DNA of 64,000 nt, from positions 42,866 through 106,865 of IMG/VR virus record IMGVR_UViG_3300025358_000002. One strand, given 5' to 3'. Shown here one piece after another: positions 1 through 64,000 of this stretch; position 1 is the stretch's first letter; every line of letters begins with the position of its first letter. The stretch comes from a virus. Lineage: Duplodnaviria > Caudoviricetes. Under the pieces are notes generated by a model that ran no database searches, had not been told where the DNA came from, and saw nothing but the letters and a program-made list of their open reading frames with translations. The position numbers were made by a program, and so were the translations under genes.

Positions 1-81
1 ATCCAAGTTAGCCTGAGCCTTAACACTCAGACTGGTACCGTAGTTGCTCAGAATGCTCAGAGCAACTTTGTAGTCTACTAG
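1..81 (+). CDS. 3' end of upstream gene, probably tail sheath (partial)
   Basis: Frame 1 reads IQVSLSLNTQTGTVVAQNAQSNFVVY*; lies directly before the tail tube gene; identity from position only. Confidence 0.55.
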   Translation: MQVSLSLNTQTGTVVAQNAQSNFVVY

Positions 82-89
82 GAGAATAT

Positions 90-563
90 ATGGCAAAGTC
101 CACATTCCGCGTAGGTGGAGGATACACCGCGTTCGTATACAACGGTCAGCCGTTGATTTACGCTCAGGTAATCAACGAGCGCGCTCCTTCACCCGTCGCA
201 TCACCAACACCGGTTCAGCCACTTGACTCGCCATATCCTATCGAAATCGCGTTGCCCATTGCTCTTACCGCTGGATCAATTGAGCTTACGTTCCTAGAAC
301 AATGGAATGCAGAAGTCTGGGCACAGCTCGGCAGCAACTTCACCACAGCTTCTGACCTCCTTGACGTGTTCAAGGCCCAGCTGGCACAAGGTGAAGTGAC
401 ATGCGTAAAGATCATCAATAAGCCAGACGGTACACAACGCAAGATTGTTTACCAGGGGTGCGTCGTTACAAACGTCCAGATTGATGAAATGATATCTATT
501 GGTGTAATGACAATTCCTAAGATTGTTACAATCTCGTATCGCTCAAGAAAAGAACTCTTCTAA
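90..563 (+). CDS. tail tube protein
   Basis: 157 aa, AGGAG RBS; tube-like pattern (GSIELTFLE...YQGCVVTNVQIDE...ISY); sits between sheath and chaperone. Confidence 0.7.
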   Translation: MAKSTFRVGGGYTAFVYNGQPLIYAQVINERAPSPVASPTPVQPLDSPYPIEIALPIALTAGSIELTFLEQWNAEVWAQLGSNFTTASDLLDVFKAQLAQGEVTCVKIINKPDGTQRKIVYQGCVVTNVQIDEMISIGVMTIPKIVTISYRSRKELF

Positions 564-580
564 GAAAGGTAACTTAAACA

Positions 581-1582
581 ATGTCTGCTCGTTCTTTTGT
601 TATTCAACTCCAGCCAGGTCAAGGCCAGGCTCTCCTTCCTGATCACCGCAAGATGATCCCTGGTGTACAGTACGTCGTTGACGCTGACACCTTCAACCGG
701 ATCTCTCTTAGCGCACGTCAGAACGTAATCCAAGTTGTAACAGTCAACATGGATGCTACTAACACTGGTGCTACCAGCGTTAGCGGTACCTATGTTCCCG
801 CCCAAGCTTCTTCAGGTATCAACCGTCAGGTGTTCGGTGCTGGTCAATCAGCGCTTAACATCCTTGGTACCGTAAGCCCTAACGCATCAACATTCAGCCT
901 TGCTGGATTTGCTGCACAGGGTTGGAGCGCCGGTGGTGAGACTGGTTCCAACACTGGTATTAGCACTCCTCAGTCAACTTTGAGCGGTAATGCTGTCAAT
1001 GTTGCTTTGACAAGCCCAGACGGTGCTCGCTACGTACTCGGTTACAACGGCACCGCATCAACCATCTCTGGTGGTTGGGCTACCGTATGGTATGACTACA
1101 ACAACCGCTACATCTCAACTGCTTCTGGTGTTTCTTTGCTCGTTAAGCAGGACAGCCTCGGCACGCCTTACGCTGTCAGCGTCAACACGACTTTGTCAGG
1201 TGTAAACGGTAACGTTGTTACTGTCGGCACAAAGCAGGGTGAGTTCGCAGGTATTGCTCTCACGAACATTCCTGCCGGTAACTTCGGTTTCATTCAGATC
1301 GAGGGTACCTGCCCAAGCGCAGTTGTGGCTTCCGGTACTGCTGTAGGTGCTACCGTAGCTGTTAGCGGCACAAGCAACAACGGTGTTCTTGCCGTTCCTG
1401 CAACCACCACTACATCTGTCAGCACTGCTGGTGTTGTAACTGGTTCAGCCCTTGCTAACAACACTGTTGGTACAGTTCTTACTGCTCCTGCATCAGGCAC
1501 CAATGGTCAGTTCTACTCGGTCATTGAGATCCGCAGCCGCCGCTCCAAGAAGCCCTACAACCGCTTCCTGAACAAGAACTAA
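581..1582 (+). CDS. virion structural/decoration protein, Ser/Thr/Gly-rich
   Basis: 333 aa, AGAAAGG RBS; FAGIALTNIPAGNFGFIQIEG resembles cement/decoration beta domains; 9 SG dipeptides. Confidence 0.55.
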   Translation: MSARSFVIQLQPGQGQALLPDHRKMIPGVQYVVDADTFNRISLSARQNVIQVVTVNMDATNTGATSVSGTYVPAQASSGINRQVFGAGQSALNILGTVSPNASTFSLAGFAAQGWSAGGETGSNTGISTPQSTLSGNAVNVALTSPDGARYVLGYNGTASTISGGWATVWYDYNNRYISTASGVSLLVKQDSLGTPYAVSVNTTLSGVNGNVVTVGTKQGEFAGIALTNIPAGNFGFIQIEGTCPSAVVASGTAVGATVAVSGTSNNGVLAVPATTTTSVSTAGVVTGSALANNTVGTVLTAPASGTNGQFYSVIEIRSRRSKKPYNRFLNKN

Positions 1583-1624
1583 CAAATAGTTGGTAGGCCG
1601 AAAGGCCCTAGACCCAAAGGTAAC

Positions 1625-2149
1625 ATGACAACAAAGAAGAACAACGGATGGGGGATTGAAGACCTCTCCCAGACCGGTGATGCAAACATTGATTCATTCC
1701 CAAACGAGTGGAAAGATGAGTTTGAAGGGTTGCTGTTTCTCGGCAAGCTTGAAACTGAAGTCACAAGTATTCCTTATCACAAATTTGTGGTAAGAACCCT
1801 TACAGTTAATGAAAAGCTAGAGGTTAGCCTACTAGCAAAGCCATTCATCGAAACGATCGGTTACGGTCGTGCTTACAGAGCCTCTGTAGTTGCAGCAGGC
1901 CTTGTAAGCGTGGATGGTAGAGACATGGTCCCATTGAGTAAGGGGATCAATGTCATTAGACAAAAGTATGAGTATATCGTTAACAACTGGTACGACACAG
2001 TTGTCGACATCTTGTATCAGGAAATCGACAAGCTCGAGACCAAGGTTATCCTTATCCTCCAAGAGTTGGGCATCATTGATGCCCTTATCCCCCTTGACGT
2101 CTTTGAAAAGACAGAAGAGGAAAAGGATACCCCAAAAGGTGGAGAGTAG
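1625..2149 (+). CDS. tail assembly chaperone (G-like)
   Basis: Position before tape measure; slippery heptamer C CCA AAA near 3' end. Confidence 0.8.
   Translation: MTTKKNNGWGIEDLSQTGDANIDSFPNEWKDEFEGLLFLGKLETEVTSIPYHKFVVRTLTVNEKLEVSLLAKPFIETIGYGRAYRASVVAAGLVSVDGRDMVPLSKGINVIRQKYEYIVNNWYDTVVDILYQEIDKLETKVILILQELGIIDALIPLDVFEKTEEEKDTPKGGE
2131..2137 (+). promoter_or_regulatory. programmed -1 ribosomal frameshift site (C CCA AAA)
   Basis: X XXY YYZ heptamer in correct phase; the -1 frame is open from 2131 into ORF 2197-2553. Confidence 0.8.
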
Positions 2150-2553
2150 ATCCGTACATCATTGAGGAAAGCGAATTAGCTTATCAACAAGGTGTATTGA
2201 ACAAGCCCAACCTTAACATGGTTCAGCAAGCAATGCTTTCTGTCGTTAGAATCCGTAAGAACGAAGAAGAATACGATCTGGAAGTTGCTAAGTTTGAGCA
2301 GAATATGTTCATCAACAATCCTGAGCTTTACAAAAAGTACATGGAAAAGAAGGAACAAGACGCTATCAGTGGCAACACTGACATTCAGTGGCTTGCTCCT
2401 GAGAGTGTTGAAGAAGCTGCTGAGTTGGTAAACCTGTTTAGCGATATCGATAAACAGCTCAAAGAGATGGAAGACAACCCAGATTCACCGTCAGCAAGTT
2501 TCCTAGATTTGTTTGGCGGTATCAACGTGGACGAGATTGGAGGTGATGAGTAA
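2131..2553 (+). CDS. tail assembly chaperone, -1 frameshift extension (GT-like)
   Basis: -1 frame reads PKRWRVDPYIIEESELAYQQGVLNKPNL..., continuous with ORF 2197-2553, which has only a TTG start. Confidence 0.75.
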   Translation, partial: PKRWRVDPYIIEESELAYQQGVLNKPNLNMVQQAMLSVVRIRKNEEEYDLEVAKFEQNMFINNPELYKKYMEKKEQDAISGNTDIQWLAPESVEEAAELVNLFSDIDKQLKEMEDNPDSPSASFLDLFGGINVDEIGGDE

Positions 2554-4817
2554 TGCCAGATCCGATACAATTACAATTTGAATTCCCTGACGATGCTGGT
2601 CCGTTATCCGAACGATTTAATACCCTCGGCACAATTTCTAGTCAGATGCGTGACGACTGGCAAACCATTTCCGATTCAATGCAGAGTACTCTTGATAAGG
2701 CCGTAGATATGCGGTCTAAGATTGTAGAGCCTCTTAACGAAATGCTTACTGGCATGAAGAGTGTCGTTGATCTTGTTTCTCAAGGCATTAAAGATAATGC
2801 TACAGGTGCCAAGGAAGTTCTGGCCACCATCAACACTATCCTTCAGAGCTCAAACAGCATTAACGCTGTTATGAATAGAACAGGACAAAACGGTCCTGGA
2901 GCTGCCAGCCAAGGTTTCTCTAATCCTCTTGCCAATCCTATGGCATGGGGAGCGTACGCCAACCAGATGCACAACTATAGCTCCGACCCTTTCTGGAGTG
3001 CAAGCAGTCGAGAGTCGCAGTTTGCTGACCCTAACCACCCAGACTTCTTTGAAAGTAGGGCACGCATTGTTCCTACCGAAGAAGAGTTGGGTGGAACTGC
3101 TGCAGCTACCAGCAGGAAAAGATCAAGTGTTCCTGTAGAAGAACCATACGAAGAAGATCAAATCCCACATGCCAGTGGAAGATTGGCTGATGAAGCTCAA
3201 TATGACACTGCAAGAGCTTCATACAGACCTCAATCCGCCATTCCTCTTAATATTTCTGAATTGTATCCTAATTTAGCTAATGCTGGTTATTTTGACAATC
3301 TAAATAACTACAACTATCAGCACGCTCCAAGCATGGCAATTTCTGGTTTAACGCAAACCATGCAAGACAGTGCAATCGGTCAGCTCCTTGGCATGATCCC
3401 AGGTGCGAACACTATCATTCCTGGTATGTCCAACATTGCTCAATCTTATGCAAAATGGGCAAGTGCTGGGCAACAATATCAAGCACCTGCACCTGGTGAA
3501 GAAGTTGGCCCAGCACCGGCTGGCAATTTCTATACACAAGCTCAACAAGCATTGATGTCTAAGCTTGATTCACTGGTTGGTTCTTTAGACCGTTTTACTC
3601 AATCCAGCACTGCGGTAAATGCAGCAGGAATTATGAGCACAAGCATGGTTGCTTACAATCAGTTTAAAGTAGCAAACAATGCTATCCGCTCAGATATTTC
3701 TTACCCGATGCAAGCGTTGGGCGACATTACTGGTACGGTAAGCCCCACACAGTTTGCTTCATACAAAGCTCAAGCACTTGGTTACAACATACCTGAAAAA
3801 GCTTTGTACAGTACTACTGACGCTTACACAGCAATGCTGGCTGCCCAGCAGCTTGGTTACCGAGGGCCTGGTGAGGTCACTAATTACGAGAACTTAGACT
3901 ATCAACTTCAGACAGGGTATGGTCTTAGTCACGGTGAAACCCAGCAGCTTATGAGTTCTGCGCTTGCCTATGGTCTTGACCTTAATCAATACACCACTGG
4001 TTACGAGCAAGCAAGAAAACTGGGCGCAAGCACCGACACAAACATGGCTTATGTAAGCCAGAACTATCAGCTTGGTGCTGGTACAGCGGCAAGCCTTGGC
4101 TTCCGTGGTAGTGCTGCCACAGCGTTTGGTAATGCTGCCGTAGGATTTGGTGCTGGCAATTTTGTTGCTCAAGCTGCCGGTATGACCGGTCAGGAACTTA
4201 TGGGTACTCCGCTGGGTATTGCTTTGTTCGCGCAACAAGCTGGCACTTCATTCATGGACTCATACTCAGCAGCTCAGAACATGGGGGCAGCACAAGCAAC
4301 CAAACTGCAGTCTCAGGCCATGATGCAGTTATTGCAACAGATTGGTATTCCGGTCAACACAATTAGCAAGCCTTCCGACCTTAACCCTTATGCAATTAAA
4401 CTAAGTTTAATTCTCCCTCAGCTTGGTGTTACTGATGTTACAACACCACAACAGGCAGTTGTTTGGGCGTACAGTATAATTGCACAGGCTAGAAACCTAC
4501 CCAATACAACCTCTATGCTTAGTAGTTATACTCAACCAACGACAGCATCGGGTACGGCCACGCAAGGTGTTCCATCAACATCAACATTCCTTAACAGCTT
4601 AACCACTGACACTAGTGCATTGGGAATAGCTGCAATGAATAACGGATTGAACGTAGCCGGAACTTCATCGTCGACATCGGCCACCACATCTAATGGAGTC
4701 ACCGTACAAGTGGCGTTGGCACCAGGATTACAGAACATCCTTACTGCTGCAGTTCAAAGCGCAAACGCTAGCGTGACAAGCCCATCAGCAAGAGTTAATC
4801 AGACCACTACTTCATAA
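2553..4817 (+). CDS. tape measure protein
   Basis: 754 aa, Ala/Gly/Gln-rich helical composition, follows frameshifted chaperone. Confidence 0.75.
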   Translation: MPDPIQLQFEFPDDAGPLSERFNTLGTISSQMRDDWQTISDSMQSTLDKAVDMRSKIVEPLNEMLTGMKSVVDLVSQGIKDNATGAKEVLATINTILQSSNSINAVMNRTGQNGPGAASQGFSNPLANPMAWGAYANQMHNYSSDPFWSASSRESQFADPNHPDFFESRARIVPTEEELGGTAAATSRKRSSVPVEEPYEEDQIPHASGRLADEAQYDTARASYRPQSAIPLNISELYPNLANAGYFDNLNNYNYQHAPSMAISGLTQTMQDSAIGQLLGMIPGANTIIPGMSNIAQSYAKWASAGQQYQAPAPGEEVGPAPAGNFYTQAQQALMSKLDSLVGSLDRFTQSSTAVNAAGIMSTSMVAYNQFKVANNAIRSDISYPMQALGDITGTVSPTQFASYKAQALGYNIPEKALYSTTDAYTAMLAAQQLGYRGPGEVTNYENLDYQLQTGYGLSHGETQQLMSSALAYGLDLNQYTTGYEQARKLGASTDTNMAYVSQNYQLGAGTAASLGFRGSAATAFGNAAVGFGAGNFVAQAAGMTGQELMGTPLGIALFAQQAGTSFMDSYSAAQNMGAAQATKLQSQAMMQLLQQIGIPVNTISKPSDLNPYAIKLSLILPQLGVTDVTTPQQAVVWAYSIIAQARNLPNTTSMLSSYTQPTTASGTATQGVPSTSTFLNSLTTDTSALGIAAMNNGLNVAGTSSSTSATTSNGVTVQVALAPGLQNILTAAVQSANASVTSPSARVNQTTTS

Positions 4818-5383
4818 TGACAATTATTAATCCGCCTAACATGCTTGTTGATGACAAGCCAAGTAATGCTACGGCAACGCTTGTTGACAACACTACCGGC
4901 ATTACATACAGTTTCCCATACAACGTCAACTCAGTTAACTGGACCTACCAGATGAACACAACCAGCATGAGCACCATTGGTGGTCGTGTGACACAACTTC
5001 TTTCTGCTCGAGCCAACACGGTTGTAATCCAGGGAGAAGCTGGCAGTAGAGAAAAATTGCTCACACTCTACGGCAATTTTAAAACCATGCAAGACAACCA
5101 GAACATTTATAAAACAAGTGCGACGCTTAACATCCCACGACAGGGCGGCCAATCTTCTTTCTTCAACACCCATGTTTGGCTTGAGCAAATGCAAATTGGT
5201 TGGAGTGTTGACACTGTTGTTTACCCATACAGCATGGCATTTGAGATCGACAACGATCTCAGTGGAAATTCAGCGTTATCAACAGCAATTGTAAACGATG
5301 CGTTGAACAGAATTACAAGTGGTATTGGATACAATTCCAACTACCTTGGTTTCACTTCCCAAAGCGTAAACATTAGCTTATAG
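4817..5383 (+). CDS. minor tail / tail tube initiator-like protein
   Basis: 188 aa, coupled (TAATG) to tape measure; positional call. Confidence 0.5.
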   Translation: MTIINPPNMLVDDKPSNATATLVDNTTGITYSFPYNVNSVNWTYQMNTTSMSTIGGRVTQLLSARANTVVIQGEAGSREKLLTLYGNFKTMQDNQNIYKTSATLNIPRQGGQSSFFNTHVWLEQMQIGWSVDTVVYPYSMAFEIDNDLSGNSALSTAIVNDALNRITSGIGYNSNYLGFTSQSVNISL

Positions 5384-5394
5384 ATAGGAGAATT

Positions 5395-5562
5395 ATGGCA
5401 CAAGATTACACATACTCAAACTGCAAGATCTCCTCGCCTATCTTGCAGCCCGACAAGCAAACAGTTCAATTTAACGGTCTAGCTTGGAGCGTAAACGGGA
5501 TGATTCATCAGGTTTCTAGTAACGATCAAAGTTGGCAAACATGGCTGGGAATGCAACAGTAA
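5395..5562 (+). CDS. small hypothetical protein (55 aa, not in ORF track)
   Basis: AGGAG RBS, MAQDYTYSNCK...WLGMQQ*, fills the gap between tail genes. Confidence 0.6.
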   Translation: MAQDYTYSNCKISSPILQPDKQTVQFNGLAWSVNGMIHQVSSNDQSWQTWLGMQQ

Positions 5563-6206
5563 CACTCTTTGATGGTAACAGATCCATCACGTTTGAAGTA
5601 TGGCTTCAGAGTTTCTCTACTGCCACTACCAATGAATTTGCTTCTACGCAAGTACGCTCAGGCGTTTGCTGGATGCCAATTCGTCGTGCAGAAATGTCCG
5701 TCTCATTCTCTATTGTGTGGCCACTTGTCAGTTTTAGAAAAAGCAAGGACTTGGGATTTGAAAATTTCGATCCTAAAGACGGATTTGGGAAGATGCAGTA
5801 CTTCCAGGATGTTATCCGCAAGCATCAGTTAGCACTTGTAAACGGCGGGACCAACACACCCATGGTTCTGAATTACTACAACAACAGTGATCCCGGCTCG
5901 CCCATCTACAACACGCTGATTAGCAAAGACCCTCTACCTGCTTTGCAATACACAGGCTGGATTCAGAATGTAGAAAAGAACTATATTAGATTCCAGAGCG
6001 CTTATCAAACAAGTTACAACATGGTTGTTATAAACAAGAACCAATCAAATCCAGCACTACCGTCATTCCAGAATTCAACATCTAACACTGTATTGTCCAG
6101 AACATATGCACCCACTGCTGCTACTCAGAACTTGTACGGTAAGAATTGGATCAACGTGAATACAGTGGCAAGTGGCACTAGCTTAATTCAAGGACTTCCC
6201 AAATAA
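5541..6206 (+). CDS. minor tail/baseplate protein
   Basis: ORF 5532-6206, ATG at 5541 preferred over TTG; positional call. Confidence 0.5.
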   Translation: MAGNATVTLFDGNRSITFEVWLQSFSTATTNEFASTQVRSGVCWMPIRRAEMSVSFSIVWPLVSFRKSKDLGFENFDPKDGFGKMQYFQDVIRKHQLALVNGGTNTPMVLNYYNNSDPGSPIYNTLISKDPLPALQYTGWIQNVEKNYIRFQSAYQTSYNMVVINKNQSNPALPSFQNSTSNTVLSRTYAPTAATQNLYGKNWINVNTVASGTSLIQGLPK

Positions 6207-8983
6207 TGAGTTGGAATAAATCAGGTACATTCACGTACACACCAGATATTAGCTGCTCTATCAGCACGATCAACAACGGTGTTATTGACGTATCTGCTGA
6301 TATCACAAACTTCCAGGTCACAAGAAACATGAATGCCACAAGCTCATTCACAATGACGCTTGCCAACCCTAGACGTAAGTACAACCGCGTAATCAATACG
6401 ATGGACAAAATTACGGTGTTTCTTAAAAGAACAAATTTTGTTCAAGTTTTTACGGGGTATGTGACGCTGGCACCGATCGAGACGTTGGTGCCAACACCGG
6501 TAACAGTAAACGCTTACTGTACGTTGAGAAATTTGCAGCAGACGTTCTGGGATGACACGCTTCTGCAGTTTCAATCTTTGTTGCTTAACTACATGGACAG
6601 CTCTGCATCCAGCAGCAACGCTACCTTGAATGATGGTGGTATTGCTCAGGTCATTGTCAACCTACTTACCAAGGTAGCTGGATGGGATCCAAGCAGAATC
6701 CACATCGCTCCAGTACCACAGAAGTTCCTTGATATCGCCGGTTCAATTGCAAAGAACCAAGACCTTTACAATTCTACGCTTAACCAAGCAGCGGTAGAAA
6801 ACATCGCAACCATTCTTGGTGTCAACAATATTACCAGTGGCAAAAGCGTATCCAAAGGCAAGTATACATACGGCAAAGTACAAACCATTAACGACACGTC
6901 TGCGCCGGACGGTGGTGTAGGTACAGCGTTCTCAATCTCTCGTTTTGTTGCCCTAAAGACTGCTGGTCTTAACGGAGGTAAAAAGTACTTCCCAGGTAAG
7001 AACAGTTTGAATGCAGTCGACTATAGCTCTATAAAAGACGACACTTACTACTGCTCTCTACCGTTCAGTTACATAACCAACACAAGCGTTAGCGGTGTAA
7101 ACGCAGCAAAGCAATGGGTTTCTTATAACCCATATAACCCTAATGGTATGGACTACAACGGACGTTTGCTTATTGCTTCCAACGATAAGACCAACCAGGT
7201 AGTTGTACTGAGAGCCACAAGTGTCACGCAGAAAACAGATGCAAACAGCAACCTTATTTATCAGAACGGTTCAACTGTTGCTGATCCCAATGTTAACTAC
7301 GGCCAGGTACACCCTGGCGTTGTAGCTTATCTTAATGGTGCTGTAAGCGATCCAACACTATGGACCGAGAAAATTCCTGTCGATTTCTCATACGTAAAGG
7401 TTGCATGGGCTGACGAATCACAGGTTTCTGTTCCAGGGCCACAGCCAACAATTGCCCAGTCGTCCTCCAACAACATCGATTCATATCTTGGCATCAACAC
7501 TCAATCCGCCACCACGTCTACTGTTCTTACCAGCGCAGCGAAAGCATTGCTTACATACTTAGACCAACAGATTGGTGCTATGTACAGCCAGGCTACAAGC
7601 GGGCCTGAGTACAGAGAAACCCCCAACAACCCATACACTCACTCCGGTGGTTGGTTCGACTGTTCTGGACTTGTGCAATGGGCATACAGACAAATTGGCA
7701 TTAACATCGGCGCCAACACTTTTGCACAGTGGGGTGCTGGTAATAACTCGGATGCCAATGAGAACGGTTTGTTTATCCCTAAAAGTCAGATGCCACAAGT
7801 TGGAGACTTGCTTTTCTGGGATGTGCCAGGGGACTATAAGCCAGGAGTAAACGGTCCACAACCTGCACACGTTATGTGCTTAACGCAGGATTTTGATCCT
7901 AAAACTGGTGTAGGCCAAGTAATCTCAGCTTCAGATTATGGTAGGCCAGTAGCTTATGGCTCAATTGTTTGGAGTCAGATCAAGAATGGCGGTGCTCCTC
8001 CCGGCTGGGGCATGTCATACATGGGTGCACGTAGACCACTATCCAAGATCTCTGGTATTGCAGGTTCGATAACACGACCCATCTCTGTGCCCAGTACTTC
8101 TGCATACTCCAACTACACAGGATCAGGTGCTTCAAACTTTGCCACATCCAGCGGTTCAACGTCTGACAACGCCACCATTCTTACGGACATTCAAGGATGG
8201 AACACCACGTGGATTGCACCCAACTATAACATCACCGCAACCACACTTCAGGGAACGCCCCAAGCATTTTCGCTTGACAATCCGTTGCTACAGGACCTTG
8301 ACCAGGTAATTTCTGCTGGTCTTAGATCGTATATGAGCGCGCCAAACGGCGACTTCATTGCTTGGTTCCCTGATTACTACGGTGTTTACGGTCAAGACCC
8401 TGCACTTGAAATCTCTGATATTGAAATTATTGACTTCCAGATCTATCACAATGATGACGCATTAGCAACTCACATTGCCGTGATCGGTGACACTACTGGT
8501 ATTGGTAGCTCTATCAACATGGTCGACTTCATGACCACTCAGGGCATTGTGAGTATTCAAGACGCCACCACTATGCAATTGTTGTTCGGCACGCTCAAGA
8601 ACAATGCATCTACCGACGAACAAAATGCTCAGATTGCCATCAAGTTCTTGAATAGATATGGCGTTAGACCACAAGTCTCCCAGCAGAATATGCTGCACAG
8701 TCATGCATTAGAGTACTTCTTTGCTTTGCAAACGTTCATGGCTCAATGGGGAGCACAGTTCGTTAGCAACGTAACGTTCACTTTTATGCCTGAGCTGTAC
8801 CCAGGAATGAGAATCGTTATCAACTTGGACAACGAAAATGGTGGCCAGGATCAATACCAGTTCTATTGCACACAGGTTACACACAATGGTGACCGTGTGG
8901 CTGGATTTACTACGCAAGCAACGCTGACTGCACCCATGAAGAACGGCGTAGTGATGCACTACGGTTTGGATTTTGTGTCATGA
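6206..8983 (+). CDS. baseplate hub protein with inserted NlpC/P60 peptidoglycan endopeptidase domain
   Basis: Hub-like N- and C-termini (FMPELYPGMRI); FDCSGLVQWAY (catalytic Cys), GDLLFW, AHV (His). Confidence 0.8.
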   Translation: MSWNKSGTFTYTPDISCSISTINNGVIDVSADITNFQVTRNMNATSSFTMTLANPRRKYNRVINTMDKITVFLKRTNFVQVFTGYVTLAPIETLVPTPVTVNAYCTLRNLQQTFWDDTLLQFQSLLLNYMDSSASSSNATLNDGGIAQVIVNLLTKVAGWDPSRIHIAPVPQKFLDIAGSIAKNQDLYNSTLNQAAVENIATILGVNNITSGKSVSKGKYTYGKVQTINDTSAPDGGVGTAFSISRFVALKTAGLNGGKKYFPGKNSLNAVDYSSIKDDTYYCSLPFSYITNTSVSGVNAAKQWVSYNPYNPNGMDYNGRLLIASNDKTNQVVVLRATSVTQKTDANSNLIYQNGSTVADPNVNYGQVHPGVVAYLNGAVSDPTLWTEKIPVDFSYVKVAWADESQVSVPGPQPTIAQSSSNNIDSYLGINTQSATTSTVLTSAAKALLTYLDQQIGAMYSQATSGPEYRETPNNPYTHSGGWFDCSGLVQWAYRQIGINIGANTFAQWGAGNNSDANENGLFIPKSQMPQVGDLLFWDVPGDYKPGVNGPQPAHVMCLTQDFDPKTGVGQVISASDYGRPVAYGSIVWSQIKNGGAPPGWGMSYMGARRPLSKISGIAGSITRPISVPSTSAYSNYTGSGASNFATSSGSTSDNATILTDIQGWNTTWIAPNYNITATTLQGTPQAFSLDNPLLQDLDQVISAGLRSYMSAPNGDFIAWFPDYYGVYGQDPALEISDIEIIDFQIYHNDDALATHIAVIGDTTGIGSSINMVDFMTTQGIVSIQDATTMQLLFGTLKNNASTDEQNAQIAIKFLNRYGVRPQVSQQNMLHSHALEYFFALQTFMAQWGAQFVSNVTFTFMPELYPGMRIVINLDNENGGQDQYQFYCTQVTHNGDRVAGFTTQATLTAPMKNGVVMHYGLDFVS

Positions 8984-9765
8984 GTGTAATTAGCAAGAAG
9001 GTAGATACTAACGATGGTGTACGCAAGGTTGTTTTAACAACTTACCCTGAGCTGCACCCACTCAGCCAGGCCCCGAACGCTGCTCAAAACTACTACTGCT
9101 TGGCATTTGACATGAAGGGTTTTCAGTATCAGGTTGATCTGCAGGCTATGCCACCAGGAGTTACGATTGATCAGCTGGCTCCCAACCAGGTGTGGTGGGT
9201 GGAAAAGCGCACTTCTTTATATCGCTTGTATCTATACGCTGGCCTCCAAGATCCTTCAACATTACAGATTGACAGTACCGCTTCACTGCCAGCACTCCAA
9301 AACATAACTACGTACAGTGGCACATATGTAAACCCCATACTTACTTCTGCTTATGAAACCGTGGCGTTCAATCCAGGGGTTTCGCTAAGTGGTATTGTTA
9401 ACCCAGTAATTATGAACACCGCCAGCGGTTCATTCTATTACTACCCAACTGCACCTACTGGTCAGTACAGCATTGCAATAACTGGTATGCCTACCATGCA
9501 GGGTCAAAGCGCAACATTTGCTTTGCTCGTTGCCAATGGGCCTGCTGCTTATCTCCCTTCCTCTATAGTTATTAACGGAGTTCCAGCATCTTCGGGAGGG
9601 CTACCGGCCCAGGGATCTACATACAACAACATCACTACGTACTATCAGGGTGGTTATGTTTGGACATCTGCTGACCCGAACACGGTGGATTCATACACGT
9701 TTACCGTGATCTGCACATCATCTAAGCCCACCTATGCGGTCTTTGCGGGCCTGACTAAGTTCTAA
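8980..9765 (+). CDS. baseplate spike/minor tail protein
   Basis: 261 aa between hub and wedge genes; beta-rich C-terminal domain typical of phage tail proteins. Confidence 0.5.
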   Translation: MSVISKKVDTNDGVRKVVLTTYPELHPLSQAPNAAQNYYCLAFDMKGFQYQVDLQAMPPGVTIDQLAPNQVWWVEKRTSLYRLYLYAGLQDPSTLQIDSTASLPALQNITTYSGTYVNPILTSAYETVAFNPGVSLSGIVNPVIMNTASGSFYYYPTAPTGQYSIAITGMPTMQGQSATFALLVANGPAAYLPSSIVINGVPASSGGLPAQGSTYNNITTYYQGGYVWTSADPNTVDSYTFTVICTSSKPTYAVFAGLTKF

Positions 9766-9803
9766 CAGCAATGTACTATAACCCTTATTTTACATAAGAT
9801 ATT

Positions 9804-10265
9804 ATGAAGACGATCACAGTTAGCAACGGCGATATTCAATTAAACAGCGGAAAACTGCAGTTTTCCTATGGTTCAAATAAACTAGCACAAGACATTGCTT
9901 TGTGGCTTGAAGAACCTTTGGGGACGGGGTGGACTACACCTAATTTTGGTAGCCTTCTTCCTGGCATGATCGGTCAATCTCAGACTAGCGGAACACCCGC
10001 AAGCATTGAAACTGAGATAATTAGAGTGTTACAGTTGTACCAGGGCAATCAAATCTTGGCACTACAAAATGCGCAAAATTCTGCTCAACTATCGATCTGG
10101 AATAGAAACGAGATTATACAAAACATTGTTTCTGTCAACGCAACGGTCTCAAACAACAACGGGACACAGATTAATGCCACCATTGTCATTCAAACACTTG
10201 CTGGCAACCTTGTTAACTTAATCGCTTCTATCAATAACAACGGAGTCACGGTCCAAAATGGCTGA
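9804..10265 (+). CDS. baseplate wedge protein (gp25/W-like)
   Basis: KLAQDIALWLEEPLG...PNFGSLL pattern; precedes baseplate J. Confidence 0.75.
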   Translation: MKTITVSNGDIQLNSGKLQFSYGSNKLAQDIALWLEEPLGTGWTTPNFGSLLPGMIGQSQTSGTPASIETEIIRVLQLYQGNQILALQNAQNSAQLSIWNRNEIIQNIVSVNATVSNNNGTQINATIVIQTLAGNLVNLIASINNNGVTVQNG

Positions 10266-12783
10266 TACAACAGGAATTCTAGCTAGATTACAAGCAGCTC
10301 TCACCACGTACGACCCTTCATGGGACGTAAGCGTAGGCAGCCCTACCTACAAGATCTTTGAATCAGTTGCTCAGGAAATCGCAAACGCTAACAACAACTC
10401 TACGCTGCAGACTTACAGCTACAATATTAACACAAAATCCGGTAGTGACCTTGACACGTTTGTCAATTTGTTTGGTATCTATCGTCAGCTCGGTAAGAGA
10501 TCTGTTGGAACCGTATCGTTTATTTCAAATACGCCAGCCATCAGTATCATCAATATTCCATTGGGAACTCAGGTAGCTGTACCAGTTGGCCCAAGGTACA
10601 CAACGCCAATTTACTTCACCACTACTGCGCCTGCTATTATCCCAATTGGCGGCACACAAACAAACGTGCCAGTCATTGGAACCCTGCCCGGTGTGTTCGG
10701 CAACGTTCCTGCTAATACCATTACGGCAATGGTAACCACTCTTAACGGAGTCACGTCAATTGCCAATGTTAACCCCACTACTGGTGGTACTGATCCTGAA
10801 AGCGACGCCCAGCTTCGATCAAGATGGCAGGCTACCGCATTCAACAACACTACCGGCACCAACGGTAAGTACATTGTTACTGCTTTGCAGAACCCAAACG
10901 TCAACCTTGCCAACGCTGTAAGCTCACAGTCTTTCTATGACGAACAGTTGTCAATTCAAGCAACGGTTAGTGGCGGCTCTAGCAACGTAACATTCCAGAT
11001 GATTGCATACAGTGGCATGACTAACGTAGTAAGTGGCACTGTATACAGCGGAACCAATATCGTTACATATAGCGGCTTCACTTCATCAACAACTGGCACT
11101 GCACTTGCTTCTGGCCTTCAGGCAATGGTCAGTGGTGTTGCACCTAATTACGGTATTAACGTAACGGCAACACCTTCAGGAAACACAATCAACCAGGGTC
11201 TTAATATCCAATTCGGTGGACCTAGCCCATACCGCTTGACAATTGGTAGTGGCAACACGCTTAGTGCAAGTGGCGTAACAGGTGTTACTGGTGCAGTTAC
11301 CATTAGTGGCACAACGTACACGGAATACGTACGTAGTGGCAACCCCGACATCGGTGCTCCAGGAACTTTGTCCTACAACCCAACATATAGCGGCTACCTA
11401 TATCCACAGGGGAACGAGCTTGTAGGAACTAGCTTAAACTCAGCAAGTCAAACTGTATACGTTCCTAACTCTGACTACTACTACAACAGCGGTGGTACGT
11501 ACACAGTAAGTGGTACCTTCTCGCCACAGCTGTTCTTGTCAATTGCTAACCCCACAAACAGCGGGACAATGTTTATTGGCAACACGGTTGAAGTGATCTC
11601 GGAATATAACCCTGCCTCCAATCGTTCATTGACAATTACTAGCGGTAACTACGTAGACGTATTTATCGATGGTACAACAGCTGGCATTGCTACCGAACAA
11701 GTTGTGTTTAACCCATCCTTTACGTTGTCTTCGGGCAATAGCATCAGGTACTTGAACTCAGGGAACTACGTACTTGGTAGCGGTGGCAGCGCAGGCACTC
11801 ACACAACAACCGATACTCAGGGTGACTACTACATCCCACTTGATCGTCAGCCACTTATCAACTTCCCATCGCAGCTCAGTGCAGCTTCTAGCGGAATTGC
11901 TGACACTTTTTTCCTTTACAATCCTATCAACAACACTGGGGCAACTTACCCAATTTGTTTGAATCCATACAATTTTATTACGTTTACTGGAACCGTAACG
12001 GCGTCCCAATATACGTATATAAATGTTTACGGTGTAACAGTTACTGGATCCACCGTATCGGGTATTAACTTCGTTTCTGTTCCAAACGCAAACACGTTCC
12101 TGGCACCCGGGTTGGCGTTGGCACAAGATGGTAGTGGTATCCTCGGTGCTGGTACGTGGATTTCAAGTGTGTCGAGCAGCGGTATTTACTTGAGCTCATC
12201 GGTATCAAACAGCGGAACAACAACCTTTAGTGGTAAGTCCGTTGCTTATCCAATTTACGATAACACCAATCAAGCGAACAGTGTTCACTCGATGACAGGT
12301 ATTGTTCTGGACGCATCCACACCGCCTTCAGGATGGCCATCTCAGCCATCTACTCCATCATGGGTACAGTACACACACAACTACAACAATGACGTTGTAG
12401 ACGTAGAAGCACTTGTTCAGCAGAGCAGACCATTTGGTACCAACACCATGGTTCACCAGGCCGTCTTTCAGCGATTGAGTGTAAGCGTAAGAATCGTATT
12501 CTCCAGTGGGTACAGTCTGCCAATTGTTCAGTCGAGCATCTTGAACCAACTTCAGAACTATTTCAATGGCAGCGGGTATCTTTCTATCATCTCGTTTGCT
12601 CAGATTCAAACCCAGATCATGAACGTAGCTGGTGTATCAAACGCACGTGTTACAAGTGTAAGCACAACGGCTCTGGATGGCACGGTTCTCAGTACATACA
12701 CATCAGACTTCCTGCTTCCAAGCAACCAGTTACCATTGATCAGCAACATTAATTACACAATTGTTGGAGCAAGCACCTTCTAA
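10258..12783 (+). CDS. baseplate J-like protein with large SG-rich insertion
   Basis: GSDLDTFVNLFGIYR, GNVPANTI, TGGTDPESDAQLRSR motifs; C-terminal VAGVSNARV. Confidence 0.85.
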   Translation: MADTTGILARLQAALTTYDPSWDVSVGSPTYKIFESVAQEIANANNNSTLQTYSYNINTKSGSDLDTFVNLFGIYRQLGKRSVGTVSFISNTPAISIINIPLGTQVAVPVGPRYTTPIYFTTTAPAIIPIGGTQTNVPVIGTLPGVFGNVPANTITAMVTTLNGVTSIANVNPTTGGTDPESDAQLRSRWQATAFNNTTGTNGKYIVTALQNPNVNLANAVSSQSFYDEQLSIQATVSGGSSNVTFQMIAYSGMTNVVSGTVYSGTNIVTYSGFTSSTTGTALASGLQAMVSGVAPNYGINVTATPSGNTINQGLNIQFGGPSPYRLTIGSGNTLSASGVTGVTGAVTISGTTYTEYVRSGNPDIGAPGTLSYNPTYSGYLYPQGNELVGTSLNSASQTVYVPNSDYYYNSGGTYTVSGTFSPQLFLSIANPTNSGTMFIGNTVEVISEYNPASNRSLTITSGNYVDVFIDGTTAGIATEQVVFNPSFTLSSGNSIRYLNSGNYVLGSGGSAGTHTTTDTQGDYYIPLDRQPLINFPSQLSAASSGIADTFFLYNPINNTGATYPICLNPYNFITFTGTVTASQYTYINVYGVTVTGSTVSGINFVSVPNANTFLAPGLALAQDGSGILGAGTWISSVSSSGIYLSSSVSNSGTTTFSGKSVAYPIYDNTNQANSVHSMTGIVLDASTPPSGWPSQPSTPSWVQYTHNYNNDVVDVEALVQQSRPFGTNTMVHQAVFQRLSVSVRIVFSSGYSLPIVQSSILNQLQNYFNGSGYLSIISFAQIQTQIMNVAGVSNARVTSVSTTALDGTVLSTYTSDFLLPSNQLPLISNINYTIVGASTF

Positions 12784-13745
12784 TGCCGGGCAACGTCTTC
12801 CCAATATCTCCTCACTCTACCTTAGCCAAGAAGGTAGAGAACTTCCCTGAGCAGATTTACAACTTTAATGAGGGCGACAATCTCACAAACCTTATGACCA
12901 TTTTGCTTGGCAACAGTGGAACTGGTCAGCTCAGAAATATTCAGACCGTAGCACGCCTTGGGCAAGAAATCATTGAGTTCAGTAACCTGGACAACATCCT
13001 CGGTCAAATCTACCAAATCAATAGAATTTCATCTGAGATCTATAGCTTCGCTACTAACCCGTTCATTGACCAGCTTCTTAATGCGCAATGGGAAGAAGTG
13101 CAACGTAAGGACGCTCTTTACCGCGAACGTTTGCTGGGAGCAGCGGAAGCATTTCAGATCGGTGCCAACCTATGGGGTATCCTCACCTTGTGCGAAGCTA
13201 TCACTGGTATCAAGTTCTATGCGCTTGAAAGCTGGAGAACTCCTGGGTATGGCAGAGCAGGACTCAACGCAGGTCAAGAAATTGTTCTTATCCCCTTGGT
13301 TGACGGGAACGTATTCAAGTGGGATCAGAGCAAGGCTCAGGGAATTCTTTCTGCAATACAAAAGATTGTCCCCAACAACTACATCATTAGTTTTGGCAAT
13401 CCATATCTGACAATGACGCAAGTGCCGCTAAGCAGCGTTACCGTTTCTGGCGGCAATCCAGTGGGTTATTCTGAATACTTTTATTTGCAGCCAACAGTAA
13501 CGGCAACGAACATTTATACGCCAGCAAACATTACGCCAGGTGCTGGTACTAGATACTGGCTCACAAGAAATCAGCAAAGTGTTGCTCCATACTTTGCTCA
13601 CTTACAGACTGAAGAAATCATCATTGACCTAACGGGCAACATTGTAAACGTTTCTAGCACAGATACAAATGGAAACGGTGCCCCAAGTAATAGCGTTGCC
13701 ATCCCTACAGTACAAGTTACATCTACCCTTTATGGTGCACAATAA
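12783..13745 (+). CDS. baseplate wedge protein (P2 gpI-like)
   Basis: Follows baseplate J; LDNILG...DALYRERL...GILTLCEAITG pattern. Confidence 0.6.
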   Translation: MPGNVFPISPHSTLAKKVENFPEQIYNFNEGDNLTNLMTILLGNSGTGQLRNIQTVARLGQEIIEFSNLDNILGQIYQINRISSEIYSFATNPFIDQLLNAQWEEVQRKDALYRERLLGAAEAFQIGANLWGILTLCEAITGIKFYALESWRTPGYGRAGLNAGQEIVLIPLVDGNVFKWDQSKAQGILSAIQKIVPNNYIISFGNPYLTMTQVPLSSVTVSGGNPVGYSEYFYLQPTVTATNIYTPANITPGAGTRYWLTRNQQSVAPYFAHLQTEEIIIDLTGNIVNVSSTDTNGNGAPSNSVAIPTVQVTSTLYGAQ

Positions 13746-16700
13746 TGTCGATCATCCCAAGTAATACTGACCCGTTACAGGAATATGTAAGCGGTGGTGC
13801 GACTCCACCATTAACAATTAACGGGCTTGTATATAACAAGATCTATGCACAAACAGGTGTGCTTGACACCATCAAGACCAACCAACGCACTGGGTATACA
13901 GATCCCAACATCAGCATTGTTAACGGGTCCAACAACCTCACTATCTTTGACCAATTTGTTGAAAACACGTGGATCTCTAGCCAGCAATTCGGTGGACCCA
14001 ACAGCCCTCCTGTTATCCTGACATACAATTTCAGTACCAACACCTACTTTAACATTGTCAAACTGTATGCGCTTAATGTTCCATGCTTTGTTGAACTAGG
14101 TTGGATTGACACCAACAACAATTGGAACGCTCTTCCTGGTTCCTCCACGTTTGTTAACGCCGGTGGCTCTGATATCTACACCACTACTGACTGGTTGCCC
14201 CTTACATACAACGCACCGTCTACACAGTACACACCCAATTTAGCAATCCGGATCACACGCAACCAAGCGGTTCAAGGTATTAGCAATGGTATCCCTGTAG
14301 ACCTTGCATACTCGGTGGGCCTTACATCCGTCAGTGTCCGTTTGCAAGTGCTGCAAGAATCTGATGTACCTTCTGCGGTTATCAACGGAACAAACTCCGT
14401 CAATACGCAGAACCGTTTTGGTTTCTTAGAGAACTACACGTTTGTCAACGATCCTATAGCCAACATTTATGGCAATGACACTGCATTCTGGAAGTGTGCA
14501 CCACAACCAACTGGCGACTCCATTGTTTATTTTTACGCTCAGGTAAGTGACCCTACGCCAACAACGATCAACCGTCTATACATTGACCCAATGTACAGCG
14601 GATGTAAGTTCAACATCTACTGGACTACTCAGTCCACTGCAGGTGGAACTGTTGACCCAGGTCAGTTCACATGGACACCAATTCAGAGAGACTTTAATCT
14701 GCGTAAAGGGCTCTATGATTTGCCAAACGTTACGTGTACGTACTTGAAGTTTGAGTTCACACAGCTTATACCAGAAGCATATGACCTGCCTGTTGACGTC
14801 ATCACAAAAACTGTCAACGTGTTTCCTTCAGATGTTGAAGAATATTACAGTCAAATTGAAAGCAACATTATCGATGGAAACTCTGTTCAGTACAGTTTCC
14901 TTGGCAACAACAACAACCCACAAACTTCAACTACCACAAACCTGAATGCTTCTACGCTGTTTGGCCTGTCTTCAAATACTATCAACAATGACATCTCTTG
15001 GCCAAACCTAGGTTCACTTAATTCTTCACAGCTTGGTAATACCACTACGACTGCTCTTACAACCAACTCCTACATTACTGACCCTACTTTTAGTTACAAA
15101 ACCATTGACAACAATGGTAATTACAATAACGTTGCATACAACCAGTTCTTGCAGCGTCGTTTCCCGTGGACAACCGTACACAACTACACTCAGATTACTA
15201 TTGATCAGAGCTGGCACGAAGCCTACTTCACGGGTATCCAGTATCTTACAGCGTTTTACGAACAACAGTTTGACGATATCCGCAGCAACCCAACCAATCT
15301 GATCGCAAGTAACGGCACCACCAACGGTTTTATTTCTCAGAATGTTAACTACGTGGGTCTTAACCCCGATGACACTGCCACAACAAAATGGTACTCAACT
15401 CTTGATACATTCACCAGTTTTAATATCGGTGCTCTTACTAGTGACTGGAGCAGTTTCTTAACAGATTCGCAAGTTCTTATGAACGATTCATCGGTTCTGC
15501 TTAGCCAGTACAGAGATAATTGTTCCGCCAGCGGTATTGGCAACTTTGGAACCAGCACCATTGTTGCTGTTTCAGGTCTTGCCAGCAACAACTCTTATAG
15601 CATTCGTTCAGCAGCGTACCCAACATCGAGTAACGAAATTGCGTATACAGATGCAAACTTTATCACGATCAACAATTGGTCAGGTTTGAGCGGCACCACC
15701 GTAGCAACACAAAAAGTGTCTTGGATTTCTGGCACTACAAGTGGTACCGCTAGCGGGTTGTCTGTTAGTGCTGGTGCATACACAGCTGTATACAACTTCA
15801 CTATTCCAGGTGTAGCGGCAAGCGGTACTACGCCATGGCTTCTTGATTTTGGTGCTCCAGCAGAGGGTGTTACTGGTTATGGTGTCTATAACCCAACGAA
15901 CCAATCTTTAAGCTATTACTTCTACACAGGGGTACAAGTATCCGGCAATAGCTCTGGCATCTCACAGGTAAGCGGAACGCTTAGTGCCTACACACAGTTC
16001 GTGAATTCATCCAATGCTCCTGTTAGCGGTACGGTCGTACCAGGATCTACGGTTACATTCGCATCCGGTAGCGGTAGCAACCTTGGCTACTTGACATCAA
16101 CGAACTATACCAGCAGCATTCCAACAAACACAATCCAGCTCGTTATCAGTGGCTTTGGTAGCCCGTACAACTTGTACCAACTTGGTGCTTTCCCATCACC
16201 AACAACTACATGGACATCTCCACAAGACCGAAACAACATGCGTGTAAGTGGTGTTGCCAGAATGTTCTTACCCTTTACTGATAAGGGTACATACAGAATT
16301 AGTTTATTTGCAAGCAACGGTGCAACGCAGACAGAGCTTGCGTTCAAGCAGTTCTCATCTGGGCAGATCCCTCTCAATACGTGGTTTGAAGTACAACTGG
16401 AATCTTTTACGGGTAAAAACTACTCCAATTTCTACGTACAAATTACCCAGGTAAACCAGTTTGTTGACGAAGTATTTTACGTAAGTATGCTGTCACCCTT
16501 CTACCACCCAGTACGTTTTGAGTACAGCACTATTAGCGGAGCTGCAACCAACTACCAGGTAATCACTGGTCCTATTAATGATCCTACATATTTTGTGAGC
16601 ACCACATCAGGTATTCCAGCCAGTGGTATTCAGCTGAGGATGACCGCTCTTGACCCAAACGTTTTCATTTCTGGAGTGAGTGTTGTTCCTTATTACAAGA

Positions 16701-16879
16701 GTAGTCCTTACTATGCAGAACTGGATATTGATTACGTTGGCAACAGTAAAACCAACGAGGTCAGTTCACGTAGAGCTGTAGCGAACAAACCGTTCTTTCA
16801 GAATACTACTGAGGTTTATCCTCTCCGTTTCAATGTAGATACTGTAGTAGGACCTACGACAAATTACGTTTCAGCTTGA
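13745..16879 (+). CDS. large minor tail / receptor-binding-type structural protein
   Basis: 1044 aa, beta-sandwich-type composition, SG-rich central region, last gene of tail module. Confidence 0.55.
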   Translation: MSIIPSNTDPLQEYVSGGATPPLTINGLVYNKIYAQTGVLDTIKTNQRTGYTDPNISIVNGSNNLTIFDQFVENTWISSQQFGGPNSPPVILTYNFSTNTYFNIVKLYALNVPCFVELGWIDTNNNWNALPGSSTFVNAGGSDIYTTTDWLPLTYNAPSTQYTPNLAIRITRNQAVQGISNGIPVDLAYSVGLTSVSVRLQVLQESDVPSAVINGTNSVNTQNRFGFLENYTFVNDPIANIYGNDTAFWKCAPQPTGDSIVYFYAQVSDPTPTTINRLYIDPMYSGCKFNIYWTTQSTAGGTVDPGQFTWTPIQRDFNLRKGLYDLPNVTCTYLKFEFTQLIPEAYDLPVDVITKTVNVFPSDVEEYYSQIESNIIDGNSVQYSFLGNNNNPQTSTTTNLNASTLFGLSSNTINNDISWPNLGSLNSSQLGNTTTTALTTNSYITDPTFSYKTIDNNGNYNNVAYNQFLQRRFPWTTVHNYTQITIDQSWHEAYFTGIQYLTAFYEQQFDDIRSNPTNLIASNGTTNGFISQNVNYVGLNPDDTATTKWYSTLDTFTSFNIGALTSDWSSFLTDSQVLMNDSSVLLSQYRDNCSASGIGNFGTSTIVAVSGLASNNSYSIRSAAYPTSSNEIAYTDANFITINNWSGLSGTTVATQKVSWISGTTSGTASGLSVSAGAYTAVYNFTIPGVAASGTTPWLLDFGAPAEGVTGYGVYNPTNQSLSYYFYTGVQVSGNSSGISQVSGTLSAYTQFVNSSNAPVSGTVVPGSTVTFASGSGSNLGYLTSTNYTSSIPTNTIQLVISGFGSPYNLYQLGAFPSPTTTWTSPQDRNNMRVSGVARMFLPFTDKGTYRISLFASNGATQTELAFKQFSSGQIPLNTWFEVQLESFTGKNYSNFYVQITQVNQFVDEVFYVSMLSPFYHPVRFEYSTISGAATNYQVITGPINDPTYFVSTTSGIPASGIQLRMTALDPNVFISGVSVVPYYKSSPYYAELDIDYVGNSKTNEVSSRRAVANKPFFQNTTEVYPLRFNVDTVVGPTTNYVSA

Positions 16880-16904
16880 TCTTTTTCTTGATCGGTGATA
16901 TGAT
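16876..16904 (+). promoter_or_regulatory. SigA-type promoter, leaderless transcript for helicase
   Basis: TTGATC-17nt-TATGAT with TG extension; ATG 6 nt downstream (16911). Confidence 0.6.
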
Positions 16905-16910
16905 TTGTTC

Positions 16911-18764
16911 ATGTCTTCAGATAAAGTTATATACATCCAGAGAAGTGAAATTCTCAATGGAGTACTAAGATACAGCAGTCTGGACGAAGAAGTCAAGAAA
17001 TTATTTTCATTGGATTCCTACGGTACTCTCCGGGATCGTGACAAGATCAGCTTTTTTGATGACTTGATCAGGTATAACGGTTACGAATTGCAGTTTGAAG
17101 ATCAAGATGCTGAGGACAGGTACTACTCCCTCTTGGCATGTAGTAGGAACCCGTACGAGGTGAACAGTCCTTTCTTGGATGATCACCAGCTCTTCCCATT
17201 TCAACACATCGGGTTGAACTACGTCTGGGAACAACTGCATTCTAGCAAACCAAGGGTGCTGGTCCAGTGGGACACTGGTGCTGGTAAGACTCTTCTCAGT
17301 TGCTTGACCAGCCAGAAATTGTTCGATGCTGGCGATGTGGACCTTGTTCTGGTCTTCTGCAAAAAGATCAAGCAGTACGACTGGGAGCAAGAGTACCGTC
17401 GTATGACCCATCTTACTGTTGCACGTGTTGGCGAGAAGATGACCCGTGCCAAGCGTCATGCATTTTATGAGCAAGATAAGTCGCAGGTGCTAGTTCTTAA
17501 TTACGAGAAAGTGCGTGACGGATCTCTCAAGAAGGTCAAGGGAGAACGTCGACGCGTTAAATCGTATGACCGCACTGACCTTCAGCAGATACTCGAGATG
17601 GCGTCCGACAAGCGTGTGCTGGTTGTCATTGATGAATCACAGAAGATTAACACTGGCACTAGTTTATTGAGTGATGGGTTTACTCGCTTGATCAACGAAG
17701 TGGCAGACACTATGGTGCTGGCGCTTACAGCTACTCCCTACACCACCAGCCCACTGAACATCCGCAACATTATGTCAGTGGTTGCTCCTGGTATACCGGA
17801 TGTAAGCGACATGAGTCGCGACAAATTTAAGTCCATGTACGGCAAAGAGTTTGGTCTCTTTAACAATGGGTTTGTCCAGGAAGTGTACGTCAAGGAATGG
17901 GACCGTGCCAAGCTCCCTATCTTGGGTAAGAAGCACGAGGACTGGACGCACATCGCAATGAAGAGTGACCCTACTATTGCAGCCCAGTTTCCTGAGAGTA
18001 TGCCCAAGCGTCTGGTGTACGAGCTGTCAGATCTTGACCGTGAGATCTACGACTGGGCGGAAGAGCGTGCTCGAGAAAAGTACAACCCTGACAATCAGGT
18101 AGCCAACTGGTCATACATTGACACCCTGCGCATGATCTGCAACACCACCGAGGGACTGAAGAACAGTGACAGCAAGTTCGCCAAGGAAATCGTGGCAGAA
18201 TTTGGCAGCGACATCAGCATCCAGAACAGCTCCAAGTATCAACTGATCGAGGGCAACCTTGAATCCTACATTGAAAATGGCGACAAGTCTGTGCTGTTTA
18301 CGTTCTGGACAAACGGAACGCTGTTCCCTTATCTCGAAGCCCTAAGGGCTAAGTTCTCTGGCGTACCCATCCTCCCTATCTGGGGCGTGGGCATGAGCAG
18401 CGACGAAGTAACCAAGAATATCAAAACATTCAACGACACCAAAGGACCGGCCATCCTGATCACCAGTGATGTCGGTCAGGAAGGGCTGAATCTGTATGCG
18501 CCATACCTCTGGAATATTGAGATTCCAAGAACTTATGCGGAATATAAACAAAGAGCTAACCGAATTAACCGAGCTGACTCGAAATCAAAGGGAATTAATC
18601 ACACTTGGATCTACCGCCCAGTTGCGAGCAATACAATCGAAGAGCGCGTTGATAGTAAAGTTCTGCGAAGAAGAGCTGAAGCGGAATCTATCCGTGGAGT
18701 AGTCGACGAGCTAGGCGACATGGAAGACACTATTGATCTAACCCCTAAGGGTTTTCTTTTCTAG
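16911..18764 (+). CDS. SNF2-family (SF2) helicase
   Basis: LFPFQ Q-motif, DTGAGKT Walker A, IDESQ Walker B, LTATP, EGLNL, QRANRINR. Confidence 0.9.
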   Translation: MSSDKVIYIQRSEILNGVLRYSSLDEEVKKLFSLDSYGTLRDRDKISFFDDLIRYNGYELQFEDQDAEDRYYSLLACSRNPYEVNSPFLDDHQLFPFQHIGLNYVWEQLHSSKPRVLVQWDTGAGKTLLSCLTSQKLFDAGDVDLVLVFCKKIKQYDWEQEYRRMTHLTVARVGEKMTRAKRHAFYEQDKSQVLVLNYEKVRDGSLKKVKGERRRVKSYDRTDLQQILEMASDKRVLVVIDESQKINTGTSLLSDGFTRLINEVADTMVLALTATPYTTSPLNIRNIMSVVAPGIPDVSDMSRDKFKSMYGKEFGLFNNGFVQEVYVKEWDRAKLPILGKKHEDWTHIAMKSDPTIAAQFPESMPKRLVYELSDLDREIYDWAEERAREKYNPDNQVANWSYIDTLRMICNTTEGLKNSDSKFAKEIVAEFGSDISIQNSSKYQLIEGNLESYIENGDKSVLFTFWTNGTLFPYLEALRAKFSGVPILPIWGVGMSSDEVTKNIKTFNDTKGPAILITSDVGQEGLNLYAPYLWNIEIPRTYAEYKQRANRINRADSKSKGINHTWIYRPVASNTIEERVDSKVLRRRAEAESIRGVVDELGDMEDTIDLTPKGFLF

Positions 18765-18908
18765 AAAGGATGTAAAGGTGGGGAGAACTTGGTCCCAGAT
18801 AGTGAGGCGGCTGAATGTTTATCGTCGTCTCCAGAAGGGCCCGGTCTTCCTCGGGGGTCGCAGTCGGTGTCATACTTTGACTCCCCCCGAGGCCCTTCTG
18901 TAAACATT

Positions 18909-19268
18909 ATGCAATTAACAATTGATTACAGCTGGCAAAACAATGCCACGTGCAGCACCATGGACCTCAATGATTTTTTCTTAGGTCACGGTAAAAAATA
19001 TTCAAAAGCAGTATCTGATGCGTGCACCTCTTGTCCGGTAAACAAAGAATGCTTAGACCATGCATTGAAGTATGAAGAGTATGGTTTTTGGGCTAACACC
19101 ACGCCGCAAAGACGAGTAAAGATGCGCAAGGAACTTGGCATCAAGGTAGAAAGCATCACGTACGAATCTCAAAAAGCTGCTGACAAAGATGCTGCCAAGA
19201 TAGAAGAGACGCGTGTTAAGATTAGAGGGCGCGGCAGAAAGCCACGCAATCTTCAGGAGCAGCTATGA
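18909..19268 (+). CDS. whiB: WhiB-family transcription factor with basic C-terminal tail
   Basis: W...C...F...CxxCPV..EC...GFWA.T; ends RGRGRKPR; ATG 18909 preferred over TTG 18789. Confidence 0.8.
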   Translation: MQLTIDYSWQNNATCSTMDLNDFFLGHGKKYSKAVSDACTSCPVNKECLDHALKYEEYGFWANTTPQRRVKMRKELGIKVESITYESQKAADKDAAKIEETRVKIRGRGRKPRNLQEQL

Positions 19269-19966
19269 GATCAGTTAGAGTCGGTTTGGTAATCCCCGTA
19301 TTGAATAACTTCGATCAAGCAATCGATGCCATCTACTCAGCTAAGAGTGAAAACGATCTTAGGATCTACATCCAACCACAGTATCGTTATCAGGTGCCAT
19401 TGGCAGCAGCATGGAATCGTGGCATCAAACAAGCTTACAATGATGGCTGTGTTGTTACTATTGTTAGTAACGACGACGTTCTGTTCGCCCCAAACACCAT
19501 CGATGAACTGGCCGATGCGGCTAGAGACATGAACGACGATGAGATCATGGTGCACCCCAACGACATCCTGGAAATACTGGATGACCCGTCAGAAATTTTA
19601 TTCTTAGACGAATGGGGCGACGAACCACTTAGTCACGAAGATCAAACATTCTCGTGCTTTGCTATCAGATCAGACTTTACTTCTGAGATGGGTACGTTCG
19701 ATGAGAACTTTGACCCAGCCTGGTGGGAAGACACTGACATGAAGTACCGTATCAATCTCATGGGTTACAAACGTGTGCGTACACACATTCCATATGTGCA
19801 CCTGCGCCACCAGTCAACACAGAAGCTGAACCTTCCACTCAACTCATTGAAGAGTGGCGAATACTATGCTAAGAAGTGGGGTAGCAACGGTAGAGGCTTG
19901 ACAGAAACGTTTACCAACCCGTATAATGATCCTAGCTTAAGTCCTACAGAGTGGAGAAAACTGTGA
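19265..19966 (+). CDS. glycosyltransferase, GT2/GT-A
   Basis: VIPVLN, AAAWNRG, NDD, FDENF..WEDTD, YVHL. Confidence 0.85.
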   Translation: MRSVRVGLVIPVLNNFDQAIDAIYSAKSENDLRIYIQPQYRYQVPLAAAWNRGIKQAYNDGCVVTIVSNDDVLFAPNTIDELADAARDMNDDEIMVHPNDILEILDDPSEILFLDEWGDEPLSHEDQTFSCFAIRSDFTSEMGTFDENFDPAWWEDTDMKYRINLMGYKRVRTHIPYVHLRHQSTQKLNLPLNSLKSGEYYAKKWGSNGRGLTETFTNPYNDPSLSPTEWRKL

Positions 19967-21234
19967 GCAAGACGCGCGTATTGGCATGGGGCGACTACGC
20001 CTGCAGTACTGGATTCGGCACCGTGATGAAGAACATCATGAGTGAGTTAAACAATACTGGCAAGTATGAGATTGACGTTGTGGGTGTCAACTATGACGGT
20101 GGCCCATACGACACTGAGAAGTGGCCAGGCACACTGTGGCCAGCCATCAGCGCACTGCGCACACAGGGTCCATACGGTGACGTGTTCGGTCGACAGGTAT
20201 TCCTAGACCTGCTGGGAACACGTGAGTACGATGTTGTGTTTATCGTGCAAGACACGTTCATCGTTCTGCCAATCGTAGCTCAGATCCTCGAGCTGCAGCG
20301 CACTAAAACTAAGACGTTCTCCACTGTTTACTACTACCCGTTCGACTGCGCACCACGAGAAGAGTGGGTCACTCAGTGTGTTGCTAGCTTTGACTTCCCT
20401 GTTGCTTATACGGAATACGCAAAGAACGAAAGCCGAAAGTTCATTGGTGGTTTGGCAGACAAGCAGCACGTTATCTACCACGGTACCAACACCAAGGACT
20501 TCTACCCATTGTCACCAACCGACAAAGAATCTGCACGCCAGTCAATCTTCCCAGCTCAGCTGCAAGACAAGTTTATTATCACCAATGTCAACCGTAACCA
20601 GGGGCGCAAGGATGTGTCTCGTAGCTTGATGATTCTCAAGCAGCTGAAAGACATGGGTGTTAAGGAAGCATTCCTTTACATGCACATGCAGGAGACGGAC
20701 TTCGGTGGCAGCCTTATGCAAATGGCACAAGCTATTGGTGTTAAGCCAAGCGAAGACTTCACCGTACCAGACCCACGTCAGTTCGGTGCGCACAGTGGAT
20801 TTCCCATTGAGTTTCTCAACGGTATCTACAACGCTAGTGACTGCTACTTGACCACCACACACGGTGAGGGTTGGGGACTTAGTATCACTGAATCTATGGC
20901 CACCAAGCTTCCTGTTGTTGCTCCTGACAACACCTCAGCACCTGAGATCCTGGGTAATGACCGTGGCTGGAGAATTAGCAGTGGCCGTACACCTTCGCAC
21001 TGGATTATCAAGGACAACGACAACGAGCGTATGCGTCCGCTGATGGATGTTGAAGAGGCCGCCAACACCATCAAGTACATCATGGACAACCCTGACGAAG
21101 CTGCTCGGCGTGCTGAGAATGCTTACGCATGGATCCAAGAACACACTTGGTCAGATGTATGCAAGCAGTGGCTCAACGTGTTCAAGCTGGCGGCCAACAG
21201 CGCAAAGTCTAAGAACCTGTTGAAGGGACAATGA
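19963..21234 (+). CDS. glycosyltransferase, GT4/GT-B
   Basis: TGFG, NRNQGRK, EGWGLSITESMA (E-x7-E); GTG start overlapping upstream TGA. Confidence 0.9.
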   Translation: MSKTRVLAWGDYACSTGFGTVMKNIMSELNNTGKYEIDVVGVNYDGGPYDTEKWPGTLWPAISALRTQGPYGDVFGRQVFLDLLGTREYDVVFIVQDTFIVLPIVAQILELQRTKTKTFSTVYYYPFDCAPREEWVTQCVASFDFPVAYTEYAKNESRKFIGGLADKQHVIYHGTNTKDFYPLSPTDKESARQSIFPAQLQDKFIITNVNRNQGRKDVSRSLMILKQLKDMGVKEAFLYMHMQETDFGGSLMQMAQAIGVKPSEDFTVPDPRQFGAHSGFPIEFLNGIYNASDCYLTTTHGEGWGLSITESMATKLPVVAPDNTSAPEILGNDRGWRISSGRTPSHWIIKDNDNERMRPLMDVEEAANTIKYIMDNPDEAARRAENAYAWIQEHTWSDVCKQWLNVFKLAANSAKSKNLLKGQ

Positions 21235-21890
21235 TGAGAAATAACGTACTGTTGATCGTTCCTACGCGCAGTAGACCAGAGAAATCTTTTGAGTTCTACG
21301 AAGCGTTCAAGGAGAACTCAAGTATCACTGATCTCTTGTTTGCCCTGGACGATGACGACTTTGAGTACCCACAGATCGAGGGCGTACAGTACGAGATCAA
21401 TCCACGCATGGGTATGAACGGAACGCTTAACTTCGTAGCCAACAAGTACGCTGAGGAATACGATTACCTTGCTTTTATGGGTGACGATCACCGCATTCGT
21501 ACCAAGAATTGGGACAAGGAACTTGTGTCAACGATCACTGGCTTTGAGAATGGCGTAGCTTATGGCAACGACCTGTTGCAGGGACAGAACCTACCAACAG
21601 CTGTCTTGATGGATGCTCACATTGTACGCAAGCTGGGATACATGGCACCACCTAAGCAGCGTCACCTATACCTGGATGACTTCTGGAAGACGCTTGGCGA
21701 AGGTCTGGGTACACTACGCTATAGCCCAGGTGTAATCATTGAGCACCTGCACTTCACCAACGGCAAGGCAGACGAGGACGCATTGTATCAGGAAGTAAAC
21801 GCACCAGCTTTGTTCGATCAAGATCGCAAAGCATATGGCGAGTACATGCTTCACGACTTCGTTAATGATCTGGCTAAGCTGAGAGGTTAG
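21231..21890 (+). CDS. glycosyltransferase, GT-A fold
   Basis: VPTRSRP, LDDDD, MGDD, YLDD, IEHLH. Confidence 0.8.
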   Translation: MMRNNVLLIVPTRSRPEKSFEFYEAFKENSSITDLLFALDDDDFEYPQIEGVQYEINPRMGMNGTLNFVANKYAEEYDYLAFMGDDHRIRTKNWDKELVSTITGFENGVAYGNDLLQGQNLPTAVLMDAHIVRKLGYMAPPKQRHLYLDDFWKTLGEGLGTLRYSPGVIIEHLHFTNGKADEDALYQEVNAPALFDQDRKAYGEYMLHDFVNDLAKLRG

Positions 21891-21891
21891 C

Positions 21892-22473
21892 ATGGAGTGG
21901 AAACTTTTTGGCGGTGAAACTTCAGAGTATGCCAGCAAAGATTGGTATGAAAGTCGTGAAGTAGCCAACCATCTTGACCAGCAAGAACACCGTGAGCGTT
22001 TGCTTAAAGCGTTTTATTTCGTTCGTGAAGCAATTGAGATGGGTGCTAAGTCTGTTGTAGACCTCGGATGTGGTGATGGCGGTCTGCTGTCATTGCTTAA
22101 AGATGAGCCCATTGAAGCATGGGGCTATGATCTTATGCCAGTCAACGTTGAGTACGCCAAGAATGTTAGAGGTGTAGATGCACGTTACACCGACTTTAAC
22201 AACGATAGCAGTATTGAATACGCAGACGTTGCTGTCATGACTGAAACGCTTGAGCACATGGAAGACCCACACTTAGTCGTTAGAGAATTGCCATCCAAGT
22301 TCTTGGTAGCAAGCAGTCCATATAATGAAAACGACGTATCACACTATGAGTTCCACCTCTGGGCTTGGGATAACGATGGATACCGAAAGCTTTTAGAGCA
22401 GGGCGGCTACACAGTTATCAGGCAAGAGAATGTAAGTGGTTGGTCACAGGTTTTGCTGGGAGTTAGACAATGA
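21892..22473 (+). CDS. class I SAM-dependent methyltransferase
   Basis: VVDLGCGDG motif I; ETLEHMEDP. Confidence 0.9.
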   Translation: MEWKLFGGETSEYASKDWYESREVANHLDQQEHRERLLKAFYFVREAIEMGAKSVVDLGCGDGGLLSLLKDEPIEAWGYDLMPVNVEYAKNVRGVDARYTDFNNDSSIEYADVAVMTETLEHMEDPHLVVRELPSKFLVASSPYNENDVSHYEFHLWAWDNDGYRKLLEQGGYTVIRQENVSGWSQVLLGVRQ

Positions 22474-23345
22474 AAATCCTTATTACTGGCTACAAAGGAT
22501 TTGTTGGCAGATACTTTGTTAGAAAGTACGGAAGCGACCACGACATCACTGGCATCGACATTGTAGACGGTCGTGAGCATGATGTCCGCGAATTCTTTAA
22601 GCGCAACAGAGAACACTATGATCTTGTAATCCATCTAGCAGCTGTTGTAGGTGGCCGCATGACTATCGAAGGCAACCCACTCTCTGTTGCTGTAGACCTT
22701 TCCATTGATGCAGAGATGTTCCAATGGGCATTGCGCACTAAGCCAGGACGCATCGTTTACTTCTCTAGCTCCGCTGCTTATCCCATTGATCTGCAGACAA
22801 GAGATTCCGGCATCAAGCTTCGTGAAGATGCTATCGACATCAACAACCTGAAGATGCCCGACCTTACGTACGGTTGGAGCAAGCTGACCGGTGAGTACCA
22901 GGCACAGTTCGTTCAGGCGGAAGGTGTCAAGGTAAACGTCTTCCGTCCGTTCAGTGGTTACGGGGCTGATCAGGATCTGGACTATCCTTTCCCATCGTTT
23001 ATTAAGCGTGGCAAAGACCGTAGCAACCCATTTGAGATCTGGGGTGATGGATGCCAGGTCAGAGACTTTATCCACATAACTGACATTGTCAACGCAGTTG
23101 ATGAAGCCGTGCGTCAGGATGTAGAAGGTCCAGTGAACCTGGGCTGGGGTAGACCAACTTCTTTTAACGAGCTTGCCGAGATAGTATGCCACCAAGTGGG
23201 CTACGAACCAGAGATCAAGCACATTGAAACAGCACCTACCGGAGTAATGTATCGCGTGTGTGACCCCACAAAGATGCTGTCTTTCTATCAGCCAAAGATC
23301 TCCCTGGAAGACGGTGTTGATCTAGCACTGGCATTCAATGTCTGA
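22470..23345 (+). CDS. NAD-dependent nucleotide-sugar epimerase/dehydratase (extended SDR)
   Basis: ITGYKGFVG, HLAA, SSS, YGWSK (YxxxK), WGDG.QVRDFIH; most like GDP-sugar epimerases by eye. Confidence 0.9.
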   Translation: MKILITGYKGFVGRYFVRKYGSDHDITGIDIVDGREHDVREFFKRNREHYDLVIHLAAVVGGRMTIEGNPLSVAVDLSIDAEMFQWALRTKPGRIVYFSSSAAYPIDLQTRDSGIKLREDAIDINNLKMPDLTYGWSKLTGEYQAQFVQAEGVKVNVFRPFSGYGADQDLDYPFPSFIKRGKDRSNPFEIWGDGCQVRDFIHITDIVNAVDEAVRQDVEGPVNLGWGRPTSFNELAEIVCHQVGYEPEIKHIETAPTGVMYRVCDPTKMLSFYQPKISLEDGVDLALAFNV

Positions 23346-23925
23346 GATCACCGCACTGATCAGAACCATCGGCAGGCCAACACTCGGCAATGCCATTGAG
23401 TGCGCAAAGCGTGAGTTTGACAGAGTAGTTGTTGTCGCTGACAACGTTGATATCTCACAAGATGTTGACAACGTTACCTACTTGCGTACCGGACAGAAGT
23501 TCGGATTCTATGGAGGAGCGGCTATCAACATGGGTGCTTACGCCACAACCACCGACTTCTTCTGCCTGCTGGATGACGACGATGAATACGTAGATGGTGC
23601 AGGGTACAAGATGAAGTCCTGCATCATAGAAGAACCTGATGTTGACATCTGGATTCCCGGCCTTCTTTACAACGACGGTGCGACTGCATGTATGTCAGAT
23701 GCAGCAGGTGTAGCGATTGGCAACATTGCTGTCCCAACGTATCGCACACAGCTACTGTGGGAGCAGCCATTCCACGCCAAGCTTGGAATCCATGACATCA
23801 ACTGCATAGATTTTTATCACGTCTTGTCTTTACATGCCGCTGGCCATAGTGTACAATGGTACGGAGAAGCACTGTACAGGGTGAGACCAGAACTATCTGG
23901 TAGATTTGGAAAAGGAAGCGTATGA
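23338..23925 (+). CDS. glycosyltransferase, GT-A fold
   Basis: IRTIGRPTL, VVAD, AINMG, LLDDDD. Confidence 0.75.
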   Translation: MSEITALIRTIGRPTLGNAIECAKREFDRVVVVADNVDISQDVDNVTYLRTGQKFGFYGGAAINMGAYATTTDFFCLLDDDDEYVDGAGYKMKSCIIEEPDVDIWIPGLLYNDGATACMSDAAGVAIGNIAVPTYRTQLLWEQPFHAKLGIHDINCIDFYHVLSLHAAGHSVQWYGEALYRVRPELSGRFGKGSV

Positions 23926-24104
23926 CGTTTGATGAATGGTTGAAGTTCGGAGTGGACAATGGTTACTGCAGCGAACAGTTCTGTGACACTCATGATGGAC
24001 CACCTATGCACGAGAGCGAAGAGCTAGCGTGGGAAGAAGGTGGCGATCCTTGTATGCACATGGTGCGTCTTGGCACACCATCTGACTGGGACATCAGCGA
24101 ATAA
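23922..24104 (+). CDS. hypothetical protein (Cys/His)
   Basis: 60 aa, ATGA-coupled; C.THDG.P...DPC.H pattern. Confidence 0.6.
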   Translation: MTFDEWLKFGVDNGYCSEQFCDTHDGPPMHESEELAWEEGGDPCMHMVRLGTPSDWDISE

Positions 24105-24119
24105 TCCGTAGATGCAGCA

Positions 24120-24146
24120 CCTCCTGGGTATGAGGAAAACTACCCA
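24120..24146 (+). other. compact H-type RNA pseudoknot candidate
   Basis: S1 CCUC/GAGG, S2 UGGGUA/UACCCA, loops 1/1/5 nt. Confidence 0.5.
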
Positions 24147-24149
24147 CCA

Positions 24150-24221
24150 GCCCTTGTAGCTCAGGGGAAGAGCGCTTCACTTGTAATGAAGGGGTCGGGG
24201 GTTCGAATCCCTCCGGGGGCA
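24150..24221 (+). tRNA. tRNA-Thr(UGU)
   Basis: Full cloverleaf; anticodon arm CTTCA-CTTGTAA-TGAAG; TTCGAAT T-loop; no encoded CCA. Confidence 0.92.
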
Positions 24222-24223
24222 CT

Positions 24224-24451
24224 ATGACATTAAACCAAGCAGCAAAGATCATGTTGGAGCTGGCGAAGATACCTGCACAGCCCAAGTTGATTGCAGCGTT
24301 TAGTAATTACTCAGCCAATAGCATGTGGGTCAAGGGTGTCTTAAAGGCCGCTGCCCCAGCTGCGAACAGTATGAGTAATCCCGCATACGAAGAGGCGATT
24401 AACGTCTTGCGTTTGAACGGGATTGATGTTAACATCTTTGATACCAACTAA
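24224..24451 (+). CDS. hypothetical protein
   Basis: 75 aa ORF between tRNAs. Confidence 0.5.
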   Translation: MTLNQAAKIMLELAKIPAQPKLIAAFSNYSANSMWVKGVLKAAAPAANSMSNPAYEEAINVLRLNGIDVNIFDTN

Positions 24452-24465
24452 GTAAGGAGTAAAAA

Positions 24466-24642
24466 ATGCACCACGAAACCTGGTGGACAATTCTCACTGA
24501 TCCCAACCACCTCATTGCAGAAGCAATAGTAGGGTTTGTGGAAGAACTTCTCGTTCTTGGAATCGGCTATGCTTTTGGTCGCAAGAAGATTTGGCAAAAG
24601 ATTCACAAGCAGTTCGATGAAGAGCACAACATCGAGCACTAG
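24466..24642 (+). CDS. small membrane protein (58 aa, not in ORF track)
   Basis: AAGGAG RBS; MHHETWWTILTDPNHLIAE..., one hydrophobic segment. Confidence 0.65.
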   Translation: MHHETWWTILTDPNHLIAEAIVGFVEELLVLGIGYAFGRKKIWQKIHKQFDEEHNIEH

Positions 24643-24647
24643 GATTG

Positions 24648-24720
24648 GCCCCAGTAGCTCAGTGGACAGAGCAGGTGGTTTCTACCCATCTGGCCGGGGG
24701 TTCGAATCCCTCCTGGGGTA
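24648..24720 (+). tRNA. tRNA-Arg(UCU)
   Basis: Cloverleaf; anticodon arm GGTGG-TTTCTAC-CCATC; no encoded CCA. Confidence 0.9.
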
Positions 24721-24759
24721 CGCAGTAACAAATAAAAAAACAAATAGAAAGGCATTAAA

Positions 24760-25014
24760 ATGGTAGTATATTTTGAGGTAGTAATCTGGGCAATCCTGGC
24801 AGCATCGTTGCTGGCATCAGTGTTCTCTTTTTTTAGCGCATTGTTCCAGCCAGCTCGTGCGTTCAGAAAGAATGGTCAGAAGAAGTACGTGTGGTTGTTG
24901 TTGATCTTCGTCTTTGGCGTGTTCGCTGCTGCTCCATACCTGCACTTGATCCGTCCTAAGCTTATCTTGACGCGTGAGGTGCTTGACGTACGCAACGTAC
25001 GCTACGGGAACTAA
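24760..25014 (+). CDS. membrane protein, DUF2516-like
   Basis: Two TM segments; AFRKNGQKKYVWL...YLHLIRP resembles the actinobacterial DUF2516 pattern. Confidence 0.6.
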   Translation: MVVYFEVVIWAILAASLLASVFSFFSALFQPARAFRKNGQKKYVWLLLIFVFGVFAAAPYLHLIRPKLILTREVLDVRNVRYGN

Positions 25015-25020
25015 GGTTCA

Positions 25021-25093
25021 GGATGGTTAGCTCAGTTGGTAGAGCTCCTGATTTACACTCAGGCGGTCGGGGGTTCGAGTCCCTCACCATCCA
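25021..25093 (+). tRNA. tRNA-Val(UAC)
   Basis: Cloverleaf; anticodon arm CCTGA-TTTACAC-TCAGG; no encoded CCA. Confidence 0.92.
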
Positions 25094-25116
25094 CTGCATT
25101 ATAGTAAGGAGAAACA

Positions 25117-25464
25117 ATGACAACGTTGATGAAGACAACAGCAAAGAATACCATTCAACTCGCAACGATATTAACGTTGTGGAAAATGGGAAGAGAAAAC
25201 GTTAAAAGAAAGAAGCTCATGGAAAAAACGCCAAGAGAAGACATAATTATTAAACCTTACGAGTTCGGTGTATACGAACCAGCCCTGATTGAAATCATGG
25301 GCACGTTGTCATCGCTTATGGAAACCATCTTGCGTAACGGCATTGATGTAGACCCAACGGTAATGAAGTCGGCACAAGAGATCATCAACGATTTTCAAAC
25401 CGTGCTGGACATGAAAAAGAAATACCTAGCAAACCTAGAAAAGGAAAAGGAAAATGGAAATTAA
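25117..25464 (+). CDS. hypothetical protein
   Basis: AAGGAG RBS, 115 aa. Confidence 0.65.
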   Translation: MTTLMKTTAKNTIQLATILTLWKMGRENVKRKKLMEKTPREDIIIKPYEFGVYEPALIEIMGTLSSLMETILRNGIDVDPTVMKSAQEIINDFQTVLDMKKKYLANLEKEKENGN

Positions 25465-25792
25465 ATTGAGTGTCAGTATCGGAGCAACACTCCAGGTAAA
25501 GAATGCTAAGGGCGAATGGGACTGGATCAAGCCAGAGGTCGGCTGCGAAGTTAAGCTAGTAGATGGTGAGATCAAAGCAGAAACACTCCCCGTACAGTTT
25601 GCAGCTATGTGGGATGACGTAGTAGGGCCACAGTTTGCCAACGTAGTCGTTGAACTGATTGAAGGTTCAGTGCCAAAGCCTGAAGCTGATGAAGTTGCTG
25701 AGGATTCCACTGAATCTGGTGAGGAGTTCATCGAGAAGCTCACCGCTATTATGGACGAGAAGCCGAACACTGATGAGGATGATTACTACTAA
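25454..25792 (+). CDS. hypothetical protein, acidic C-terminus
   Basis: 112 aa, coupled. Confidence 0.65.
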   Translation: MEIKLSVSIGATLQVKNAKGEWDWIKPEVGCEVKLVDGEIKAETLPVQFAAMWDDVVGPQFANVVVELIEGSVPKPEADEVAEDSTESGEEFIEKLTAIMDEKPNTDEDDYY

Positions 25793-25950
25793 TGCAAGTC
25801 TGGGTTGTAACTACAAAAGAAAAGGGCAAGGTTGTAGGTGTTTACTCCGATCCTGCTTATGCTAAGAAGAACATTGTTGACCCTGACAACGTAGTGGTTA
25901 CCAAGTTTCAGGTGAACGACACTGTTAAGAAATCAAAGAAGAGTGCTTGA
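25792..25950 (+). CDS. small hypothetical protein (52 aa)
   Basis: TAATG coupling; MQVWVVTTKEKGKVVGVYS... Confidence 0.55.
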   Translation: MQVWVVTTKEKGKVVGVYSDPAYAKKNIVDPDNVVVTKFQVNDTVKKSKKSA

Positions 25951-26084
25951 TGAGTGCGTTCGATGAATTCGATGCGTTCGTAGAGAAGCACAACATCAAG
26001 GATGACGAGCTCGGTGCAGCATTCGCTGCCTGGATGTCAGGTGCCACTGGTTGGGACGGAGACTTTCAGAAGGTAGAAGAATGA
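25950..26084 (+). CDS. small hypothetical protein (44 aa)
   Basis: TGATG/ATGA coupling both ends; MSAFDEFDAF... Confidence 0.55.
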   Translation: MSAFDEFDAFVEKHNIKDDELGAAFAAWMSGATGWDGDFQKVEE

Positions 26085-26629
26085 CAGTCGTCGCTGCAGC
26101 TGTTACAAAGAAGCATGGTGTTGTTCTCGTTAGCGACTCATCTCTTGAATCTCAAACCAAAGATAACGATGGTTACAGCAAGGTTTGGGTTGACAACAGC
26201 ATGGGCATGATCTTCGGTGGTGCTGGTGGTCTGAGAGAAATCCAGATCATCAAGCACCACATGGGGCTACCGTACTATCCACCGTACATGGACGTAGAAA
26301 CTTTCGTTGTTAAGGAAGTGGTGCCACGTATGCGTGAAGTGCTCAACGAACATGGTGCCAAGATGGACAACTATGAAACATCGTTCATCCTTGCTTGGAA
26401 GAACACCCTGGTGACAATCGATGAAAGCTTTGCTGTCTTTGTGCCTTCTAGCAACCGCTATGCAATCGGCTCAGGACAAAGTGAGGCGTTCGGTAGCCTA
26501 GGCAACCAAGGACCATGGACTCGTGATGATGTGATCGGAGCAGCCAGTCGTGCTACAATCACAGCACTTGGAGTGGGCGGACCATTGTGGGCAGTAGACA
26601 CAGTGTCAATGCAACTAGAACAAGTATGA
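26081..26629 (+). CDS. proteasome beta-subunit/HslV-like Ntn protease
   Basis: M-T(1)VVAA...VSDS...SKV...GGAG...YAIGSG; ATG at 26081 exposes N-terminal Thr. Confidence 0.8.
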   Translation: MTVVAAAVTKKHGVVLVSDSSLESQTKDNDGYSKVWVDNSMGMIFGGAGGLREIQIIKHHMGLPYYPPYMDVETFVVKEVVPRMREVLNEHGAKMDNYETSFILAWKNTLVTIDESFAVFVPSSNRYAIGSGQSEAFGSLGNQGPWTRDDVIGAASRATITALGVGGPLWAVDTVSMQLEQV

Positions 26630-26637
26630 ATTATTAT

Positions 26638-26666
26638 TTGACATTCCCATCCGGGACTGCTAGCTT
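26638..26666 (+). promoter_or_regulatory. SigA-type promoter
   Basis: TTGACA-17nt-TAGCTT with TG extension. Confidence 0.75.
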
Positions 26667-26695
26667 TTATATAACAACCAGTAAGGAGAAAAACA

Positions 26696-27385
26696 ATGAC
26701 CAATTACATTATGCCCAAGCGCAAGACACCCGCTACCACTCCACTCCAGGAAGTAACGGAACCTACATTTGGGGAAACTACTAAGGCTCCAACCAGAGCT
26801 GATAAGCGTCGTGCCAGCGAGCAGGATGTAAACTCAGCAGATCTTGACACCGTGTTCGGTAACCTCTTCGAGGTCATTGGACAGACCGACATCACTGAGC
26901 CATCACCAGATATCACTCCTCTGCAGATCGACAACATGGCGCAGGAACTCCTGGCTGTTCGTGACGCAAAGGATGTTATCGAAGGTCGTGAGTCTGCACT
27001 CAAGGCGTATGCCACAGAAGTAATCAACATGCAGATCGCTCAGACTGGTCAGGCTGCTTCAGAGACCAGCGGTTACCTGGTTAGCCCTGAGAATGGTGTC
27101 AAGCTTTCCAAGGAAGTCTCCGGTGGCAAGCTCACCGTTGATATCGACATGCTTGAGAGCGTGCTGGAAGAGGATCAGTTCCACTCCGTTACCAACCTCA
27201 TTCACAACTACCGCACCATCACTTACCCTGACGGTAAGACGGTAGAGGAGACGACTGTAACCCGTGAGCTCAACGAAGAATCTCTCGAGAAGCAGCTTAA
27301 GCTTGGCAACATTGGCATGGAGCAGATTGTAAAGGCTACCACTCCTGGCAAGGTTCGCTCAGCCTTCTATGTCAGAAAGCTCTAA
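26696..27385 (+). CDS. hypothetical protein
   Basis: 229 aa, AAGGAG RBS, behind promoter. Confidence 0.7.
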   Translation: MTNYIMPKRKTPATTPLQEVTEPTFGETTKAPTRADKRRASEQDVNSADLDTVFGNLFEVIGQTDITEPSPDITPLQIDNMAQELLAVRDAKDVIEGRESALKAYATEVINMQIAQTGQAASETSGYLVSPENGVKLSKEVSGGKLTVDIDMLESVLEEDQFHSVTNLIHNYRTITYPDGKTVEETTVTRELNEESLEKQLKLGNIGMEQIVKATTPGKVRSAFYVRKL

Positions 27386-27695
27386 GAAAAGAATAATCCC
27401 AGTACGTGATGATGTGCCCATGTATTCTCAGGGCATGGCTGCAGCGTTCTTTGATCTCACCGCAGGTGCCCTCCGGTTCAAGGAGCAGTACTTTAAAGAT
27501 TCGGTTGATGTTCAAAGAACTGCTGCAGGCACACGTATATATAGCTTAAATGATATACTAAAGATAGCCCATGCACTCAGAAGAGCTAACAAGATGACAG
27601 ACCGGCAGCTCAGGCTGATCGTCTTAAGGGTAGATGCGTTCAAGGAGCCTATCAAGCATCGTCGTTTAAAATACCGAAAAGGTGACAAGATATGA
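27369..27695 (+). CDS. MerR-type HTH DNA-binding protein
   Basis: YSQGMAAAFFDLTAGALRF...RTAAGTRIYSLNDI. Confidence 0.75.
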   Translation: MSESSKKRIIPVRDDVPMYSQGMAAAFFDLTAGALRFKEQYFKDSVDVQRTAAGTRIYSLNDILKIAHALRRANKMTDRQLRLIVLRVDAFKEPIKHRRLKYRKGDKI

Positions 27696-28645
27696 AAAAG
27701 AGCACACTACTCTTACTCGATGGCCATAACATATTTATCCGTAGCTTCAGTGGACTTATGCGTCATGGTCTAAGCGCACCCAACGGTGAAGGAACCTGGG
27801 GAGCTTACGGTGCATACAACGTACTGACTAGTATGGTGCGGAAGTATGATCCTAGCCACGTGCTCATCGCTTTTGACAAAGGTCGTAGCACCAAGCGTCT
27901 AGCGATTGACCCAGAGTACAAGGCCAACCGACACAAGCCAAGCGACAAACCACGCAATGCTACAGACGATGCATTCTCTACGGAGTTCAAGCCACAGCTA
28001 GCTACGTTTATGAACCTATGCTTAAAGAGTGGTGTGCCCTTCATGAGCCTGGATGGTGTTGAAGCTGACGATATCATTGCTACAGCTGCGCTTAAACACA
28101 GGACCGTATTCGATCGTGTTGTTATTGTGAGTGCAGACCACGACCTACACCAGCTGATCCGTGACAACATAATTGTTGTTAAACCCAGCATTAGCTACCG
28201 TGACATTGACGCTGAAGTGTTCGACACGCAATCTGTAAAGGCAGAGTGGGGTGTAGAGCCTGAGCGACTGCCAGAGATCTGGGCACTCATGGGTGACAAG
28301 GGTGACAACATCAAAGGCATCCAAGGTGTCGGTCCTAAGAAGGCTACCAAGATGATCGCTGAACATGGCGACCTCGAGACCGTGCTTAGCTTAGATGATG
28401 AGAAGATCCAGAATAACATCGATGTAGTTCGCAAGGCTAAGTCCTTGATTGAGCTGGGGGTAGATGATGAACTACCGTTCCCTCCACTAGGGGATCTGCA
28501 GTTCCACCCAGTAGAACACGGTGGCCCCAATGCACGTGAGCTGGAAGAAGTGTTCATTAACCTAGGGTTCACTCAGATTAGAAGTAAGTGGTTCCACCGT
28601 AACCTTTGGGCTGACAAGAGGGGATTCGGCAGGAGTCTTCTCTAG
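27692..28645 (+). CDS. 5'-3' exonuclease / flap endonuclease (Pol I N-terminal-like)
   Basis: LLDGHN, AFD, YKANR, EADD, SADHDL.Q, LMGDKGDNIKGIQGVGPKKA. Confidence 0.92.
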   Translation: MKKSTLLLLDGHNIFIRSFSGLMRHGLSAPNGEGTWGAYGAYNVLTSMVRKYDPSHVLIAFDKGRSTKRLAIDPEYKANRHKPSDKPRNATDDAFSTEFKPQLATFMNLCLKSGVPFMSLDGVEADDIIATAALKHRTVFDRVVIVSADHDLHQLIRDNIIVVKPSISYRDIDAEVFDTQSVKAEWGVEPERLPEIWALMGDKGDNIKGIQGVGPKKATKMIAEHGDLETVLSLDDEKIQNNIDVVRKAKSLIELGVDDELPFPPLGDLQFHPVEHGGPNARELEEVFINLGFTQIRSKWFHRNLWADKRGFGRSLL

Positions 28646-29700
28646 TGGCTCAGTGGATTATTAACCCATCCGTTGACATGCCAGAGGTAATGCAGCAATA
28701 CGGTAGGTTCCTGGAAGACGATTACCGCATGGCCATTGAGTCTATGCGAGTACCAGATTCGTTCGATGAATACTCTGAGAAAACTGGCAGACGCTTCATA
28801 ATCATTGGTGGCAAAGAACGACCAGGGCTTATTGCCAAGAGCGTCTTCCTCTGCCTTAAGCTATCTGGACCAGAAAGCGTAGCGGTGTATGTGAATACAC
28901 TCGACGAATTGTTCCTGGTACAGAACGTGTTCGACTACTACGGTGAGAACGTAGAGAAAAAGATTTTTGCTACTCACCACGACATGCTTAACCTTAGCCC
29001 AGAGTGGCGTAACTACATTGACGCTGCCACTGACATTGTGGTATACGGTGACGAACGTGACATGGAAGTGTGGCGTGAATATGAAACGGTAGAACGGCAT
29101 GTGTGGGAGCACAACTACACGTTCAGTTTTGGTATTATCAACGCTGAGAATCTACCCAGGACACTTATCAATGAGGTGTGCTTTGACTTCTTCTGTTACT
29201 ACGGAGAGGGAAGGCTAGCACCGAAGTTTTATTTTGTAATCGGTGAGTACTCGAAAGCATTGATTGAGAAGTTTGCAATGAACATGTCGTTCAACTATAG
29301 CAACCTCATCAACGATTACCGTTCCAAGCTGCCGTTCACACGTAAGAGCGACCTAACCGTAGGGGTACTGAGCAACCCGTATTCTGCAAAATTTATTCGT
29401 GTAGATCATTTGAAGTCCGACACGATCTTTGATACTCTGTATGGTGATGTACGTCTCATCTTCGTGAATGACCTTGACGAAATCGAAACGTTCATTGAGA
29501 AGTGGAAAGATCACATCGGCACAGTCGCCATCAATTGGGATGACGACGAAGACGTGTTAGACTTGCTCGAGGAGTATATGGTCCCGCGCATCTGCCACGT
29601 TGGTGACATGCAGTTCCCAGACTTCTTTGAACAGTACGATGCAGTAGATGACTTCAACATTTACGTCAGAGATGATAGTGACATTGATGGTCTTATATAA
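28645..29700 (+). CDS. acyl-CoA reductase (LuxC)-like protein, degenerate
   Basis: IVVYGD, SFGII, DFFCYYGEGRLAP (Arg at expected catalytic Cys), RICHVGDMQFP...YD. Confidence 0.5.
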   Translation: MAQWIINPSVDMPEVMQQYGRFLEDDYRMAIESMRVPDSFDEYSEKTGRRFIIIGGKERPGLIAKSVFLCLKLSGPESVAVYVNTLDELFLVQNVFDYYGENVEKKIFATHHDMLNLSPEWRNYIDAATDIVVYGDERDMEVWREYETVERHVWEHNYTFSFGIINAENLPRTLINEVCFDFFCYYGEGRLAPKFYFVIGEYSKALIEKFAMNMSFNYSNLINDYRSKLPFTRKSDLTVGVLSNPYSAKFIRVDHLKSDTIFDTLYGDVRLIFVNDLDEIETFIEKWKDHIGTVAINWDDDEDVLDLLEEYMVPRICHVGDMQFPDFFEQYDAVDDFNIYVRDDSDIDGLI

Positions 29701-29723
29701 ACATATAAGTAAGGAGAAAGAAA

Positions 29724-29957
29724 ATGAATGAATTAACCGAACTTCGCAAGAAGCTGATGGAACACTGGGATGTTATCAACAAGCTCGGTGGTGAATGGAA
29801 CGCTGGATACGAGCAGGCTTTGCGCTATTCGATGTCTCTGATCTACGATGCCATCCGCAACCTGGAGCTCAACGAACAGCCGTACAAGGGCAGTATCCCC
29901 AAGGGGTTCAAGCACGAGCACGATAAGTGGAACCCAAATAAGAAGGATAACAAGTAA
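29724..29957 (+). CDS. hypothetical protein
   Basis: AAGGAG RBS, 77 aa. Confidence 0.65.
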   Translation: MNELTELRKKLMEHWDVINKLGGEWNAGYEQALRYSMSLIYDAIRNLELNEQPYKGSIPKGFKHEHDKWNPNKKDNK

Positions 29958-30241
29958 TGTACAAATTCGAATTGCCATCCGTATCTTCAAAGAAGCACGA
30001 ATGGACTGAGTCAACGGTGATCAAAGTTGCTTTGTTCATTGTCATCTCTCTGTTCTCGCTGCTGCTATTGCCCATCGCCATTGTGGTGTACCCATTCATC
30101 TTTGCTTGGGAAGCAACCAATACGTTCCTCAAGGCCATGAGCAAGAAGGACCCTGTATCCAGCCACCTGCTTTCGTTCGACCCTAGCAAGTGGTCAGACA
30201 TGTCGCTGGACTTCAGCAACTGGTTCAAGGAGGAAAACTAA
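29957..30241 (+). CDS. membrane protein
   Basis: Long hydrophobic segment, coupled. Confidence 0.6.
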   Translation: MYKFELPSVSSKKHEWTESTVIKVALFIVISLFSLLLLPIAIVVYPFIFAWEATNTFLKAMSKKDPVSSHLLSFDPSKWSDMSLDFSNWFKEEN

Positions 30242-30618
30242 TGGAAACAAAAAAGCTTTCACAGTCCGGAGACATGGTCTTTGAACGTAACCTCGCTATC
30301 ATTGCTGGCAGGCGTCAGGAAGTACAGGTTTTCAGTGATGGGTTTGTTTACCAGGGATACCTCTGTGGCCTTGACGAGCAGTGGATTCAACTGTACGGTC
30401 ACGAAGAGAATGACGTAAACAACTACGATGCGAAGTGGCGTTTCCTCTTGATCAACAAGTCAAACGTATCAGCCATCGGTCCAACGGGTCAGAACCTAAC
30501 CGACCTCGATAGCGAGACACGTGAATGGGTGAGCAAGAAGATTCAAATCTTCTCAGACGTTTGTGATAACTTTGCATCAGTAAGAGGAGTTAAGAACAAT
30601 GGAAAAGAAAAGCTTTGA
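30241..30618 (+). CDS. Sm/Hfq-like fold protein (putative)
   Basis: VQVFSDGFVYQGYLCGLDEQWIQL (Sm1-like) and LLINKSNVSAIGP (Sm2-like); ATG 30241 with GGAGG RBS. Confidence 0.45.
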   Translation: METKKLSQSGDMVFERNLAIIAGRRQEVQVFSDGFVYQGYLCGLDEQWIQLYGHEENDVNNYDAKWRFLLINKSNVSAIGPTGQNLTDLDSETREWVSKKIQIFSDVCDNFASVRGVKNNGKEKL

Positions 30619-31060
30619 TGGTGACCCCACGAACTACGATGATGACAGCTACGATGATGTGGTTGAAGTCAAAGTGGTGGAGAGCCGTGAAGAATTAGTA
30701 GCGAACATCGATCTAACGAAAGCAACTCCACGTGAGTTGTTGATTTATTTCGCTGATCGTTTTAAGGAGACTCACGGCTATTCGTACAATGTCGAGTGGG
30801 TCAAGGAGTCTGCTATATTTAAGAGCTTTCTTGATCGCTATGGCGTTGACGCAGGCCCAATGGTTGCACTATTGTTTGATAACCATAAGGGCAAGCTGAA
30901 CGACCTGGTGATGACCGCAACAGCATTCAGCAAGGGTAGCAAGTGGATACAGGATACCCTGTACATTGAGCTACAGCAACAAAAGCAGAAAGAACAAAAC
31001 CGTAATAGCACGGAAGGATTGATGAGTACAGATGACTTCATTGAACGATTCGCTGTTTGA
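30599..31060 (+). CDS. hypothetical protein, possibly replication initiator
   Basis: 153 aa directly before helicase loader; function positional only. Confidence 0.5.
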   Translation: MEKKSFDGDPTNYDDDSYDDVVEVKVVESREELVANIDLTKATPRELLIYFADRFKETHGYSYNVEWVKESAIFKSFLDRYGVDAGPMVALLFDNHKGKLNDLVMTATAFSKGSKWIQDTLYIELQQQKQKEQNRNSTEGLMSTDDFIERFAV

Positions 31061-31832
31061 CTGGGGTAAGGACTACGTCGACCTCAAGTACGAGTTCCTT
31101 GATGACGAGGAGATCGATTACCTTGAGCAGAAGTATCCTCAGTTTGAGAAGTTCACAAAGCAGGGTTGCCCAACGTGCTTGGACAACACGTGCGGAGACT
31201 GCAAGCTACAGCTCCAGCTGTACAAGCACTACTCACGTGCAGGCATTGGGTTAAACTACCAGCGTCTTAGCTGGGGGGACTTCCACGGTGACGAGAAGGC
31301 TCTTGCTCTTGCCAGGATTTATCTTGGTCAGCACAAGGACTTCGTCAAGGGTGGTATGGGTATCCTTTACCACGGCACCTGGGGAACCGGCAAGACACTG
31401 CTCACTAGCCTGATCGCTAAGGAGCTTGTTAAGCTAGGCTATAGTGTTTACTTCGCCACGTTCACTCAGATGGTTGACGAGTTTACCCGTGGGTGGGGTA
31501 GCAACGATGACAAGGCACGCTTCGAGAGCAAGGTCGTCAAGAGCGACGTGTTCTTCTTGGACGACATTGGTAAGGAGTTTCGTACAAAGAACAACCTGAG
31601 CGAAGCAACGTTTGACCACGTCATGCGTCAGCGTGCACTGGACAATCGACCAACATTTATCACAACCAACATGGGCATCAATGAGTTGATGGATGGCTAC
31701 GGTGGTGCTATATTCTCTCTCCTGAAGGAGCGAGTAATCGAGCACAACATGGAAGGCATCGACTACCGTGAGTATGCCCGCAATCGTACTCTTGATGAAA
31801 TCAAGGACGGAACAGTAAGGAAGATCCTGTAA
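31032..31832 (+). CDS. dnaC: DnaC/IstB-like helicase loader ATPase
   Basis: CxxC..C..C, GTWGTGKT, FLDDIGKE, TFITTN. Confidence 0.85.
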   Translation: MTSLNDSLFDWGKDYVDLKYEFLDDEEIDYLEQKYPQFEKFTKQGCPTCLDNTCGDCKLQLQLYKHYSRAGIGLNYQRLSWGDFHGDEKALALARIYLGQHKDFVKGGMGILYHGTWGTGKTLLTSLIAKELVKLGYSVYFATFTQMVDEFTRGWGSNDDKARFESKVVKSDVFFLDDIGKEFRTKNNLSEATFDHVMRQRALDNRPTFITTNMGINELMDGYGGAIFSLLKERVIEHNMEGIDYREYARNRTLDEIKDGTVRKIL

Positions 31833-33112
31833 TGGACATTGAAAAAAGTTTAGTAAGACACTTCACGAACCTGGATAGCTTCAACGATATCTGGAACAAA
31901 GGTATCCGCAGCGAACACTTCTTTGACGAGGGTGTGCGCGAGCTGTTTGACTACAGTCTGGACTACTACATCCGTAGTGAGTTCAAGCAGACGGTAGACC
32001 AGGACTTCTTGGAGACCAAGTTCGCTGACTATTTTGCTCGTAACGAATGGCCAGAGGAACACTACCTGGTTGGTGTCCTCATTGAAGAGATGATGACCAA
32101 GTACCGCAAGGCTACGACGCAGAGCGTTCTGCTGAAGGCAGCTACGGCACTGGAGTCAGACCCTGAGGCTGGCATTGCGTTGGCACTGAGCAGTCTGTCA
32201 AAGATCCAGAACGACACCAGTACGCGTGAACGACTTGAGGTTTATGGTGAAGGATACGAACGTCGCGTTAACAACTACCTTGAGGAGGTAGCCAACCCTA
32301 CTCGTGACAAGAAGGGTATCTACTTAGGCTGGGATGAACTGAACGACCACATGTACGGCATTCAGAAGGGTGAGCTTGCGGTAGTCGTAGGTATCCCTAA
32401 CGTTGGTAAGTCCTGGGTAGGATCCGTCATCGCTCTGGAAGCAGCACGCCGTAAGAACAAGGTGTACTTTGCATCACTTGAGCTCCGCAAGGAACTGACC
32501 CTGATGCGATTGGACTGCTTGGCTAGCGGTGTACCCTACAGTCGTTACGAACGTGGACAGCTGACACCCAACGAGCTTCGTCGTCTGAAGGAAGCGCGTG
32601 AAGAGATCATGGAGTTCGGTGAGTACCTGATGATCGACTCGCCAGCACGCAAGAACGAACGTAGTGTCTTGGAACTGTACTCCAAGGCTAAGCACTGGGG
32701 TGCTGACATGGTGGTAGGTGACCAGTTGTCATGGGTTACTACAGAGAAGTCGTATGGTCAGGCTAGCAACGTACAGTCATTGCAGATGGCTGAGGTCATC
32801 ACTGACATTGCCAGTACCAACCGTGAGATGGGCATGGCATCCGTGTGGCTTGCACAGTTCAACCGTGAAGCCATGAAGAACAAAAAGGGTCGTGGTGGCC
32901 TGGGTAACATTGGTCTCTCATCACAGATTGAACAGATCGTGGACATGGCCATTGGTATCGGTGCTACCCGTGAGATGAAGCAGCAGGAAGCTCTCGTCAT
33001 GGACATCATGAAGTCACGTCGCAGTGACCTTAAGTCCTGGATGATGGGCTTTGAGCTCAAGGACCGCACGTCACTCAAGATTGTTCGTGAGTACGAGGAC
33101 GCATCAGAATGA
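31832..33112 (+). CDS. dnaB: DnaB-like replicative helicase
   Basis: GIPNVGKS, SLE, DQL, AQFNRE, IEQIVD, KSR. Confidence 0.9.
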   Translation: MDIEKSLVRHFTNLDSFNDIWNKGIRSEHFFDEGVRELFDYSLDYYIRSEFKQTVDQDFLETKFADYFARNEWPEEHYLVGVLIEEMMTKYRKATTQSVLLKAATALESDPEAGIALALSSLSKIQNDTSTRERLEVYGEGYERRVNNYLEEVANPTRDKKGIYLGWDELNDHMYGIQKGELAVVVGIPNVGKSWVGSVIALEAARRKNKVYFASLELRKELTLMRLDCLASGVPYSRYERGQLTPNELRRLKEAREEIMEFGEYLMIDSPARKNERSVLELYSKAKHWGADMVVGDQLSWVTTEKSYGQASNVQSLQMAEVITDIASTNREMGMASVWLAQFNREAMKNKKGRGGLGNIGLSSQIEQIVDMAIGIGATREMKQQEALVMDIMKSRRSDLKSWMMGFELKDRTSLKIVREYEDASE

Positions 33113-33261
33113 CGCGTCAGGACCTGTACGACAAACACCAGCCTTTGTTTCAATATCAAGGTCGCATAGGCAATGTGAACTACTGTGTAGGTTGCAAGGG
33201 TCCTAACAACACCCTGATTCAGAAGTGGCCGTGTGACGTGATCAGAGCACTCGATGCCTAA
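33109..33261 (+). CDS. small Zn-binding protein (50 aa, not in ORF track)
   Basis: MTRQDLYDKH...CVGC...WPCDVIRALDA*; fills gap, ATGA-coupled. Confidence 0.6.
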   Translation: MTRQDLYDKHQPLFQYQGRIGNVNYCVGCKGPNNTLIQKWPCDVIRALDA

Positions 33262-34273
33262 GGTACAGCTCAAAGAGATCTTCGCAGGTCTTGATGCTCG
33301 GGTAGTCTTACAGGATATCCTGGGCGTTGGTGAGATCCATGAGAATGGTGACGAGCTTATTCATAGCTGTCCGCTCCCATTCGGTGTACACAAGAACGGT
33401 GACCGTAGCCCCAGTGCCAGCCTGAACAAGGAGACTCTTCTGTTCAACTGCTTTGGTTGTGGTGGCGGCAGTGTCATCTGGCTTGCCCAGAATGTGCTGG
33501 GAGTAGACCGTGACGAGGCTATTTCCATCCTCAAGAACGAGGTGGTGGAGCTAAAGGTTGTAGCTATTGAGGACTTCATCAAGCGTCTGGAGGGTGTCTT
33601 CGGATCTGGTCCATGTGGCTTTGTTGAGATCCCTCACTACAGTGACAACATCATCAAGCGGTGGGAAGGTCCCTGTGATTACTTGGCCTCCAGAGGGGTC
33701 TCAGAGGCCGTACAGCGGGAGATGCGCACGGGCATAGAGACAGGTAGACTAGAAATAGCTAAGGCGCTTACAGGCGAACAGGCTGTCAAGGTTGATCGTG
33801 TGGTGATCCCTCACTTCATGAACGGCAGACTGATCGGTTGGGTTGCTCGCAAAGTTGAGGATGTTCAGGGTGTACCCAAGTACCGCAACTCCAAAGGATT
33901 CCCAAGGGGAGCCTGGCTGTATAACCTAGACAACGCCAAGGAGCATGACGAAGTGTACGTGGTGGAGAGCCCCATGAGCGTACTAGTCATGAAGTCCAGA
34001 GGGGTTAGGAACGTCGTAGCCACCTTCGGTGCCAAGGTCGATGCACAGCAGATCAACCTGCTGCGTAGGTTCAACAAGGTCAACATCTTTATGGACGGTG
34101 ACACTCCTGGTCGCATGGCTACCGATCACATCTTGGAAGAGTTACAAAATTATACGAAGCTTGGTATAATTATGACACCGGACGATGAAGATCCTGCTAC
34201 TATGGAGATTATCCCCACACCAACAAGTTCGTTTGAGTATCAGTTAAAACACCGTTTGACTTACAGTAGTTAA
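33254..34273 (+). CDS. dnaG: DNA primase (Zn finger + TOPRIM)
   Basis: CPLPFGVH...CFGC, PKYRNS, VVES, DGD. Confidence 0.9.
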   Translation: MPKVQLKEIFAGLDARVVLQDILGVGEIHENGDELIHSCPLPFGVHKNGDRSPSASLNKETLLFNCFGCGGGSVIWLAQNVLGVDRDEAISILKNEVVELKVVAIEDFIKRLEGVFGSGPCGFVEIPHYSDNIIKRWEGPCDYLASRGVSEAVQREMRTGIETGRLEIAKALTGEQAVKVDRVVIPHFMNGRLIGWVARKVEDVQGVPKYRNSKGFPRGAWLYNLDNAKEHDEVYVVESPMSVLVMKSRGVRNVVATFGAKVDAQQINLLRRFNKVNIFMDGDTPGRMATDHILEELQNYTKLGIIMTPDDEDPATMEIIPTPTSSFEYQLKHRLTYSS

Positions 34274-34284
34274 GCTGGTACTCT
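34256..34284 (+). promoter_or_regulatory. SigA-type promoter for SSB
   Basis: TTGACT-17nt-TACTCT with TG extension. Confidence 0.65.
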
Positions 34285-34337
34285 TATGAGTGCAGTAACC
34301 AAAATAGCCCTAGGGCTTCTAACAGAAAGACACCAAA

Positions 34338-35165
34338 ATGGCATTACAAAAAGGCATGGCCGCCGTTAAGGCCAGCATCGAACGGTCACAAAAGGGTTCA
34401 GGCCCCAAGACCTACACCGAAACAAATTGGTTCTACTGGACTGCAGGAGAAACAAAGCCTCTGCGCTTCCTCACGGACAGCAACGACATCTTTGTGGTCC
34501 CAGTCCACGAGAACGTACCAACCCACGATGGCAAGAAAAAAACTTTCGTATGCCGTTCAGTGTTCGACGCTTCCTGCGAGCTCTGTGCTCGTGAAAAGGG
34601 TACGCCTGGCGCATACCGTCGTGACGTGGGCTACGGCATCGCCGTGCTCCGCGAAGAGGTTTACGAAGAAGTAGATGGTCAGCGCAAGCTCACCGGCTAT
34701 CGCGACGTAACCACCACCTATGAAGAAACCGTTGACGGTAAGGTTGTCACCAAGAAGAAGCCATACGTGGGCATTGTCGCTCAGGGCATGCGCAACTTCT
34801 GGAACGCCATTGCCGTTATCAGCGAGAAGTACGGTAGCCTTCGTGACCGAGAGATCGAGATCATGCGCCAGGGGCAGGGAACTGACACCACGTACATGGC
34901 CTTTCCCTTGGACAAGAAGGAGATCGAGAACATCGACACTCGCTACACCAAGTTCCTTCCCGATATCGAGGCCTTCCTCAACCGCATCGGCAGCCAAGAG
35001 TACTACGATGCTCAGCTGCACGGCGTTGTTAAGGAGAAGGGTTCCACCTCCTCTCCCGTTGCTCCTTCAGCGTCGTCTGACGATGAATACGGTGATGAAG
35101 AATTCGTCGCTATCGAGGAAGAGACTACTGCAGACCGTCTGCGCCGGAAGATGGCAGGTCAGTAG
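34338..35165 (+). CDS. single-stranded DNA-binding protein (gp32-like)
   Basis: LRFL, H...C...CELC Zn site, RQGQGTDTTY, acidic C-terminal region. Confidence 0.8.
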   Translation: MALQKGMAAVKASIERSQKGSGPKTYTETNWFYWTAGETKPLRFLTDSNDIFVVPVHENVPTHDGKKKTFVCRSVFDASCELCAREKGTPGAYRRDVGYGIAVLREEVYEEVDGQRKLTGYRDVTTTYEETVDGKVVTKKKPYVGIVAQGMRNFWNAIAVISEKYGSLRDREIEIMRQGQGTDTTYMAFPLDKKEIENIDTRYTKFLPDIEAFLNRIGSQEYYDAQLHGVVKEKGSTSSPVAPSASSDDEYGDEEFVAIEEETTADRLRRKMAGQ

Positions 35166-35170
35166 TCAAC

Positions 35171-35251
35171 CATAGAGCAGGCCAGTGGAGTCAGTCAGCA
35201 ATTTTTCACCTTCCTTTCGGTTGTTGATTTGACTCCACTGGTCACTCTATG
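35171..35251 (+). other. long RNA hairpin (about 31 bp) with anti-SD-like loop
   Basis: Arms 35171-35203 / 35219-35251, five G:U pairs on + strand; loop UUUCACCUUCCUUUC. Confidence 0.7.
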
Positions 35252-35257
35252 TATAGT
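35229..35257 (+). promoter_or_regulatory. SigA-type promoter for dnaE, overlapping the hairpin's right arm
   Basis: TTGACT-17nt-TATAGT, ATG 9 nt downstream. Confidence 0.65.
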
Positions 35258-35266
35258 GAGTGAGAT

Positions 35267-38200
35267 ATGGAAAAGTTAGTTCACCTTCACGTTCACACGG
35301 AGCACAGCTTCCTTGATGGATTGCAAACAGTAGACCAGCTCGTAGAGCGAGTAGTTTCCCTTGACCAAGAAGCCGTAGCCATCACCGACCATGGTGAGTG
35401 CAGCGGTCACCTTCGTCTTCAGCATGCAGCAGATGCAGCTGGAATCAAGCCCATCTTTGGTATGGAGGGTTACTTCACTGAAGATCGGTTCGACAAGACC
35501 GGTAAGAAGGGTGAGAACTACGACCACATGACCATCGTGGCGATGAACGCCAAGGGGCTTGAGAACCTCTGGTCATTGTCTAGCATGGCATACATTGAGG
35601 GTAGCTACTACGGCAACCCACGCTTTGACTGGGAACTCCTGGAACGTTACAACGAGGGACTGATCGTCACTGGTGGTTGCATGGGTGGCTGCATTGGTAA
35701 GCACCTCAAGGATGACGGCATCTACCAGCGTGCTGTTGAACGCATTGGACGCTACCAAGCTATCTTCGGTGATCGTTTTCACCTGGAGCTGCACACCTAC
35801 CTTGACCCTGAGAGCAACGAGTGGAACTTGCGAGTGGCCGAAGCAGCCATTGACTATAGTGTTCCATTGATTGCTGTCAGTGACGCACACTACGCAGCAC
35901 CTGACCAGTGGTTCGCACACGAACTCATGACCGCTGTTCAGATGGGCAAGACCATCGACGACCCTACACGATTCAGCTACGGACCTAACCAGCTGTGCAT
36001 CTTCTCAGAGGAAGAGACTCGTAGTCGTCTAAGTTATTTGCCTGAGTCTATCGTTGACCAGGCAATTAGTCGTACCAATGAGATCGCACAGATGTGTGAC
36101 GCTCGTGTACCTGGCGCACGCAAGATGCCAGTGTTCTACAACACTCCTGAGATGGACGAGCGTAAGCTTCGTGAGTCTGTCGAGGAAGGGTTCAAGCGCA
36201 AGATCGAAGGCCACGTGTCAGAGGAAATGCTTCCTGTGTATCGTGAGCGTGTCGAATATGAAATGGATGTCATCATCAAGCGCGGTTTCCCTGGATACTT
36301 TTTAACAGTACAAGACATTATCAATTGGAGTAAAAATGAAAACTTTTTGGTTGGTCCTAGCCGCGGTTCAGTCGGCGGAAGCCTCCTTGCTTACGTTATG
36401 GACATCACTGAAGTCGATCCAATCCCCTCAGGCCTTATTTTTGAGCGGTTTCTTAATCCTGAGCGCGTCTCTATGCCTGATATTGACATTGATATGCCCA
36501 AGCTAGAGCGGGGCATGGTTCGTGATTACCTGGAGCGTAAGTATGGTCGCAACAACATTGCTTCCATCGGTACGCTGAATACACTGGGTGCACGACAGGC
36601 TATCCGTGACCTGTGCCGTGGCATGGGTATCAGCAAGGACGATGCAGCAGCAATGTCTGACATCATCGATGACGACTGGAACATCAAGAACCGTGGTGCT
36701 GACTGGGCTACCGTATACAAGCAGTACCGCTCAGAGTACGCACCGTGGGTTACCAAGTACCCACAGCTGTTCGAGACACTGCCTGAGGTGGTCAACCACA
36801 TTCGTCATGCCAGCGCACATGCTGCAGGCATTGTGATCAGCAAGGAACCACTGGTTGGTTCCATGCCACTACGCTACAGCCCAACCAACGATGACATCCG
36901 TACGCAGTTTGACATGGGTGACATCGACGAGCTGGGATTTGTAAAGATTGACTTGCTTGGTCTACGTACGTTGAGTACGCTGATGGCTACGCTTGACCTT
37001 ATCAAGGAGAACAACGATGGCGCCCTACCTTTCGATCATTTCTACGAATGGAACAACAACTGGTCCAAGTATTACGACGACAAAGATGTCTGGGACTCCA
37101 TCGGCACCGGTCACAATATTGGATGCTTCCAGATCGAGACAGGTTCCCTTAGAAACCTGGTTAAGCGATTCCTCCCCCGCAACATCGAAGACCTCTGCAC
37201 AATGATTGCCATCTACCGTCCGGGTATTACTCGAGCGGTGGACGCAGAGACTGGCCTGAATCTTCTGGAGATGTACATGCAGAAGCGAGAGGGCAAGCGC
37301 AAAGTAAAGTACAAGCACCCTAAGCTCGAGAAGATCCTCGGTGTATCGTACGGTAGCTTTGTGTACCAGGAGCAGATCATGGAGACGTGTGTCGAGCTGG
37401 CTGGGTACACCATTGTAGAGACTGACCGTGTTCGCAAGGCAGTGGCCAAGTCTAACTACGAAGACATGGTGGAAGAAGCTGAGATCTTTGTGCGCAAGTG
37501 TGTGGACAACGGCATCAGCACCGAGGTTGCTAAATCCATCTTCGATGACATGCGTGCCTTTGGTATGTATGGATTCAACAAGAGCCACGGATATGGTTAT
37601 TCTATGTTAACCTATTGGACTGCATGGATTAAGCACCACTACCCACGTGAGTACATGACCGCCCTGTTCCGCACGAACCCCAAGGACAGCGTTGTCTACA
37701 CACGTGAAGCTCGTCGCATGGGCATTGAGGTGTTGGGACCAGACATCAACGAGAGCGGTGGTAACTTCACCCTCACCAGTTCTGGCAGTATCCGATATGG
37801 CTTGAACAGTGTCAAGTACATCTCTGGGTCTGCTCAAGAACTGCAGAAGCTTGGACCTTTCTCTAGCATGGAAGACTTCGTAGCACGTGTTCCTTCCAAG
37901 AAGGTAAACAAGCGAGCAGTAATTGCCATGATTAAGTGTGGTGTGTTTGATAGCATATGTGGAGACGCCAGGACAGCTATGAGGCAGTACCTGGAAGCCC
38001 GTAAGGAGAAGAATCTTGATAGCGTTTGCCGTAATGATTGTCTACATTGCTTGGGTCATCTTAGCGTGTTTGATTGCATCGTGGATGTACAAGAGAATGT
38101 CATGGCACGTGGCCAGAACGAACACGAACTACTGGGAACTATGGTTAGTGTTGATCCTCTTGCTGATTATCTTGCATTGATTGAAGAAGAGCACAACTTC

Positions 38201-38542
38201 CCGGGAGAGAAGAAGATGTTCCAAGGAGAGAAGGCTATGATTGGTGGCATGATCTCGCAGGTTAAAGAGCTGGTCACCAAGAAGGGAAAGAACCCTGGAG
38301 CAGAGATGTGCCAGGTGTGGATCGAGCTACCCATTGACAGTGTTGAAGACGAGTTGTCTATCGATGACGAGGAAGCCACCAAGGATGACAACGTACAGGT
38401 CGTAGCATTCCCTGATACCTACAAACGTATCAAGGGTGACATCCAGGTAGGCACTCCAGTCCTGGTGCAGGTAGAAAAGCTCCGCGATGGGCTGAGTCTC
38501 AAGAGCATCTTCCGTCTTGACAAGTTGAAAGAAGCCTGCTAG
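35267..38542 (+). CDS. dnaE: DNA polymerase III alpha subunit
   Basis: PHP domain HLHVHTEHS/TDHG, RGS, FERFLNPER.SMPDIDID, KIDLLGL, YGFNKSH; no intein seen. Confidence 0.97.
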   Translation: MEKLVHLHVHTEHSFLDGLQTVDQLVERVVSLDQEAVAITDHGECSGHLRLQHAADAAGIKPIFGMEGYFTEDRFDKTGKKGENYDHMTIVAMNAKGLENLWSLSSMAYIEGSYYGNPRFDWELLERYNEGLIVTGGCMGGCIGKHLKDDGIYQRAVERIGRYQAIFGDRFHLELHTYLDPESNEWNLRVAEAAIDYSVPLIAVSDAHYAAPDQWFAHELMTAVQMGKTIDDPTRFSYGPNQLCIFSEEETRSRLSYLPESIVDQAISRTNEIAQMCDARVPGARKMPVFYNTPEMDERKLRESVEEGFKRKIEGHVSEEMLPVYRERVEYEMDVIIKRGFPGYFLTVQDIINWSKNENFLVGPSRGSVGGSLLAYVMDITEVDPIPSGLIFERFLNPERVSMPDIDIDMPKLERGMVRDYLERKYGRNNIASIGTLNTLGARQAIRDLCRGMGISKDDAAAMSDIIDDDWNIKNRGADWATVYKQYRSEYAPWVTKYPQLFETLPEVVNHIRHASAHAAGIVISKEPLVGSMPLRYSPTNDDIRTQFDMGDIDELGFVKIDLLGLRTLSTLMATLDLIKENNDGALPFDHFYEWNNNWSKYYDDKDVWDSIGTGHNIGCFQIETGSLRNLVKRFLPRNIEDLCTMIAIYRPGITRAVDAETGLNLLEMYMQKREGKRKVKYKHPKLEKILGVSYGSFVYQEQIMETCVELAGYTIVETDRVRKAVAKSNYEDMVEEAEIFVRKCVDNGISTEVAKSIFDDMRAFGMYGFNKSHGYGYSMLTYWTAWIKHHYPREYMTALFRTNPKDSVVYTREARRMGIEVLGPDINESGGNFTLTSSGSIRYGLNSVKYISGSAQELQKLGPFSSMEDFVARVPSKKVNKRAVIAMIKCGVFDSICGDARTAMRQYLEARKEKNLDSVCRNDCLHCLGHLSVFDCIVDVQENVMARGQNEHELLGTMVSVDPLADYLALIEEEHNFPGEKKMFQGEKAMIGGMISQVKELVTKKGKNPGAEMCQVWIELPIDSVEDELSIDDEEATKDDNVQVVAFPDTYKRIKGDIQVGTPVLVQVEKLRDGLSLKSIFRLDKLKEAC

Positions 38543-38570
38543 TGTTGGCCTCAGTAGGAAAGGAGTACGA

Positions 38571-38708
38571 ATGTCTCGTACAGTGAGCATGAAGAAGTGG
38601 GAATGCCCTAAGTGCAAGAACGAGGTGGAAGCAATTGCTAGTGCAGTTGCGCACCGATGCCCCAGCAACAAGAACGCTTTTACGGCGTACGAATTAAAGG
38701 AGAAATAA
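38571..38708 (+). CDS. small Zn-ribbon protein (45 aa)
   Basis: GAAAGGAG RBS; WECPKC...HRC. Confidence 0.6.
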   Translation: MSRTVSMKKWECPKCKNEVEAIASAVAHRCPSNKNAFTAYELKEK

Positions 38709-39028
38709 TGTCAGAGTATGAATACCAACAGCTCGAGAACAGCAAGATCAGTCTGTCTGTTCACAAGGCAGAGAACTGCATGGGTGATGTGTGCACCATC
38801 CACAAGCGCACTGACCACAGCATGAGACGGTTCCCCCAGATGTGGAGAGCAGATCGCAAGATCATGGAGCGCACATGTCCTCATGGCGTAGGTCACCCAG
38901 ATCCAGACGAGTACAAAATCATCGAAGGCATCGATGACGGTGAACATGCATGTGACGGTTGCTGCATTCAATTCTCGGATGAGGAGCCTGACTACGAAAC
39001 ACTACGCAAGCAGGCTGAAGGTGAGTAA
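38708..39028 (+). CDS. hypothetical Cys/His-rich protein
   Basis: C.IH...MERTCPHGVGHPDPD...HACDGCC; start moved to ATG 38708 (AGGAG RBS). Confidence 0.65.
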   Translation: MSEYEYQQLENSKISLSVHKAENCMGDVCTIHKRTDHSMRRFPQMWRADRKIMERTCPHGVGHPDPDEYKIIEGIDDGEHACDGCCIQFSDEEPDYETLRKQAEGE

Positions 39029-39164
39029 TCCCTGTGACCACCTCGTTGGATACGATCACAAGGGTAGACCTGTGATGGCCAATGCCCAAGACAAAAGTAT
39101 TATCTGGGATCATTTCTTTTACTGTCCACTATGCGGAGATAAAATCGATGGAAATTGTCGTTGA
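39021..39164 (+). CDS. small Zn-binding protein
   Basis: CDH...FFYCPLCG; GTG start. Confidence 0.45.
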   Translation: MSNPCDHLVGYDHKGRPVMANAQDKSIIWDHFFYCPLCGDKIDGNCR

Positions 39165-39270
39165 CGTTACATTGAAAACTTACAATGCGATAGCTAAGAT
39201 AGCTGAATCAAACGGATTGAATGTAGAGCAATGGTTGCAATACCATTTAGAGGAGGAATATGGCTACTAA
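39148..39270 (+). CDS. small hypothetical (ribbon-helix-helix-like) protein
   Basis: 40 aa MEIVVDV...IAESNGLNVEQWL. Confidence 0.4.
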   Translation: MEIVVDVTLKTYNAIAKIAESNGLNVEQWLQYHLEEEYGY

Positions 39271-40372
39271 AGATGCCATCGATAAACTGATTGCTGATCT
39301 CAACAAGTTTACACCCGAGGGATCCAGCAAACCACTGGTGCTTCGTGGCAACGACATCGAAAGAGTCAATGCCATCCCTTGCTTCACGCCTGCCTTGGCA
39401 TACCTGCTGGGCATTGGTGGTTGGCCTGAGGGTAAGCTCATCGAGTTCTTCGGTAAGGAGCACTCTGGTAAGACTTCATTCGCCATCATGGCACTGAAGG
39501 ACTGCTACGACTACTACAAGGGCGAGAAGATGGTAGCCATCATCGACCTTGAGCACCGCTTCAACCCTGACTGGGCAGAGAAGCTTGGCCTGAAGATCGA
39601 CGAGAACCTCATCGTTGTACAGCCACCAGACGCAGAGACCGGCACTGACATGATGGTTGCTCTCATCAAGAGTAAGCAGATCGGTGCCATTGTCTGGGAC
39701 TCCGTTGGTGCAGCAGCTACCAAGCACAGCATGCAACAGCTTACAGACAAGAACGACAAGATGGGTGGCAACGCTGCAGTGATGAAGCGTAACGTTCAGA
39801 CCGTTGCTCCATTGGCTAACCTATATGGTGTTACTTGCTTCTACTTGAACCAGCTCCGTGCTGACATGGATGGTTACAACCGTCCTATGACCCCAGGCGG
39901 CCACGCAGTGAAGCATGCTATGAGCGTACGCATCTACCTACGCCCAGGAAGTGACAAGTACTTTGACAAGATCAATGGCGAGAACACTCAGGTGGGTAAT
40001 CCTATCGTTGTTAAGACAGTAAAGAATTCCTACGGCCCTCCCTTCCGCGAGGGTTGGACTGACTTCTACAGCCAGCCATGTGCCTACCTGGACCACCCAG
40101 GTATTGACACCCGTAGAGACCTTGCACGTATGGGTATTCTTTTGGGAGTAGCTAACCGTGCAGGAGCTTGGTTCACCTGGCGTGACATCAAGGCACAAGG
40201 CCGTGACGCTTTCTTCGAGCAGATCTGGAACAGCGGAATGGCAGACGAGTTCGAAGCAGAGATTATTTCTGCCATCAAGAAGGGCTCAGGCATTACAGAG
40301 GTTGAAGGCGATGAGTTCTTTGGCCGACCATTAACAGCAGACACAGATGATCTGCACGACCCTGAGGTTTAG
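39260..40372 (+). CDS. recA: RecA-like recombinase
   Basis: GGWPEGKLIEFFGKEHSGKT, IDLEH, WDSV, NQLR, TPGGHAVK, KN. Confidence 0.95.
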   Translation: MATKDAIDKLIADLNKFTPEGSSKPLVLRGNDIERVNAIPCFTPALAYLLGIGGWPEGKLIEFFGKEHSGKTSFAIMALKDCYDYYKGEKMVAIIDLEHRFNPDWAEKLGLKIDENLIVVQPPDAETGTDMMVALIKSKQIGAIVWDSVGAAATKHSMQQLTDKNDKMGGNAAVMKRNVQTVAPLANLYGVTCFYLNQLRADMDGYNRPMTPGGHAVKHAMSVRIYLRPGSDKYFDKINGENTQVGNPIVVKTVKNSYGPPFREGWTDFYSQPCAYLDHPGIDTRRDLARMGILLGVANRAGAWFTWRDIKAQGRDAFFEQIWNSGMADEFEAEIISAIKKGSGITEVEGDEFFGRPLTADTDDLHDPEV

Positions 40373-40374
40373 TT

Positions 40375-40533
40375 ATGCAATATGATCAAAGTTCAATCAA
40401 CCTATTGGTGCGCATTGTTGTTGAATCAATGCAAGAAGTCGGCGTTACTGAGGAACAGATTGAAAAAATGAATGAGATTGTGCCAAGAAAATTTGAAGAA
40501 GCAACTCTTATTATGAAAGCAGGTATGTTGTAA
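40375..40533 (+). CDS. small hypothetical protein (52 aa)
   Basis: Fills gap; TAATG coupled to next gene. Confidence 0.5.
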   Translation: MQYDQSSINLLVRIVVESMQEVGVTEEQIEKMNEIVPRKFEEATLIMKAGML

Positions 40534-40724
40534 TGAATGTTGGAGACTCAGTAGTATCAGTATCTTCAGTTGGCACTATTGTTGGTGTAGCTAAGTCTGG
40601 TAACCCAGTCATTGAATGGTCTGGAACTTACTCAGAATTTGAAGAGGTGGCACCAGAAGATCTTATTGTCGTTGAGCTTCCTAAGCCAACCGAAGAGCTT
40701 GACCCATCAAAGGATGCAGAATGA
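40533..40724 (+). CDS. hypothetical protein
   Basis: 63 aa, coupled. Confidence 0.55.
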   Translation: MNVGDSVVSVSSVGTIVGVAKSGNPVIEWSGTYSEFEEVAPEDLIVVELPKPTEELDPSKDAE

Positions 40725-40853
40725 CTGACCACGAGGAAGAATACGAAGGCGTAACTCTCTACGTTGACGCTGAAGGCTGGCCAGACAACCTAGCCGGTCT
40801 CGTCATCAAAGAGCAGAGAGCCTACATGGAAAACGGAAAGGTTAAGATCATCG

Positions 40854-41060
40854 GTGACCCAATCTGGAAGCTGGGATCTGATGAGTGACTACACACCAAA
40901 AACTTCTACGTGTAAGAACTGCCTTAAAAAGTTTGGCAACACGAGGGAAATTCTTCAGGGTGCTGACGGAACATGGGTACACAAGTTCAACGATGGAATG
41001 CACTACCCAGAAAAGTGTAACCTCTGGGAGAACTGGAAAGCAGAACCAATAGATGAGTGA
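40854..41060 (+). CDS. hypothetical protein
   Basis: CKNC...WVH; start uncertain. Confidence 0.45.
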   Translation: MTQSGSWDLMSDYTPKTSTCKNCLKKFGNTREILQGADGTWVHKFNDGMHYPEKCNLWENWKAEPIDE

Positions 41061-41361
41061 ATTTGACAAGGTAATTGCTGAGATCACAGCACTACACAAC
41101 AAGAAGCAGTCAGACTATGGTAGACCAGAAGAGGGTGACCCCTTCGCTAACGTACGTGCCAGCGAAGACTTCGGTATCCCTGGTTGGCTTGGTGCTGTCA
41201 TTCGTGCCAACGACAAAGTACGACGCATTCAGAAGTTTGCACGTGGTGGCACCATGGTTAACGAGTCTGTAGAGGATTCACTCATGGATGCTGCAGTTTA
41301 TTTTATCATAGCATTATGTCTGTTTAGGGAGAATGATGGTAGAACAACTCCAACTATTTGA
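41053..41361 (+). CDS. DUF1599 / nucleotide-modification-associated domain protein
   Basis: KKQSDYG...DPFAN...IRANDKVRR...ESVEDSLMDAAVY. Confidence 0.75.
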   Translation: MSEFDKVIAEITALHNKKQSDYGRPEEGDPFANVRASEDFGIPGWLGAVIRANDKVRRIQKFARGGTMVNESVEDSLMDAAVYFIIALCLFRENDGRTTPTI

Positions 41362-41584
41362 CCCAACTGATTACGTTGGTGTTGATGGCAACCACTACAT
41401 TGAGATTGATCTTGATGACACAACTGTAAAGTGGTACCAGGAAGAAGCAGCTCGTCGTGGCATCACGTTCGATGAGCTCGTGAACATGGCAATAAAGAAC
41501 GCTCTCGATTTGACTTGTCCCACCTGCAGGGGGTATCGTAGGTACGGAGGCGAGTGTCCTCACTGTGGAGAGTTAGATCATTAA
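41333..41584 (+). CDS. hypothetical protein (RHH-like + Zn ribbon)
   Basis: AARRGITFDELV; CPTC...CPHC. Confidence 0.55.
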   Translation: MMVEQLQLFDPTDYVGVDGNHYIEIDLDDTTVKWYQEEAARRGITFDELVNMAIKNALDLTCPTCRGYRRYGGECPHCGELDH

Positions 41585-42012
41585 TGCAAACGTTCCTTCC
41601 TTACGAGAACTTTAAAAAGAGTGCCCAAGTATTAGACCGTCAGCGTCTTGGCAAGCAGCGTGTAGAAACCTTGCAGGTCATGCATGCAATCACTGACCCT
41701 TCGTACGGCTGGCAGAACCACCCAGCTGTAAAGATGTGGCGTGGTCACGAAATGTACTTGTTCATGTACCAAGAGGACATCTGCAACGAGTGGACCTCAC
41801 GTGGCTACAAGGACACGTGTCTTCAGAAGACGTACGACCTTGTCACCAGCCAGCTATACATTGGTACCGCCAGGCCGTCATGGCTTGGTCTCGAGGATAT
41901 CCACCGCAGTCACCGTAGCAATTTGACGCGCAAGCTCCCAGAGCACTACAATCAGTACTGGGATATCGCTGACGATCTTCCATACGTATGGCCAACGGAG
42001 GAACTGGTATGA
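41584..42012 (+). CDS. pyrimidine-dimer DNA glycosylase-like (MSMEG_6728 family)
   Basis: MQTFLPY...LD.QRLGKQRVE...W.NHPAV.MWRG...SHRSNL.RK...LPYVWP. Confidence 0.85.
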   Translation: MQTFLPYENFKKSAQVLDRQRLGKQRVETLQVMHAITDPSYGWQNHPAVKMWRGHEMYLFMYQEDICNEWTSRGYKDTCLQKTYDLVTSQLYIGTARPSWLGLEDIHRSHRSNLTRKLPEHYNQYWDIADDLPYVWPTEELV

Positions 42013-42386
42013 AACTTTGCTATGACTGCAAGCAACCAATAGAGCACGATGACAACATGAACTATTTTCATTTGCCACCGATGCTGAGGGAGTGCGATAT
42101 TACATACCCACTCCCCATTGAGGAGATCCTTGCTGGTGGTGTTGAGCTGGATGCAGAAGAAGCACGTGCGTTTGAGAACAACTTGAACTTCAGTGCTGAG
42201 CGCATTGATGAACTGCAACATCAAAAGTTTATACAGTTCCGTTCAGAAGAACTGCTGCTCGAAAAGATCTACGAGCGTCTGTGCAGTATTAAGTTAAAAG
42301 ATGGTAGCTGGAACGAATGTCTAGATGCTCTGTGGGACATCATAGAAGAGCACAACGAAAACAACCAGTGGAGATTGCGTAAGTGA
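42009..42386 (+). CDS. hypothetical protein
   Basis: ATGA-coupled start at 42009. Confidence 0.55.
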   Translation: MKLCYDCKQPIEHDDNMNYFHLPPMLRECDITYPLPIEEILAGGVELDAEEARAFENNLNFSAERIDELQHQKFIQFRSEELLLEKIYERLCSIKLKDGSWNECLDALWDIIEEHNENNQWRLRK

Positions 42387-42643
42387 ACAGTCCATATAAC
42401 ATCTGGGCTATAAAGTATGATGGCAAACGTATGCATGTAGAGTATGCTACACGGTTGCCACGTAAGTTAAAAAAACTTGCAAAGACTGTATTTGAAGCAA
42501 CAGGAGATCGGCATGGAGAGATCGTTCTCGTTAGTCCAGGGTTTGGAGAGTTAACAGAAAAATGGGTAAGTTCCAGCAAAGATTTAGCCAGCGTCAAGAG
42601 CGAGAGCTCGAAGAGCAGTGGCCTCTTGCCAAGCGAACAGTAG
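42383..42643 (+). CDS. hypothetical protein
   Basis: GTGA-coupled; overlaps next ORF by about 80 nt. Confidence 0.4.
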   Translation: MNSPYNIWAIKYDGKRMHVEYATRLPRKLKKLAKTVFEATGDRHGEIVLVSPGFGELTEKWVSSSKDLASVKSESSKSSGLLPSEQ

Positions 42644-42984
42644 GCTCCGGCAACAAGTGGGAGAAGGGTGACCTCTCCACACAAGAGCAGCACATGATCG
42701 AGTTCGTCATCGAAGCGAAGTCTACGCAGGCTGCATCGTTTAGCATCACCAAGAAGATCTGGGATACTATCAAGGGACACGCTCAGGACCGCAGCTGGTT
42801 AGCTAGACCCATTCTGGCCATACGTTTATATGGTGCTACCGAACAGGAAACTTCTTGGGGCGGTACTATCTCTCACACCCCTGAAACCTTGCCAGTAGAA
42901 TTAGACCTCATCTGTATGGACAAGGACGACTTCCTTGAGCTATACTATGAATACATCCGTTTAAAGGAAAAAGAAAATGAGTAG
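42562..42984 (+). CDS. PD-(D/E)xK nuclease, Holliday junction resolvase-like
   Basis: QE...GSG...KGD...IEAKST...SFSI. Confidence 0.7.
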   Translation: MGKFQQRFSQRQERELEEQWPLAKRTVGSGNKWEKGDLSTQEQHMIEFVIEAKSTQAASFSITKKIWDTIKGHAQDRSWLARPILAIRLYGATEQETSWGGTISHTPETLPVELDLICMDKDDFLELYYEYIRLKEKENE

Positions 42985-43735
42985 CTTTCTAGAACGTACG
43001 CTGGCTGCGTACCAGAACGACGAGCCTATCACCAAGTACATTGAGGAAGCTCTCATGCTTGGTGACGTGTTTCCTGAGGAGTATCCTGTCAAGGTGTACA
43101 ACAAGGAACGAAAATTTGATAACATGTATCACCCTTCTTCAGACGTAACGGCAGGGGAATTGCGCCTTTATTATAAATTCCACCCTGAAGAAAGGCTGCT
43201 ATGTTTAGAAGAAAGAATAAGTCCTACCCTCGCTATGACGTTCCAGGTTGGATCGGTATTTCATTCGGTTATACAGAATTTGCTGATTCACATGGGCTTC
43301 ACAACTCTGGAAAAGGTCGAAGTGAAGTTCGTAAACGAGGATCGGATGATTGCTGGGGCCGTAGATGTGCTGGAGCTTGTAACGCCTGATGGCGAGAAGT
43401 TTCTCGTAGACATCAAGAGCACCAACCAACTTCCCAAAGAAGCTAGTGAGCAGTATGCCATGCAGCTCAGGGCGTATCAGGACAACTGCCCTGGTGCCCC
43501 TGACCGCATGGCTTTGCTATTTATTCAGAAGGCTTACCCTCACAAGATCAAGACGATCGAAGTACATAAGGACCAAGATGCATTGGACAAACTCTACGAC
43601 AAGTGGTCACGTGTTCGAGTGGCCATCAGAAACTCCGATCCAACTGGACTACAGTCCTGCTGCAACGGTCCTACAGATGAAGCTTTTCTTAGCTGCCCTG
43701 CAAGGAAAGTATGTTACCTTTGGAAGGATAAATAA
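42977..43735 (+). CDS. Cas4/RecB-like exonuclease
   Basis: HPSS, G..FH, E, GAVD, DIKS, QLRAY, C-terminal Cys cluster. Confidence 0.75.
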   Translation: MSSFLERTLAAYQNDEPITKYIEEALMLGDVFPEEYPVKVYNKERKFDNMYHPSSDVTAGELRLYYKFHPEERLLCLEERISPTLAMTFQVGSVFHSVIQNLLIHMGFTTLEKVEVKFVNEDRMIAGAVDVLELVTPDGEKFLVDIKSTNQLPKEASEQYAMQLRAYQDNCPGAPDRMALLFIQKAYPHKIKTIEVHKDQDALDKLYDKWSRVRVAIRNSDPTGLQSCCNGPTDEAFLSCPARKVCYLWKDK

Positions 43736-43941
43736 TGGGGAAGAAGTTGAACAGAGCGACAAAGAACCTCAGGGTTCTGATGATCGAGGCGATGCAGAAG
43801 AGCTACAATAGAGGCAGTGATTACGATCACGGCTACGCTCAGGGTATGTTTGAAGCCATGCGCATCATGGACGACGAACGTATGGGGCGTGGCAAGAGGT
43901 GGCGTTTCCCTGCATTCCTACAAAGAGAGTTAGAACAATGA
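43735..43941 (+). CDS. hypothetical protein
   Basis: 68 aa, coupled. Confidence 0.55.
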   Translation: MGKKLNRATKNLRVLMIEAMQKSYNRGSDYDHGYAQGMFEAMRIMDDERMGRGKRWRFPAFLQRELEQ

Positions 43942-44180
43942 AGGGTTGCGCATGGCCACCAGTATTGCTGATGGTTTCTATCCTCTCAGTTCTTACCGTA
44001 ATTAATGCTGAGTACCCTTGGGAACTGACGTTTGTATTTGTTCCTATCATTTGTCTGATTGCATTCTATAAATGGCTGGATGACCACAACCTCTAGCTTG
44101 AAAGGATGGTTTTAAATGTTAGTTGCAATTCTATCGACGTTGCTTTTTATTGTGTCGATTTCTAATCTTAGGCGGGGTCG

Positions 44181-44423
44181 ATGACCTCCACCGAACGCCA
44201 AGTTTTACGAGAAAAGCACAGTGAGGACGAAAAGAATCAATGTTCTTACTGCCTGTATGAAAAGTCTCCCTGCGACGCAATCAAGGTACTGGATGCGCTC
44301 GATGAGGCAGACCGGCGAGCAGTGGCAAACTACGAACGTGGATACGATGACGGTTATAAGGGGTCTGTTGCCGACGCCGAATGGGATCACTGGGCTGATG
44401 GAGTGGACGATGACCAACCCTAA
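44181..44423 (+). CDS. small Zn-binding protein
   Basis: LREKH...CSYC...PCDAIKVLDA, similar to 33109-33261. Confidence 0.55.
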   Translation: MTSTERQVLREKHSEDEKNQCSYCLYEKSPCDAIKVLDALDEADRRAVANYERGYDDGYKGSVADAEWDHWADGVDDDQP

Positions 44424-44757
44424 CAAGGCCAAGGGTAGCAAGTGGGAGCTTGACGTTGCTAGGTACTTCAATGAGCGTGGTTTCCCAGAAGTAGAACGTC
44501 GTTACGGCGCAGGAGCTACCTTGGACAAGGGTGACATCAATGGTGTCAAGGATACTGTCGTAGAGGCTAAGAACTGGAAGAAGATCGAGCTGTCCACTAT
44601 CATGGATGAGGCCCTGGTCGAACAGAAGAATGCTAAGAAGAAGTTCGGCATCAGTGTCATCAAACGACGCAATCGCAACGTTAAAGATGCCTACGTGGTT
44701 ATGACGCTTGAGCAGTGGATCGATCTGTATAATTCCTATGTCCAGAATAATTCGTAG
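44410..44757 (+). CDS. Holliday junction resolvase (Hjc-like)
   Basis: NKAKGSKWE...DKGDING...VEAKN; start moved to ATG 44410. Confidence 0.8.
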   Translation: MTNPNKAKGSKWELDVARYFNERGFPEVERRYGAGATLDKGDINGVKDTVVEAKNWKKIELSTIMDEALVEQKNAKKKFGISVIKRRNRNVKDAYVVMTLEQWIDLYNSYVQNNS

Positions 44758-44817
44758 TAAACCATGCATTCTCTATTAAACCTATAGAAATTATCATATT
44801 TAAGGAACAGAAAAGAA

Positions 44818-45372
44818 ATGAGTATTAGTAAGGGAATTAACCGTGGTCTCGAGGGTCTGACAGAACCAGAGCTCGGTGTCAGCCATGACGATAAGTTCGG
44901 TGAGCTGCATGAGTTCGCCGTACGAGCATTCACTTGGAAGACCAAGCCAGAGGATCTAGCTATGCTAGATACCATTGAACAGGTAGTGGATAGCTTCATG
45001 AGGGAATATATTGACCCCGCAGAAGTAATTATAGCACGCTTCAATACAGATAAGAGTATAGGAGCTGACGAAGCGGATAGACTATTCCTCAACCTCCAGA
45101 GTGCTATCACGGCAATTGAAGAAGAAGTTACACGCAGATACTTGAAAGCTCAGTATTCTTACTATATGCTAGACGACAAGTACTGGAATGCCTGGCGCAA
45201 ACCTACTGGCGGGACGCAGAAAGACCTTGAAGCTGTCGCCAAGATGGAGACTCGTGAGGACAGACAGTTCTACTTTGTCCAATACGCCGCCTGGAGAATG
45301 ATCAATGACAAGGTGCAGAGTCTTAAGGCTACGCAAAGATACATTCAACAGCAAATATATCGAAGAACCTAG
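44818..45372 (+). CDS. hypothetical helical protein (possible recombination mediator)
   Basis: 184 aa coiled-coil character; function speculative. Confidence 0.55.
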   Translation: MSISKGINRGLEGLTEPELGVSHDDKFGELHEFAVRAFTWKTKPEDLAMLDTIEQVVDSFMREYIDPAEVIIARFNTDKSIGADEADRLFLNLQSAITAIEEEVTRRYLKAQYSYYMLDDKYWNAWRKPTGGTQKDLEAVAKMETREDRQFYFVQYAAWRMINDKVQSLKATQRYIQQQIYRRT

Positions 45373-45375
45373 ACA

Positions 45376-45747
45376 ATGACAGATCAACCATCTCCCAAGC
45401 GGAAGAGCCGAAAGCAAGAAGTAATCCAGGGTAAAATTACCTGGCAAATACTTGAGCGACTTTTAAACCACTACTGGGAATGGTATGAGATCTATTTAAC
45501 TACTGGCAACTCCGATCTGAAGCTCAACAACGGCGTTACTGTAAACATTTACGATATCCTGAAAGGAATAGATCGTCTGCCTCCTCGTCAGAAGCAGGCG
45601 GTCGTTTTGTCATGTCTAGAGAACCGCAAAGAAGTGGAAGTAGCGAAGATAATGGGCTTCACGAAGTGGAGCAGCCAAGTGGGGATGTACAAGCGCAAGG
45701 CCCTGAAGACCCTGTGCGAGACGGTCTGGAAGCAAGAGAACGACTGA
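45376..45747 (+). CDS. sigma-70 region 4-type HTH protein
   Basis: IDRLPPRQKQAVVL...EVEVAKIMGF...V..YKRKALKTL. Confidence 0.75.
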   Translation: MTDQPSPKRKSRKQEVIQGKITWQILERLLNHYWEWYEIYLTTGNSDLKLNNGVTVNIYDILKGIDRLPPRQKQAVVLSCLENRKEVEVAKIMGFTKWSSQVGMYKRKALKTLCETVWKQEND

Positions 45748-46094
45748 GCCCACAGCAAACGTTTGATTTGCTGCTAGAAGAATACAAAGAAAAGCTGCCC
45801 AAGAACTGGGATGAGCTCAACTACAGCCAGCAACTCGAGTGGTTCGCCCACCGTATGCTGCTGGATCAGCGCGAAGCTATCCGTATCGAGCATGGCAATG
45901 AAGCCGCTAGGGACACTGGTTTCCTTAGTGACTACCAGCTTGAACGTAGACGCCGCAGAGAGGTACATTCTAAGCTAGATAGCTGGGATGAAGTGCCACC
46001 CCGACAAGGTATCTTCAGTAGAACCTATGTCGATAAGAACACCCTGTTAACAGGAAGGAATACAGAAGATGGACCGCCGAACCCGGGAGTATAA
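45714..46094 (+). CDS. hypothetical protein
   Basis: ORF 45612-46094; start uncertain, GTG 45714 reduces overlap. Confidence 0.5.
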   Translation: MRDGLEARERLSPQQTFDLLLEEYKEKLPKNWDELNYSQQLEWFAHRMLLDQREAIRIEHGNEAARDTGFLSDYQLERRRRREVHSKLDSWDEVPPRQGIFSRTYVDKNTLLTGRNTEDGPPNPGV

Positions 46095-46788
46095 CGAGCT
46101 CGTCAAGCTCACGCCAACTACAGAGGAGCTGCTGTCAGAAGAAATTGACGGTGAAATGTACCTCTACAAGTCATCGCCAAACTGCAAGATCTGCACCACC
46201 AGCGATGACCTTAAGAACATCATTGATTCACTCTTGCTGTTCCCTAAGTCTTACAAGGAAGTCCTCCAAGCCATTGAGCCTATCCAGGATAAGCTGGGTA
46301 TTGAGGGTAAAGAGCGTATCAACTACGAAAACATTCGCAACCACCAGAAACGCCACCTGCCGTTTGAAAAGCGAATGGTTCGTGAGATAATTGAGAAGCG
46401 TGCTCGGGAAAAGAACCGCAGCATTCTTGACGCCGGTGAACGCTTGCTTACCGCCGAAGCTTTCTACGAAATCATTGTGGCCAAGGGGTTTGAGGGAATT
46501 GCTCTTGGATATGATAAGCCTACGTTGACTCAGACCATGCACGCCATGGATATGCTAAGCAAGCTGGAGAAAGAAGGCAAGGACGATTACCGCCCAGAGG
46601 ACCTGCTCAACCAGCTTGACCTTATCCTTACTGCTATCCGTGAGGTGGTTCCACCAGCCATGCGTGAGGAAATATTCAACAAGATCGAAGAATACCAGGG
46701 CAATAGCATAAAGAAACCAAAGAAAAACAAGCCAGCAATGATCGAGGCCGATGGAGACTACATCGATGAAGATCTTGAAGACCTATAA
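46069..46788 (+). CDS. hypothetical protein, possible terminase small subunit
   Basis: CKIC...IRNHQKRHL N-terminal motif followed by helical oligomerisation-like region. Confidence 0.45.
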   Translation: MDRRTREYNELVKLTPTTEELLSEEIDGEMYLYKSSPNCKICTTSDDLKNIIDSLLLFPKSYKEVLQAIEPIQDKLGIEGKERINYENIRNHQKRHLPFEKRMVREIIEKRAREKNRSILDAGERLLTAEAFYEIIVAKGFEGIALGYDKPTLTQTMHAMDMLSKLEKEGKDDYRPEDLLNQLDLILTAIREVVPPAMREEIFNKIEEYQGNSIKKPKKNKPAMIEADGDYIDEDLEDL

Positions 46789-46854
46789 AAATTGCAGGCT
46801 TTTATGTAAAACATGCAGTAAAACGCTGCAGTTATTGTAAACACAGGGGTATAT

Positions 46855-47352
46855 ATGGGCTGGAATCCTTACAAAATTTGGTATAGAAAAGAGAAGGAAG
46901 AGGTTCTACAACGCCCTATCAACATCATTGCGTATCCTCCACCCGTTTACTACAACCGCGATGTCAGCCACCCCGACCCAGATATCCGTGAAAACGGCAT
47001 GGTTATTATCAGTGACGGTCCAAGCATGATTGAAAGAATGTTCGGTCGAGGCAGACAGCAAAGCGGTGGTGGTGTATCATCTGAGAGTTCAAGAGTAGAA
47101 CACCTTTCTCCCACCGTTCTCGGTACTGAATCGTTTAGAAATTGGTACGATCCATTTAGATGGATGAAAGCAAAAACAACACAGGGACTTATCTGTTCTA
47201 GATGCAAAGAGCCTCTTGAAGCAAAACAGTCTCTTGAAATTTCAGACCCAACCACGCAAAGTGGAATAAGCTTTGTTCACAACAACGAATCTTACGGTGG
47301 TTGTAAGCCGGTTGAGCGATCAGTCTACAGAGCTCCAATTAGAGGACGATGA
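46855..47352 (+). CDS. hypothetical protein
   Basis: 165 aa; CSRC...H...C. Confidence 0.55.
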   Translation: MGWNPYKIWYRKEKEEVLQRPINIIAYPPPVYYNRDVSHPDPDIRENGMVIISDGPSMIERMFGRGRQQSGGGVSSESSRVEHLSPTVLGTESFRNWYDPFRWMKAKTTQGLICSRCKEPLEAKQSLEISDPTTQSGISFVHNNESYGGCKPVERSVYRAPIRGR

Positions 47353-48245
47353 TGGCGAAATCACCTGTTTTTGCTAAGCTAGCACAAGAATACGATGACA
47401 AGATGAGCAACGTAGAGCGTACGTTGATCGCTCTGCACGACGTCGCCGCCGATGCCACAAAGCCTGAAGATAAGAAGCTCGCTGATACAAAACTTACTGC
47501 CGCACTGCAGTCGAAGCGTCTTGATCTTTTCCGTAATTTGCGTAAGAACTGGCAAAGCATTGAACGTCTCGGCACCGGAGCATTCCCTATCATCAGAGCT
47601 CAGGAAAGTCCTGACGGACAGTACACGTTCTATGGCAAAACTCCAGGTGATATGCCAGCATTCACCAGTGAGTTTAATAAGCATCTTCCTACCATTGCTG
47701 CCATTGCTCAGGCACCAACTGTTAGAACTTTGGCAAACGGCAAAAGAGTTCATTCATGCTTAAGCACCACCCAAGAATTGCCTAGCTTGACTTTGTTCCT
47801 CAGGGAAAAGAGAAACCAGGATGATCTCAGAGGGCTTGTACTTCCTAGATTATCAGCGGGTCAAATTGTTCCGTGCACCAACCCATTGTGCCAAGACTGC
47901 TGGGACTGTGAACCCATACAGCAAGAACTTAGAACCAGCATGTCACTCATGAGCCCAACAAGCCCAGACGAAACGAGACAAGGCGGCATCAAGGGTATCA
48001 TCACTACACTTGCTCACTTTGCTGCAGCACAACGCAACAGAGGTATGACAAAAGAGACTCAGGACATGGCTCAATACGGCCAACGTTGTGTCGACAATCA
48101 CGATGGATTAAACACTGCTACTGAAGTAATTGCACACAGACTACGCAACGCATACCAAGATGATTTTATGATTAGCGGCGGTGCAAGCGGTGGTAGGCAC
48201 AGGGATTATATAATCGGCAACGGCAATAATACGGCGGCATATTAA
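47349..48245 (+). CDS. hypothetical protein
   Basis: 298 aa; H.C...C..LCQDCWDC. Confidence 0.7.
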   Translation: MMAKSPVFAKLAQEYDDKMSNVERTLIALHDVAADATKPEDKKLADTKLTAALQSKRLDLFRNLRKNWQSIERLGTGAFPIIRAQESPDGQYTFYGKTPGDMPAFTSEFNKHLPTIAAIAQAPTVRTLANGKRVHSCLSTTQELPSLTLFLREKRNQDDLRGLVLPRLSAGQIVPCTNPLCQDCWDCEPIQQELRTSMSLMSPTSPDETRQGGIKGIITTLAHFAAAQRNRGMTKETQDMAQYGQRCVDNHDGLNTATEVIAHRLRNAYQDDFMISGGASGGRHRDYIIGNGNNTAAY

Positions 48246-51200
48246 TGAAAATTAGTGAACTGTTTAGAACAAGAGAAGCAGCAACCTTCGCTGCTGAACC
48301 AGCAGAAAACCCGTCTCTCCCAGGGCACGAGGACTGTAACTGCGCCGACCTGTTCTTTGACAAAGACAAGTCCGCTGAAATAAAGTCTGCTGTTAGCAGT
48401 GGTAGCATGAGCCGCACATCTTTTCACCGCAGAGTAATGAACAGAATTTTTGAACTCATGCACGGACCAGAAGAAGGTCGTGCTGATGCTGCAAATAAAC
48501 TAGGACAAATGAAGCGCAAGATTCCCGTTGAAGGTAACCCTGGCCAGGAGTGGGAGCGTCACTGGCTTATGCACTTCCTAAGTTCTGGGTTTAATCACAG
48601 AGATCTTGGTTTTAGAGACTATGAAATTGGTGAAGACTACAGGAGGGGTCAGTCAGTTGCTTCTAGACTGGTTAGAACCGTTGCAGAATCCTCGCCAAGA
48701 TACAACAGAGAGAATTGTGGAACGTGCAACCAATACCTCACTGAGCTTCAGAACAGTGCTCGTGAATTAAATGACGAGATGCAAAGAAACAACGAGAAGC
48801 TGCCAAAAGACATGGGTCGTACCATGGCGGAATCGAAATCACGTCTTACGTTTAAGCGTATCTGGGACTCTTGGACTGGTAAGCAGCCTGTAAAGGACAA
48901 TGATCACCCTATTGTCAAGCGTGGCAACAAGATGCTGAAGCGTTGGAATACTCACACGGTTAGAGACCACGGTGTTGAGCTAGACTTTGACAGCCACCTT
49001 AAGCACACTCCAATTTCTATCGATCCATTGGGTAAGAGACTGGAAGCAAGATACCGTGATTTCGAGGACCTTGCGCCTGGGTGGAGCATTTCTACTCGAG
49101 CAGATATCCCAGTACAAGAACTTAGCCGGGATACGACTAACATGCTTGAAGGAGCATTCCCATTCCGCGAAATCTACGATCGCTACCTCTCTCCATTGGA
49201 TACCAACGTCAACGAAGAACAAGCCAATGACATGCTAGAGACCATGAAGATGCGTGGCGAAGCAGAGCAATATACGTTAGAGCCAATGAAAAAGAAGTTC
49301 AGAATCATTCAACCGCCGCGCTCTAACTTAAACAGAAGAGAGCGTCAAAAATTCGAGGGTAGAACAGATGGAGAACTGGCTCAGTGTCCTGTTAGAGTGC
49401 GGAGAGACTTCCAAATAAACAGGCTAAACTACCACCATCTCATTGAAGTACCGGATCACCTTAAAAACTTTTACCCCAATGGCATGTGCACAGAATGTAT
49501 GAAGCAAGGGTGTGATGGTTGGCATGGACTCCCACGCCACACTGAAACTATACTCGACATGCGTCCTCACGAAGTTAGAAGGGCGGAGGGTCAAGAAGTA
49601 GGTGAAGATGATCCTGAGTGGGATAATCTGAGCGAAAAGGAAAAGTTCGAATTACAGCAAACAACAGATGCTCACGATGATTATCTCTCTCCGTTGCCAA
49701 AGGCTGATCTTAGAGGTGAAAATGGCGTATGCGAAAACTGCGAACGTCCTGGATGCGATGGTAAAGAATGCCACAATATTCCTTCAGTATATGTAAGGGA
49801 TGTTCAGCCAAACCCTGTCACCATTACCGAGACGCCGCGTGTCACCGTATACGACCGCGGTGGCAATCAATTCTATGAGCGTAAAACAGTCGGCAATGAA
49901 CTAACCTATGAACCCGATACAACAAACTGGATGGCTCGTCCCATTGAGTACAATACTGATCGTCCAGAAATCCAACCCACTTACACCAACCACAAGTCAG
50001 CTGATGGAAATTGCACAAAGTGTGACAAGCCAGGTTGCAGCGGGTGGCACCAGGATGAAGGCTTCGCTGACCTCCAGCGTATCCCAAGACAGGATGCATT
50101 CCTCTTCCAGCGTGCTCGCATGCGTCCTAACCTAGAAGCTTTTGATGATTACCACCGTAGTCTTGAACGTTATAACAAACAGCCAAAGAGTAGAAGACTA
50201 CCTGATGTTGTTACGCAAGAACCACGCACTGAGCTGGTTCCGTTGAAGTCTAGAGTAACAGAATTCTCATACCCAACCGTAGAAAAAATTGGTCCTCAAT
50301 ATTTGAACCCGGCACGTGTGTTAACGCGCGACGTGACAAGAGTAATTCCCGAAGGCGCAAGAGCTATACCGGGCGAGGAACGCGATGTCACGTATAGCTA
50401 TGAGCGAGTGCCATCCATTGACAAAGATACTGGCAAGCAGATCATTGATACAGTTACACGTCCAGTATATGAAGATATTCCAGAGCATGAGCTCACACAC
50501 CAAAAACCATCTGATTCCCAGCTAACTGCTGCTATCAGAGACTACACCAATTCACACAGCCGAGCACTTCGAGCAGCCTATCCAGGTATGTCAAGAAGTG
50601 AAGCATTGGATGCACTTGCTGCCGACCACGCTAAAGAAATGAAGCGTTATGAAAGCCAGCGTGAGCGATTCCGTACATCATCAAAGAAAGAAGACATTAT
50701 GTCAAAATTTAATTCACGTTATGAAAAGGAAGCGAACATCGGTCCTGATTTGATTCACAGTCTCTACGATCTGGGTAAGGCTGTTGTTGGTCCGGTTGTT
50801 GATCAGGTCAGATCGGTGGGTGATGTTATCCACGATATTGCAACGCAAGACAACGGCATTATCGGTGAGAACCTTCGCAACCACACGGTAACCTACTCTC
50901 CTCAACAGCTAGCAGCTGATGCAGCACAACGTGCGCGTGAACACACGGACTTTGCCGGTGCAGTACGAGGATTAGGCGAAGAAGGTTTAGCTGGTATCTT
51001 GCTTAATAAAGAAAGAATCAAGGACTTTGCTCGTCACAACTTTGGCATCGGTGGTAAGCACACGCGTCCACGTGGACAAGAACAAGAGCATCCAATCGAT
51101 CATGAAGATCCAGAGATGGCTCTCAGATACCTTGAAAAGTGGGACAGAGAGAAGAACACCAGAGGTGCTAGCTTCTCAGAGCGTTTCGCTGCGGAAAAGA

Positions 51201-51313
51201 AGAAGCCTCCATGCGAAAAGTGTGGAAAGCACTGCTCAGATAAGGTAGAATGCAAGTCTAACCAGGATGATCGTCGACGCCAGCAAGCAGCTGACAACGC
51301 GTTCAACGACTAA
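48245..51313 (+). CDS. large modular protein with Zn-binding repeats and internal FxxR[Y/F] tags
   Basis: 1022 aa; 3x GxCxxCxxxGCxG repeats; internal MSKFNSRYEKEA and ASFSERFAAE. Confidence 0.7.
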   Translation: MKISELFRTREAATFAAEPAENPSLPGHEDCNCADLFFDKDKSAEIKSAVSSGSMSRTSFHRRVMNRIFELMHGPEEGRADAANKLGQMKRKIPVEGNPGQEWERHWLMHFLSSGFNHRDLGFRDYEIGEDYRRGQSVASRLVRTVAESSPRYNRENCGTCNQYLTELQNSARELNDEMQRNNEKLPKDMGRTMAESKSRLTFKRIWDSWTGKQPVKDNDHPIVKRGNKMLKRWNTHTVRDHGVELDFDSHLKHTPISIDPLGKRLEARYRDFEDLAPGWSISTRADIPVQELSRDTTNMLEGAFPFREIYDRYLSPLDTNVNEEQANDMLETMKMRGEAEQYTLEPMKKKFRIIQPPRSNLNRRERQKFEGRTDGELAQCPVRVRRDFQINRLNYHHLIEVPDHLKNFYPNGMCTECMKQGCDGWHGLPRHTETILDMRPHEVRRAEGQEVGEDDPEWDNLSEKEKFELQQTTDAHDDYLSPLPKADLRGENGVCENCERPGCDGKECHNIPSVYVRDVQPNPVTITETPRVTVYDRGGNQFYERKTVGNELTYEPDTTNWMARPIEYNTDRPEIQPTYTNHKSADGNCTKCDKPGCSGWHQDEGFADLQRIPRQDAFLFQRARMRPNLEAFDDYHRSLERYNKQPKSRRLPDVVTQEPRTELVPLKSRVTEFSYPTVEKIGPQYLNPARVLTRDVTRVIPEGARAIPGEERDVTYSYERVPSIDKDTGKQIIDTVTRPVYEDIPEHELTHQKPSDSQLTAAIRDYTNSHSRALRAAYPGMSRSEALDALAADHAKEMKRYESQRERFRTSSKKEDIMSKFNSRYEKEANIGPDLIHSLYDLGKAVVGPVVDQVRSVGDVIHDIATQDNGIIGENLRNHTVTYSPQQLAADAAQRAREHTDFAGAVRGLGEEGLAGILLNKERIKDFARHNFGIGGKHTRPRGQEQEHPIDHEDPEMALRYLEKWDREKNTRGASFSERFAAEKKKPPCEKCGKHCSDKVECKSNQDDRRRQQAADNAFND

Positions 51314-51325
51314 GAAAGATAAGCA

Positions 51326-51826
51326 ATGACAACAGACATCAACGAAATTGGTGGTATCCGTCCAGAGGATGTGAAGGTTACGCCCGAACAACAAGCACAG
51401 ATCAACGCATATCTTGCAGAGCAGAAGCGTGAAGAAGAAGAGCTTGGCAAGGAACAGCCTATCGAGCTTATGGAATCAGAGCTCATGGACGTATGGCACC
51501 TTCTCCAGGAACTCCAGTACAAGTATGGTAACCGTCCCGGTACCTTTGCTAACCTAACGTCTCTTCGCAATGAGGCTGACGAGAAGTTCCATGCTCTTGG
51601 TTTTCAAGTTGTTGTTGACTGGGTTATGCCGGGTTTGATGCAGCTTAACGGTCAGGCATCACCTGAGCCTCCCACCATCACTATCGTTGGTCGTGTCGAT
51701 GGATCAGAGTACAACCCTGAACAGAACCGTTACGAGACGGGTGCCGGTGTGGCCGACGCATACTATGATGCTAAGCGTCAGTCATTGGGCATGAGCAACA
51801 AAAAGCTTATCCTACCAGGTCAGTAG
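51326..51826 (+). CDS. hypothetical protein
   Basis: AGAAAG RBS, 166 aa. Confidence 0.7.
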   Translation: MTTDINEIGGIRPEDVKVTPEQQAQINAYLAEQKREEEELGKEQPIELMESELMDVWHLLQELQYKYGNRPGTFANLTSLRNEADEKFHALGFQVVVDWVMPGLMQLNGQASPEPPTITIVGRVDGSEYNPEQNRYETGAGVADAYYDAKRQSLGMSNKKLILPGQ

Positions 51827-51834
51827 GTTTAAAT

Positions 51835-53445
51835 ATGAGTTGGCTTGCTAGGTTTCGTGATAGAGCAATAAAAATTGCTCGTAATGACGATGACCACGTC
51901 GATGATGAAGATCGTCCGTGGCCAAAGGTTGATGATCAAGAGCCTAATTTTTTGTCGATGCTCGACGCCAACCGAAACAACCAGCAAGTAACACTTGAAT
52001 ATCCTAATGAACTTCTAACACCAAGGACTAACCCGGAGCGTGAGCCTGGTCTAGATACACACACTATTATCCCCGTAACCGTTGGTGCTAGGGATGGTCG
52101 TGGTGATTGGATGCACTCCAGTGTAAACGCATATTGTTTAACGCACGGTGAATGGCATGGCATGGCCTCGCCAAAACATATGCAGAACATAAGAGACATT
52201 GGCCCAAGTCCTTTGCCTGCTCTGCCAGAAGACCCAAGAATTGCTGAGCATAGAAAAGTTCTGGAGCAACAAGAGCGGGACTTGCGCGACCTCTTGCCAC
52301 AAGTACAGCAGACAAGCTGGACTCCACCTGCTGATGATGAAGGTGCTAAATGGCACCCGCACATTCAACGTGCTATCGACAACGAGCAAGAGTTTGACAT
52401 GCTTTACACAAAAGCAAAAGAGAGTCAAGCTAGACGTTACGTCGTTATTCCGACGCAGCTCGGCCCGTCACCCAATGGTAAATCGGTTTACATGCGAGGG
52501 TATGATCCTACTGGTGGGATGTTTAAAACATTCTTGACTGGTCGCATCAACCAGATTAACCCTAAGTTCCGTCCACGCTCAATAGAAATTGGTCAAGATC
52601 TTGAACCACTAACGTATCCTGACACACAGAAAGCTCCATCATCTGGGTTCGTTTCAGAAAATCCATCTGAACTTTCTTTCTATAATATAAATGAAGACCG
52701 AGGCCCAGTACAGCCTACTGACGAAGAGTACGATGAGCTGCGTAGACTTGACATCGATCCAGATACTCACGACAAGGCTACCATTAGGCGTTTGCGTAAT
52801 AAGGGTATCACTCACCTACAAATCAAGAGTGCTGCTGAAGAGCATGGCCTGCCTTACGAAGACTACGAAAGTGCTTTGGTTGACACAGGGTACAACCACG
52901 AAATGGCAGTAGAAGAAGCGAAGAAGTATAGACAGCACGACACCCACATTATTGCTAAGAACAAAGAGATTAGAAGCAAATATCCTAATTTAAATGCTGA
53001 CAATCGTTTGTCTGACCAAGACTACAAAGATACTCTTGAAGTGCTGTTCAAGCACCACCTTACTCTAAAGAACCTTGCAAGCAGCGAACTCGAGTCACCG
53101 TATGAGGATACTCCTGGGCGTGAACGTGCACATGAATGGATTTTAAGCGAGCTGGCTAAGCTAGATCCTTCGCTTAAGCCGCACGTTACACGCAATACAT
53201 ATTCTAATAAGAGCAACATCCTTCCAGAAGAAGGGTACTACGCTCTACTATCGGATCTTCGTGCGCACCACAACCTCGGTATTGCTGAAGTTGGTCTGCC
53301 AGATGCTAGTGGTGCTGAGCCAACTAGCGATTCATCTCACAGAAGATATATTGTTGAGCGACGCAAGCTCGATGCTTTGACGCGTGTTGCCAATAGTAAA
53401 TTCTATCCACAAGAATACATCCCTCAACTGTATGAGGAAGATTGA
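51835..53445 (+). CDS. multi-domain protein containing a WYL-like domain
   Basis: AIDNEQEFDMLY...RYVVIPTQL...YMRGYD...KTFLTGRI; N-terminus MSWLARF. Confidence 0.6.
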   Translation: MSWLARFRDRAIKIARNDDDHVDDEDRPWPKVDDQEPNFLSMLDANRNNQQVTLEYPNELLTPRTNPEREPGLDTHTIIPVTVGARDGRGDWMHSSVNAYCLTHGEWHGMASPKHMQNIRDIGPSPLPALPEDPRIAEHRKVLEQQERDLRDLLPQVQQTSWTPPADDEGAKWHPHIQRAIDNEQEFDMLYTKAKESQARRYVVIPTQLGPSPNGKSVYMRGYDPTGGMFKTFLTGRINQINPKFRPRSIEIGQDLEPLTYPDTQKAPSSGFVSENPSELSFYNINEDRGPVQPTDEEYDELRRLDIDPDTHDKATIRRLRNKGITHLQIKSAAEEHGLPYEDYESALVDTGYNHEMAVEEAKKYRQHDTHIIAKNKEIRSKYPNLNADNRLSDQDYKDTLEVLFKHHLTLKNLASSELESPYEDTPGRERAHEWILSELAKLDPSLKPHVTRNTYSNKSNILPEEGYYALLSDLRAHHNLGIAEVGLPDASGAEPTSDSSHRRYIVERRKLDALTRVANSKFYPQEYIPQLYEED

Positions 53446-54272
53446 TTATGTTCAACAGTAGACAAGCATCGGCGGGTCCTGACGGTATCCGCCACGAGAA
53501 CGAACGCAAGCTAGTTGGTTTTGACACCGAAACAACTGGTTTGTGGAAGCCTGGTCAGGGCGACGACGTACAAGAACCTATCTCTTATTCGTTTGTTCCT
53601 TATATTGATGGCAAGCCGCTTGGTCGTCCAATCTCTTTCCTTGCACGTCCTGCTACGCCTACGCTATACGGTATGCACCCAGCAGCCATCGAGACGCACG
53701 GATGGGAACCTGAAATGGTTGACAGTGCATTCCGTGGCGACCATGTCATGCACAGAGAGATTGTTGATCTAGGCAGAGGACAAAGCGCTGTTGTTAGAAG
53801 AACGTACCAGCCTGCTGTCGACAGTGAATCGGGAATCATCCGAGCAGCACAGTTGCTCGGTCATTTTCAACGTCGTGGGTTTACTATCGTCGGTGCCAAC
53901 GTCAAGGGCTTTGACATTGACATGCTTCACCACCACTACAGACGTTTAACGAATGAACCTATTCAAACTAGTGGATTTGATCCATCAACTGCCGACATCT
54001 TTGACGTTATCCAAAACCATTGGTTGATGGAAGGCGAGCCTCGTAAAGAAAATGGCGATCAAATTAGACGTAGGATGTCAGATCCTAAGGTTGCCCCGCC
54101 ATATCCTAAAAAAAGAGCCACATTGTCTGATGTTTATGGGGTACAGCCTGGTGACCACACCGCTGAGCAAGACGCAAGAACTTCTGTTGAGATCGCTTTG
54201 CGCCAAATAGCAACACAACAACGCCGTGACAACGGCGAAAACGTACCATTTGATTACAGAGGATATCAGTAA
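53442..54272 (+). CDS. DEDDh (DnaQ-like) 3'-5' exonuclease
   Basis: FDTETTG, HG, GANVKGFD, HTAEQD; N-terminus FNSRQAS; start may be ATG 53448. Confidence 0.8.
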   Translation: MIMFNSRQASAGPDGIRHENERKLVGFDTETTGLWKPGQGDDVQEPISYSFVPYIDGKPLGRPISFLARPATPTLYGMHPAAIETHGWEPEMVDSAFRGDHVMHREIVDLGRGQSAVVRRTYQPAVDSESGIIRAAQLLGHFQRRGFTIVGANVKGFDIDMLHHHYRRLTNEPIQTSGFDPSTADIFDVIQNHWLMEGEPRKENGDQIRRRMSDPKVAPPYPKKRATLSDVYGVQPGDHTAEQDARTSVEIALRQIATQQRRDNGENVPFDYRGYQ

Positions 54273-54273
54273 A

Positions 54274-54540
54274 ATGAGCTGGGATTTAAACTATATTATA
54301 GAGAAGGCTGCAAATCCTAAGACCGCATCGGTTGGTGCAAGTGGTCTGGATTACAGCCAATTTACGCCGTGTTCTGGTAATTCTGAGTGTGGTACATGCA
54401 AGCACATCCAATCGGTCATGGATGAGAACAAAGATGAAGAGACCGGAAAAGTGATTGACAAGGAATCTGACAATATTCATAAACAGGCATTGGACTTCCA
54501 CCAGAACAAGGTGCCCGGTTTCGCAAAGGACAACCAATGA
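54274..54540 (+). CDS. small Cys-containing protein
   Basis: MSWDLNYIIEKAANPKTAS...C...CGTC...H; start moved to ATG 54274. Confidence 0.6.
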   Translation: MSWDLNYIIEKAANPKTASVGASGLDYSQFTPCSGNSECGTCKHIQSVMDENKDEETGKVIDKESDNIHKQALDFHQNKVPGFAKDNQ

Positions 54541-55604
54541 GAAAAGTATCTAGAGCATCAGAGCAAGAAGCACAGCTCAACTTCCGCACAGCAAAGCCAT
54601 TGCCAACGTACCCTGACACAGACCGTGCTCAGGACATTGCTAGTGGTGTAGGTCCAGACCCACACGACCCAACTGAAAAAGACCCCAAAAAGGGCGACCC
54701 AATGCCAGCAAAGAAGGTCACCCCTAAGCCTGCTGGTGAAGACAATGACAAGTATGATAAGCAACTTGATGCTGCTAAGGGTAACAAGGCCGTAACGCCT
54801 CAAAACATTTCTTTTATGAAGCAAGAAGACAACGCTGCTGACATCAGAAACCACCAGAAGCCAGAGTACCCAGGTCTTGGCACTGTGCCAATTCCTACGG
54901 GCAACAACAGCAATGCTCAGGGATCTATAACATCATGGACCAACCCTCGAAAGGCTAGCTTCAATGAACGCTATGCTAGTGAACAGGGCGAGGGTGGTAA
55001 GTTTAAGCCACCGGCAGGTGTGATCTCTGCTGCGAAGCACGCACTTGAACTGATCGCTGCAGGCAAGGCCGGTGATGGTTTTACTAGCGTAGGTCGTCAC
55101 CGCGCACACCAGCTCGCTGCAGGTGAAATGGTTCCTCTTAGTGACATCAAGCGCATGCACTCATACTTCTCACGCCACGGCGTTGACAAGAAGGGTAAGG
55201 ACTGGAACAATGACAGCCCCGGTAAGGTAGCCTGGCTTGCATGGGGTGGAGACGCCGGTAAGTCATGGGCCGCTAGCATCGTTTCAAAGCATGGCGGCGG
55301 GGATAACAAGAAGGAAGCATCTGGGGATGCAATACCACTTGGACCTTCAAGCATGGACTTTAGTCAGTCACAAATTGATGCTCCATGCCAAATTTATCAC
55401 TTTAGCCACGTAGATCATCGCAACCCAAACATGCATTGGTGTACCTGCGGAAATCTTGAAAACGATCATAGCATACACAGCCGATATAATGGTTATAGAT
55501 TGTATGGGGATAAAAGGTTCTTAAGTGGAGAGAAGGAAGCCAACGTATCTATGGACCCCAACGACTGGCGCAACGAGTACTTCAATCTAGATTCAGATTG
55601 GTAA
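54537..55604 (+). CDS. modular virion-associated protein (putative)
   Basis: Contains PP..V...A...T.VG..RA.QLA...IKRM.SYFSRH...SPG.VAW..WGGDAG..W domain seen in phage head regions, flanked by ASFNERYASE and KEA motifs. Confidence 0.65.
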   Translation: MRKVSRASEQEAQLNFRTAKPLPTYPDTDRAQDIASGVGPDPHDPTEKDPKKGDPMPAKKVTPKPAGEDNDKYDKQLDAAKGNKAVTPQNISFMKQEDNAADIRNHQKPEYPGLGTVPIPTGNNSNAQGSITSWTNPRKASFNERYASEQGEGGKFKPPAGVISAAKHALELIAAGKAGDGFTSVGRHRAHQLAAGEMVPLSDIKRMHSYFSRHGVDKKGKDWNNDSPGKVAWLAWGGDAGKSWAASIVSKHGGGDNKKEASGDAIPLGPSSMDFSQSQIDAPCQIYHFSHVDHRNPNMHWCTCGNLENDHSIHSRYNGYRLYGDKRFLSGEKEANVSMDPNDWRNEYFNLDSDW

Positions 55605-55607
55605 ACC

Positions 55608-55952
55608 ATGGATTGGCAACGCCGTTACGCAATGAATGAAGATGAGTTCACTAAAGCCATGGGCTATTATTGCAACGTCGGCAACCACTATGTCAATAAA
55701 GAACCTGTATGTGATACAGAGGGATGTGAGTGGATAGGTTATCCAGAAGCAGAATTGCTTCTTGGTGATGTAGGCGGTAACATAGAAGGCATTGGGAATA
55801 ACGATCACTCTCCACTATGTCAGTTCGCTTGCAATGATCACAGATACATTAAGTGCGAAAGATGTGGTGAGGTTACGAACCCAACATACTCTAAAGGTAC
55901 TAAACTAAAAAAATGCAGAGACTGTCGTCGTGCATTAGGCGAAAGATATTAA
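55608..55952 (+). CDS. Cys-rich hypothetical protein
   Basis: MDWQRRYA N-terminus; several CxxC. Confidence 0.6.
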   Translation: MDWQRRYAMNEDEFTKAMGYYCNVGNHYVNKEPVCDTEGCEWIGYPEAELLLGDVGGNIEGIGNNDHSPLCQFACNDHRYIKCERCGEVTNPTYSKGTKLKKCRDCRRALGERY

Positions 55953-55955
55953 GCC

Positions 55956-57959
55956 TTGCCAAAAGTAACTAGAAATAGTAACCAAAACATTCTGAAGAGT
56001 CAGCAGGACTTCTTCGAGATTGCCAAGAACAGCCTACGTGGCGAGAAGGACATCCCTGATATCGTCACGTTCGCGGAGAGCCCACACTTCCTTAATGGTA
56101 GTAAACTATTCCCACGTCAGAAGACTCTGCTTAAGTTAATTATGCTAGAGACAGAGAGCCTCACTGAATATGACTACGCTGTCATTGAGGAGTGGACGAA
56201 GAACTTCGATCCAACGGGCACACGCATTGGTGTAAGCCCTGACATCATGGATCGAATAGCTTATCTTAAGGACAATGGCTACAGTCATTTCCGTGAAGTA
56301 GTGAACATCACTGGTCGTCGTGGTGGTAAAGGACACATCGGTGGTATCCTGGGTGCGTACAAAAACTGGCAGCTGCTTATGCTAGATGACCCCCAGTACT
56401 ACTACAACATCGACAAGTCAAAGGACCTCTACTTATTCTGCGTGGCTACGAACATTGAGCAGGCCGCCAAGTATCAGTTTGCTGACCTCTCCAACGCTAT
56501 CATTAACGGCCCATGCTTCAAGCCGTACATCGCTGACGTGAAGGAACGCTTCCTGGCTCTCCGTACTCCCTCAGACGTGCGGAGAATCGCTGCGTTTGAA
56601 TCGCAGGGCATCAGACCTAGCCGATTGATTGCGTCAGTACGTAACATGGCTGTCACCTCTAACTCCAAGGCTTCCCGTGGTGCTGCTGCGTTTGCTGTAA
56701 TGTTCGACGAGTTCGCTCACATGCTTGTAGGTACAGGTGGTGCGAGAACATCCGAGGAAGTTTACAACGCCATTACCCCTGCGTTGGACCAGATGGGTAA
56801 GGATGGATTGATCTACATCCCCACGTCTCCGTTCACCAAGGTAGGCAAGGCATACAACCTGTATGAATCTGCTCTTGAAAAAGATGAGGATGGTAAGCCA
56901 GCTTATCCTAACATGATGATGGCACAGCTTCCTTCGTGGGGCCCTTATGAGGACTGGGACAACCCAGTTGTTACGCAAGGCTATACATTCCGCAACTCAC
57001 CACAGAAGTATGACGACCAGATGAAGTCCCTGGAGCGTCGTGAACCTGATGTATTCAAGGTAGAGCGTATGTCTCAATGGGCTGAAGTTACCAATGCTTA
57101 CCTCAACCCCAAGCTTGTGGATCGTATGTTCGAGCCCTTCAAGGATGCTAAGGGTGAGATGCGAGAGCTTGAGCCTGTGTACGAGGGTAAGTTTAATGTA
57201 ATTTATCATGGTCACTGCGACCCCTCAAAATCTGGTGCCAACACAGCTTCAATGATCTGTCACGTCGAAAAAATCCCTGACCCCGAAGATGGTGAAGAGT
57301 GGTACCACGTCGTAGTAGACTGGATTAAGGTGTGGGATCCTGAGAACTACCCAGACAACCAGATTAACTACGAAGAGATCGAAGAAGAACTAGTAGATAT
57401 CATCTGTCAGTTCCGAACAATGAAGGTGTTCTCCTTCGACCAGTACGGTGCGTTCGTCACTCTACCTAGACTAAAGCGTAGACTACAGCAGATGAACCCG
57501 CCGCACAAGGTCAAGATCCGTGAAGAGAAGTTCACCAAAGAAAGCAACATGCGTCGCGCTGAGCGTTTCAAGTCTGCTCTTGGTATGAACTGGGTCCACT
57601 CGTATCGTGACCCGTTTGGTCCTAACGAGACTAGTCTATTGGAACAGGAGCTCAAGTTCCTTCAGGAAATCAATGGGCGTGTAGATAAGCAGAAGTTTGG
57701 ACCTATCCGTACGTCTGACCTCTCTGACTGCTTGATGGTCTGTGTTGATGCTTTGCTCGAAGACAACTTTATTAAGCTAGAGATGCGAGAGAAGCTTGGT
57801 CAGACACAGTTGTTGTCTGGTTCTCAGGGTGGTTATCACACAACCAATGCTAACGATATGCAACCTGTATCGGCTAGAGATCGCCTAAGAGTATTCGGCG
57901 CACAACGTGCACAAAGAGATTACGGTGGTATGTCCCGTGGAAGGCCAGGTAGACGATGA
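55956..57959 (+). CDS. terL: terminase large subunit
   Basis: LFPRQ, GRRGGKG Walker A, FDEFAH Walker B, PTSP, nuclease HCDPS, FDQY, SDLSD. Confidence 0.9.
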   Translation: MPKVTRNSNQNILKSQQDFFEIAKNSLRGEKDIPDIVTFAESPHFLNGSKLFPRQKTLLKLIMLETESLTEYDYAVIEEWTKNFDPTGTRIGVSPDIMDRIAYLKDNGYSHFREVVNITGRRGGKGHIGGILGAYKNWQLLMLDDPQYYYNIDKSKDLYLFCVATNIEQAAKYQFADLSNAIINGPCFKPYIADVKERFLALRTPSDVRRIAAFESQGIRPSRLIASVRNMAVTSNSKASRGAAAFAVMFDEFAHMLVGTGGARTSEEVYNAITPALDQMGKDGLIYIPTSPFTKVGKAYNLYESALEKDEDGKPAYPNMMMAQLPSWGPYEDWDNPVVTQGYTFRNSPQKYDDQMKSLERREPDVFKVERMSQWAEVTNAYLNPKLVDRMFEPFKDAKGEMRELEPVYEGKFNVIYHGHCDPSKSGANTASMICHVEKIPDPEDGEEWYHVVVDWIKVWDPENYPDNQINYEEIEEELVDIICQFRTMKVFSFDQYGAFVTLPRLKRRLQQMNPPHKVKIREEKFTKESNMRRAERFKSALGMNWVHSYRDPFGPNETSLLEQELKFLQEINGRVDKQKFGPIRTSDLSDCLMVCVDALLEDNFIKLEMREKLGQTQLLSGSQGGYHTTNANDMQPVSARDRLRVFGAQRAQRDYGGMSRGRPGRR

Positions 57960-58618
57960 ATTGGTCTATTAGATACGCTAGCGAACGCCCAGACATAAGT
58001 TTTAGCCAAGCGGTTCAAATCGCTAAAGATAGAGCAGCTAATGCTGTCCCATTTACTGGCAACCAAAACGAACCAATTGTAGGTTTTACTGGAGAGACGG
58101 GCAGTATCTATAGAAGATTGCCACGAACTGTACCAACTGGAGAATTATGGACGCCAGGCGGAGAATGGCCACAATGGGATAGAGTTAAAAGCCAAGAACA
58201 ACAAATTATGCACGAAGTACAATTAGGTGCCGGAGAAGTTCAAACAAGATATAAAAAACCAAAAGATATTTCTTTGTGGTTACACCCACAGGTAAACGAA
58301 GACGCTTCTAATCTAGTTTTAAGCCCTATTGGTTTGCATATATTGACAAAAGATGAATATTATGCAAAAGATTATGATCCTAACGATAAGAATTCTATGC
58401 TTGCAAAGACAGTTGATGGTCCTTTGCTAATCCATGGTACACATTGGAGCCATATGCCAATAAATGGTTGGCACACTCACGAATTTAACATAATTGCAAA
58501 TGCGCTTGCGTACCATTCACACTCTGGTCATCCACCAGTAACCATTCATTATGGTGGCTTACCTGAAGGTGCTGATGAATTGTTCCGTAAGTATGAAGGT
58601 ACTGATTTAATATGGTAA
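57956..58618 (+). CDS. hypothetical protein with NWSIRYA tag
   Basis: 220 aa, ATGA-coupled to terminase. Confidence 0.65.
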   Translation: MNWSIRYASERPDISFSQAVQIAKDRAANAVPFTGNQNEPIVGFTGETGSIYRRLPRTVPTGELWTPGGEWPQWDRVKSQEQQIMHEVQLGAGEVQTRYKKPKDISLWLHPQVNEDASNLVLSPIGLHILTKDEYYAKDYDPNDKNSMLAKTVDGPLLIHGTHWSHMPINGWHTHEFNIIANALAYHSHSGHPPVTIHYGGLPEGADELFRKYEGTDLIW

Positions 58619-59025
58619 ACTGGTCTATTAGATATGCTAAAGATGATGCAAAGAAACGCATTATGAATCAATTAAAGCAGAAGTACCCAGGTAAGAGAGT
58701 AATTGATGACGCGGGAAGTTATTTTGCTTTGCTAGAAGAAGCTAGTGATCACCCTGAGTATGACCTCGCCATCCAGGTTGTCATTGCACCTACCCCTAAG
58801 CACAAGCACAAGCACACTACCCACGTGTATCGATCAATTGATACTCCATTTAATCTATTCGTAGATAAAGATTCTATACGTGTAAACCCAGGTGAATCAT
58901 ATACTGTTAAACCAGATACAGTACACTGGTTGTCTAACGACCCAGGTACAGAGTGCTGGTTGGAAGTGATGTCAAGCCCGGGCATTCCTGATAAGAACCC
59001 AGACGTTGTTAAGGTTAAGCAATGA
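58612..59025 (+). CDS. cupin-domain protein with NWSIRYA tag
   Basis: HKHKHTTHVY...PGESYTVKPDTVHWLSN. Confidence 0.75.
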   Translation: MVNWSIRYAKDDAKKRIMNQLKQKYPGKRVIDDAGSYFALLEEASDHPEYDLAIQVVIAPTPKHKHKHTTHVYRSIDTPFNLFVDKDSIRVNPGESYTVKPDTVHWLSNDPGTECWLEVMSSPGIPDKNPDVVKVKQ

Positions 59026-59810
59026 ACTGGTCATTACGTTACGCTATTGCTCAATATAACTATCAAGGTAGCCCAACGTTAGATGATGGTAAAACTTACG
59101 AAAATATAAAAAATAAAACAAAAAAGTTTTACGACGAAGGTGGCAGTGTAGATATCCACCACTTTGACCTATCTAAAGGTAAGTTTCCTAAAAATTACGA
59201 AATGGCTGATCATTTTTTACAACAATCAATTAGGTTAAAAAATATTGCGCAGCAAGCAACTGATCCTGTTAAATTCCGTGCAGCCCAAGAGACAAGTTAC
59301 TATGCAGAAAACATTAGTAGATTCTATAGAACAGGTAGATTTCCTAATGCTTATACAAAAAACGCACGAGACAATAAAATGAGCAGTGTATTCGCATTTT
59401 CTCGTGATTCAGATGGTAATATAACCGCAGCATCTTCTGGTCAAGTGCACCCAGGAGATGAAAACAGTGGCAGATTATACGTTACAAACGGCACTGCGTC
59501 GTCTGTTCCAGGTCACGCTACGGTAGTACAACATGCTATTTTGCACCATGTTGTTGGTGAGCACACTCCTGTATTTTCTCAAGTTTTTAACCCAACAGTA
59601 AACTATGAAGATATAAACATGAGAATAAAGCCATGGGATGAAGAAGATCAAAAGCAACAGGACAATGCTATTAAGTATCACAAAGGTCTTGGCAGGCGTT
59701 TAGAGTATGAGCCAAGTGGCAATATTACATCAAACTGGTTAGGCAATGATGTTACTAGGTTGATTAGAAACACTAGACTTAGAACAAAAGTAAAACATAT
59801 TCAGAATTAA
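59022..59810 (+). CDS. protein with NWSLRYA tag and GNAT-like C-terminal domain
   Basis: DGNITAAS...LYV...PGHAT...NAIKYHKGLG resembles GNAT motifs A/B (divergent). Confidence 0.5.
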   Translation: MNWSLRYAIAQYNYQGSPTLDDGKTYENIKNKTKKFYDEGGSVDIHHFDLSKGKFPKNYEMADHFLQQSIRLKNIAQQATDPVKFRAAQETSYYAENISRFYRTGRFPNAYTKNARDNKMSSVFAFSRDSDGNITAASSGQVHPGDENSGRLYVTNGTASSVPGHATVVQHAILHHVVGEHTPVFSQVFNPTVNYEDINMRIKPWDEEDQKQQDNAIKYHKGLGRRLEYEPSGNITSNWLGNDVTRLIRNTRLRTKVKHIQN

Positions 59811-60001
59811 TCTAACAATGCATGCACTGTGATGCACCAGTACTGCTTACCATTTAATGCTTCCCATAATGCATGAGTCTCGTGCTTGTTCCACTCCGCT
59901 TCAGGGATTGCCTTCTGAGCCCCCTCAAGCGTCTTGTATAGCCCGGAAATCTCCATGTTATCATAACCTGCGTCATATTGTAATGCGTATACTAACGTCA
60001 T
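59807..60001 (-). CDS. hypothetical protein
   Basis: 64 aa; G.Y.TLE.A pattern shared with 62004-62213. Confidence 0.55.
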   Translation of the reverse strand: MTLVYALQYDAGYDNMEISGLYKTLEGAQKAIPEAEWNKHETHALWEALNGKQYWCITVHALLD

Positions 60002-60294
60002 AGATTGAACAGCTCCTTAGCTGCCCATTCTAACCGTTCTTGTGGTGTCATGCCACCCCACCAACCTTCTTCTTGGTTGCGTACTGCTTCGTAACGGCAA
60101 GTATCTACCACAGGACAACCTTCACAGATCTGAACTAGCTTAAACCGCTTGCTGTCTGTGAGCTTGAGCGCAGGATAGATGAACTGATTGGTATCTTCAC
60201 CATAGCAGTTCCCGTCGTAGACCCATTCGTTACCCTTGTTATTGGGCAACGTCTGGGCCAACTCCTTTACTCGCCACACTAGTGACTTACTCAT
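59998..60294 (-). CDS. whiB: WhiB-family protein
   Basis: W...C...F...ICEGCPVVDTC...GWWGGMT..ER. Confidence 0.85.
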   Translation of the reverse strand: MSKSLVWRVKELAQTLPNNKGNEWVYDGNCYGEDTNQFIYPALKLTDSKRFKLVQICEGCPVVDTCRYEAVRNQEEGWWGGMTPQERLEWAAKELFNL

Positions 60295-60297
60295 TTA

Positions 60298-60984
60298 CTA
60301 CCTTTCTATTTTAGGTTGATTGAGATCCGCGTTAGCGGCAGAATCCATACCAGCTTGATACCCTGACACAGAGCTTAGCTTACGCTTTGATGATGCATTG
60401 CGTACTGTCTCCTGCCAGAACTTCTCGATGGCATGTTGCTTATCACGCAGCACAAGTGCCAATGAAGTACCTGCGCTATCTACCTCGTTGATGGTAGCTT
60501 CTTTAGCCTGCTCAATCCGTTCACGAATGCTAACGGCATAACCGGCGAAGAAGCTTTTAGCCCACCCGCGAGAATCAATGCGCTTATCAGAGGATTTTTT
60601 GAGCTGCTCGAGCTTAGTACGCATCTCCGTTACCATATGCAACGATAACATGTCATAGAGAGCGATACAAAGATCGATGTCGCTTTCGTATCCATAGACT
60701 AGGCAATAGTCATCTCCACGCAACACCTTACAGAAGTTAGGCAGTGCGATAGAGTTGAGCAATACTGATTTGTCAATGGCGTACGGGTTAGGAGTAGATA
60801 CAGTCTTAGAACTGATATCTTCATCCTTAACACGACCATGCAACTTAGCGTCCTCTAACTGATACTTAGTAATCAGCTTTTGCGCCATCTGCTGCGCTGC
60901 TGCAACCTCACCGGGCTTGTCACTGTTACCTACTACACGCAACAGCTTTTGCACCCGTTCGATTACATCAGTGAGTTTGCTCAT
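60298..60984 (-). CDS. DUF2786 domain protein
   Basis: ERVQKLL...EVAAAQQMAQKLITKY; SFFAGY; GYQAG...ADL. Confidence 0.8.
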   Translation of the reverse strand: MSKLTDVIERVQKLLRVVGNSDKPGEVAAAQQMAQKLITKYQLEDAKLHGRVKDEDISSKTVSTPNPYAIDKSVLLNSIALPNFCKVLRGDDYCLVYGYESDIDLCIALYDMLSLHMVTEMRTKLEQLKKSSDKRIDSRGWAKSFFAGYAVSIRERIEQAKEATINEVDSAGTSLALVLRDKQHAIEKFWQETVRNASSKRKLSSVSGYQAGMDSAANADLNQPKIER

Positions 60985-61017
60985 TTCTTTCCTTTCTTTG
61001 AGTTAATCATACCACAC

Positions 61018-61272
61018 TTACTCTCCTTCCTCTACTACAGCTTTGAGATAGGTGAACAGGCGGTGGTACACCTGCATCTGTTCTTCCATAGCTTTGATGG
61101 CGTTGCGGAAGACCTCGAGCACTTGTTCGTACTCCATGATGTCGGTGGTTCCCTTAAGCTCATCATATATCTTGAAGCCGACCAGCAAACGATCTAGCTT
61201 AAAGCCTATGTGAGCCATTTCACTTACTACATTGGTAAGTAGTCGAAGTTTCTCTTCACTACTGATTGGCAT
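61018..61272 (-). CDS. hypothetical protein
   Basis: 84 aa helical. Confidence 0.55.
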   Translation of the reverse strand: MPISSEEKLRLLTNVVSEMAHIGFKLDRLLVGFKIYDELKGTTDIMEYEQVLEVFRNAIKAMEEQMQVYHRLFTYLKAVVEEGE

Positions 61273-61292
61273 ATAACCACCTTACTTGTTGC

Positions 61293-61544
61293 TTATTTTT
61301 TGCTTTTTATGTTTACTGCTTGACGTTTCCACCTTTCTGACCTACGTTCTTTTGGGGAAAGACCACCAAAGATACCGTGTTTGCTGTCCGTTTCAATGGC
61401 AAAGTTCAAGCATGGCTGAATAACAGGGCAGTTCTTACACACAGCTTTAGCGTTCTTAATCATCTGACGAGTATTAGGACCGCGATCTGCGAAAAACATA
61501 TCCGTATCCATTCCTTTACAACTGGCCTGTTCAAACCAATCCAT
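61293..61544 (-). CDS. whiB: WhiB-family protein (canonical)
   Basis: WFEQASC...FF...AKAVCKNCPV..PCL..A...GIFGGLS..ER. Confidence 0.92.
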   Translation of the reverse strand: MDWFEQASCKGMDTDMFFADRGPNTRQMIKNAKAVCKNCPVIQPCLNFAIETDSKHGIFGGLSPKERRSERWKRQAVNIKSKK

Positions 61545-61964
61545 TTATATTCCTTGCTTAGATGCGCGACGCGCTTTTGTTTTATCCCGATTACATTGAA
61601 TACAGTAACGGGCTTTTCTTACTTTACCCCACACTCTACCATAAATCTTGTAGTTGTGACCCCGAGGACAGTGAGTTTTTGCGGCAGCGGCGCGGAGATT
61701 GTTCTCTCTCACCGTTACAGCCTCTAGGTGCTCAGGGTTAACACATAGTATATTCCTGCATAGATGATCGATATGAAGACCTACAGGGATCTCACCCCTA
61801 AATAGGATATAAGAAGCCCTATGAGCCCTATATAGCTTACCACCCATACGAAATACACCATAGCCATCCGCACCTATAGCAGCAGTCCATTCCCAACACA
61901 TAGAACTATTAACATTGTACTTAGCATTGAAGCGATCTATAGAGTTGTGTGCCTGTTGGTTCAT
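61545..61964 (-). CDS. HNH homing endonuclease
   Basis: CWEW...GYG...AHR...DHLCRN..CVNPEHL...EN; THCPRGH. Confidence 0.9.
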   Translation of the reverse strand: MNQQAHNSIDRFNAKYNVNSSMCWEWTAAIGADGYGVFRMGGKLYRAHRASYILFRGEIPVGLHIDHLCRNILCVNPEHLEAVTVRENNLRAAAAKTHCPRGHNYKIYGRVWGKVRKARYCIQCNRDKTKARRASKQGI

Positions 61965-61970
61965 GGTTGA

Positions 61971-61999
61971 ACGCTACCACAAGCATAGGGAGATGTCAA
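61971..61999 (-). promoter_or_regulatory. SigA-type promoter, leaderless HNH transcript
   Basis: TTGACA-17nt-TAGCGT with TG extension, ATG 6 nt downstream. Confidence 0.7.
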
Positions 62000-62003
62000 G
62001 ACT

Positions 62004-62213
62004 TTAGTCTTGAGCTTCTACGTATTTTTCGATGAAGTAGACGATGTCTCCCTCATCTGCTTCCCACTGTTGGTTGCCCATGGGGTACTGCTGTTTTTGC
62101 CATTCCACATCTGGAACTGCGGCCATGGCTTCTTCGAGCGTGTCGAAGTTGCCAATGAGCTCGCTCTCCCAGGTGATCTGGTCTTCGCTTGTTACTTCAT
62201 ATTGTGTTGTCAT
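62004..62213 (-). CDS. hypothetical protein
   Basis: GGAGG RBS, 69 aa. Confidence 0.6.
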   Translation of the reverse strand: MTTQYEVTSEDQITWESELIGNFDTLEEAMAAVPDVEWQKQQYPMGNQQWEADEGDIVYFIEKYVEAQD

Positions 62214-62419
62214 TATACCTCCTCTCCTTTCTCTATTGTGAACTCTTCATCTGTCAGGAATGCGTAGATGCGCTTGAGATTGTGGATAGCGTGTTCTAAA
62301 CTACCGTTCATCTCTGCATCTTTGATAGCCCATTTAGTTAAGCTAATTGCTGCTTCTAGTGTTTCTGGATCCATTAGTATCCCTCTAAGTCGTCGATTAC
62401 TTCGTTGAGCTGGTCGCAT
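62213..62419 (-). CDS. hypothetical protein
   Basis: 68 aa; start uncertain. Confidence 0.45.
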   Translation of the reverse strand: MRPAQRSNRRLRGILMDPETLEAAISLTKWAIKDAEMNGSLEHAIHNLKRIYAFLTDEEFTIEKGEEV

Positions 62420-62498
62420 CGATCTAGCAACTTCTCAATTACTAGCATAGCTTCGACCATATTGGTTGGTGGCTTTAGACCGTAGTCTGATAACTGCA

Positions 62499-62732
62499 TT
62501 ATTCTTTCTCCTTGTTTCCGGTCACACTGTACCCTTTCTCGATGACGAACCAGTCGTCATTCCATCCGTCGACCCAGTCCGGACTTGATTCGTCTGGCTC
62601 AGGGTAGTTGGCGTACAGCCAGTCCCACCCTTCCTCGAACGAATCGAACTCGATACCATCGAACAGGATGTTGTTCATCCAGTCACGGATAATGAACTTC
62701 TTCCGTGGCTTTTTTCTTACTGCCGTTGCCAT
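62499..62732 (-). CDS. hypothetical protein
   Basis: GGAG RBS; I.DW.NN...FDSFEEGWDWL. Confidence 0.65.
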   Translation of the reverse strand: MATAVRKKPRKKFIIRDWMNNILFDGIEFDSFEEGWDWLYANYPEPDESSPDWVDGWNDDWFVIEKGYSVTGNKEKE

Positions 62733-62905
62733 TACTCCTCCTCAATAAAGTTGGTTAGTGGTACGCCTGCAAAGTCCTGCATTGCTTCGTCCATGCCACA
62801 GGGCGAGCAGATGCGAGTCTTGTTGTCTAGCCTAGACAGAGCTGGGAACCCTGTGTAGATTTGCTTACAACGCGGGCAGTTCTTTGGTTCATTTGGGTTG
62901 TCCAT
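62732..62905 (-). CDS. small Zn-finger protein (57 aa, not in ORF track)
   Basis: CPRC...PALSR.DN...ICSPCG..EA; AAGGA RBS. Confidence 0.65.
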   Translation of the reverse strand: MDNPNEPKNCPRCKQIYTGFPALSRLDNKTRICSPCGMDEAMQDFAGVPLTNFIEEE

Positions 62906-62918
62906 TGTTTTTCCTTAC

Positions 62919-63311
62919 TTAGTTTGAGTGCTCAGCGATGAACAGCTCGTATGCCATTGGTTCTGTTGTGTACTGCCATGGTACGTTATCGATACCATCT
63001 TCTGGTTCCCAGTCATCATAGTTGAGTTCACGAACAGCGACAGTCCTGTTGTCGTAATTAATTTCCACGACACGCCAGACATCACCGTGCTCACCGAACC
63101 CGATGCCGTATCCAGTTTCTCCCAACACATCACCCTGAATCATCTCTGAGAAGATGATGCGGTTGAGGTACTCGTCGTCTGTCCAACGACCACGACCACG
63201 CGCTAACGCATTGGCCACAGTCTCAGGCAGCGACTCAGCACCCCAGTGTGTGTACAGGTACAGGTCAGGATTTCCCTGAGCTGTAATCTTTACTTGTCCA
63301 CGGTCTCCCAT
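62919..63311 (-). CDS. hypothetical phage protein
   Basis: AAGGAG RBS; MGDR...YLYTHWG...RWTD.EYL.RIIF. Confidence 0.7.
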   Translation of the reverse strand: MGDRGQVKITAQGNPDLYLYTHWGAESLPETVANALARGRGRWTDDEYLNRIIFSEMIQGDVLGETGYGIGFGEHGDVWRVVEINYDNRTVAVRELNYDDWEPEDGIDNVPWQYTTEPMAYELFIAEHSN

Positions 63312-63351
63312 GTTATTGCTCCTTACTTGTTTTGTGTTTCCCTACTTGGGA

Positions 63352-63401
63352 GTACCCCATAGTGGAATCGAACCACTATACATCACCACCAGGCTGGGGT
63401 C
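63352..63401 (-). other. tRNA-like minimal element (acceptor-like stem + T-arm)
   Basis: ACCCCA/TGGGGT stem stacked on TAGTGG-TTCGATT-CCACTA; no anticodon arm. Confidence 0.55.
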
Positions 63402-63414
63402 GAAGACAGAGCCG

Positions 63415-63975
63415 CTAACCCTTCGGCTCTTCTTCATCTTGCTCAGTAGAGCTAGGACAATCATCAAAGATAGCCTCACCTCTTCCTAAGCAATAGCATT
63501 CTCTCCCGCGATCTTCATAATCTGCGTGAGAGTTAGGAATATCCCATTCACTTGTTATATATGCTCTACCATCACCACCATACCATTCTCCACCCCATCC
63601 TTGTTCTTCTTCAAAGCACCAGGTGAATGTAGCACTTAGACCTGCTTCTTTTATACGTCGAGCAAGACCATAGATGATATGCTCAGGTGGAGACCATGCT
63701 GTATTAAAGTTATAGTCTAGAAAATACATATCGCTTTCTTCATCTAAGTTAGTTGATATTTCTTCATCAGCAGGTTCCCACTTAGAACCCCAGTTGCGAA
63801 TGTTCCAATCGTACCAATGATTGCTAGCAAACTTAAGAGATTCTTCTAAGCTAGTTGACATAGTTTGAGGACCATCGTATTCATCCCATATGCTAGATGA
63901 AGGAGTGATGATGGAATGGAAGTTGAACACTTGCATTTTTATCTCGCCCTTATTTAGCTGGTAAGGGCGCAACAC
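63415..63975 (-). CDS. DUF1281/YubB ferredoxin-like domain protein
   Basis: WYDWNIRNWGSKW...FNTAWSPP...EE; true start may lie beyond the window. Confidence 0.75.
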   Translation of the reverse strand: MLRPYQLNKGEIKMQVFNFHSIITPSSSIWDEYDGPQTMSTSLEESLKFASNHWYDWNIRNWGSKWEPADEEISTNLDEESDMYFLDYNFNTAWSPPEHIIYGLARRIKEAGLSATFTWCFEEEQGWGGEWYGGDGRAYITSEWDIPNSHADYEDRGRECYCLGRGEAIFDDCPSSTEQDEEEPKG

Positions 63976-64000
63976 AGATAGTTCGTGCCGAATAATTTCC

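Follow-up and report, generated by a model that had tools for sequence, protein, structure and literature searches.

Serine-glycine enrichment in the outer all-beta tail modules of an uncultured actinobacterial phage with a glycosyltransferase cassette

Tail genes and glycosyltransferase cassette

The window, a stretch of 64,000 nucleotides from an uncultured actinobacterial phage (the source phage), contains a series of tail genes followed by a helicase gene and a cassette of sugar-modifying enzymes. The tail genes and the two subregions considered here are the following.

90–563, + strand: tail tube (phrog_2756)
581–1582, + strand: p333, a 333-residue protein of the virion module, with the tube on one side and the chaperone on the other
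1625–2149, + strand: tail assembly chaperone (phrog_2792)
2553–4817, + strand: tape measure protein, assigned from position and length, at the same position as gp116 of Rhodococcus phage E3
10258–12783, + strand: bpJ, an 841-residue Baseplate J / gp6-like wedge protein (PF04865, 2e-27)
10945–12357, + strand: bpJ insertion, residues 230–700, clade-specific and mostly beta, carrying a Ser-Gly excess
13745–16879, + strand: p1044, a 1044-residue minor tail or baseplate-distal protein (phrog_2840, minor tail protein)
15512–16699, + strand: C-terminal all-beta module array of p1044, residues 590–985, carrying a Ser-Gly excess

By both sequence and fold, bpJ belongs to the PF04865 baseplate wedge family, its AF2 model (pLDDT 78.7) matching baseplate wedge chains in Foldseek at 5e-10 and chains from the phiCD508, phi812 and Mu baseplates at 1e-10 to 1e-8. 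Residues 230–700 are unmatched by E3 or cluster C phages, and Foldseek with the whole model did not name the fold of this insertion. Residues 590–985 of p1044 are predicted by AF2 to be all-beta with a pLDDT of 70–88, and resemble arrays of CBM-like or jelly-roll beta-sandwiches in Foldseek. The p333 protein has no match in Pfam or PHROG; a cement or decoration role is a weak lead, the Atlas lead to Phage_cement scoring only 0.84.

Downstream of the tail genes lie the helicase and the cassette.

16905–18764, + strand: SNF2-type helicase (ResIII, Helicase_C), located after the tail genes and ahead of the cassette
18789–19268, + strand: WhiB-like regulator (PF02467, 6e-13)
19265–19966, + strand: GTa, a GT-A type glycosyltransferase (phrog_29879, 2e-16)
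19951–21234, + strand: GT4, a GT-B glycosyltransferase and the conserved core of the cassette (PF00534, 4e-10; phrog_2170, 1e-48)
21231–21890, + strand: third glycosyltransferase-like protein (phrog_14945, 9e-55)
21892–22473, + strand: SAM-dependent methyltransferase (PF13489, 7e-13)
22470–23345, + strand: NDP-sugar epimerase/reductase (PF01370, 6e-28)
23338–23925, + strand: GT2-type glycosyltransferase (PF00535, 1.4e-6, over the cut-off)

The helicase shares 57% identity with that of G001, a complete contig that has the same gene order and amino-acid composition as the source phage. A Pfam scan of the cassette found GT2-type and GT1/GT4-type glycosyltransferase domains only, with neither a GT9-like nor a GT14 domain. 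Among NCBIfam models, GDP-fucose synthase (3e-22) and ADP-heptose epimerase (1e-18) come nearest to the epimerase, but both fall well short of the cut-off. GTa travels with GT4 in two lineages, A and B, and both genes are present in the genomes G003, G005, G009 and G011. No PF00303 or PF02511 match was found in the incomplete genome of the source phage, and five clade genomes of 79–89% completeness gave no match to PF00303 either; a ThyA-type hydroxymethylase was thus not found, and DNA is therefore an unlikely target of the cassette.

Location of the serine-glycine excess

The dipeptide Ser-Gly (SG) occurs 30 times in bpJ and the reverse order (GS) 9 times, with 10.3 SG expected (z 6.8) and none of 2000 shuffles reaching 30, and p1044 contains 23 SG and 8 GS, with 8.3 SG expected (z 5.5). 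These counts, like the 9 SG and 2 GS of p333, agree with those made by eye in a preliminary description of the locus, which had also proposed that all three proteins are enriched. Measured against shuffles, SG lies far over expectation in the two large proteins, but the excess in p333 (4.4 expected, z 2.4, p 0.02) is marginal because the binomial test of SG versus GS gives p = 0.065. In bpJ, 27 of the 30 lie in residues 230–700, the central insertion in which the preliminary description had placed nearly all of them, against 8.2 expected (z 7.5), and the remainder of the protein has 3 against 2.6 (z 0.3). In p1044, 21 fall in residues 590–985, where 5.5 are expected (z 7.4), and 2 fall elsewhere, where the expectation is 3.3 (z −0.8); the cluster that had been described as central is in fact in the C-terminal 40% of the protein. 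An SG excess of about four times expectation in the outer all-beta modules of two large tail proteins is thereby confirmed. The pattern is missing from the tube and the chaperone, neither of which has any SG, and from the tape measure protein, which is depleted (3 against 6.3 expected), all as described earlier; the major capsid protein has 2 SG and no enrichment. Across the virion module of the source phage (G000), the observed/expected ratio (O/E) of SG is 2.07, compared with 1.11 in non-virion genes. SG is singled out as the excess dipeptide, and NG, DG and TG are not, TG having an O/E of 0.96. Aliphatic residues are found at position −1 and Thr, Asn or Gln at +1 of the SG sites.

The possibility that this excess is an artefact of composition, low-complexity sequence or a repeated DNA word is negligible, although S, G, T and N are abundant in the proteins and a fibre encoded upstream is repetitive. 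No dipeptide is more enriched than SG in bpJ or p1044, and this still holds for shuffles confined to blocks of 20 or 40 residues, where z stays at 4.8–7.0, so that the excess is not due to co-location of serine and glycine. GS is at expectation, and the excess is missing from G001 despite its matching composition. Global and local composition are therefore ruled out, in keeping with the earlier argument against simple composition. The serines are encoded by AGY as well as TCN codons, combined with all four GGN glycine codons; this mixture rules out a DNA motif as the origin and places the signal at the protein level. The spacing of SG in bpJ and p1044 is irregular.

The upstream fibre lies outside the window (L043:7118-9751), has 877 residues, and contains 69 SG and 14 GS. 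It is built of heptads of the form x-L/T-S-G-x-aromatic/aliphatic-x with one SG per heptad, and matches the 7-residue beta-roll family PF21300 at 1e-23, over the cut-off. No PF21300 match and no regular 7-residue period were found in bpJ, p1044 or p333. Among PDB sequence matches of the fibre, those to the heptads of the RNA polymerase II CTD were rejected as periodicity artefacts, and a match to a P22-type needle is weak. Repeats of the grass ice-binding protein end in V-S-G and fold unmodified. The SG heptads of the fibre and its family match liken it to this beta-roll and to other Gly-turn beta-solenoids, from which bpJ and p1044 differ in that their SG sites are in loops of beta-sandwich-like modules.

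Conservation, probable structural turns and possible glycosylation

The SG excess is common to all 86 metagenomic bpJ homologues, and p1044 homologues in the clade have 14–28 SG against 6–10 expected. The glycosyltransferase gene GT4 is present in every SG-rich relative whose fetched DNA covers the cassette region, including G005, where it is located 40 kb away from the baseplate genes, and it is kept in 40 of 40 IMG/VR relatives with flanks covering the cassette, among which no variation of the cassette was found. E3 and G001, which both lack the cassette, have no SG excess in their bpJ or p1044 homologues, whereas the p333 homologue of G001 (7 SG, 5 GS, 3.5 SG expected) is about as SG-rich as p333 itself; the expectation that relatives without glycosyltransferases lack the enrichment is thus borne out for the two large proteins and not for p333. 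The clade contrast with E3 and G001 is a single evolutionary event, the SG-rich modules themselves being missing from the outgroups, and neither the wedge protein nor the helicase, used as scan queries, brought up any further intermediate lineage. Separately, the virion module of G001, which has no glycosyltransferase, has a mild excess of SG (O/E 1.35) and NG (1.36), the usual signature of turns.

The best explanation, to which we give about an even chance, is that SG serves chiefly as a structural turn motif in the lineage-specific outer all-beta tail modules, namely the 470-residue insertion of bpJ, the C-terminal beta-sandwich array of p1044 and the 7-residue-repeat fibre upstream. A strand would end on an aliphatic residue, pass through a tight Ser-Gly turn and enter the next strand, often with Thr, Asn or Gln first; Gly would provide the backbone angles and Ser would act as a small polar turn-former, with turn geometry as the likely selective reason for the dipeptide. 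Modules of this type would have been built or acquired by the phage clade, which would account for a high SG content in them and an ordinary one in the conserved cores. Coil accounts for 20 of the 30 SG in the bpJ model, compared with 39% of background positions; a strand is no more than 3 residues away in 23 cases, and 13 SG have strands on both sides. An alignment of 76 homologues shows 20 SG columns that persist in half or more of the sequences, with Gly retained in 81% and Ser in 67%; the best-conserved sites are S252, S545 and S641 of bpJ. This stronger conservation of Gly, the restriction of the excess to the modules, the turn location in bpJ, the beta-roll heptads of the fibre, the mild SG and NG excess of G001, the CBM-like fold of p1044 and the unenriched capsid and tube all support the turn motif. 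Against it, 9 of the 23 SG in the p1044 model, which is of only moderate confidence, are drawn within strands; in the bpJ model, the turn location foreseen in the preliminary description holds for most SG. In addition, G001 has the same composition and gene order with no comparable excess, so a three- to fourfold enrichment is not what turn chemistry by itself would predict, and the singling out of SG over NG, DG and TG also speaks against this reading. A turn role is also compatible with modification of an exposed Ser.

Alternatively, the serine of exposed aliphatic-S-G-T/N turns may be the acceptor for cytoplasmic O-glycosylation by the cassette of the phage, a reading that we consider possible and rather unlikely. 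GTa and GT4, the two further glycosyltransferases, the NDP-sugar epimerase and the methyltransferase would together place a short, possibly methylated glycan on the baseplate periphery and fibres, leaving the capsid uncoated. Consistent with this reading are the presence of GT4 in all covered SG-rich relatives, the normal bpJ and p1044 homologues of E3 and G001, the contrast between virion and non-virion genes, the location of most SG of the bpJ model in turns, the improbability of DNA as the target, and the enrichment of SG without TG, which would be expected of a serine-only enzyme. Lineages A, B and C contain the motif [AVIL]SGT at 3.4–6.5 times the expected frequency, and the recurrence of this context in three unrelated GT4-carrying lineages counts against a purely structural role. 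When lineages were first compared, SG ratios were 1.30–1.71 in four GT4-positive lineages and 0.93–1.50 in 14 GT4-negative phages (p 0.002), with SG as the second-best discriminator among 242 dipeptides and the one with the largest effect. However, a replicate with 48 portal-centred loci from lineage-B-type phages gave a median ratio of 1.25 for GT4-positive and 1.28 for GT4-negative loci (p 0.63); of the 20 GT4-negative records checked, 16 have no GT4 in the entire record. The co-occurrence across phages that had been anticipated thus appeared in the first sample and was not reproduced in the second, and it is therefore not counted as support.

Several further observations argue against the putative glycosylation or are neutral towards it. 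The clade contrast counts as one event, in outgroups that do not have the SG-rich modules. Replacement of Ser by Thr is not favoured at the SG columns, where Thr makes up 27% of replacements, Asn/Asp 29% and other residues 44%, compared with a Thr share of 26% for Ser elsewhere, and it is Gly that is the better conserved residue. The SG-rich p333 homologue belongs to a phage without glycosyltransferases. The lack of SG excess in the capsid and tube argues against the dense glycan coat that had been proposed.

A third possibility, that SG replaces deamidation-prone Asn-Gly as the turn dipeptide of long-lived free virions as an adaptation for chemical stability, is quite improbable. Asn-Gly is the fastest-deamidating dipeptide, and GT4-positive lineages have a lower O/E of NG (0.87) than the controls do (1.15); likewise, the virion module of the source phage has an NG ratio of 1.06 where that of G001 has 1.36. 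The sum of SG and NG is nevertheless 302 against about 183 expected in the source phage and 245 against about 181 expected in G001, and since it is still higher in the former, replacement alone does not explain the numbers. G001, G022 and G023 are environmental phages as well, yet without such a shift.

Comparison with known systems and significance

Should the SG serines be modified, their nearest functional counterpart would be the heptosyltransferases TibC and AAH, which act on TibA and AIDA-I. Working in the cytoplasm, these enzymes O-glycosylate numerous serines, but no threonines, at the turns of a surface adhesin with a repetitive beta structure (PMC4358343). One mapped site is Ser-313 of TibA, which the serine-only enzyme TibC heptosylates within a QNSGG turn (N-S-G-G) of the beta-helix, and a second is T-S-A-A (PMC4358343). 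The first offers a precedent for the glycosylation reading, while the second means that SG is no strict sequon even there. In the source phage, the SG and TG ratios of 2.07 and 0.96 and the location of most SG in turns would fit such a preference for serine if those serines are modified. The systems differ in that the TibC/AAH enzyme is a dodecameric GT9-like heptosyltransferase, a family that no cassette protein matches, and in that its substrate is a bacterial autotransporter and not a virion protein.

The mycobacteriophages Che8, Corndog and Myrna resemble the source phage as phages of actinobacteria with their own glycosyltransferases, and share with it the idea of a glycan shield. Their glycans are located at the C-termini of capsid and tail tube subunits, according to Freeman et al. 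(2023) as described in PMC12619734 and PMC11256854. The two Che8 proteins end in TGS and DGS, whereas the C-terminal residues in the source phage are GKIVKA for the capsid protein and RKELF for the tube, neither of which carries a Ser tail. None of six cassette proteins has a tblastn match at 1e-4 in the three genomes, which also contain no match to PF00534, and no SG enrichment was found in these phages; glycosylated phages thus exist without an SG excess and with unrelated genes, which counts against the SG serines as acceptors. A literature search on phage glycosylation sites returned nothing specific.

Chloroviruses make their own, partly methylated, glycans on atypical sites. The best relative of the cassette GT4 among solved structures is the chlorovirus GT4 B736L (PDB 3oy2, 4e-8), but the similarity is weak and confined to the nucleotide-sugar-binding half, and the chlorovirus sites are N-linked in a eukaryotic host, unlike the SG serines of an actinobacterial phage. 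Xylosylation of eukaryotic proteoglycan core proteins requires a GT14-type xylosyltransferase, the secretory pathway and acidic flanks. Its likeness to the present case is the Ser-Gly dipeptide itself, since the flanks here are aliphatic at −1 and T/N/Q at +1 and the cassette has no GT14 domain.

If the serines are only turn formers, the SG excess is a clean, lineage-specific structural dialect in phage receptor-binding modules and would serve mainly as a marker for recognising them. The bolder proposal, put forward tentatively, is that the GTa and GT4 cassette reads a serine-only turn signal (aliphatic-S-G-T/N) and adds glycans densely to the outer beta modules of baseplate and fibre proteins, as a virion counterpart of autotransporter heptosylation. 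Such a site code would differ from the C-terminal glycosylation known in mycobacteriophages. If the serines are glycosylated, phage tail glycosylation would have its first sequence rule, which would make glycosylated virion proteins predictable from metagenomes and would bear on the receptor binding and shielding of phage tails.

Ser-Gly dipeptides in the virion proteins

The source is a single IMG/VR virus record of 106,865 bp (47% GC, estimated to be ~72% complete) from a contractile-tailed phage, and the window covers its positions 42866-106865. The host is probably an actinobacterium, to judge from a WhiB gene and from distant similarity both to Rhodococcus phage E3 and to mycobacteriophages of cluster C. 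The genes considered here lie in the following order in the window:

90-563, tube
581-1582, 333-aa protein
next, chaperone, then tape measure
next, 925-aa NlpC/P60-bearing protein
next, wedge protein
10258-12783, baseplate J/gp6-like protein (841 aa)
next, DUF7297 protein
13745-16879, 1044-aa minor tail protein
next, SNF2 helicase, then WhiB
19265-23925, six-gene cassette: four glycosyltransferases (GTa and GT4 among them; two of the four are named by PHROG families only), a methyltransferase and an NDP-sugar epimerase

The excess of Ser-Gly (SG) over Gly-Ser (GS) is solid and stronger than the preliminary description stated. Its counts by eye proved exact on recount: 30 SG and 9 GS in baseplate J, 23 and 8 in the 1044-aa protein, and 9 and 2 in the 333-aa protein. 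Against shuffled sequences, SG is well above expectation in baseplate J (10.3 expected, z 6.8) and the 1044-aa protein (8.3, z 5.5) and marginally so in the 333-aa protein (4.4, z 2.4). In the two larger proteins no other dipeptide is as enriched as SG, also with shuffling confined to 20- or 40-residue blocks, under which GS, unlike SG, stays at expectation. The SG pairs draw on both codon boxes for serine and on each of the four codons for glycine, and selection therefore acts at the protein level. Residues 230-700 of baseplate J hold 27 SG (8.2 expected) and residues 590-985 of the 1044-aa protein hold 21 (5.5 expected), with SG at expectation in the remainder of each; the cluster in the latter, first placed centrally, is actually C-terminal.

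The pattern extends upstream of the window to several more SG-rich proteins. An 877-aa fibre (genome 32118-34751; L043:7118-9751 on the fetched DNA piece) contains 69 SG and 14 GS and consists of successive heptads that each carry one SG. Its match to PF21300, a 7-residue beta-roll family, is at 1e-23, and that to a P22-type tail needle is weak. SG and GS number 10 and 2 in a 245-aa protein, 8 and 2 in a 201-aa protein, and 10 and 3 in the mildly SG-rich sheath. The major capsid protein has 2 SG and no enrichment, and the tube, correctly described as lacking the pattern, has 0. Pooled observed/expected (O/E) SG is 2.07 in the virion module versus 1.11 in the rest of the genome. A 351-aa protein directly after the fibre (genome 34718-35773; L043:9718-10773) is 30% Gly, gives a Gly_rich_2 lead and resembles glycine-rich minor tail proteins of actinophages, and a 663-aa protein (genome 5670-7661; L044:670-2661) has extended Pro/Ala/Lys repeats of the PAPKPA type, a 14-residue unit (form TPPTPSGTGGGQIK) that occurs six times, and Gly-rich tracts at its end.

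Conservation and predicted structure of the Ser-Gly sites

Among 86 metagenomic matches to baseplate J, the closest 83, with identities as low as 34%, are SG-rich without exception and the three remotest only inconsistently; the medians over all 86 are 2.8 for SG O/E and 0.9 for GS O/E. Homologues of the 1044-aa protein behave alike. An alignment of 76 baseplate J sequences retains 20 SG columns in at least half of them. These columns account for 13.6 of the 24.6 SG that a protein has on average, and sites outside these columns still reach 1.75 times expectation. In the L155 and L157 pieces (both 14640-18244), the 1044-aa counterpart is divided into two ORFs of 717 and 483 aa, with the SG excess in the second, C-terminal one (11 versus 4.6 expected). 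The 333-aa protein and its homologues in L155 and the relative contig G001 keep an N-terminal LPDHRKM-PGVQY and a basic C-terminal IRS-RSK-PY-R--NKN around a variable middle; phage E3 has only a 67-aa gene in this slot between tube and chaperone.

The AlphaFold model of baseplate J (pLDDT 78.7), whose core matches baseplate wedge chains, has 20 of 30 SG in coil, 23 at most three residues from a strand and 13 between two strands. The model of the 1044-aa protein is weaker (pLDDT 62.6 overall); its SG-rich half is all-beta (pLDDT 70-88), with likeness to CBM-like beta-sandwich arrays. Most baseplate J sites are modelled in turns, as anticipated for SG, and those of the 1044-aa protein are divided between loops and strand ends. 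The commonest context is aliphatic-S-G-T/N/Q. The modelled locations would suit an exposed acceptor as well as a turn-forming role and do not discriminate between the two.

The most economical explanation, to which we give about an even chance, is a structural one: SG would be a turn motif of the outer beta modules that are specific to this clade. The preliminary description had instead proposed SG as the O-glycosylation sequon of the cassette, and that the SG serines are acceptors for it is possible but rather unlikely. This proposal outlives two of the sequence-based tests set for it, yet it is hard to square with a capsid and tube that show no enrichment and with the substitutions at SG serines. 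Gly is retained in 81% of cases and Ser in 67%, and a Ser lost before a kept Gly is replaced by Thr (27%), Asn/Asp (29%) or other residues (44%). The Thr share equals that for Ser elsewhere (26%), which gives no indication of selection to keep the hydroxyl group itself.

Association with the glycosyltransferase cassette

The order baseplate J, p320, 1044-aa protein, helicase, WhiB and GT4 is kept in all 40 IMG/VR relatives, as far as each fetched flank extends. In the more distant lineage of contig G005, baseplate J is SG-rich (18 versus 8.3 expected) and GT4 lies 40 kb away. Two relatives are without GT4, namely phage E3 and G001 (a complete contig of 124.7 kb in which the gene order is unchanged), and neither has an SG excess (G001 baseplate J, 15 SG and 19 GS; genome-wide, 237 and 256). 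The virion amino-acid composition of G001 is almost the same (S 10.2%, G 8.0%), and composition is therefore ruled out as the source of the asymmetry. Equal enrichment in relatives lacking the glycosyltransferases, which was to count against glycosylation, is thus not seen for baseplate J and the 1044-aa protein, but the G001 homologue of the 333-aa protein is similarly rich (7 versus 3.5 expected). The contrast amounts to a single evolutionary event, since which or before which the GT4-less outgroups have had no SG-rich modules at all.

GT4 homologues are also present in unrelated phages. In a first sample of whole contigs, which set the present lineage and three more with GT4 against 14 GT4-negative phages (complete uncultured genomes in three cases), SG O/E in ORFs of at least 300 aa was 1.30-1.71 versus 0.93-1.50 (one-sided p 0.002). 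Of 242 dipeptides only one separated the two groups better than SG, and none had a larger effect; [AVIL]SGT stood at 3.4-6.5 times expectation in three lineages while control words were flat, and the SG-rich proteins were not homologous between lineages by BLAST. The co-occurrence predicted under glycosylation failed in a replicate of 48 portal-centred lineage-B-type loci (median 1.25 GT4-positive versus 1.28 GT4-negative, p 0.63), where 16 of 20 GT4-negative records checked have GT4 nowhere in the record. Because the replicate did not hold and the SG baseline of uncultured phages (~1.25) is above that of cultured controls, the cross-lineage evidence is inconclusive. Asn-Gly (NG) is rarer where SG is commoner (whole-contig O/E 0.87 in GT4-positive lineages versus 1.15 in controls), perhaps because a turn prone to deamidation is avoided; that SG serves as a substitute for NG is, however, improbable. 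In an unrelated phage of ~36 kb (contig G009), an 889-aa protein (L096:16464-19133) with a GTa and GT4 pair 5 kb off has 27 SG and 8 GS (7.6 SG expected). It contains repeats of ~50 residues, and every repeat combines an H-x-D-N-F/Y-P-T motif with two or three x-S-G-T turns.

Comparison with known glycosylation systems

Known actinophage virion glycans are at the C-termini of capsid and tail tube (PMC12619734). The Che8 capsid and major tail subunits (L228:5051-5872 and L228:7613-8422), both reported to be C-terminally glycosylated, end in ...TGS and ...DGS, the reverse order of the motif here, whereas the capsid and tube of the window phage end otherwise. Che8, Corndog and Myrna show no match to the cassette enzymes and no SG excess. 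The nearest functional precedent for SG glycosylation is TibC/AAH, which heptosylate serines only, among them one from the TibA beta-helix that sits in a QNSGG turn (PMC4358343), but their enzyme family is unlike any in the cassette. The closest solved structure to GT4 is, weakly, chlorovirus B736L. DNA is an unlikely target of the cassette, judging from gene content, since no ThyA-type hydroxymethylase was found in the source record or five near-complete clade genomes. Tetrasphaera phage TJE1 (L041:5388-10731), a cultured actinophage, has a similar cassette (nucleotidyl transferase, epimerase, methyltransferase and a GT4 at 38% identity) and tail proteins with a mild SG excess only (36 versus 22.9 expected), and would offer a culturable test case.

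Follow-up and report, generated by a model that had tools for sequence, protein, structure and literature searches.

The stretch of DNA considered here, which we call the window, is 64 kb long and makes up the right-hand part of a 106,865-bp IMG/VR virus record (GC 47%). Its genes, as called by a crude longest-ORF script, lie nearly all on the + strand, and so does every neighbour of the object of this study, a long hairpin lodged in the 101-nt spacer between an SSB-like gene (ssb) and dnaE. A replication module surrounds it, with genes for a DnaB-like helicase, a DnaG-like primase, the SSB-like protein, DnaE and RecA. The features on which the argument depends are the following.

18789–19265: WhiB gene, a marker of the host phylum
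30190–30618, + strand: phage Hfq-like gene (Pfam PF23874, Phage_Hfq, 36.9 bits against a cut-off of 24.2)
34318–34337, + strand: ribosome-binding region of ssb, ...ACAGAAAGACACCAAA, with an AGAAAG-type Shine–Dalgarno (SD) sequence
34338–35165, + strand: SSB-like gene, 275 aa, acidic C-terminal tail (PHROG phrog_1607, phrog_14578, phrog_9721)
35171–35251, + strand: long RNA hairpin of 31 pairs, 5 of them G:U, with an internal loop (CA/A) and one bulged U
35171–35203 and 35219–35251, + strand: left and right arms of the hairpin in the predicted fold
35204–35218, + strand: apical loop UUUCACCUUCCUUUC, 15 nt, unpaired in both the MFE and the centroid structures
35229–35257, + strand: sigma-70-type promoter TTGACT-17-TATAGT for dnaE (consensus scan, 10/12)
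35229–35234 and 35252–35257, + strand: its -35 (TTGACT) and -10 (TATAGT) hexamers (consensus scan)
35267–38542, + strand: dnaE (Pol III alpha, 1091 aa; Pfam PHP, DNA_pol3_alpha, finger and HHH_6 domains)

The SSB-like ORF owes its name to PHROG profiles only, the three of them being described as 'single strand DNA binding protein', while a Pfam search with this ORF gave no match. In phages of Gordonia and Mycobacterium its homologues carry the annotation SSB, and there too dnaE comes next. Relatives of both DnaE and SSB belong to phages of Mycobacterium, Gordonia and Rhodococcus, and this, together with the WhiB gene, places the host in the Actinomycetota. When cultured phage genomes were searched at the DNA level with the ssb–dnaE region, none matched; the only relatives there are distant and seen at the protein level. 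Among them, Stormageddon (Gordonia) and Phrappuccino, Specks and Myrna (Mycobacterium) keep the ssb–dnaE synteny, and hairpins occur in their spacers, some of them with C-rich loops which, given the high GC content of these genomes, are uninformative by themselves.

Closer relatives came from a protein-guided search, which gave 27 loci via DnaE and 31 via SSB in IMG/VR, and 77 in JGI metagenomes. Once the ssb stop codon had been placed, 130 loci were usable, corresponding to 51 distinct downstream sequences; the SSB proteins of these relatives are 62–100% identical to that of the window, with one outlier at 32%. The names of the contigs point to humic or bog lakes.

The 3′ hairpin of ssb and the promoter of dnaE

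The hairpin starts 6 nt past the ssb stop codon. Taken in a 131-nt context, its predicted minimum free energy (MFE, the basis of the structures described here) is -48.7 kcal/mol, with z = -4.4, a value equalled by none of 200 shuffles; the reverse strand of its 80 nt folds 8 kcal/mol more weakly. Few local folds in the entire 106.9-kb record are as strong, and no other simple intergenic hairpin equals it. The stem consists of 24 consecutive pairs with one bulge and 7 further pairs, only 12 of the 31 being G-C. A first-pass annotation of the window had described a stem of about 31 bp with five G:U pairs and no U-tract, and a recount gives the same figures.

What kind of 3′ end might this be? 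Canonical intrinsic terminators associate a U-tract with a short G+C-rich stem (typically 5–15 bp) and a loop of 3–8 nt. The present hairpin, with its 31 pairs (12 G-C) and its 15-nt loop, is of another make: the sequence that follows it, GUAUAGUGAGUG, holds no U-tract, most relatives likewise have none, and a terminator scan did not call it. Stems of 20 bp or more, by contrast, fit the substrates of RNase III, and near-continuous double-stranded RNA of about that length (20 bp) is what is found here, with 19–31 pairs in the relatives. A stem devoid of U-tract is thus likelier to be a 3′ stabiliser or an RNase III-type site than a canonical intrinsic terminator. Searching Rfam (6C, RF01066, included) with the loci of ten relatives produced no match at E <= 0.5, and with the window only chance-level matches to models shaped like miRNA precursors.

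In nearly all 51 distinct relatives a strong hairpin of 19–31 pairs is found a few nucleotides past the ssb stop. It is present both where dnaE comes next and where a gene for a 96-aa Cpn10/GroES protein is inserted between ssb and dnaE. Three relatives of the latter kind (L002, L070 and L074) keep the hairpin and its CU-rich loop but have lost the promoter hexamers. The hairpin, then, does not exist for the sake of the promoter, and the comparison with loci where the GroES-like gene comes next shows that it does not depend on the promoter of dnaE. Judged from this distribution, the hairpin is an element of ssb rather than of dnaE.

The structure also has a preferred strand. The + strand is the more stable in 41 of 50 long ssb 3′ hairpins (mean -27.3 versus -21.6 kcal/mol; Wilcoxon p = 5e-8), in line with the + strand structure at the ssb 3′ end that the first-pass annotation had proposed. 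The G:T asymmetry would favour a hairpin of + strand single-stranded DNA equally. Among the nine variants closest to the window, double compensatory changes affect 8 of the 21 alignable pairs, and several stem pairs switch between G:U and G:C or A:U; otherwise the sequence of the stems is not conserved across relatives. Compensatory and wobble variation of this sort argues against an operator in duplex DNA and for a folded single strand, and on this comparative ground the hairpin is best described as a folded single strand of sense polarity.

The promoter is nevertheless real. Its -35 hexamer and its spacer form part of the right arm, and 9 nt devoid of SD sequence separate the -10 hexamer from the ATG of dnaE (35267). 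The arrangement TTGAyT-17/18-TATAnT, about 9 nt, ATG recurs in the window and in L004, L067, L060, L069, L103, L118 and L129, eight lineages with differing stems, and is absent where Cpn10 follows ssb. A promoter that stays constant on differing stems must be accommodated within the descending arm. The scan therefore agrees with the TTGACT-17-TATAGT promoter noticed at first in the right arm, which proves to be conserved wherever dnaE directly follows; the almost leaderless dnaE message proposed with it also fits this geometry, which predicts a leader of 0–3 nt without SD.

A loop that reads like the tail of 16S rRNA

The loop starts 39 nt past the ssb stop, about 870 nt downstream of the ssb ribosome-binding site (RBS) on the same predicted mRNA. 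In many Actinomycetota the 16S 3′ end encodes ...GGATCACCTCCTTTCT, and the same tail has been documented in several other phyla (PMC6288834). If the mature 16S end of the host is assumed to be of this type, the loop UUUCACCUUCCUUUC is the tail CACCUCCUUUC with one inserted U. Direct reading, CACCU, U, CCUUUC against CACCUCCUUUCU, upholds what the first-pass annotation had said of this likeness. The 3′ UTR of ssb thus holds, at 35204–35218, a C/U-rich anti-SD-like motif of the kind described for icaR (see below). The motif is unique in the window, where no further copy was found, and in the genome to which the window belongs the ssb hairpin is the sole clear sense-oriented intergenic anti-SD-like case. 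Six genomes of the group, complete or nearly so, contain few sense-oriented anti-SD-like 7-mers between genes; almost all of the intergenic occurrences are the antisense of ordinary RBSs.

An anti-SD-like sequence occupies the apical loop in about 28 of the 51 regions, on at least 12 mutually unrelated stems (as judged on 22 nt of the left arm). The lineages with such an apical loop yield the consensus yCCUyCCUUUCUg. Examples of such loops are these.

Window: CACCUUCCUUUCG
L002: CCCUUCCUUUCUG
L004: CUUCCUCCCUUUCC
L067: UUCCUCCCCCUUUC
L069: UCCCUCCUUUCUG
L098: UUCCUCCUUUCUGG
L101: GCCUCCUUUCUGG
L103: ACCCUCCUUUCGCCUCCUU
L045: UUCCUUCCUCG

Seven of the 51 ssb 3′ regions match CCTCCTTTCT at 9 or more positions of 10, always in unpaired apical positions, where dinucleotide shuffles give 0.3 and the reverse complement 0. 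Three relatives with unrelated stem arms, L069, L098 and L101, display the exact 10-mer CCUCCUUUCU. When the bases of each loop were shuffled among themselves, 0.22 stem families were expected to reach 9/10 and 0.017 to match exactly, against 5 and 3 observed; these values were reached by none of 20,000 such shuffles. Because the shuffles kept the pyrimidine richness of the loops, the signal lies in the base order of the 16S tail and not just in a content of C and U. These comparisons show stronger conservation in the loop than in the stem. The check by covariation that the first-pass annotation had called for thus found a recurring loop together with compensatory changes in the stem (8 of 21 pairs), and where it had envisaged a stem conserved without its loop, the opposite was seen, the loop being kept on unrelated stems. 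The stem families may share ancestry, in which case recurrence amounts to the conservation of one ancestral loop; the statistics would then measure purifying selection on the loop and not convergence, and both readings imply function.

Not every relative takes part. About 45% have no anti-SD-like loop, and other motifs recur, CUUGAUGACAC(U) and (GGGNN)AACCCGACAC, sometimes both; the function of the anti-SD-like loop must therefore be dispensable, or one among several alternatives. A search for sequences complementary to CUUGAUGACAC yielded nothing but the loops themselves and one further copy of the same sense. A group of ten members displays AAUACCCUCCUCAGG on a hairpin of its own, 8 bp long, that precedes the long one, and in the L007 group the short anti-SD-like hairpin stands in tandem with a long hairpin bearing a CUUGAUGACAC loop. 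The tandem shows that long stem and anti-SD-like loop can be separated; in the window the two modules happen to be merged.

Possible pairing with ribosome-binding sites, and other readings of the loop

A sequence that copies the tail with which the ribosome docks invites comparison with RNAs known to use such copies. In Staphylococcus aureus, the motif UCCCCUG in the 3′ UTR of icaR pairs with the SD sequence of its own messenger, blocks ribosome loading and creates a substrate for RNase III (PMC3868564). The interaction between the 5′ and 3′ UTRs of hbs in Bacillus subtilis (PMC5737220) likewise involves a C/U-rich anti-SD-like motif in the 3′ UTR. In the same organism, anti-SD-like 8-mers that lie hundreds of nucleotides further down the messenger pair with its RBS, inhibit initiation and lower the stability and translation of the mRNA; being deleterious, these pyrimidine-rich 8-mers are depleted from genes (PMC12697547). 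A conserved and exposed copy is therefore expected to matter, and its conservation and display in a loop, in contrast to the B. subtilis long-range repression, imply deliberate use. The icaR motif lies 260 nt downstream, whereas that of the phage is displayed at the apex of a very long hairpin starting 6 nt past the stop, and it copies the whole 16S tail and not UCCCC; the setting is actinobacterial, and the pairing predicted with its own RBS amounts to 5–7 nt. The outcome to be expected would be the same, a block to ribosome loading together with a substrate for RNase III. Unpaired C/U-rich loops are also the working parts of RNAIII (its terminator hairpin included), of the Rsa RNAs, of RsaE/RoxS and of 6C/B11; RNAs of this type bind the G-rich SD regions of their targets without long complementarity (PMC6486639, PMC10470900), and 6C acts through its C-rich loops in Actinobacteria without a chaperone (PMC6486639). 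As against these, the phage element is one loop at the 3′ end of an mRNA and not the gene of a multi-loop sRNA, and its loop resembles CCUCCUUUCU and not poly-C or UCCC. What sets it apart from icaR, RNAIII, RsaE and 6C together is that a phage encodes it, that it shows the full 16S tail in the loop of a long hairpin flush to a stop codon, and that its descending arm is shared with the promoter of the next gene. By analogy, the ssb element would act most like the 3′-UTR anti-SD of icaR and the seed loops of RNAIII, RsaE and 6C.

The reading that we tentatively put first, with considerable doubt left, is therefore that the element is a 3′ untranslated stem-loop of the ssb mRNA, of the stabilising or RNase III type, whose loop would pair with purine-rich RBSs. 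The icaR and B. subtilis precedents make SD pairing its most probable action. The stem would end the abundant ssb transcript, protect it, or both, while the exposed loop, offering the very sequence with which the ribosome docks, would pair with RBSs such as AGAAAG, AAAGGA or GGAG. In the most economical version, acting in cis, the loop would pair within its own transcript, with the RBS of ssb or with those of adjacent cistrons; translation would be held back and the duplex targeted for decay, which would set the dosage of SSB. The conservation of the loop suggests that its action is useful, for example in limiting the amount of SSB. In a second version, acting in trans, a stable 3′ fragment would be released and act on SD-led messages of the phage or of its host, possibly with the aid of the conserved phage Hfq-like protein. 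Such a role is compatible with the nuclease-resistant stem, with the sRNAs with C-rich loops of Gram-positive bacteria, Actinobacteria among them, and with the phage Hfq-like gene. That gene, however, gives a match to Phage_Hfq above the cut-off in 18 of 18 related phage records searched, and being universal it lends no differential support to a trans role; its co-occurrence with the class of loop was set aside as uninformative for the same reason. In either version dnaE, transcribed from the right-arm promoter with practically no leader and without SD, would be insensitive.

The AGAAAG-type SD of ssb complements both the very 3′ terminus of 16S rRNA and, within the loop, the stretch CUUUC; in the relatives the ssb RBS is AGAAAG(A) or AAAGGA(A), 8–9 nt upstream of the ATG, and other genes of the phage have RBSs of the AAGGAG type. 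The two sites quoted at first as complementary to the loop are indeed present, GGAAAGGAG before 38571 and AAAGAAAGGAAAG before 60984 (minus strand). With the ssb RBS the loop has 5–7 nt of complementarity (GAAAG/CUUUC), no better than with any SD, and in the relatives no covariation was seen between the RBS type of ssb (AGAAAG or AAAGGA) and the type of loop; in the L007 group an AGAAAG RBS goes together with a CCCUCCUC loop that is unable to pair with it. No extended target was found in the window past ordinary SD-like sites, the best complement (10/12, at 44100) lying before a tiny hydrophobic ORF. A possible pairing with the last codons of ssb (GGAAGAUG), which is not conserved in L004, was treated as due to chance.

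Several other readings have to be weighed against SD pairing. It is conceivable, if unlikely, that the loop is a protein-binding site that the stem merely presents, for an SSB-like protein, an Hfq-like protein or S1; were the ligand SSB itself, it would, on the model of gp32 of T4, regulate its own synthesis or protect its messenger. SSB, Hfq and S1 all favour unstructured RNA rich in U and C, and the loops, of 13–19 nt, are pyrimidine-rich, in an element that is always 3′ of ssb and in phages that have an Hfq-like gene in 18 of 18 relatives tested; moreover, the alternative loops CUUGAUGACAC and AACCCGACAC look like sequence-specific recognition motifs and not like SD complements. Generic binding has no need, however, of a 16S base order that goes far past pyrimidine composition (5 families against the 0.22 expected), and the translational operators of phage SSBs known to us sit in the 5′ leader, as in T4 gene 32, and not in the 3′ UTR.

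We regard as distinctly unlikely that the hairpin is purely an element of the 3′ end that divides the transcription units of ssb and dnaE, be it a barrier to exonucleases, a site for RNase III or a factor-independent terminator of the I-shaped kind, with a loop devoid of function of its own. Nearly all relatives do have a long stem past the stop codon, even where the anti-SD-like loop is missing; in the window a promoter comes immediately after it, and stems of at least 20 bp would suit RNase III. There are precedents as well: the R sites of T7 and the sib retroregulator of lambda are long intercistronic RNase III hairpins without U-tracts at the 3′ ends of genes, near-perfect like that of the phage ssb, and in phage early and middle operons processing by RNase III leaves a protective 3′ stem. 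Those sites are defined by cleavage and not by the sequence of their loop, whereas the ssb hairpin is only a candidate substrate, and we know of no anti-SD loop in phage RNase III processing hairpins. This reading leaves unexplained a loop conserved above its stem, with an exact 10-mer on three unrelated stems; as a terminator the hairpin is without U-tract and was not called by the scan, and in the L007 group the anti-SD-like loop, on its own 8-bp hairpin, goes apart from the long stem.

It is improbable, in our estimate, that the hairpin serves the phage as a decoy or competitor of the mRNA-docking tail of the ribosome, either masking host SDs or titrating a host nuclease. An abundant, nuclease-resistant 3′ fragment of ssb, carried perhaps on a ring of the phage Hfq-like protein, would in the first case mask host SDs of the GGAGG type globally, sparing phage messages that are leaderless or of the AGAAAG type; in the second it would draw away from the 16S anti-SD a host nuclease directed against it. 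The first-pass annotation had likewise supposed that leaderless phage mRNAs escape, an idea that has turned out weak: across the genome only dnaE and an HNH endonuclease gene (61545–61964, minus strand) have a leaderless geometry, and at least 90 of the 137 ORFs have an SD-like match. Escape would thus apply to dnaE at most. The endoribonuclease RegB of T4 cuts GGAG and inactivates SDs, reprogramming translation; it is, as the hairpin would be, a phage device for SD inactivation, but RegB is a protein enzyme where the hairpin would act by RNA pairing.

The more specific proposal that the loop is a decoy of the 16S tail, protecting ribosomes by titrating a factor that cleaves the anti-SD (a toxin of the MazF type acting at UCCUU, or an abortive-infection nuclease), is purely speculative and highly improbable. 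MazF-mt3 of Mycobacterium tuberculosis does cleave the 16S anti-SD at UCCUU, and the mimicry spans the whole tail CCUCCUUUCU, terminal bases included; yet the loop of the window has an inserted U, others deviate (CCCUCCUC, UUCCUUCCUCG), and many relatives have no such loop.

There is very little chance that the element works at the level of DNA, be it as an operator at the -35 region of dnaE, a cruciform, or a hairpin for single-strand initiation or origin function. Its place among dnaB, dnaG, ssb, dnaE and recA and the -35 hexamer in its right arm would suit such a role, and the G:T asymmetry cannot tell RNA of the + strand from single-stranded DNA of the + strand. The stems vary, however, by compensatory and wobble changes, unlike the half-sites of protein–DNA recognition, the hairpin is kept where the promoter is absent, its start is fixed a few nucleotides past the ssb stop, and in DNA mimicry of the rRNA tail has no rationale. 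A palindromic operator was ruled out on account of the same stem variation and of the persistence of the hairpin without the promoter. Finally, a functional minus strand, on which the loop reads GAAAGGAAGGUG and would be a ribosome decoy or the strong SD of a small antisense ORF (a 5-nt spacer, then a TTG opening an 11-codon frame), can be dismissed, the frame not being conserved (in L004 the equivalent position lacks a start codon), the fold being weaker on that strand in 41 of 50 hairpins and the neighbouring genes lying all on the + strand. None of the other readings weighed here explains the order-specific mimicry of 16S rRNA as simply as SD pairing does.

A 16S-tail copy in the life of the phage

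Anti-SD-like sequences in bacterial mRNAs are normally harmful and selected against, and here is a group of uncultured freshwater phages of Actinobacteria that conserves a near-exact copy of the 16S tail and displays it at the end of one replication gene, the presumably highly expressed ssb. To judge from its recurrence, the conserved loop is probably a device selected for the masking of ribosome-binding sites. The hosts of actinophages, as far as we know, lack Hfq, and the phages of this group bring an Hfq-like protein of their own. The locus also illustrates that the -35 hexamer of a promoter can be embedded in the descending arm of the 3′ hairpin of the preceding gene, and co-evolve with it. 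The 51 natural variants constitute a ready mutational series. If the loop does pair with RBSs, the element would be among the very few riboregulators located in the 3′ UTR of a phage gene, and among the first in actinophages; and if the hairpin were instead a decoy or a competitor of the ribosomal tail, it would represent an RNA-based takeover, or protection, of translation initiation of a kind undescribed in any phage.

Loop motifs and a chaperonin gene at the ssb 3′ hairpins of relatives

Where the long stem-loop that follows ssb, the SSB-like gene, lacks an apical loop resembling the 16S rRNA 3′ tail (anti-SD), other loop motifs recur at the same position in the relatives, CUUGAUGACAC(U) and (GGGNN)AACCCGACAC, which share the ending GACAC and in some relatives occur in tandem hairpins.

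L034, L038, L052, L036 and L049 (ssb-region loci of relatives), first 130 nt past the ssb stop: examples with alternative loop motifs

One additional same-sense copy of an alternative motif lies at G011:96792-96803, in a related phage genome, and a search for a complementary target of these loops found none. For the anti-SD-like loop of the window phage, the best extended complement in the window, if a weak one (10/12), is intergenic.

Window 44100-44200, plus strand: intergenic GAAAGGATGG, just ahead of a tiny ORF (about 27 codons) for a hydrophobic peptide

In many relatives, including L002, L070, L074 and L012, an inserted Cpn10/GroES gene, with AGAAAGAA as its ribosome-binding site, separates the ssb hairpin from dnaE; the window phage has no such gene at this position.

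L002:2649-2939, plus strand: Cpn10/GroES gene, 96 aa (Pfam PF00166, E = 1e-25)

Translation signals and an Hfq-like gene

Upstream of ssb stands a palindrome, kept as AGCCCNAGGGCT in many relatives, which could form a small 5′ hairpin or serve as a protein operator.

Window 34306-34317, plus strand: perfect 12-bp palindrome AGCCCTAGGGCT, 20 nt 5′ of the ssb start codon

As a ribosome-binding site this phage group often uses AGAAAG(A), found at window 34324-34330 and at numerous gene starts of relatives, which is complementary to the extreme 3′ end of 16S rRNA (CUUUCU) and not to the CCUCC core. Besides dnaE, leaderless-type promoter geometry has a sole further case in the genome, an HNH endonuclease gene whose promoter-type sequence, TTGACA-17-TAGCGT, ends 6 nt upstream of the ATG.

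Window 61545-61964, minus strand: HNH endonuclease gene (Pfam HNH_3)

The phage also encodes a Phage_Hfq homologue, a family found above cut-off in all 18 of the related phage records searched.

Window 30190-30618, plus strand: Phage_Hfq-like ORF, 142 aa (Pfam PF23874, 36.9 bits; cut-off 24.2)

Hfq is generally said to be absent from the host phylum.

A cultured distant relative

The Gordonia phage Stormageddon (L168) also has a hairpin in its ssb-dnaE spacer, with the C-rich apical region CACUCCCCCCAGGG.

L168:1840-1895, 3′ of ssb: spacer hairpin, 14 bp

Though its genome is GC-rich, this relative is a possible experimental counterpart.

Follow-up and report, generated by a model that had tools for sequence, protein, structure and literature searches.

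Bacteriophage T4 packs diverse internal proteins via a 10-residue N-terminal sequence, the capsid-targeting sequence (CTS), that is later cut off (PMC8442874, PMC3012670). The giant phages phiKZ, 201phi2-1 and SPN3US have many head-internal proteins, and the propeptides of their head and ejection proteins, mostly long (20–254 residues), are cut after A-X-E, the motif at which the gp21-like SPN3US protease cleaves (PMC10052503). Phage P1 packs the accessory anti-restriction proteins of its Dar system (DarA, DarB, Hdf, Ulx, Ddr) into the head for injection, in a manner that depends on their N-terminal regions and relies on ordered protein-protein dependencies. Encapsulins use short conserved terminal peptides, usually C-terminal and uncleaved, to send unrelated cargo into the HK97-fold shell of a non-viral compartment. 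In addition, Iyer et al. are said to have described in 2017 polyvalent proteins of phages and conjugative elements, in which effector modules are delivered together with the DNA.

The window analyzed here is a 64,000-nt stretch (record positions 42,866–106,865) of a viral genome of 106,865 bp, and all coordinates refer to this window unless marked "genome". Several unrelated proteins encoded around its large terminase gene carry a peptide tag that resembles the T4 CTS: it comprises approximately 10 residues at the very N-terminus, is common to unrelated, fast-changing accessory proteins, and has two aromatic residues, then Ala and a closing Glu. As in T4, the phage encodes a protease with a predicted gp21 fold, and the cargo loci differ between close relatives. 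Unlike in T4, the host is probably actinobacterial, the head module is of the HK97 type with a separate scaffold, the closest cultured relative of the terminase is that of Rhodococcus phage E3, and the tag has no sequence similarity to the CTS, occurs on many more cargo families and has functional-looking internal copies at module junctions; packaging and cleavage are putative here. The present phages share with the giant phages the gp21-like protease and A-x-E at the proposed cut site, but they use one common short peptide and their genomes are only about 105–135 kb. Their putative head loading would resemble that of P1 Dar, which has no common short tag, and that of encapsulin cargo. As with the polyvalent proteins, a domain of one tagged protein (the 355-aa ORF below) is found joined to MuF, portal and protease proteins; however, most modules are here encoded by small genes of their own that each bring a short tag, and not by one giant fusion.

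A shared peptide around the large terminase gene

The original prediction had named a series of ORFs in the region 48245–59810 as bearing a common motif on unrelated proteins near the terminase, and all of these ORFs and N-termini were found where it had placed them. The genes and tag sites of the region are the following:

48245–51313, + strand: 1022-aa ORF, fast-evolving, with Zn-knuckle repeats and 2 internal tags
50699–50734, + strand: internal tag 1 of the 1022-aa ORF (residues 819–830, in-frame Met first, 18.2 bits)
51167–51199, + strand: internal tag 2 of the 1022-aa ORF (residues 975–985, 20.4 bits)
51326–51826, + strand: 166-aa gene, conserved and untagged, left edge of the tagged island
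51835–53445, + strand: 536-aa ORF, weak WYL match, tag-like N-terminus below threshold
53448–54272, + strand: DnaQ-like exonuclease ORF, starting with the variant F-N-S-R-Q-A (8.9 bits, borderline)
54274–54540, + strand: 88-aa Zn-ribbon ORF, orthologue (E 4e-20) of a tagged family
54537–55604, + strand: 355-aa ORF, with a variable N-terminal part, an internal tag and a conserved domain
54954–54986, + strand: internal tag of the 355-aa ORF (residues 140–150, 28.8 bits)
55608–55952, + strand: 114-aa Cys-rich ORF, N-terminal tag at 55608–55640 (20.8 bits)
55956–57959, + strand: large terminase (TerL), untagged, its stop overlapping the start of the next tagged gene
57956–58618, + strand: 220-aa ORFan, N-terminal tag at 57956–57985 (30.2 bits)
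58612–59025, + strand: 137-aa ORF, weak cupin match, N-terminal tag at 58612–58644 (28.5 bits)
59022–59810, + strand: 262-aa ORF, N-terminal tag at 59022–59045 (25.9 bits)

Four ORFs flanking the large terminase gene begin with M-(x)-[N/D]-W-[S/Q]-x-R-Y-A, and a further 3 copies are internal, spread over 2 larger ORFs. The strict pattern [WF]-x-x-R-[YF]-A matched 7 times in ORFs of at least 40 aa across the whole genome, against an estimated expectation from composition of about 0.5; 6 of these matches fall inside the region and 4 lie at residue 3–4 of their ORF. In a blind all-versus-all comparison of the first 14 residues of the 137 predicted proteins, tag pairs ranked at the top (39–42, against a background of 26 or less). 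A 12-column profile, trained on the same instances that it scored, gave 18–30 bits for the strong copies of the region and a maximum of 16.6 bits in approximately 12,000 shuffled proteins. The shared motif is real and stands above shuffled controls.

Among the individual instances proposed, the strong copies held, the N-terminus at 51835 fell short of the threshold and the exonuclease (listed as the 53442 ORF, although its real start is probably the ATG at 53448) was borderline; the G002 orthologue of the exonuclease begins with a Tyr variant, Y-N-S-R-Y-A. The exonuclease and the WYL protein had been counted as tagged cargo, for which their tags are weak or absent. Copies that the prediction lacked are a decayed one in the 54274 ORF (Arg to Asn, plus a 10-aa insert) and others that precede the window, at genome 24329 and 16464. 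The proposed cargo labels were only partly right: the cupin match is below the Pfam cut-off and "GNAT-like" found no support. Searches of Pfam, PHROGs, NCBIfam and a protein atlas gave almost nothing on the function of the 220-, 262- and 114-aa proteins, and no Pfam or PHROG family matched the 1022-aa ORF. The conserved domain of the 355-aa ORF (residues ~152–262) corresponds to phrog_2859, and in relatives this domain opens a gene of its own with the same tag at its N-terminus. The 137-aa ORF has an orthologue in G001 and the 262-aa ORF a distant one in G003, both tagged. The untagged 166-aa protein is a candidate small terminase, and in the tag-less relative G008 its orthologue is encoded immediately before TerL; nothing in protein families or solved structures backs this assignment.

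Conservation had been placed at the peptide level, and codon diversity confirmed this. Among 100 distinct DNA versions of the tag, the invariant Arg is encoded by AGA (36), CGT (35), CGC (17) and CGA (7), and Tyr by TAC (53) and TAT (45); the presence of both AGA and CGN codons for Arg indicates selection on the peptide. Synonymous codons are used freely for Tyr, Asn and Ala, Trp and Phe interchange, and the DNA upstream is unrelated between copies, many tags starting inside the preceding gene. Between the 220-aa and the 262-aa protein, the 8-residue tag is the sole common sequence. Across the clade the peptide takes the form M-[N/D/S]-[W/F]-[N/S/D]-x-R-Y-A-x-[E/D]-(K), with the start codon 1 to 2 codons ahead of the aromatic residue in 77 of the 100 distinct versions (77%). 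The K/R-x-A said to accompany the motif is there as a trailing preference, which is weak (0.6–0.7 bits). A reading of N-W-S as an N-glycosylation sequon was discarded because most copies are N-W-N, S-F-N or D-W-N.

Distribution of the tag and genomic context

The modular label on unrelated proteins extends from this genome to a whole phage clade. Related freshwater viruses carry it as well: at least 25 of their contigs encode tagged proteins, which fall into at least 57 clusters with mostly no relationship between them; in a first set, approximately 24 tagged clusters were BLAST-unrelated to one another. The cargo includes a cellular-type amidase whose Pfam domain is preceded by a 32-residue N-terminal extension that contains the tag, and homologues from outside the clade do not carry the tag. 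Fusions and fissions of genes fall exactly at tags: a 203-aa protein of contig L022 is 2 adjacent tagged G001 genes joined, and the metagenome proteins P0020 and P0032 have 2 and 3 tags, respectively, at module junctions. In G000, G001 and G005, big, fast-changing pre-portal proteins open with F-N variants of the tag. The complete relative G008 has zero tags, and its G+C content is 37.5% versus 41–48% in the tag-bearing phages. A megablast search of the region gave no match in cultured phages, and no tag was found near the terminase of Rhodococcus phage E3. Altogether, the tag is real, selected as a peptide, modular and clade-wide, and is located mostly at protein starts and module junctions.

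The tagged genes occupy hypervariable, recombination-prone islands and have few or no orthologues in 6 related genomes, where core genes are 50–99% identical. They form one operon with the terminase gene ahead of the portal gene, as judged from the overlap of start and stop codons of tagged genes with TerL, and once, at genome 24329, a tagged gene is inserted between the portal and protease genes. Proximity to the terminase is weak evidence for a role in the head because the E3 terminase gene sits among small non-structural genes. The expression timing of the tagged genes was inferred. None of the 89 ORFs in early-like blocks is tagged, compared with 22 of 341 elsewhere (Fisher p = 0.012); some tagged genes immediately follow a divergent junction and may be expressed early. 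A scan of 44–62 kb found as many promoters as in shuffled sequence and terminator-like sites only about 2 sd above shuffles, and hence gave no usable information on timing.

Links to the phage head and search for a partner

The idea that the tag marks a capsid payload was partly supported, as several independent clues point to the head. An AF2 model of the prohead protease (genome 25272–25934; pLDDT 87; family phrog_18299) had T4 gp21 as its best PDB match (5jbl, Z 10.6, rmsd 2.4 Å over 126 residues), followed by herpesvirus proteases (Z 7–10). By this model, the phage encodes a prohead protease with the gp21 (herpesvirus) fold. Glu or Asp at position +7, which creates A-x-E/D at +5 to +7, is present in 64% of 97 N-terminal tags and, as Glu, in nearly all clear internal tags, while about a third of tags have no acidic residue there. 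The excess of Glu at +7 in internal over N-terminal tags is not significant (p = 0.13) and comes largely from one family, and the internal copies are non-independent. Other phages have the conserved domain of the 355-aa protein in fusion with HK97 prohead protease, with lambda-type and Mu-type portals and with Mu F. The motif had also been expected in the scaffold and the major capsid protein, and here the expectation failed: a canonical tag is absent from the major capsid protein, scaffold, portal and protease, and no A-x-E enrichment was found in scaffold or head proteins.

No receptor was singled out by comparison with G008, since this tag-less phage keeps the same protease and scaffold and a capsid protein that is 92% identical. 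A motif at the N-terminus of the scaffold was dismissed as a correlate of the tag because it occurs in G008 as well. The genes that the tag-bearing genomes have and G008 lacks (a C92-like amidase, a ferritin-like protein and membrane proteins) were unconvincing as receptors. One segment that might track the tag is a 17-residue N-terminal extension of the portal. Across 20 independent loci, no non-core family recurs beside tag arrays; the commonest neighbours, a Cys-peptidase-like 242-aa protein, a 140-aa protein and multi-copy paralogues, are all missing from the present genome.

Possible roles of the tag

The tag might be a docking motif for a partner other than the prohead, such as a host factor (chaperone, protease adaptor or polymerase), a phage hub (the terminase) or a modifying enzyme. 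Its aromatic, Arg-Tyr and acidic positions (i, i+3/i+4, i+7) would line up on the same side of a short helix, an arrangement shared by many linear motifs, internal copies suit docking as well as N-terminal ones do, and the lower G+C content of G008 could reflect a different host. However, no non-core gene family stands consistently beside tag arrays in the 20 loci, the candidate clade-specific genes resemble lysis or ferritin-like genes, and docking leaves the head-module insertions, the head-associated cargo domain and the absence from early-like blocks unexplained, so that we consider it unlikely, while still taking it seriously. We regard as improbable that the tag is solely a processing site, with a phage or host protease cutting the junctions and the N-terminal copies being leftovers of gene fission. 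Tags do lie at the junctions of multi-module proteins, fission occurs exactly there and Glu occupies +7 in almost all clear internal copies, but most copies are N-terminal, where removing 8–10 residues serves no evident purpose, and these are conserved as strongly as the internal ones even without fused relatives, as in the amidase.

Trp and Phe are classical destabilising N-terminal residues in bacteria according to the N-degron rule, and a cut just ahead of the aromatic residue of the tag would expose one of them. The tag could in that case be a degron, a turnover or timing signal that removes accessory proteins at a set time; yet we know of no processing enzyme for such a cut, and a degron would account neither for the module junctions nor for the genes inserted in the head module or the cargo domain linked to the head, which makes this very improbable. 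Hardly any credence can be given to the shared start as a DNA-level relic of gene insertion (by recombination or a gene-start cassette) with no peptide role. The recombination-prone islands would suit it, but AGR plus CGN Arg codons, free Tyr, Asn and Ala codons, Trp/Phe alternation and unconserved upstream DNA argue against it, and the codon data bring it close to refuted.

The best reading in our view, held tentatively and a little short of an even chance, is capsid targeting in the style of T4, in which the tag would be both an address and a cutting label for head loading. It is favoured by the gp21-fold protease, by the A-x-E/D ending, by the cargo domain that is fused elsewhere to portal, protease or MuF, by the insertion of tagged genes in the head module and their shared operon with the terminase, and by the lack of tags in early-like blocks. 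According to capsid targeting, the tag would be a portable address that marks fast-changing accessory proteins for the assembling prohead and may bind some prohead component. The prohead protease would probably cut after the acidic residue of the tag, stripping N-terminal tags and, at internal tags, splitting fused proteins into modules, and the tagged proteins would ride in the virion and may enter the next host alongside the DNA. The whole scenario, a plug-in cargo system of a freshwater, actinobacterial, myovirus-like clade in which dozens of families acquire the tag, are loaded into the prohead and injected, the fused ones being cut at internal tags by the gp21-fold protease, is possible and somewhat more doubtful.

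A peptide retained on over 50 unrelated proteins implies a common receptor, even if its partner were something other than the capsid. If capsid targeting is correct, these phages would provide the first example of such a code beyond the T4-like and giant phages, with captured cellular enzymes such as the amidase included, and the T4 strategy of loading varied cargo by a short removable address would have emerged, or survived, in a phage lineage far from T4. A very short tag for packing foreign proteins into HK97-type capsids would also become available. Moreover, sequence alone would reveal the proteins that abundant lake phages inject, giving a candidate list of proteins, mostly of undescribed function, that may serve in the first stages of infection, possibly by countering host defences.

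The shared peptide and selection at the protein level

Four ORFs of the window (starting at 55608, 57956, 58612 and 59022) begin with the tag as originally described, an 8- to 10-residue peptide approximating M-[N/D/S]-[W/F]-[N/S/D]-x-R-Y-A, and the internal copies are likewise present in a 1022-aa ORF (48245–51313, residues 822 and 977) and a 355-aa ORF (54537–55604, residue 142). Across every ORF of the genome the strict pattern, [W/F]-x-x-R-[Y/F]-A, turns up 7 times, with 6 of the copies inside the 11.5-kb stretch 48245–59810. When the N-termini (14 residues) of the 137 predicted proteins were compared blindly, all versus all, tag pairs ranked first (39–42 versus a background of 26 or less). 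A 12-column profile scored strong copies at 18–30 bits versus a maximum of 16.6 in approximately 12,000 shuffled proteins, but it was trained on the tag instances themselves, so more weight falls on the blind comparison. Two further proposed instances fared less well: the ORF at 51835 is below the profile threshold, and the exonuclease ORF (probable start 53448) scored weakly (8.9), although the tag appears, in a Tyr variant, at the start of its orthologue in the related genome G002. The ORF at 54274–54540 belongs by orthology (E 4e-20) to a tagged family and has a decayed tag itself, and extra copies start a 159-aa ORF (genome 24329) and a 732-aa ORF (genome 16464) upstream of the window.

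Codons vary between copies, as had been noticed: in a collection of 100 distinct DNA versions, taken from this contig and related ones, the codon of the invariant Arg is AGA (36), CGT (35), CGC (17) or CGA (7) and that of the Tyr TAC (53) or TAT (45), and Phe substitutes for Trp. Because of this codon diversity and the Trp/Phe alternation, selection on the tag is at the peptide level. The DNA 5' of the tags is unrelated between copies, and several tag starts fall within the preceding gene. The claim that the tagged proteins are mutually unrelated also held, since alignment of the 220-aa (57956–58618) and 262-aa (59022–59810) proteins covers the eight tag residues only; a first set of 62 tagged proteins gave 26 BLAST families after the tags were masked.

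Searching IMG/VR with the terminase gave 22 related loci (63–83% identity), most with several tagged ORFs. In a set of 2.9 million viral contigs, the back-translated DNA pattern of one tag version matched just 31 stretches; many of these had 2–4 matches in approximately 1 kb that correspond to arrays of consecutive small tagged genes. The tagged proteins number at least 102 distinct sequences, which group into 57 clusters at 50% identity. They share the extended consensus M-[N/D/S]-[W/F]-[N/S/D]-x-R-Y-A-x-[E/D]-K, followed in a subset by [T/E]-A, with the start codon one or two codons 5' of the aromatic residue in 77 of the 100 versions. Tags are present in six sequenced relatives. In G008, a complete relative with terminal repeats (terminase identity 63%, G+C 37.5%), the profile found none and the blind N-terminus comparison gave background scores only.

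Phage, gene neighbourhoods and cargo

Principal genes of the 106,865-bp genome
Window 55956–57959: large terminase
Genome 21345–23702: portal, upstream of the window
Genome 25272–25934: prohead protease, upstream of the window
Upstream of the window: scaffold-like 462-aa protein
Genome 28633–29631 (L002:13633–14631): major capsid protein, upstream of the window
Window 59998–60294 (-) and 61293–61544 (-): two WhiB-like small Cys-rich genes within a reverse-strand early-like block

The window covers bases 42866–106865 of this single viral contig. Among cultured phages, its terminase is closest to those of Rhodococcus phage E3 and of cluster-C-like mycobacteriophages (37–43% identity), and no cultured phage matches this region at the nucleotide level. 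From the WhiB-like genes, the G+C content of 47% and the origin of all relatives in lake metagenomes we infer that the host is a low-G+C freshwater actinomycete (Actinomycetota). The major capsid protein is 92–99% identical among relatives with terminases at just 63–83% identity, and its variation is confined to the first 5–12 residues, the rest being fixed. The shell would thus be under unusually strong constraint, and the N-terminal stub of the capsid protein may be disordered or removed. Some relatives carry insertions of approximately 350 aa in the portal (ORFs of 1127 aa in G003 and 1173 aa in G008) or 230 aa in the terminase (2.7 kb in loci L021 and L024), which could be inteins or other insertions.

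Tagged genes occupy the gap between a conserved 166-aa gene (51326–51826) and the terminase, with others 3' of the terminase, whereas in tag-less G008 the 166-aa gene and the terminase are immediate neighbours, the former upstream. The 166-aa protein, acidic, conserved and parted from the terminase by the tagged island in tag-bearing genomes, is a small-terminase candidate; it had no family or structure match. Successive tagged genes are 3 nt apart or share overlapping stop/start codons, so that they are predicted to form a single transcription unit with the terminase. Few tagged ORFs have orthologues in related genomes, while core genes are 50–99% identical. Other insertion points lie 5' of a lysis-like block, just 5' of the orthologue of the genome-39188 gene and the tail-sheath region in two relatives (G006 14800; L076 from approximately 10.9 kb) and, in this genome only, between portal and protease. 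At this last, unusual site two predicted membrane proteins are encoded (genome 23949–24326 and 24810–25205), and the tagged 159-aa gene sits between them in this genome only. F-N tag variants start large fast-changing proteins immediately before the portal in G000, G001 and G005, a suggestive link matched post hoc. In early-module-like blocks of small genes, called early from gene content, none of 89 ORFs is tagged, whereas outside them 22 of 341 are (Fisher p = 0.012). G000 and G001 have such blocks on the reverse strand, while in G006 they are co-oriented. Some tagged genes immediately follow a divergent junction and might be early genes.

The cargo consists mostly of small proteins without assigned function, many with CxxC pairs, and Pfam recognized five families only.

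Pfam families among the cargo
Amidase (473 aa; tag within a 32-residue extension preceding the domain)
Cupin (weak match)
ParB-like nuclease
DnaJ-type Cys-rich repeat
One DUF

Family searches did not bear out the "GNAT-like" name given to the 262-aa protein. Zn-knuckle-like repeats (G-x-C-x-x-C-x-x-P-G-C-x-G-W-H) are present in the 1022-aa ORF and the 732-aa pre-portal protein (genome 16464–18662), and many small tagged proteins of relatives are likewise CxxC proteins. In L071 (7341–13451) and L080 (1–3189), tag arrays adjoin sets of paralogous genes, as many as five or six, of approximately 200–240 aa; judged by eye, they resemble 2OG-Fe(II) oxygenase-like proteins, and they are absent from this genome.

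Tags at module junctions

The 355-aa protein contains a domain (residues approximately 152–262) immediately preceded by the internal tag; in relatives this domain opens its own gene, with the tag at the N-terminus. Similarly, a 203-aa protein of L022 has a second tag exactly at the split point where G001, L019 and G003 have two adjacent tagged genes, and metagenome homologues carry two (P0020) or three (P0032) tags at module junctions. Out-of-clade homologues have the same domain without any tag. Tags at fusion and split points, together with these tag-free homologues, indicate that the tag is an add-on unit marking the start of each module, conserved even once internal.

Proposed capsid targeting and its alternatives

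The domain of the 355-aa protein is fused in other phages to the HK97-family prohead protease and the lambda-family portal (names per source records), and also to the Mu F, Mu portal and Mu protease families. In these fusions it behaves like a head-internal passenger domain. The structure model of the prohead protease (pLDDT 87) best matched T4 gp21 (Z 10.6, rmsd 2.4 Å, 126 residues, 23% identity), with herpesvirus proteases as the next best matches. Among its 2,787 homologues the protease is usually the N-terminal domain of far longer proteins (mostly 500–2,000 aa); this phage has the less common form, a short protein standing alone.

The gp21-like protease of phage SPN3US cleaves after A-X-E (PMC10052503). 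Of the N-terminal tags, 64% have Glu/Asp at position +7 (A-x-E/D), as do almost all of the clear internal copies, a difference that is not significant and in which internal copies are not independent; the acidic residue is missing in a third of tags, and A-x-E is not enriched in head proteins. Processing or turnover alone, or a DNA-level relic, as the origin of the tag each seem less probable than docking to a partner other than the capsid, which we consider unlikely in turn. Against capsid targeting, the expectation that head proteins would match the motif failed, capsid, scaffold, portal and protease being without a canonical tag; G008 retains the same head proteins though tag-less, so this comparison singles out no receptor. 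The terminase of E3 lies among small non-structural genes, so a terminase neighbourhood alone is weak proof of a head role. A search for a partner gene accompanying the tags found nothing consistent. A 17-residue N-terminal portal extension is conserved in all six tag-bearing genomes and absent from G008; as the sole correlate seen, with one negative genome, it is a lead for a putative tag receptor.

In T4, diverse internal proteins are loaded via an N-terminal sequence of approximately 10 residues After a single cut this sequence exits the capsid, and foreign proteins are packaged when they are fused to it (PMC8442874, PMC3012670). The present tag has no sequence similarity to that of T4 and belongs to a different phage lineage; searches of the open literature yielded no account of such a tag among phages of actinobacteria. 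What it shares with the T4 system is the short common peptide at the N-terminus, modularity, a protease with the gp21 fold and hypervariable cargo. Our preferred but tentative reading, at a little under an even chance, is that the tag may target proteins to the capsid; such a system would work most like the capsid targeting sequence of T4, with processing at A-X-E as in giant phages.
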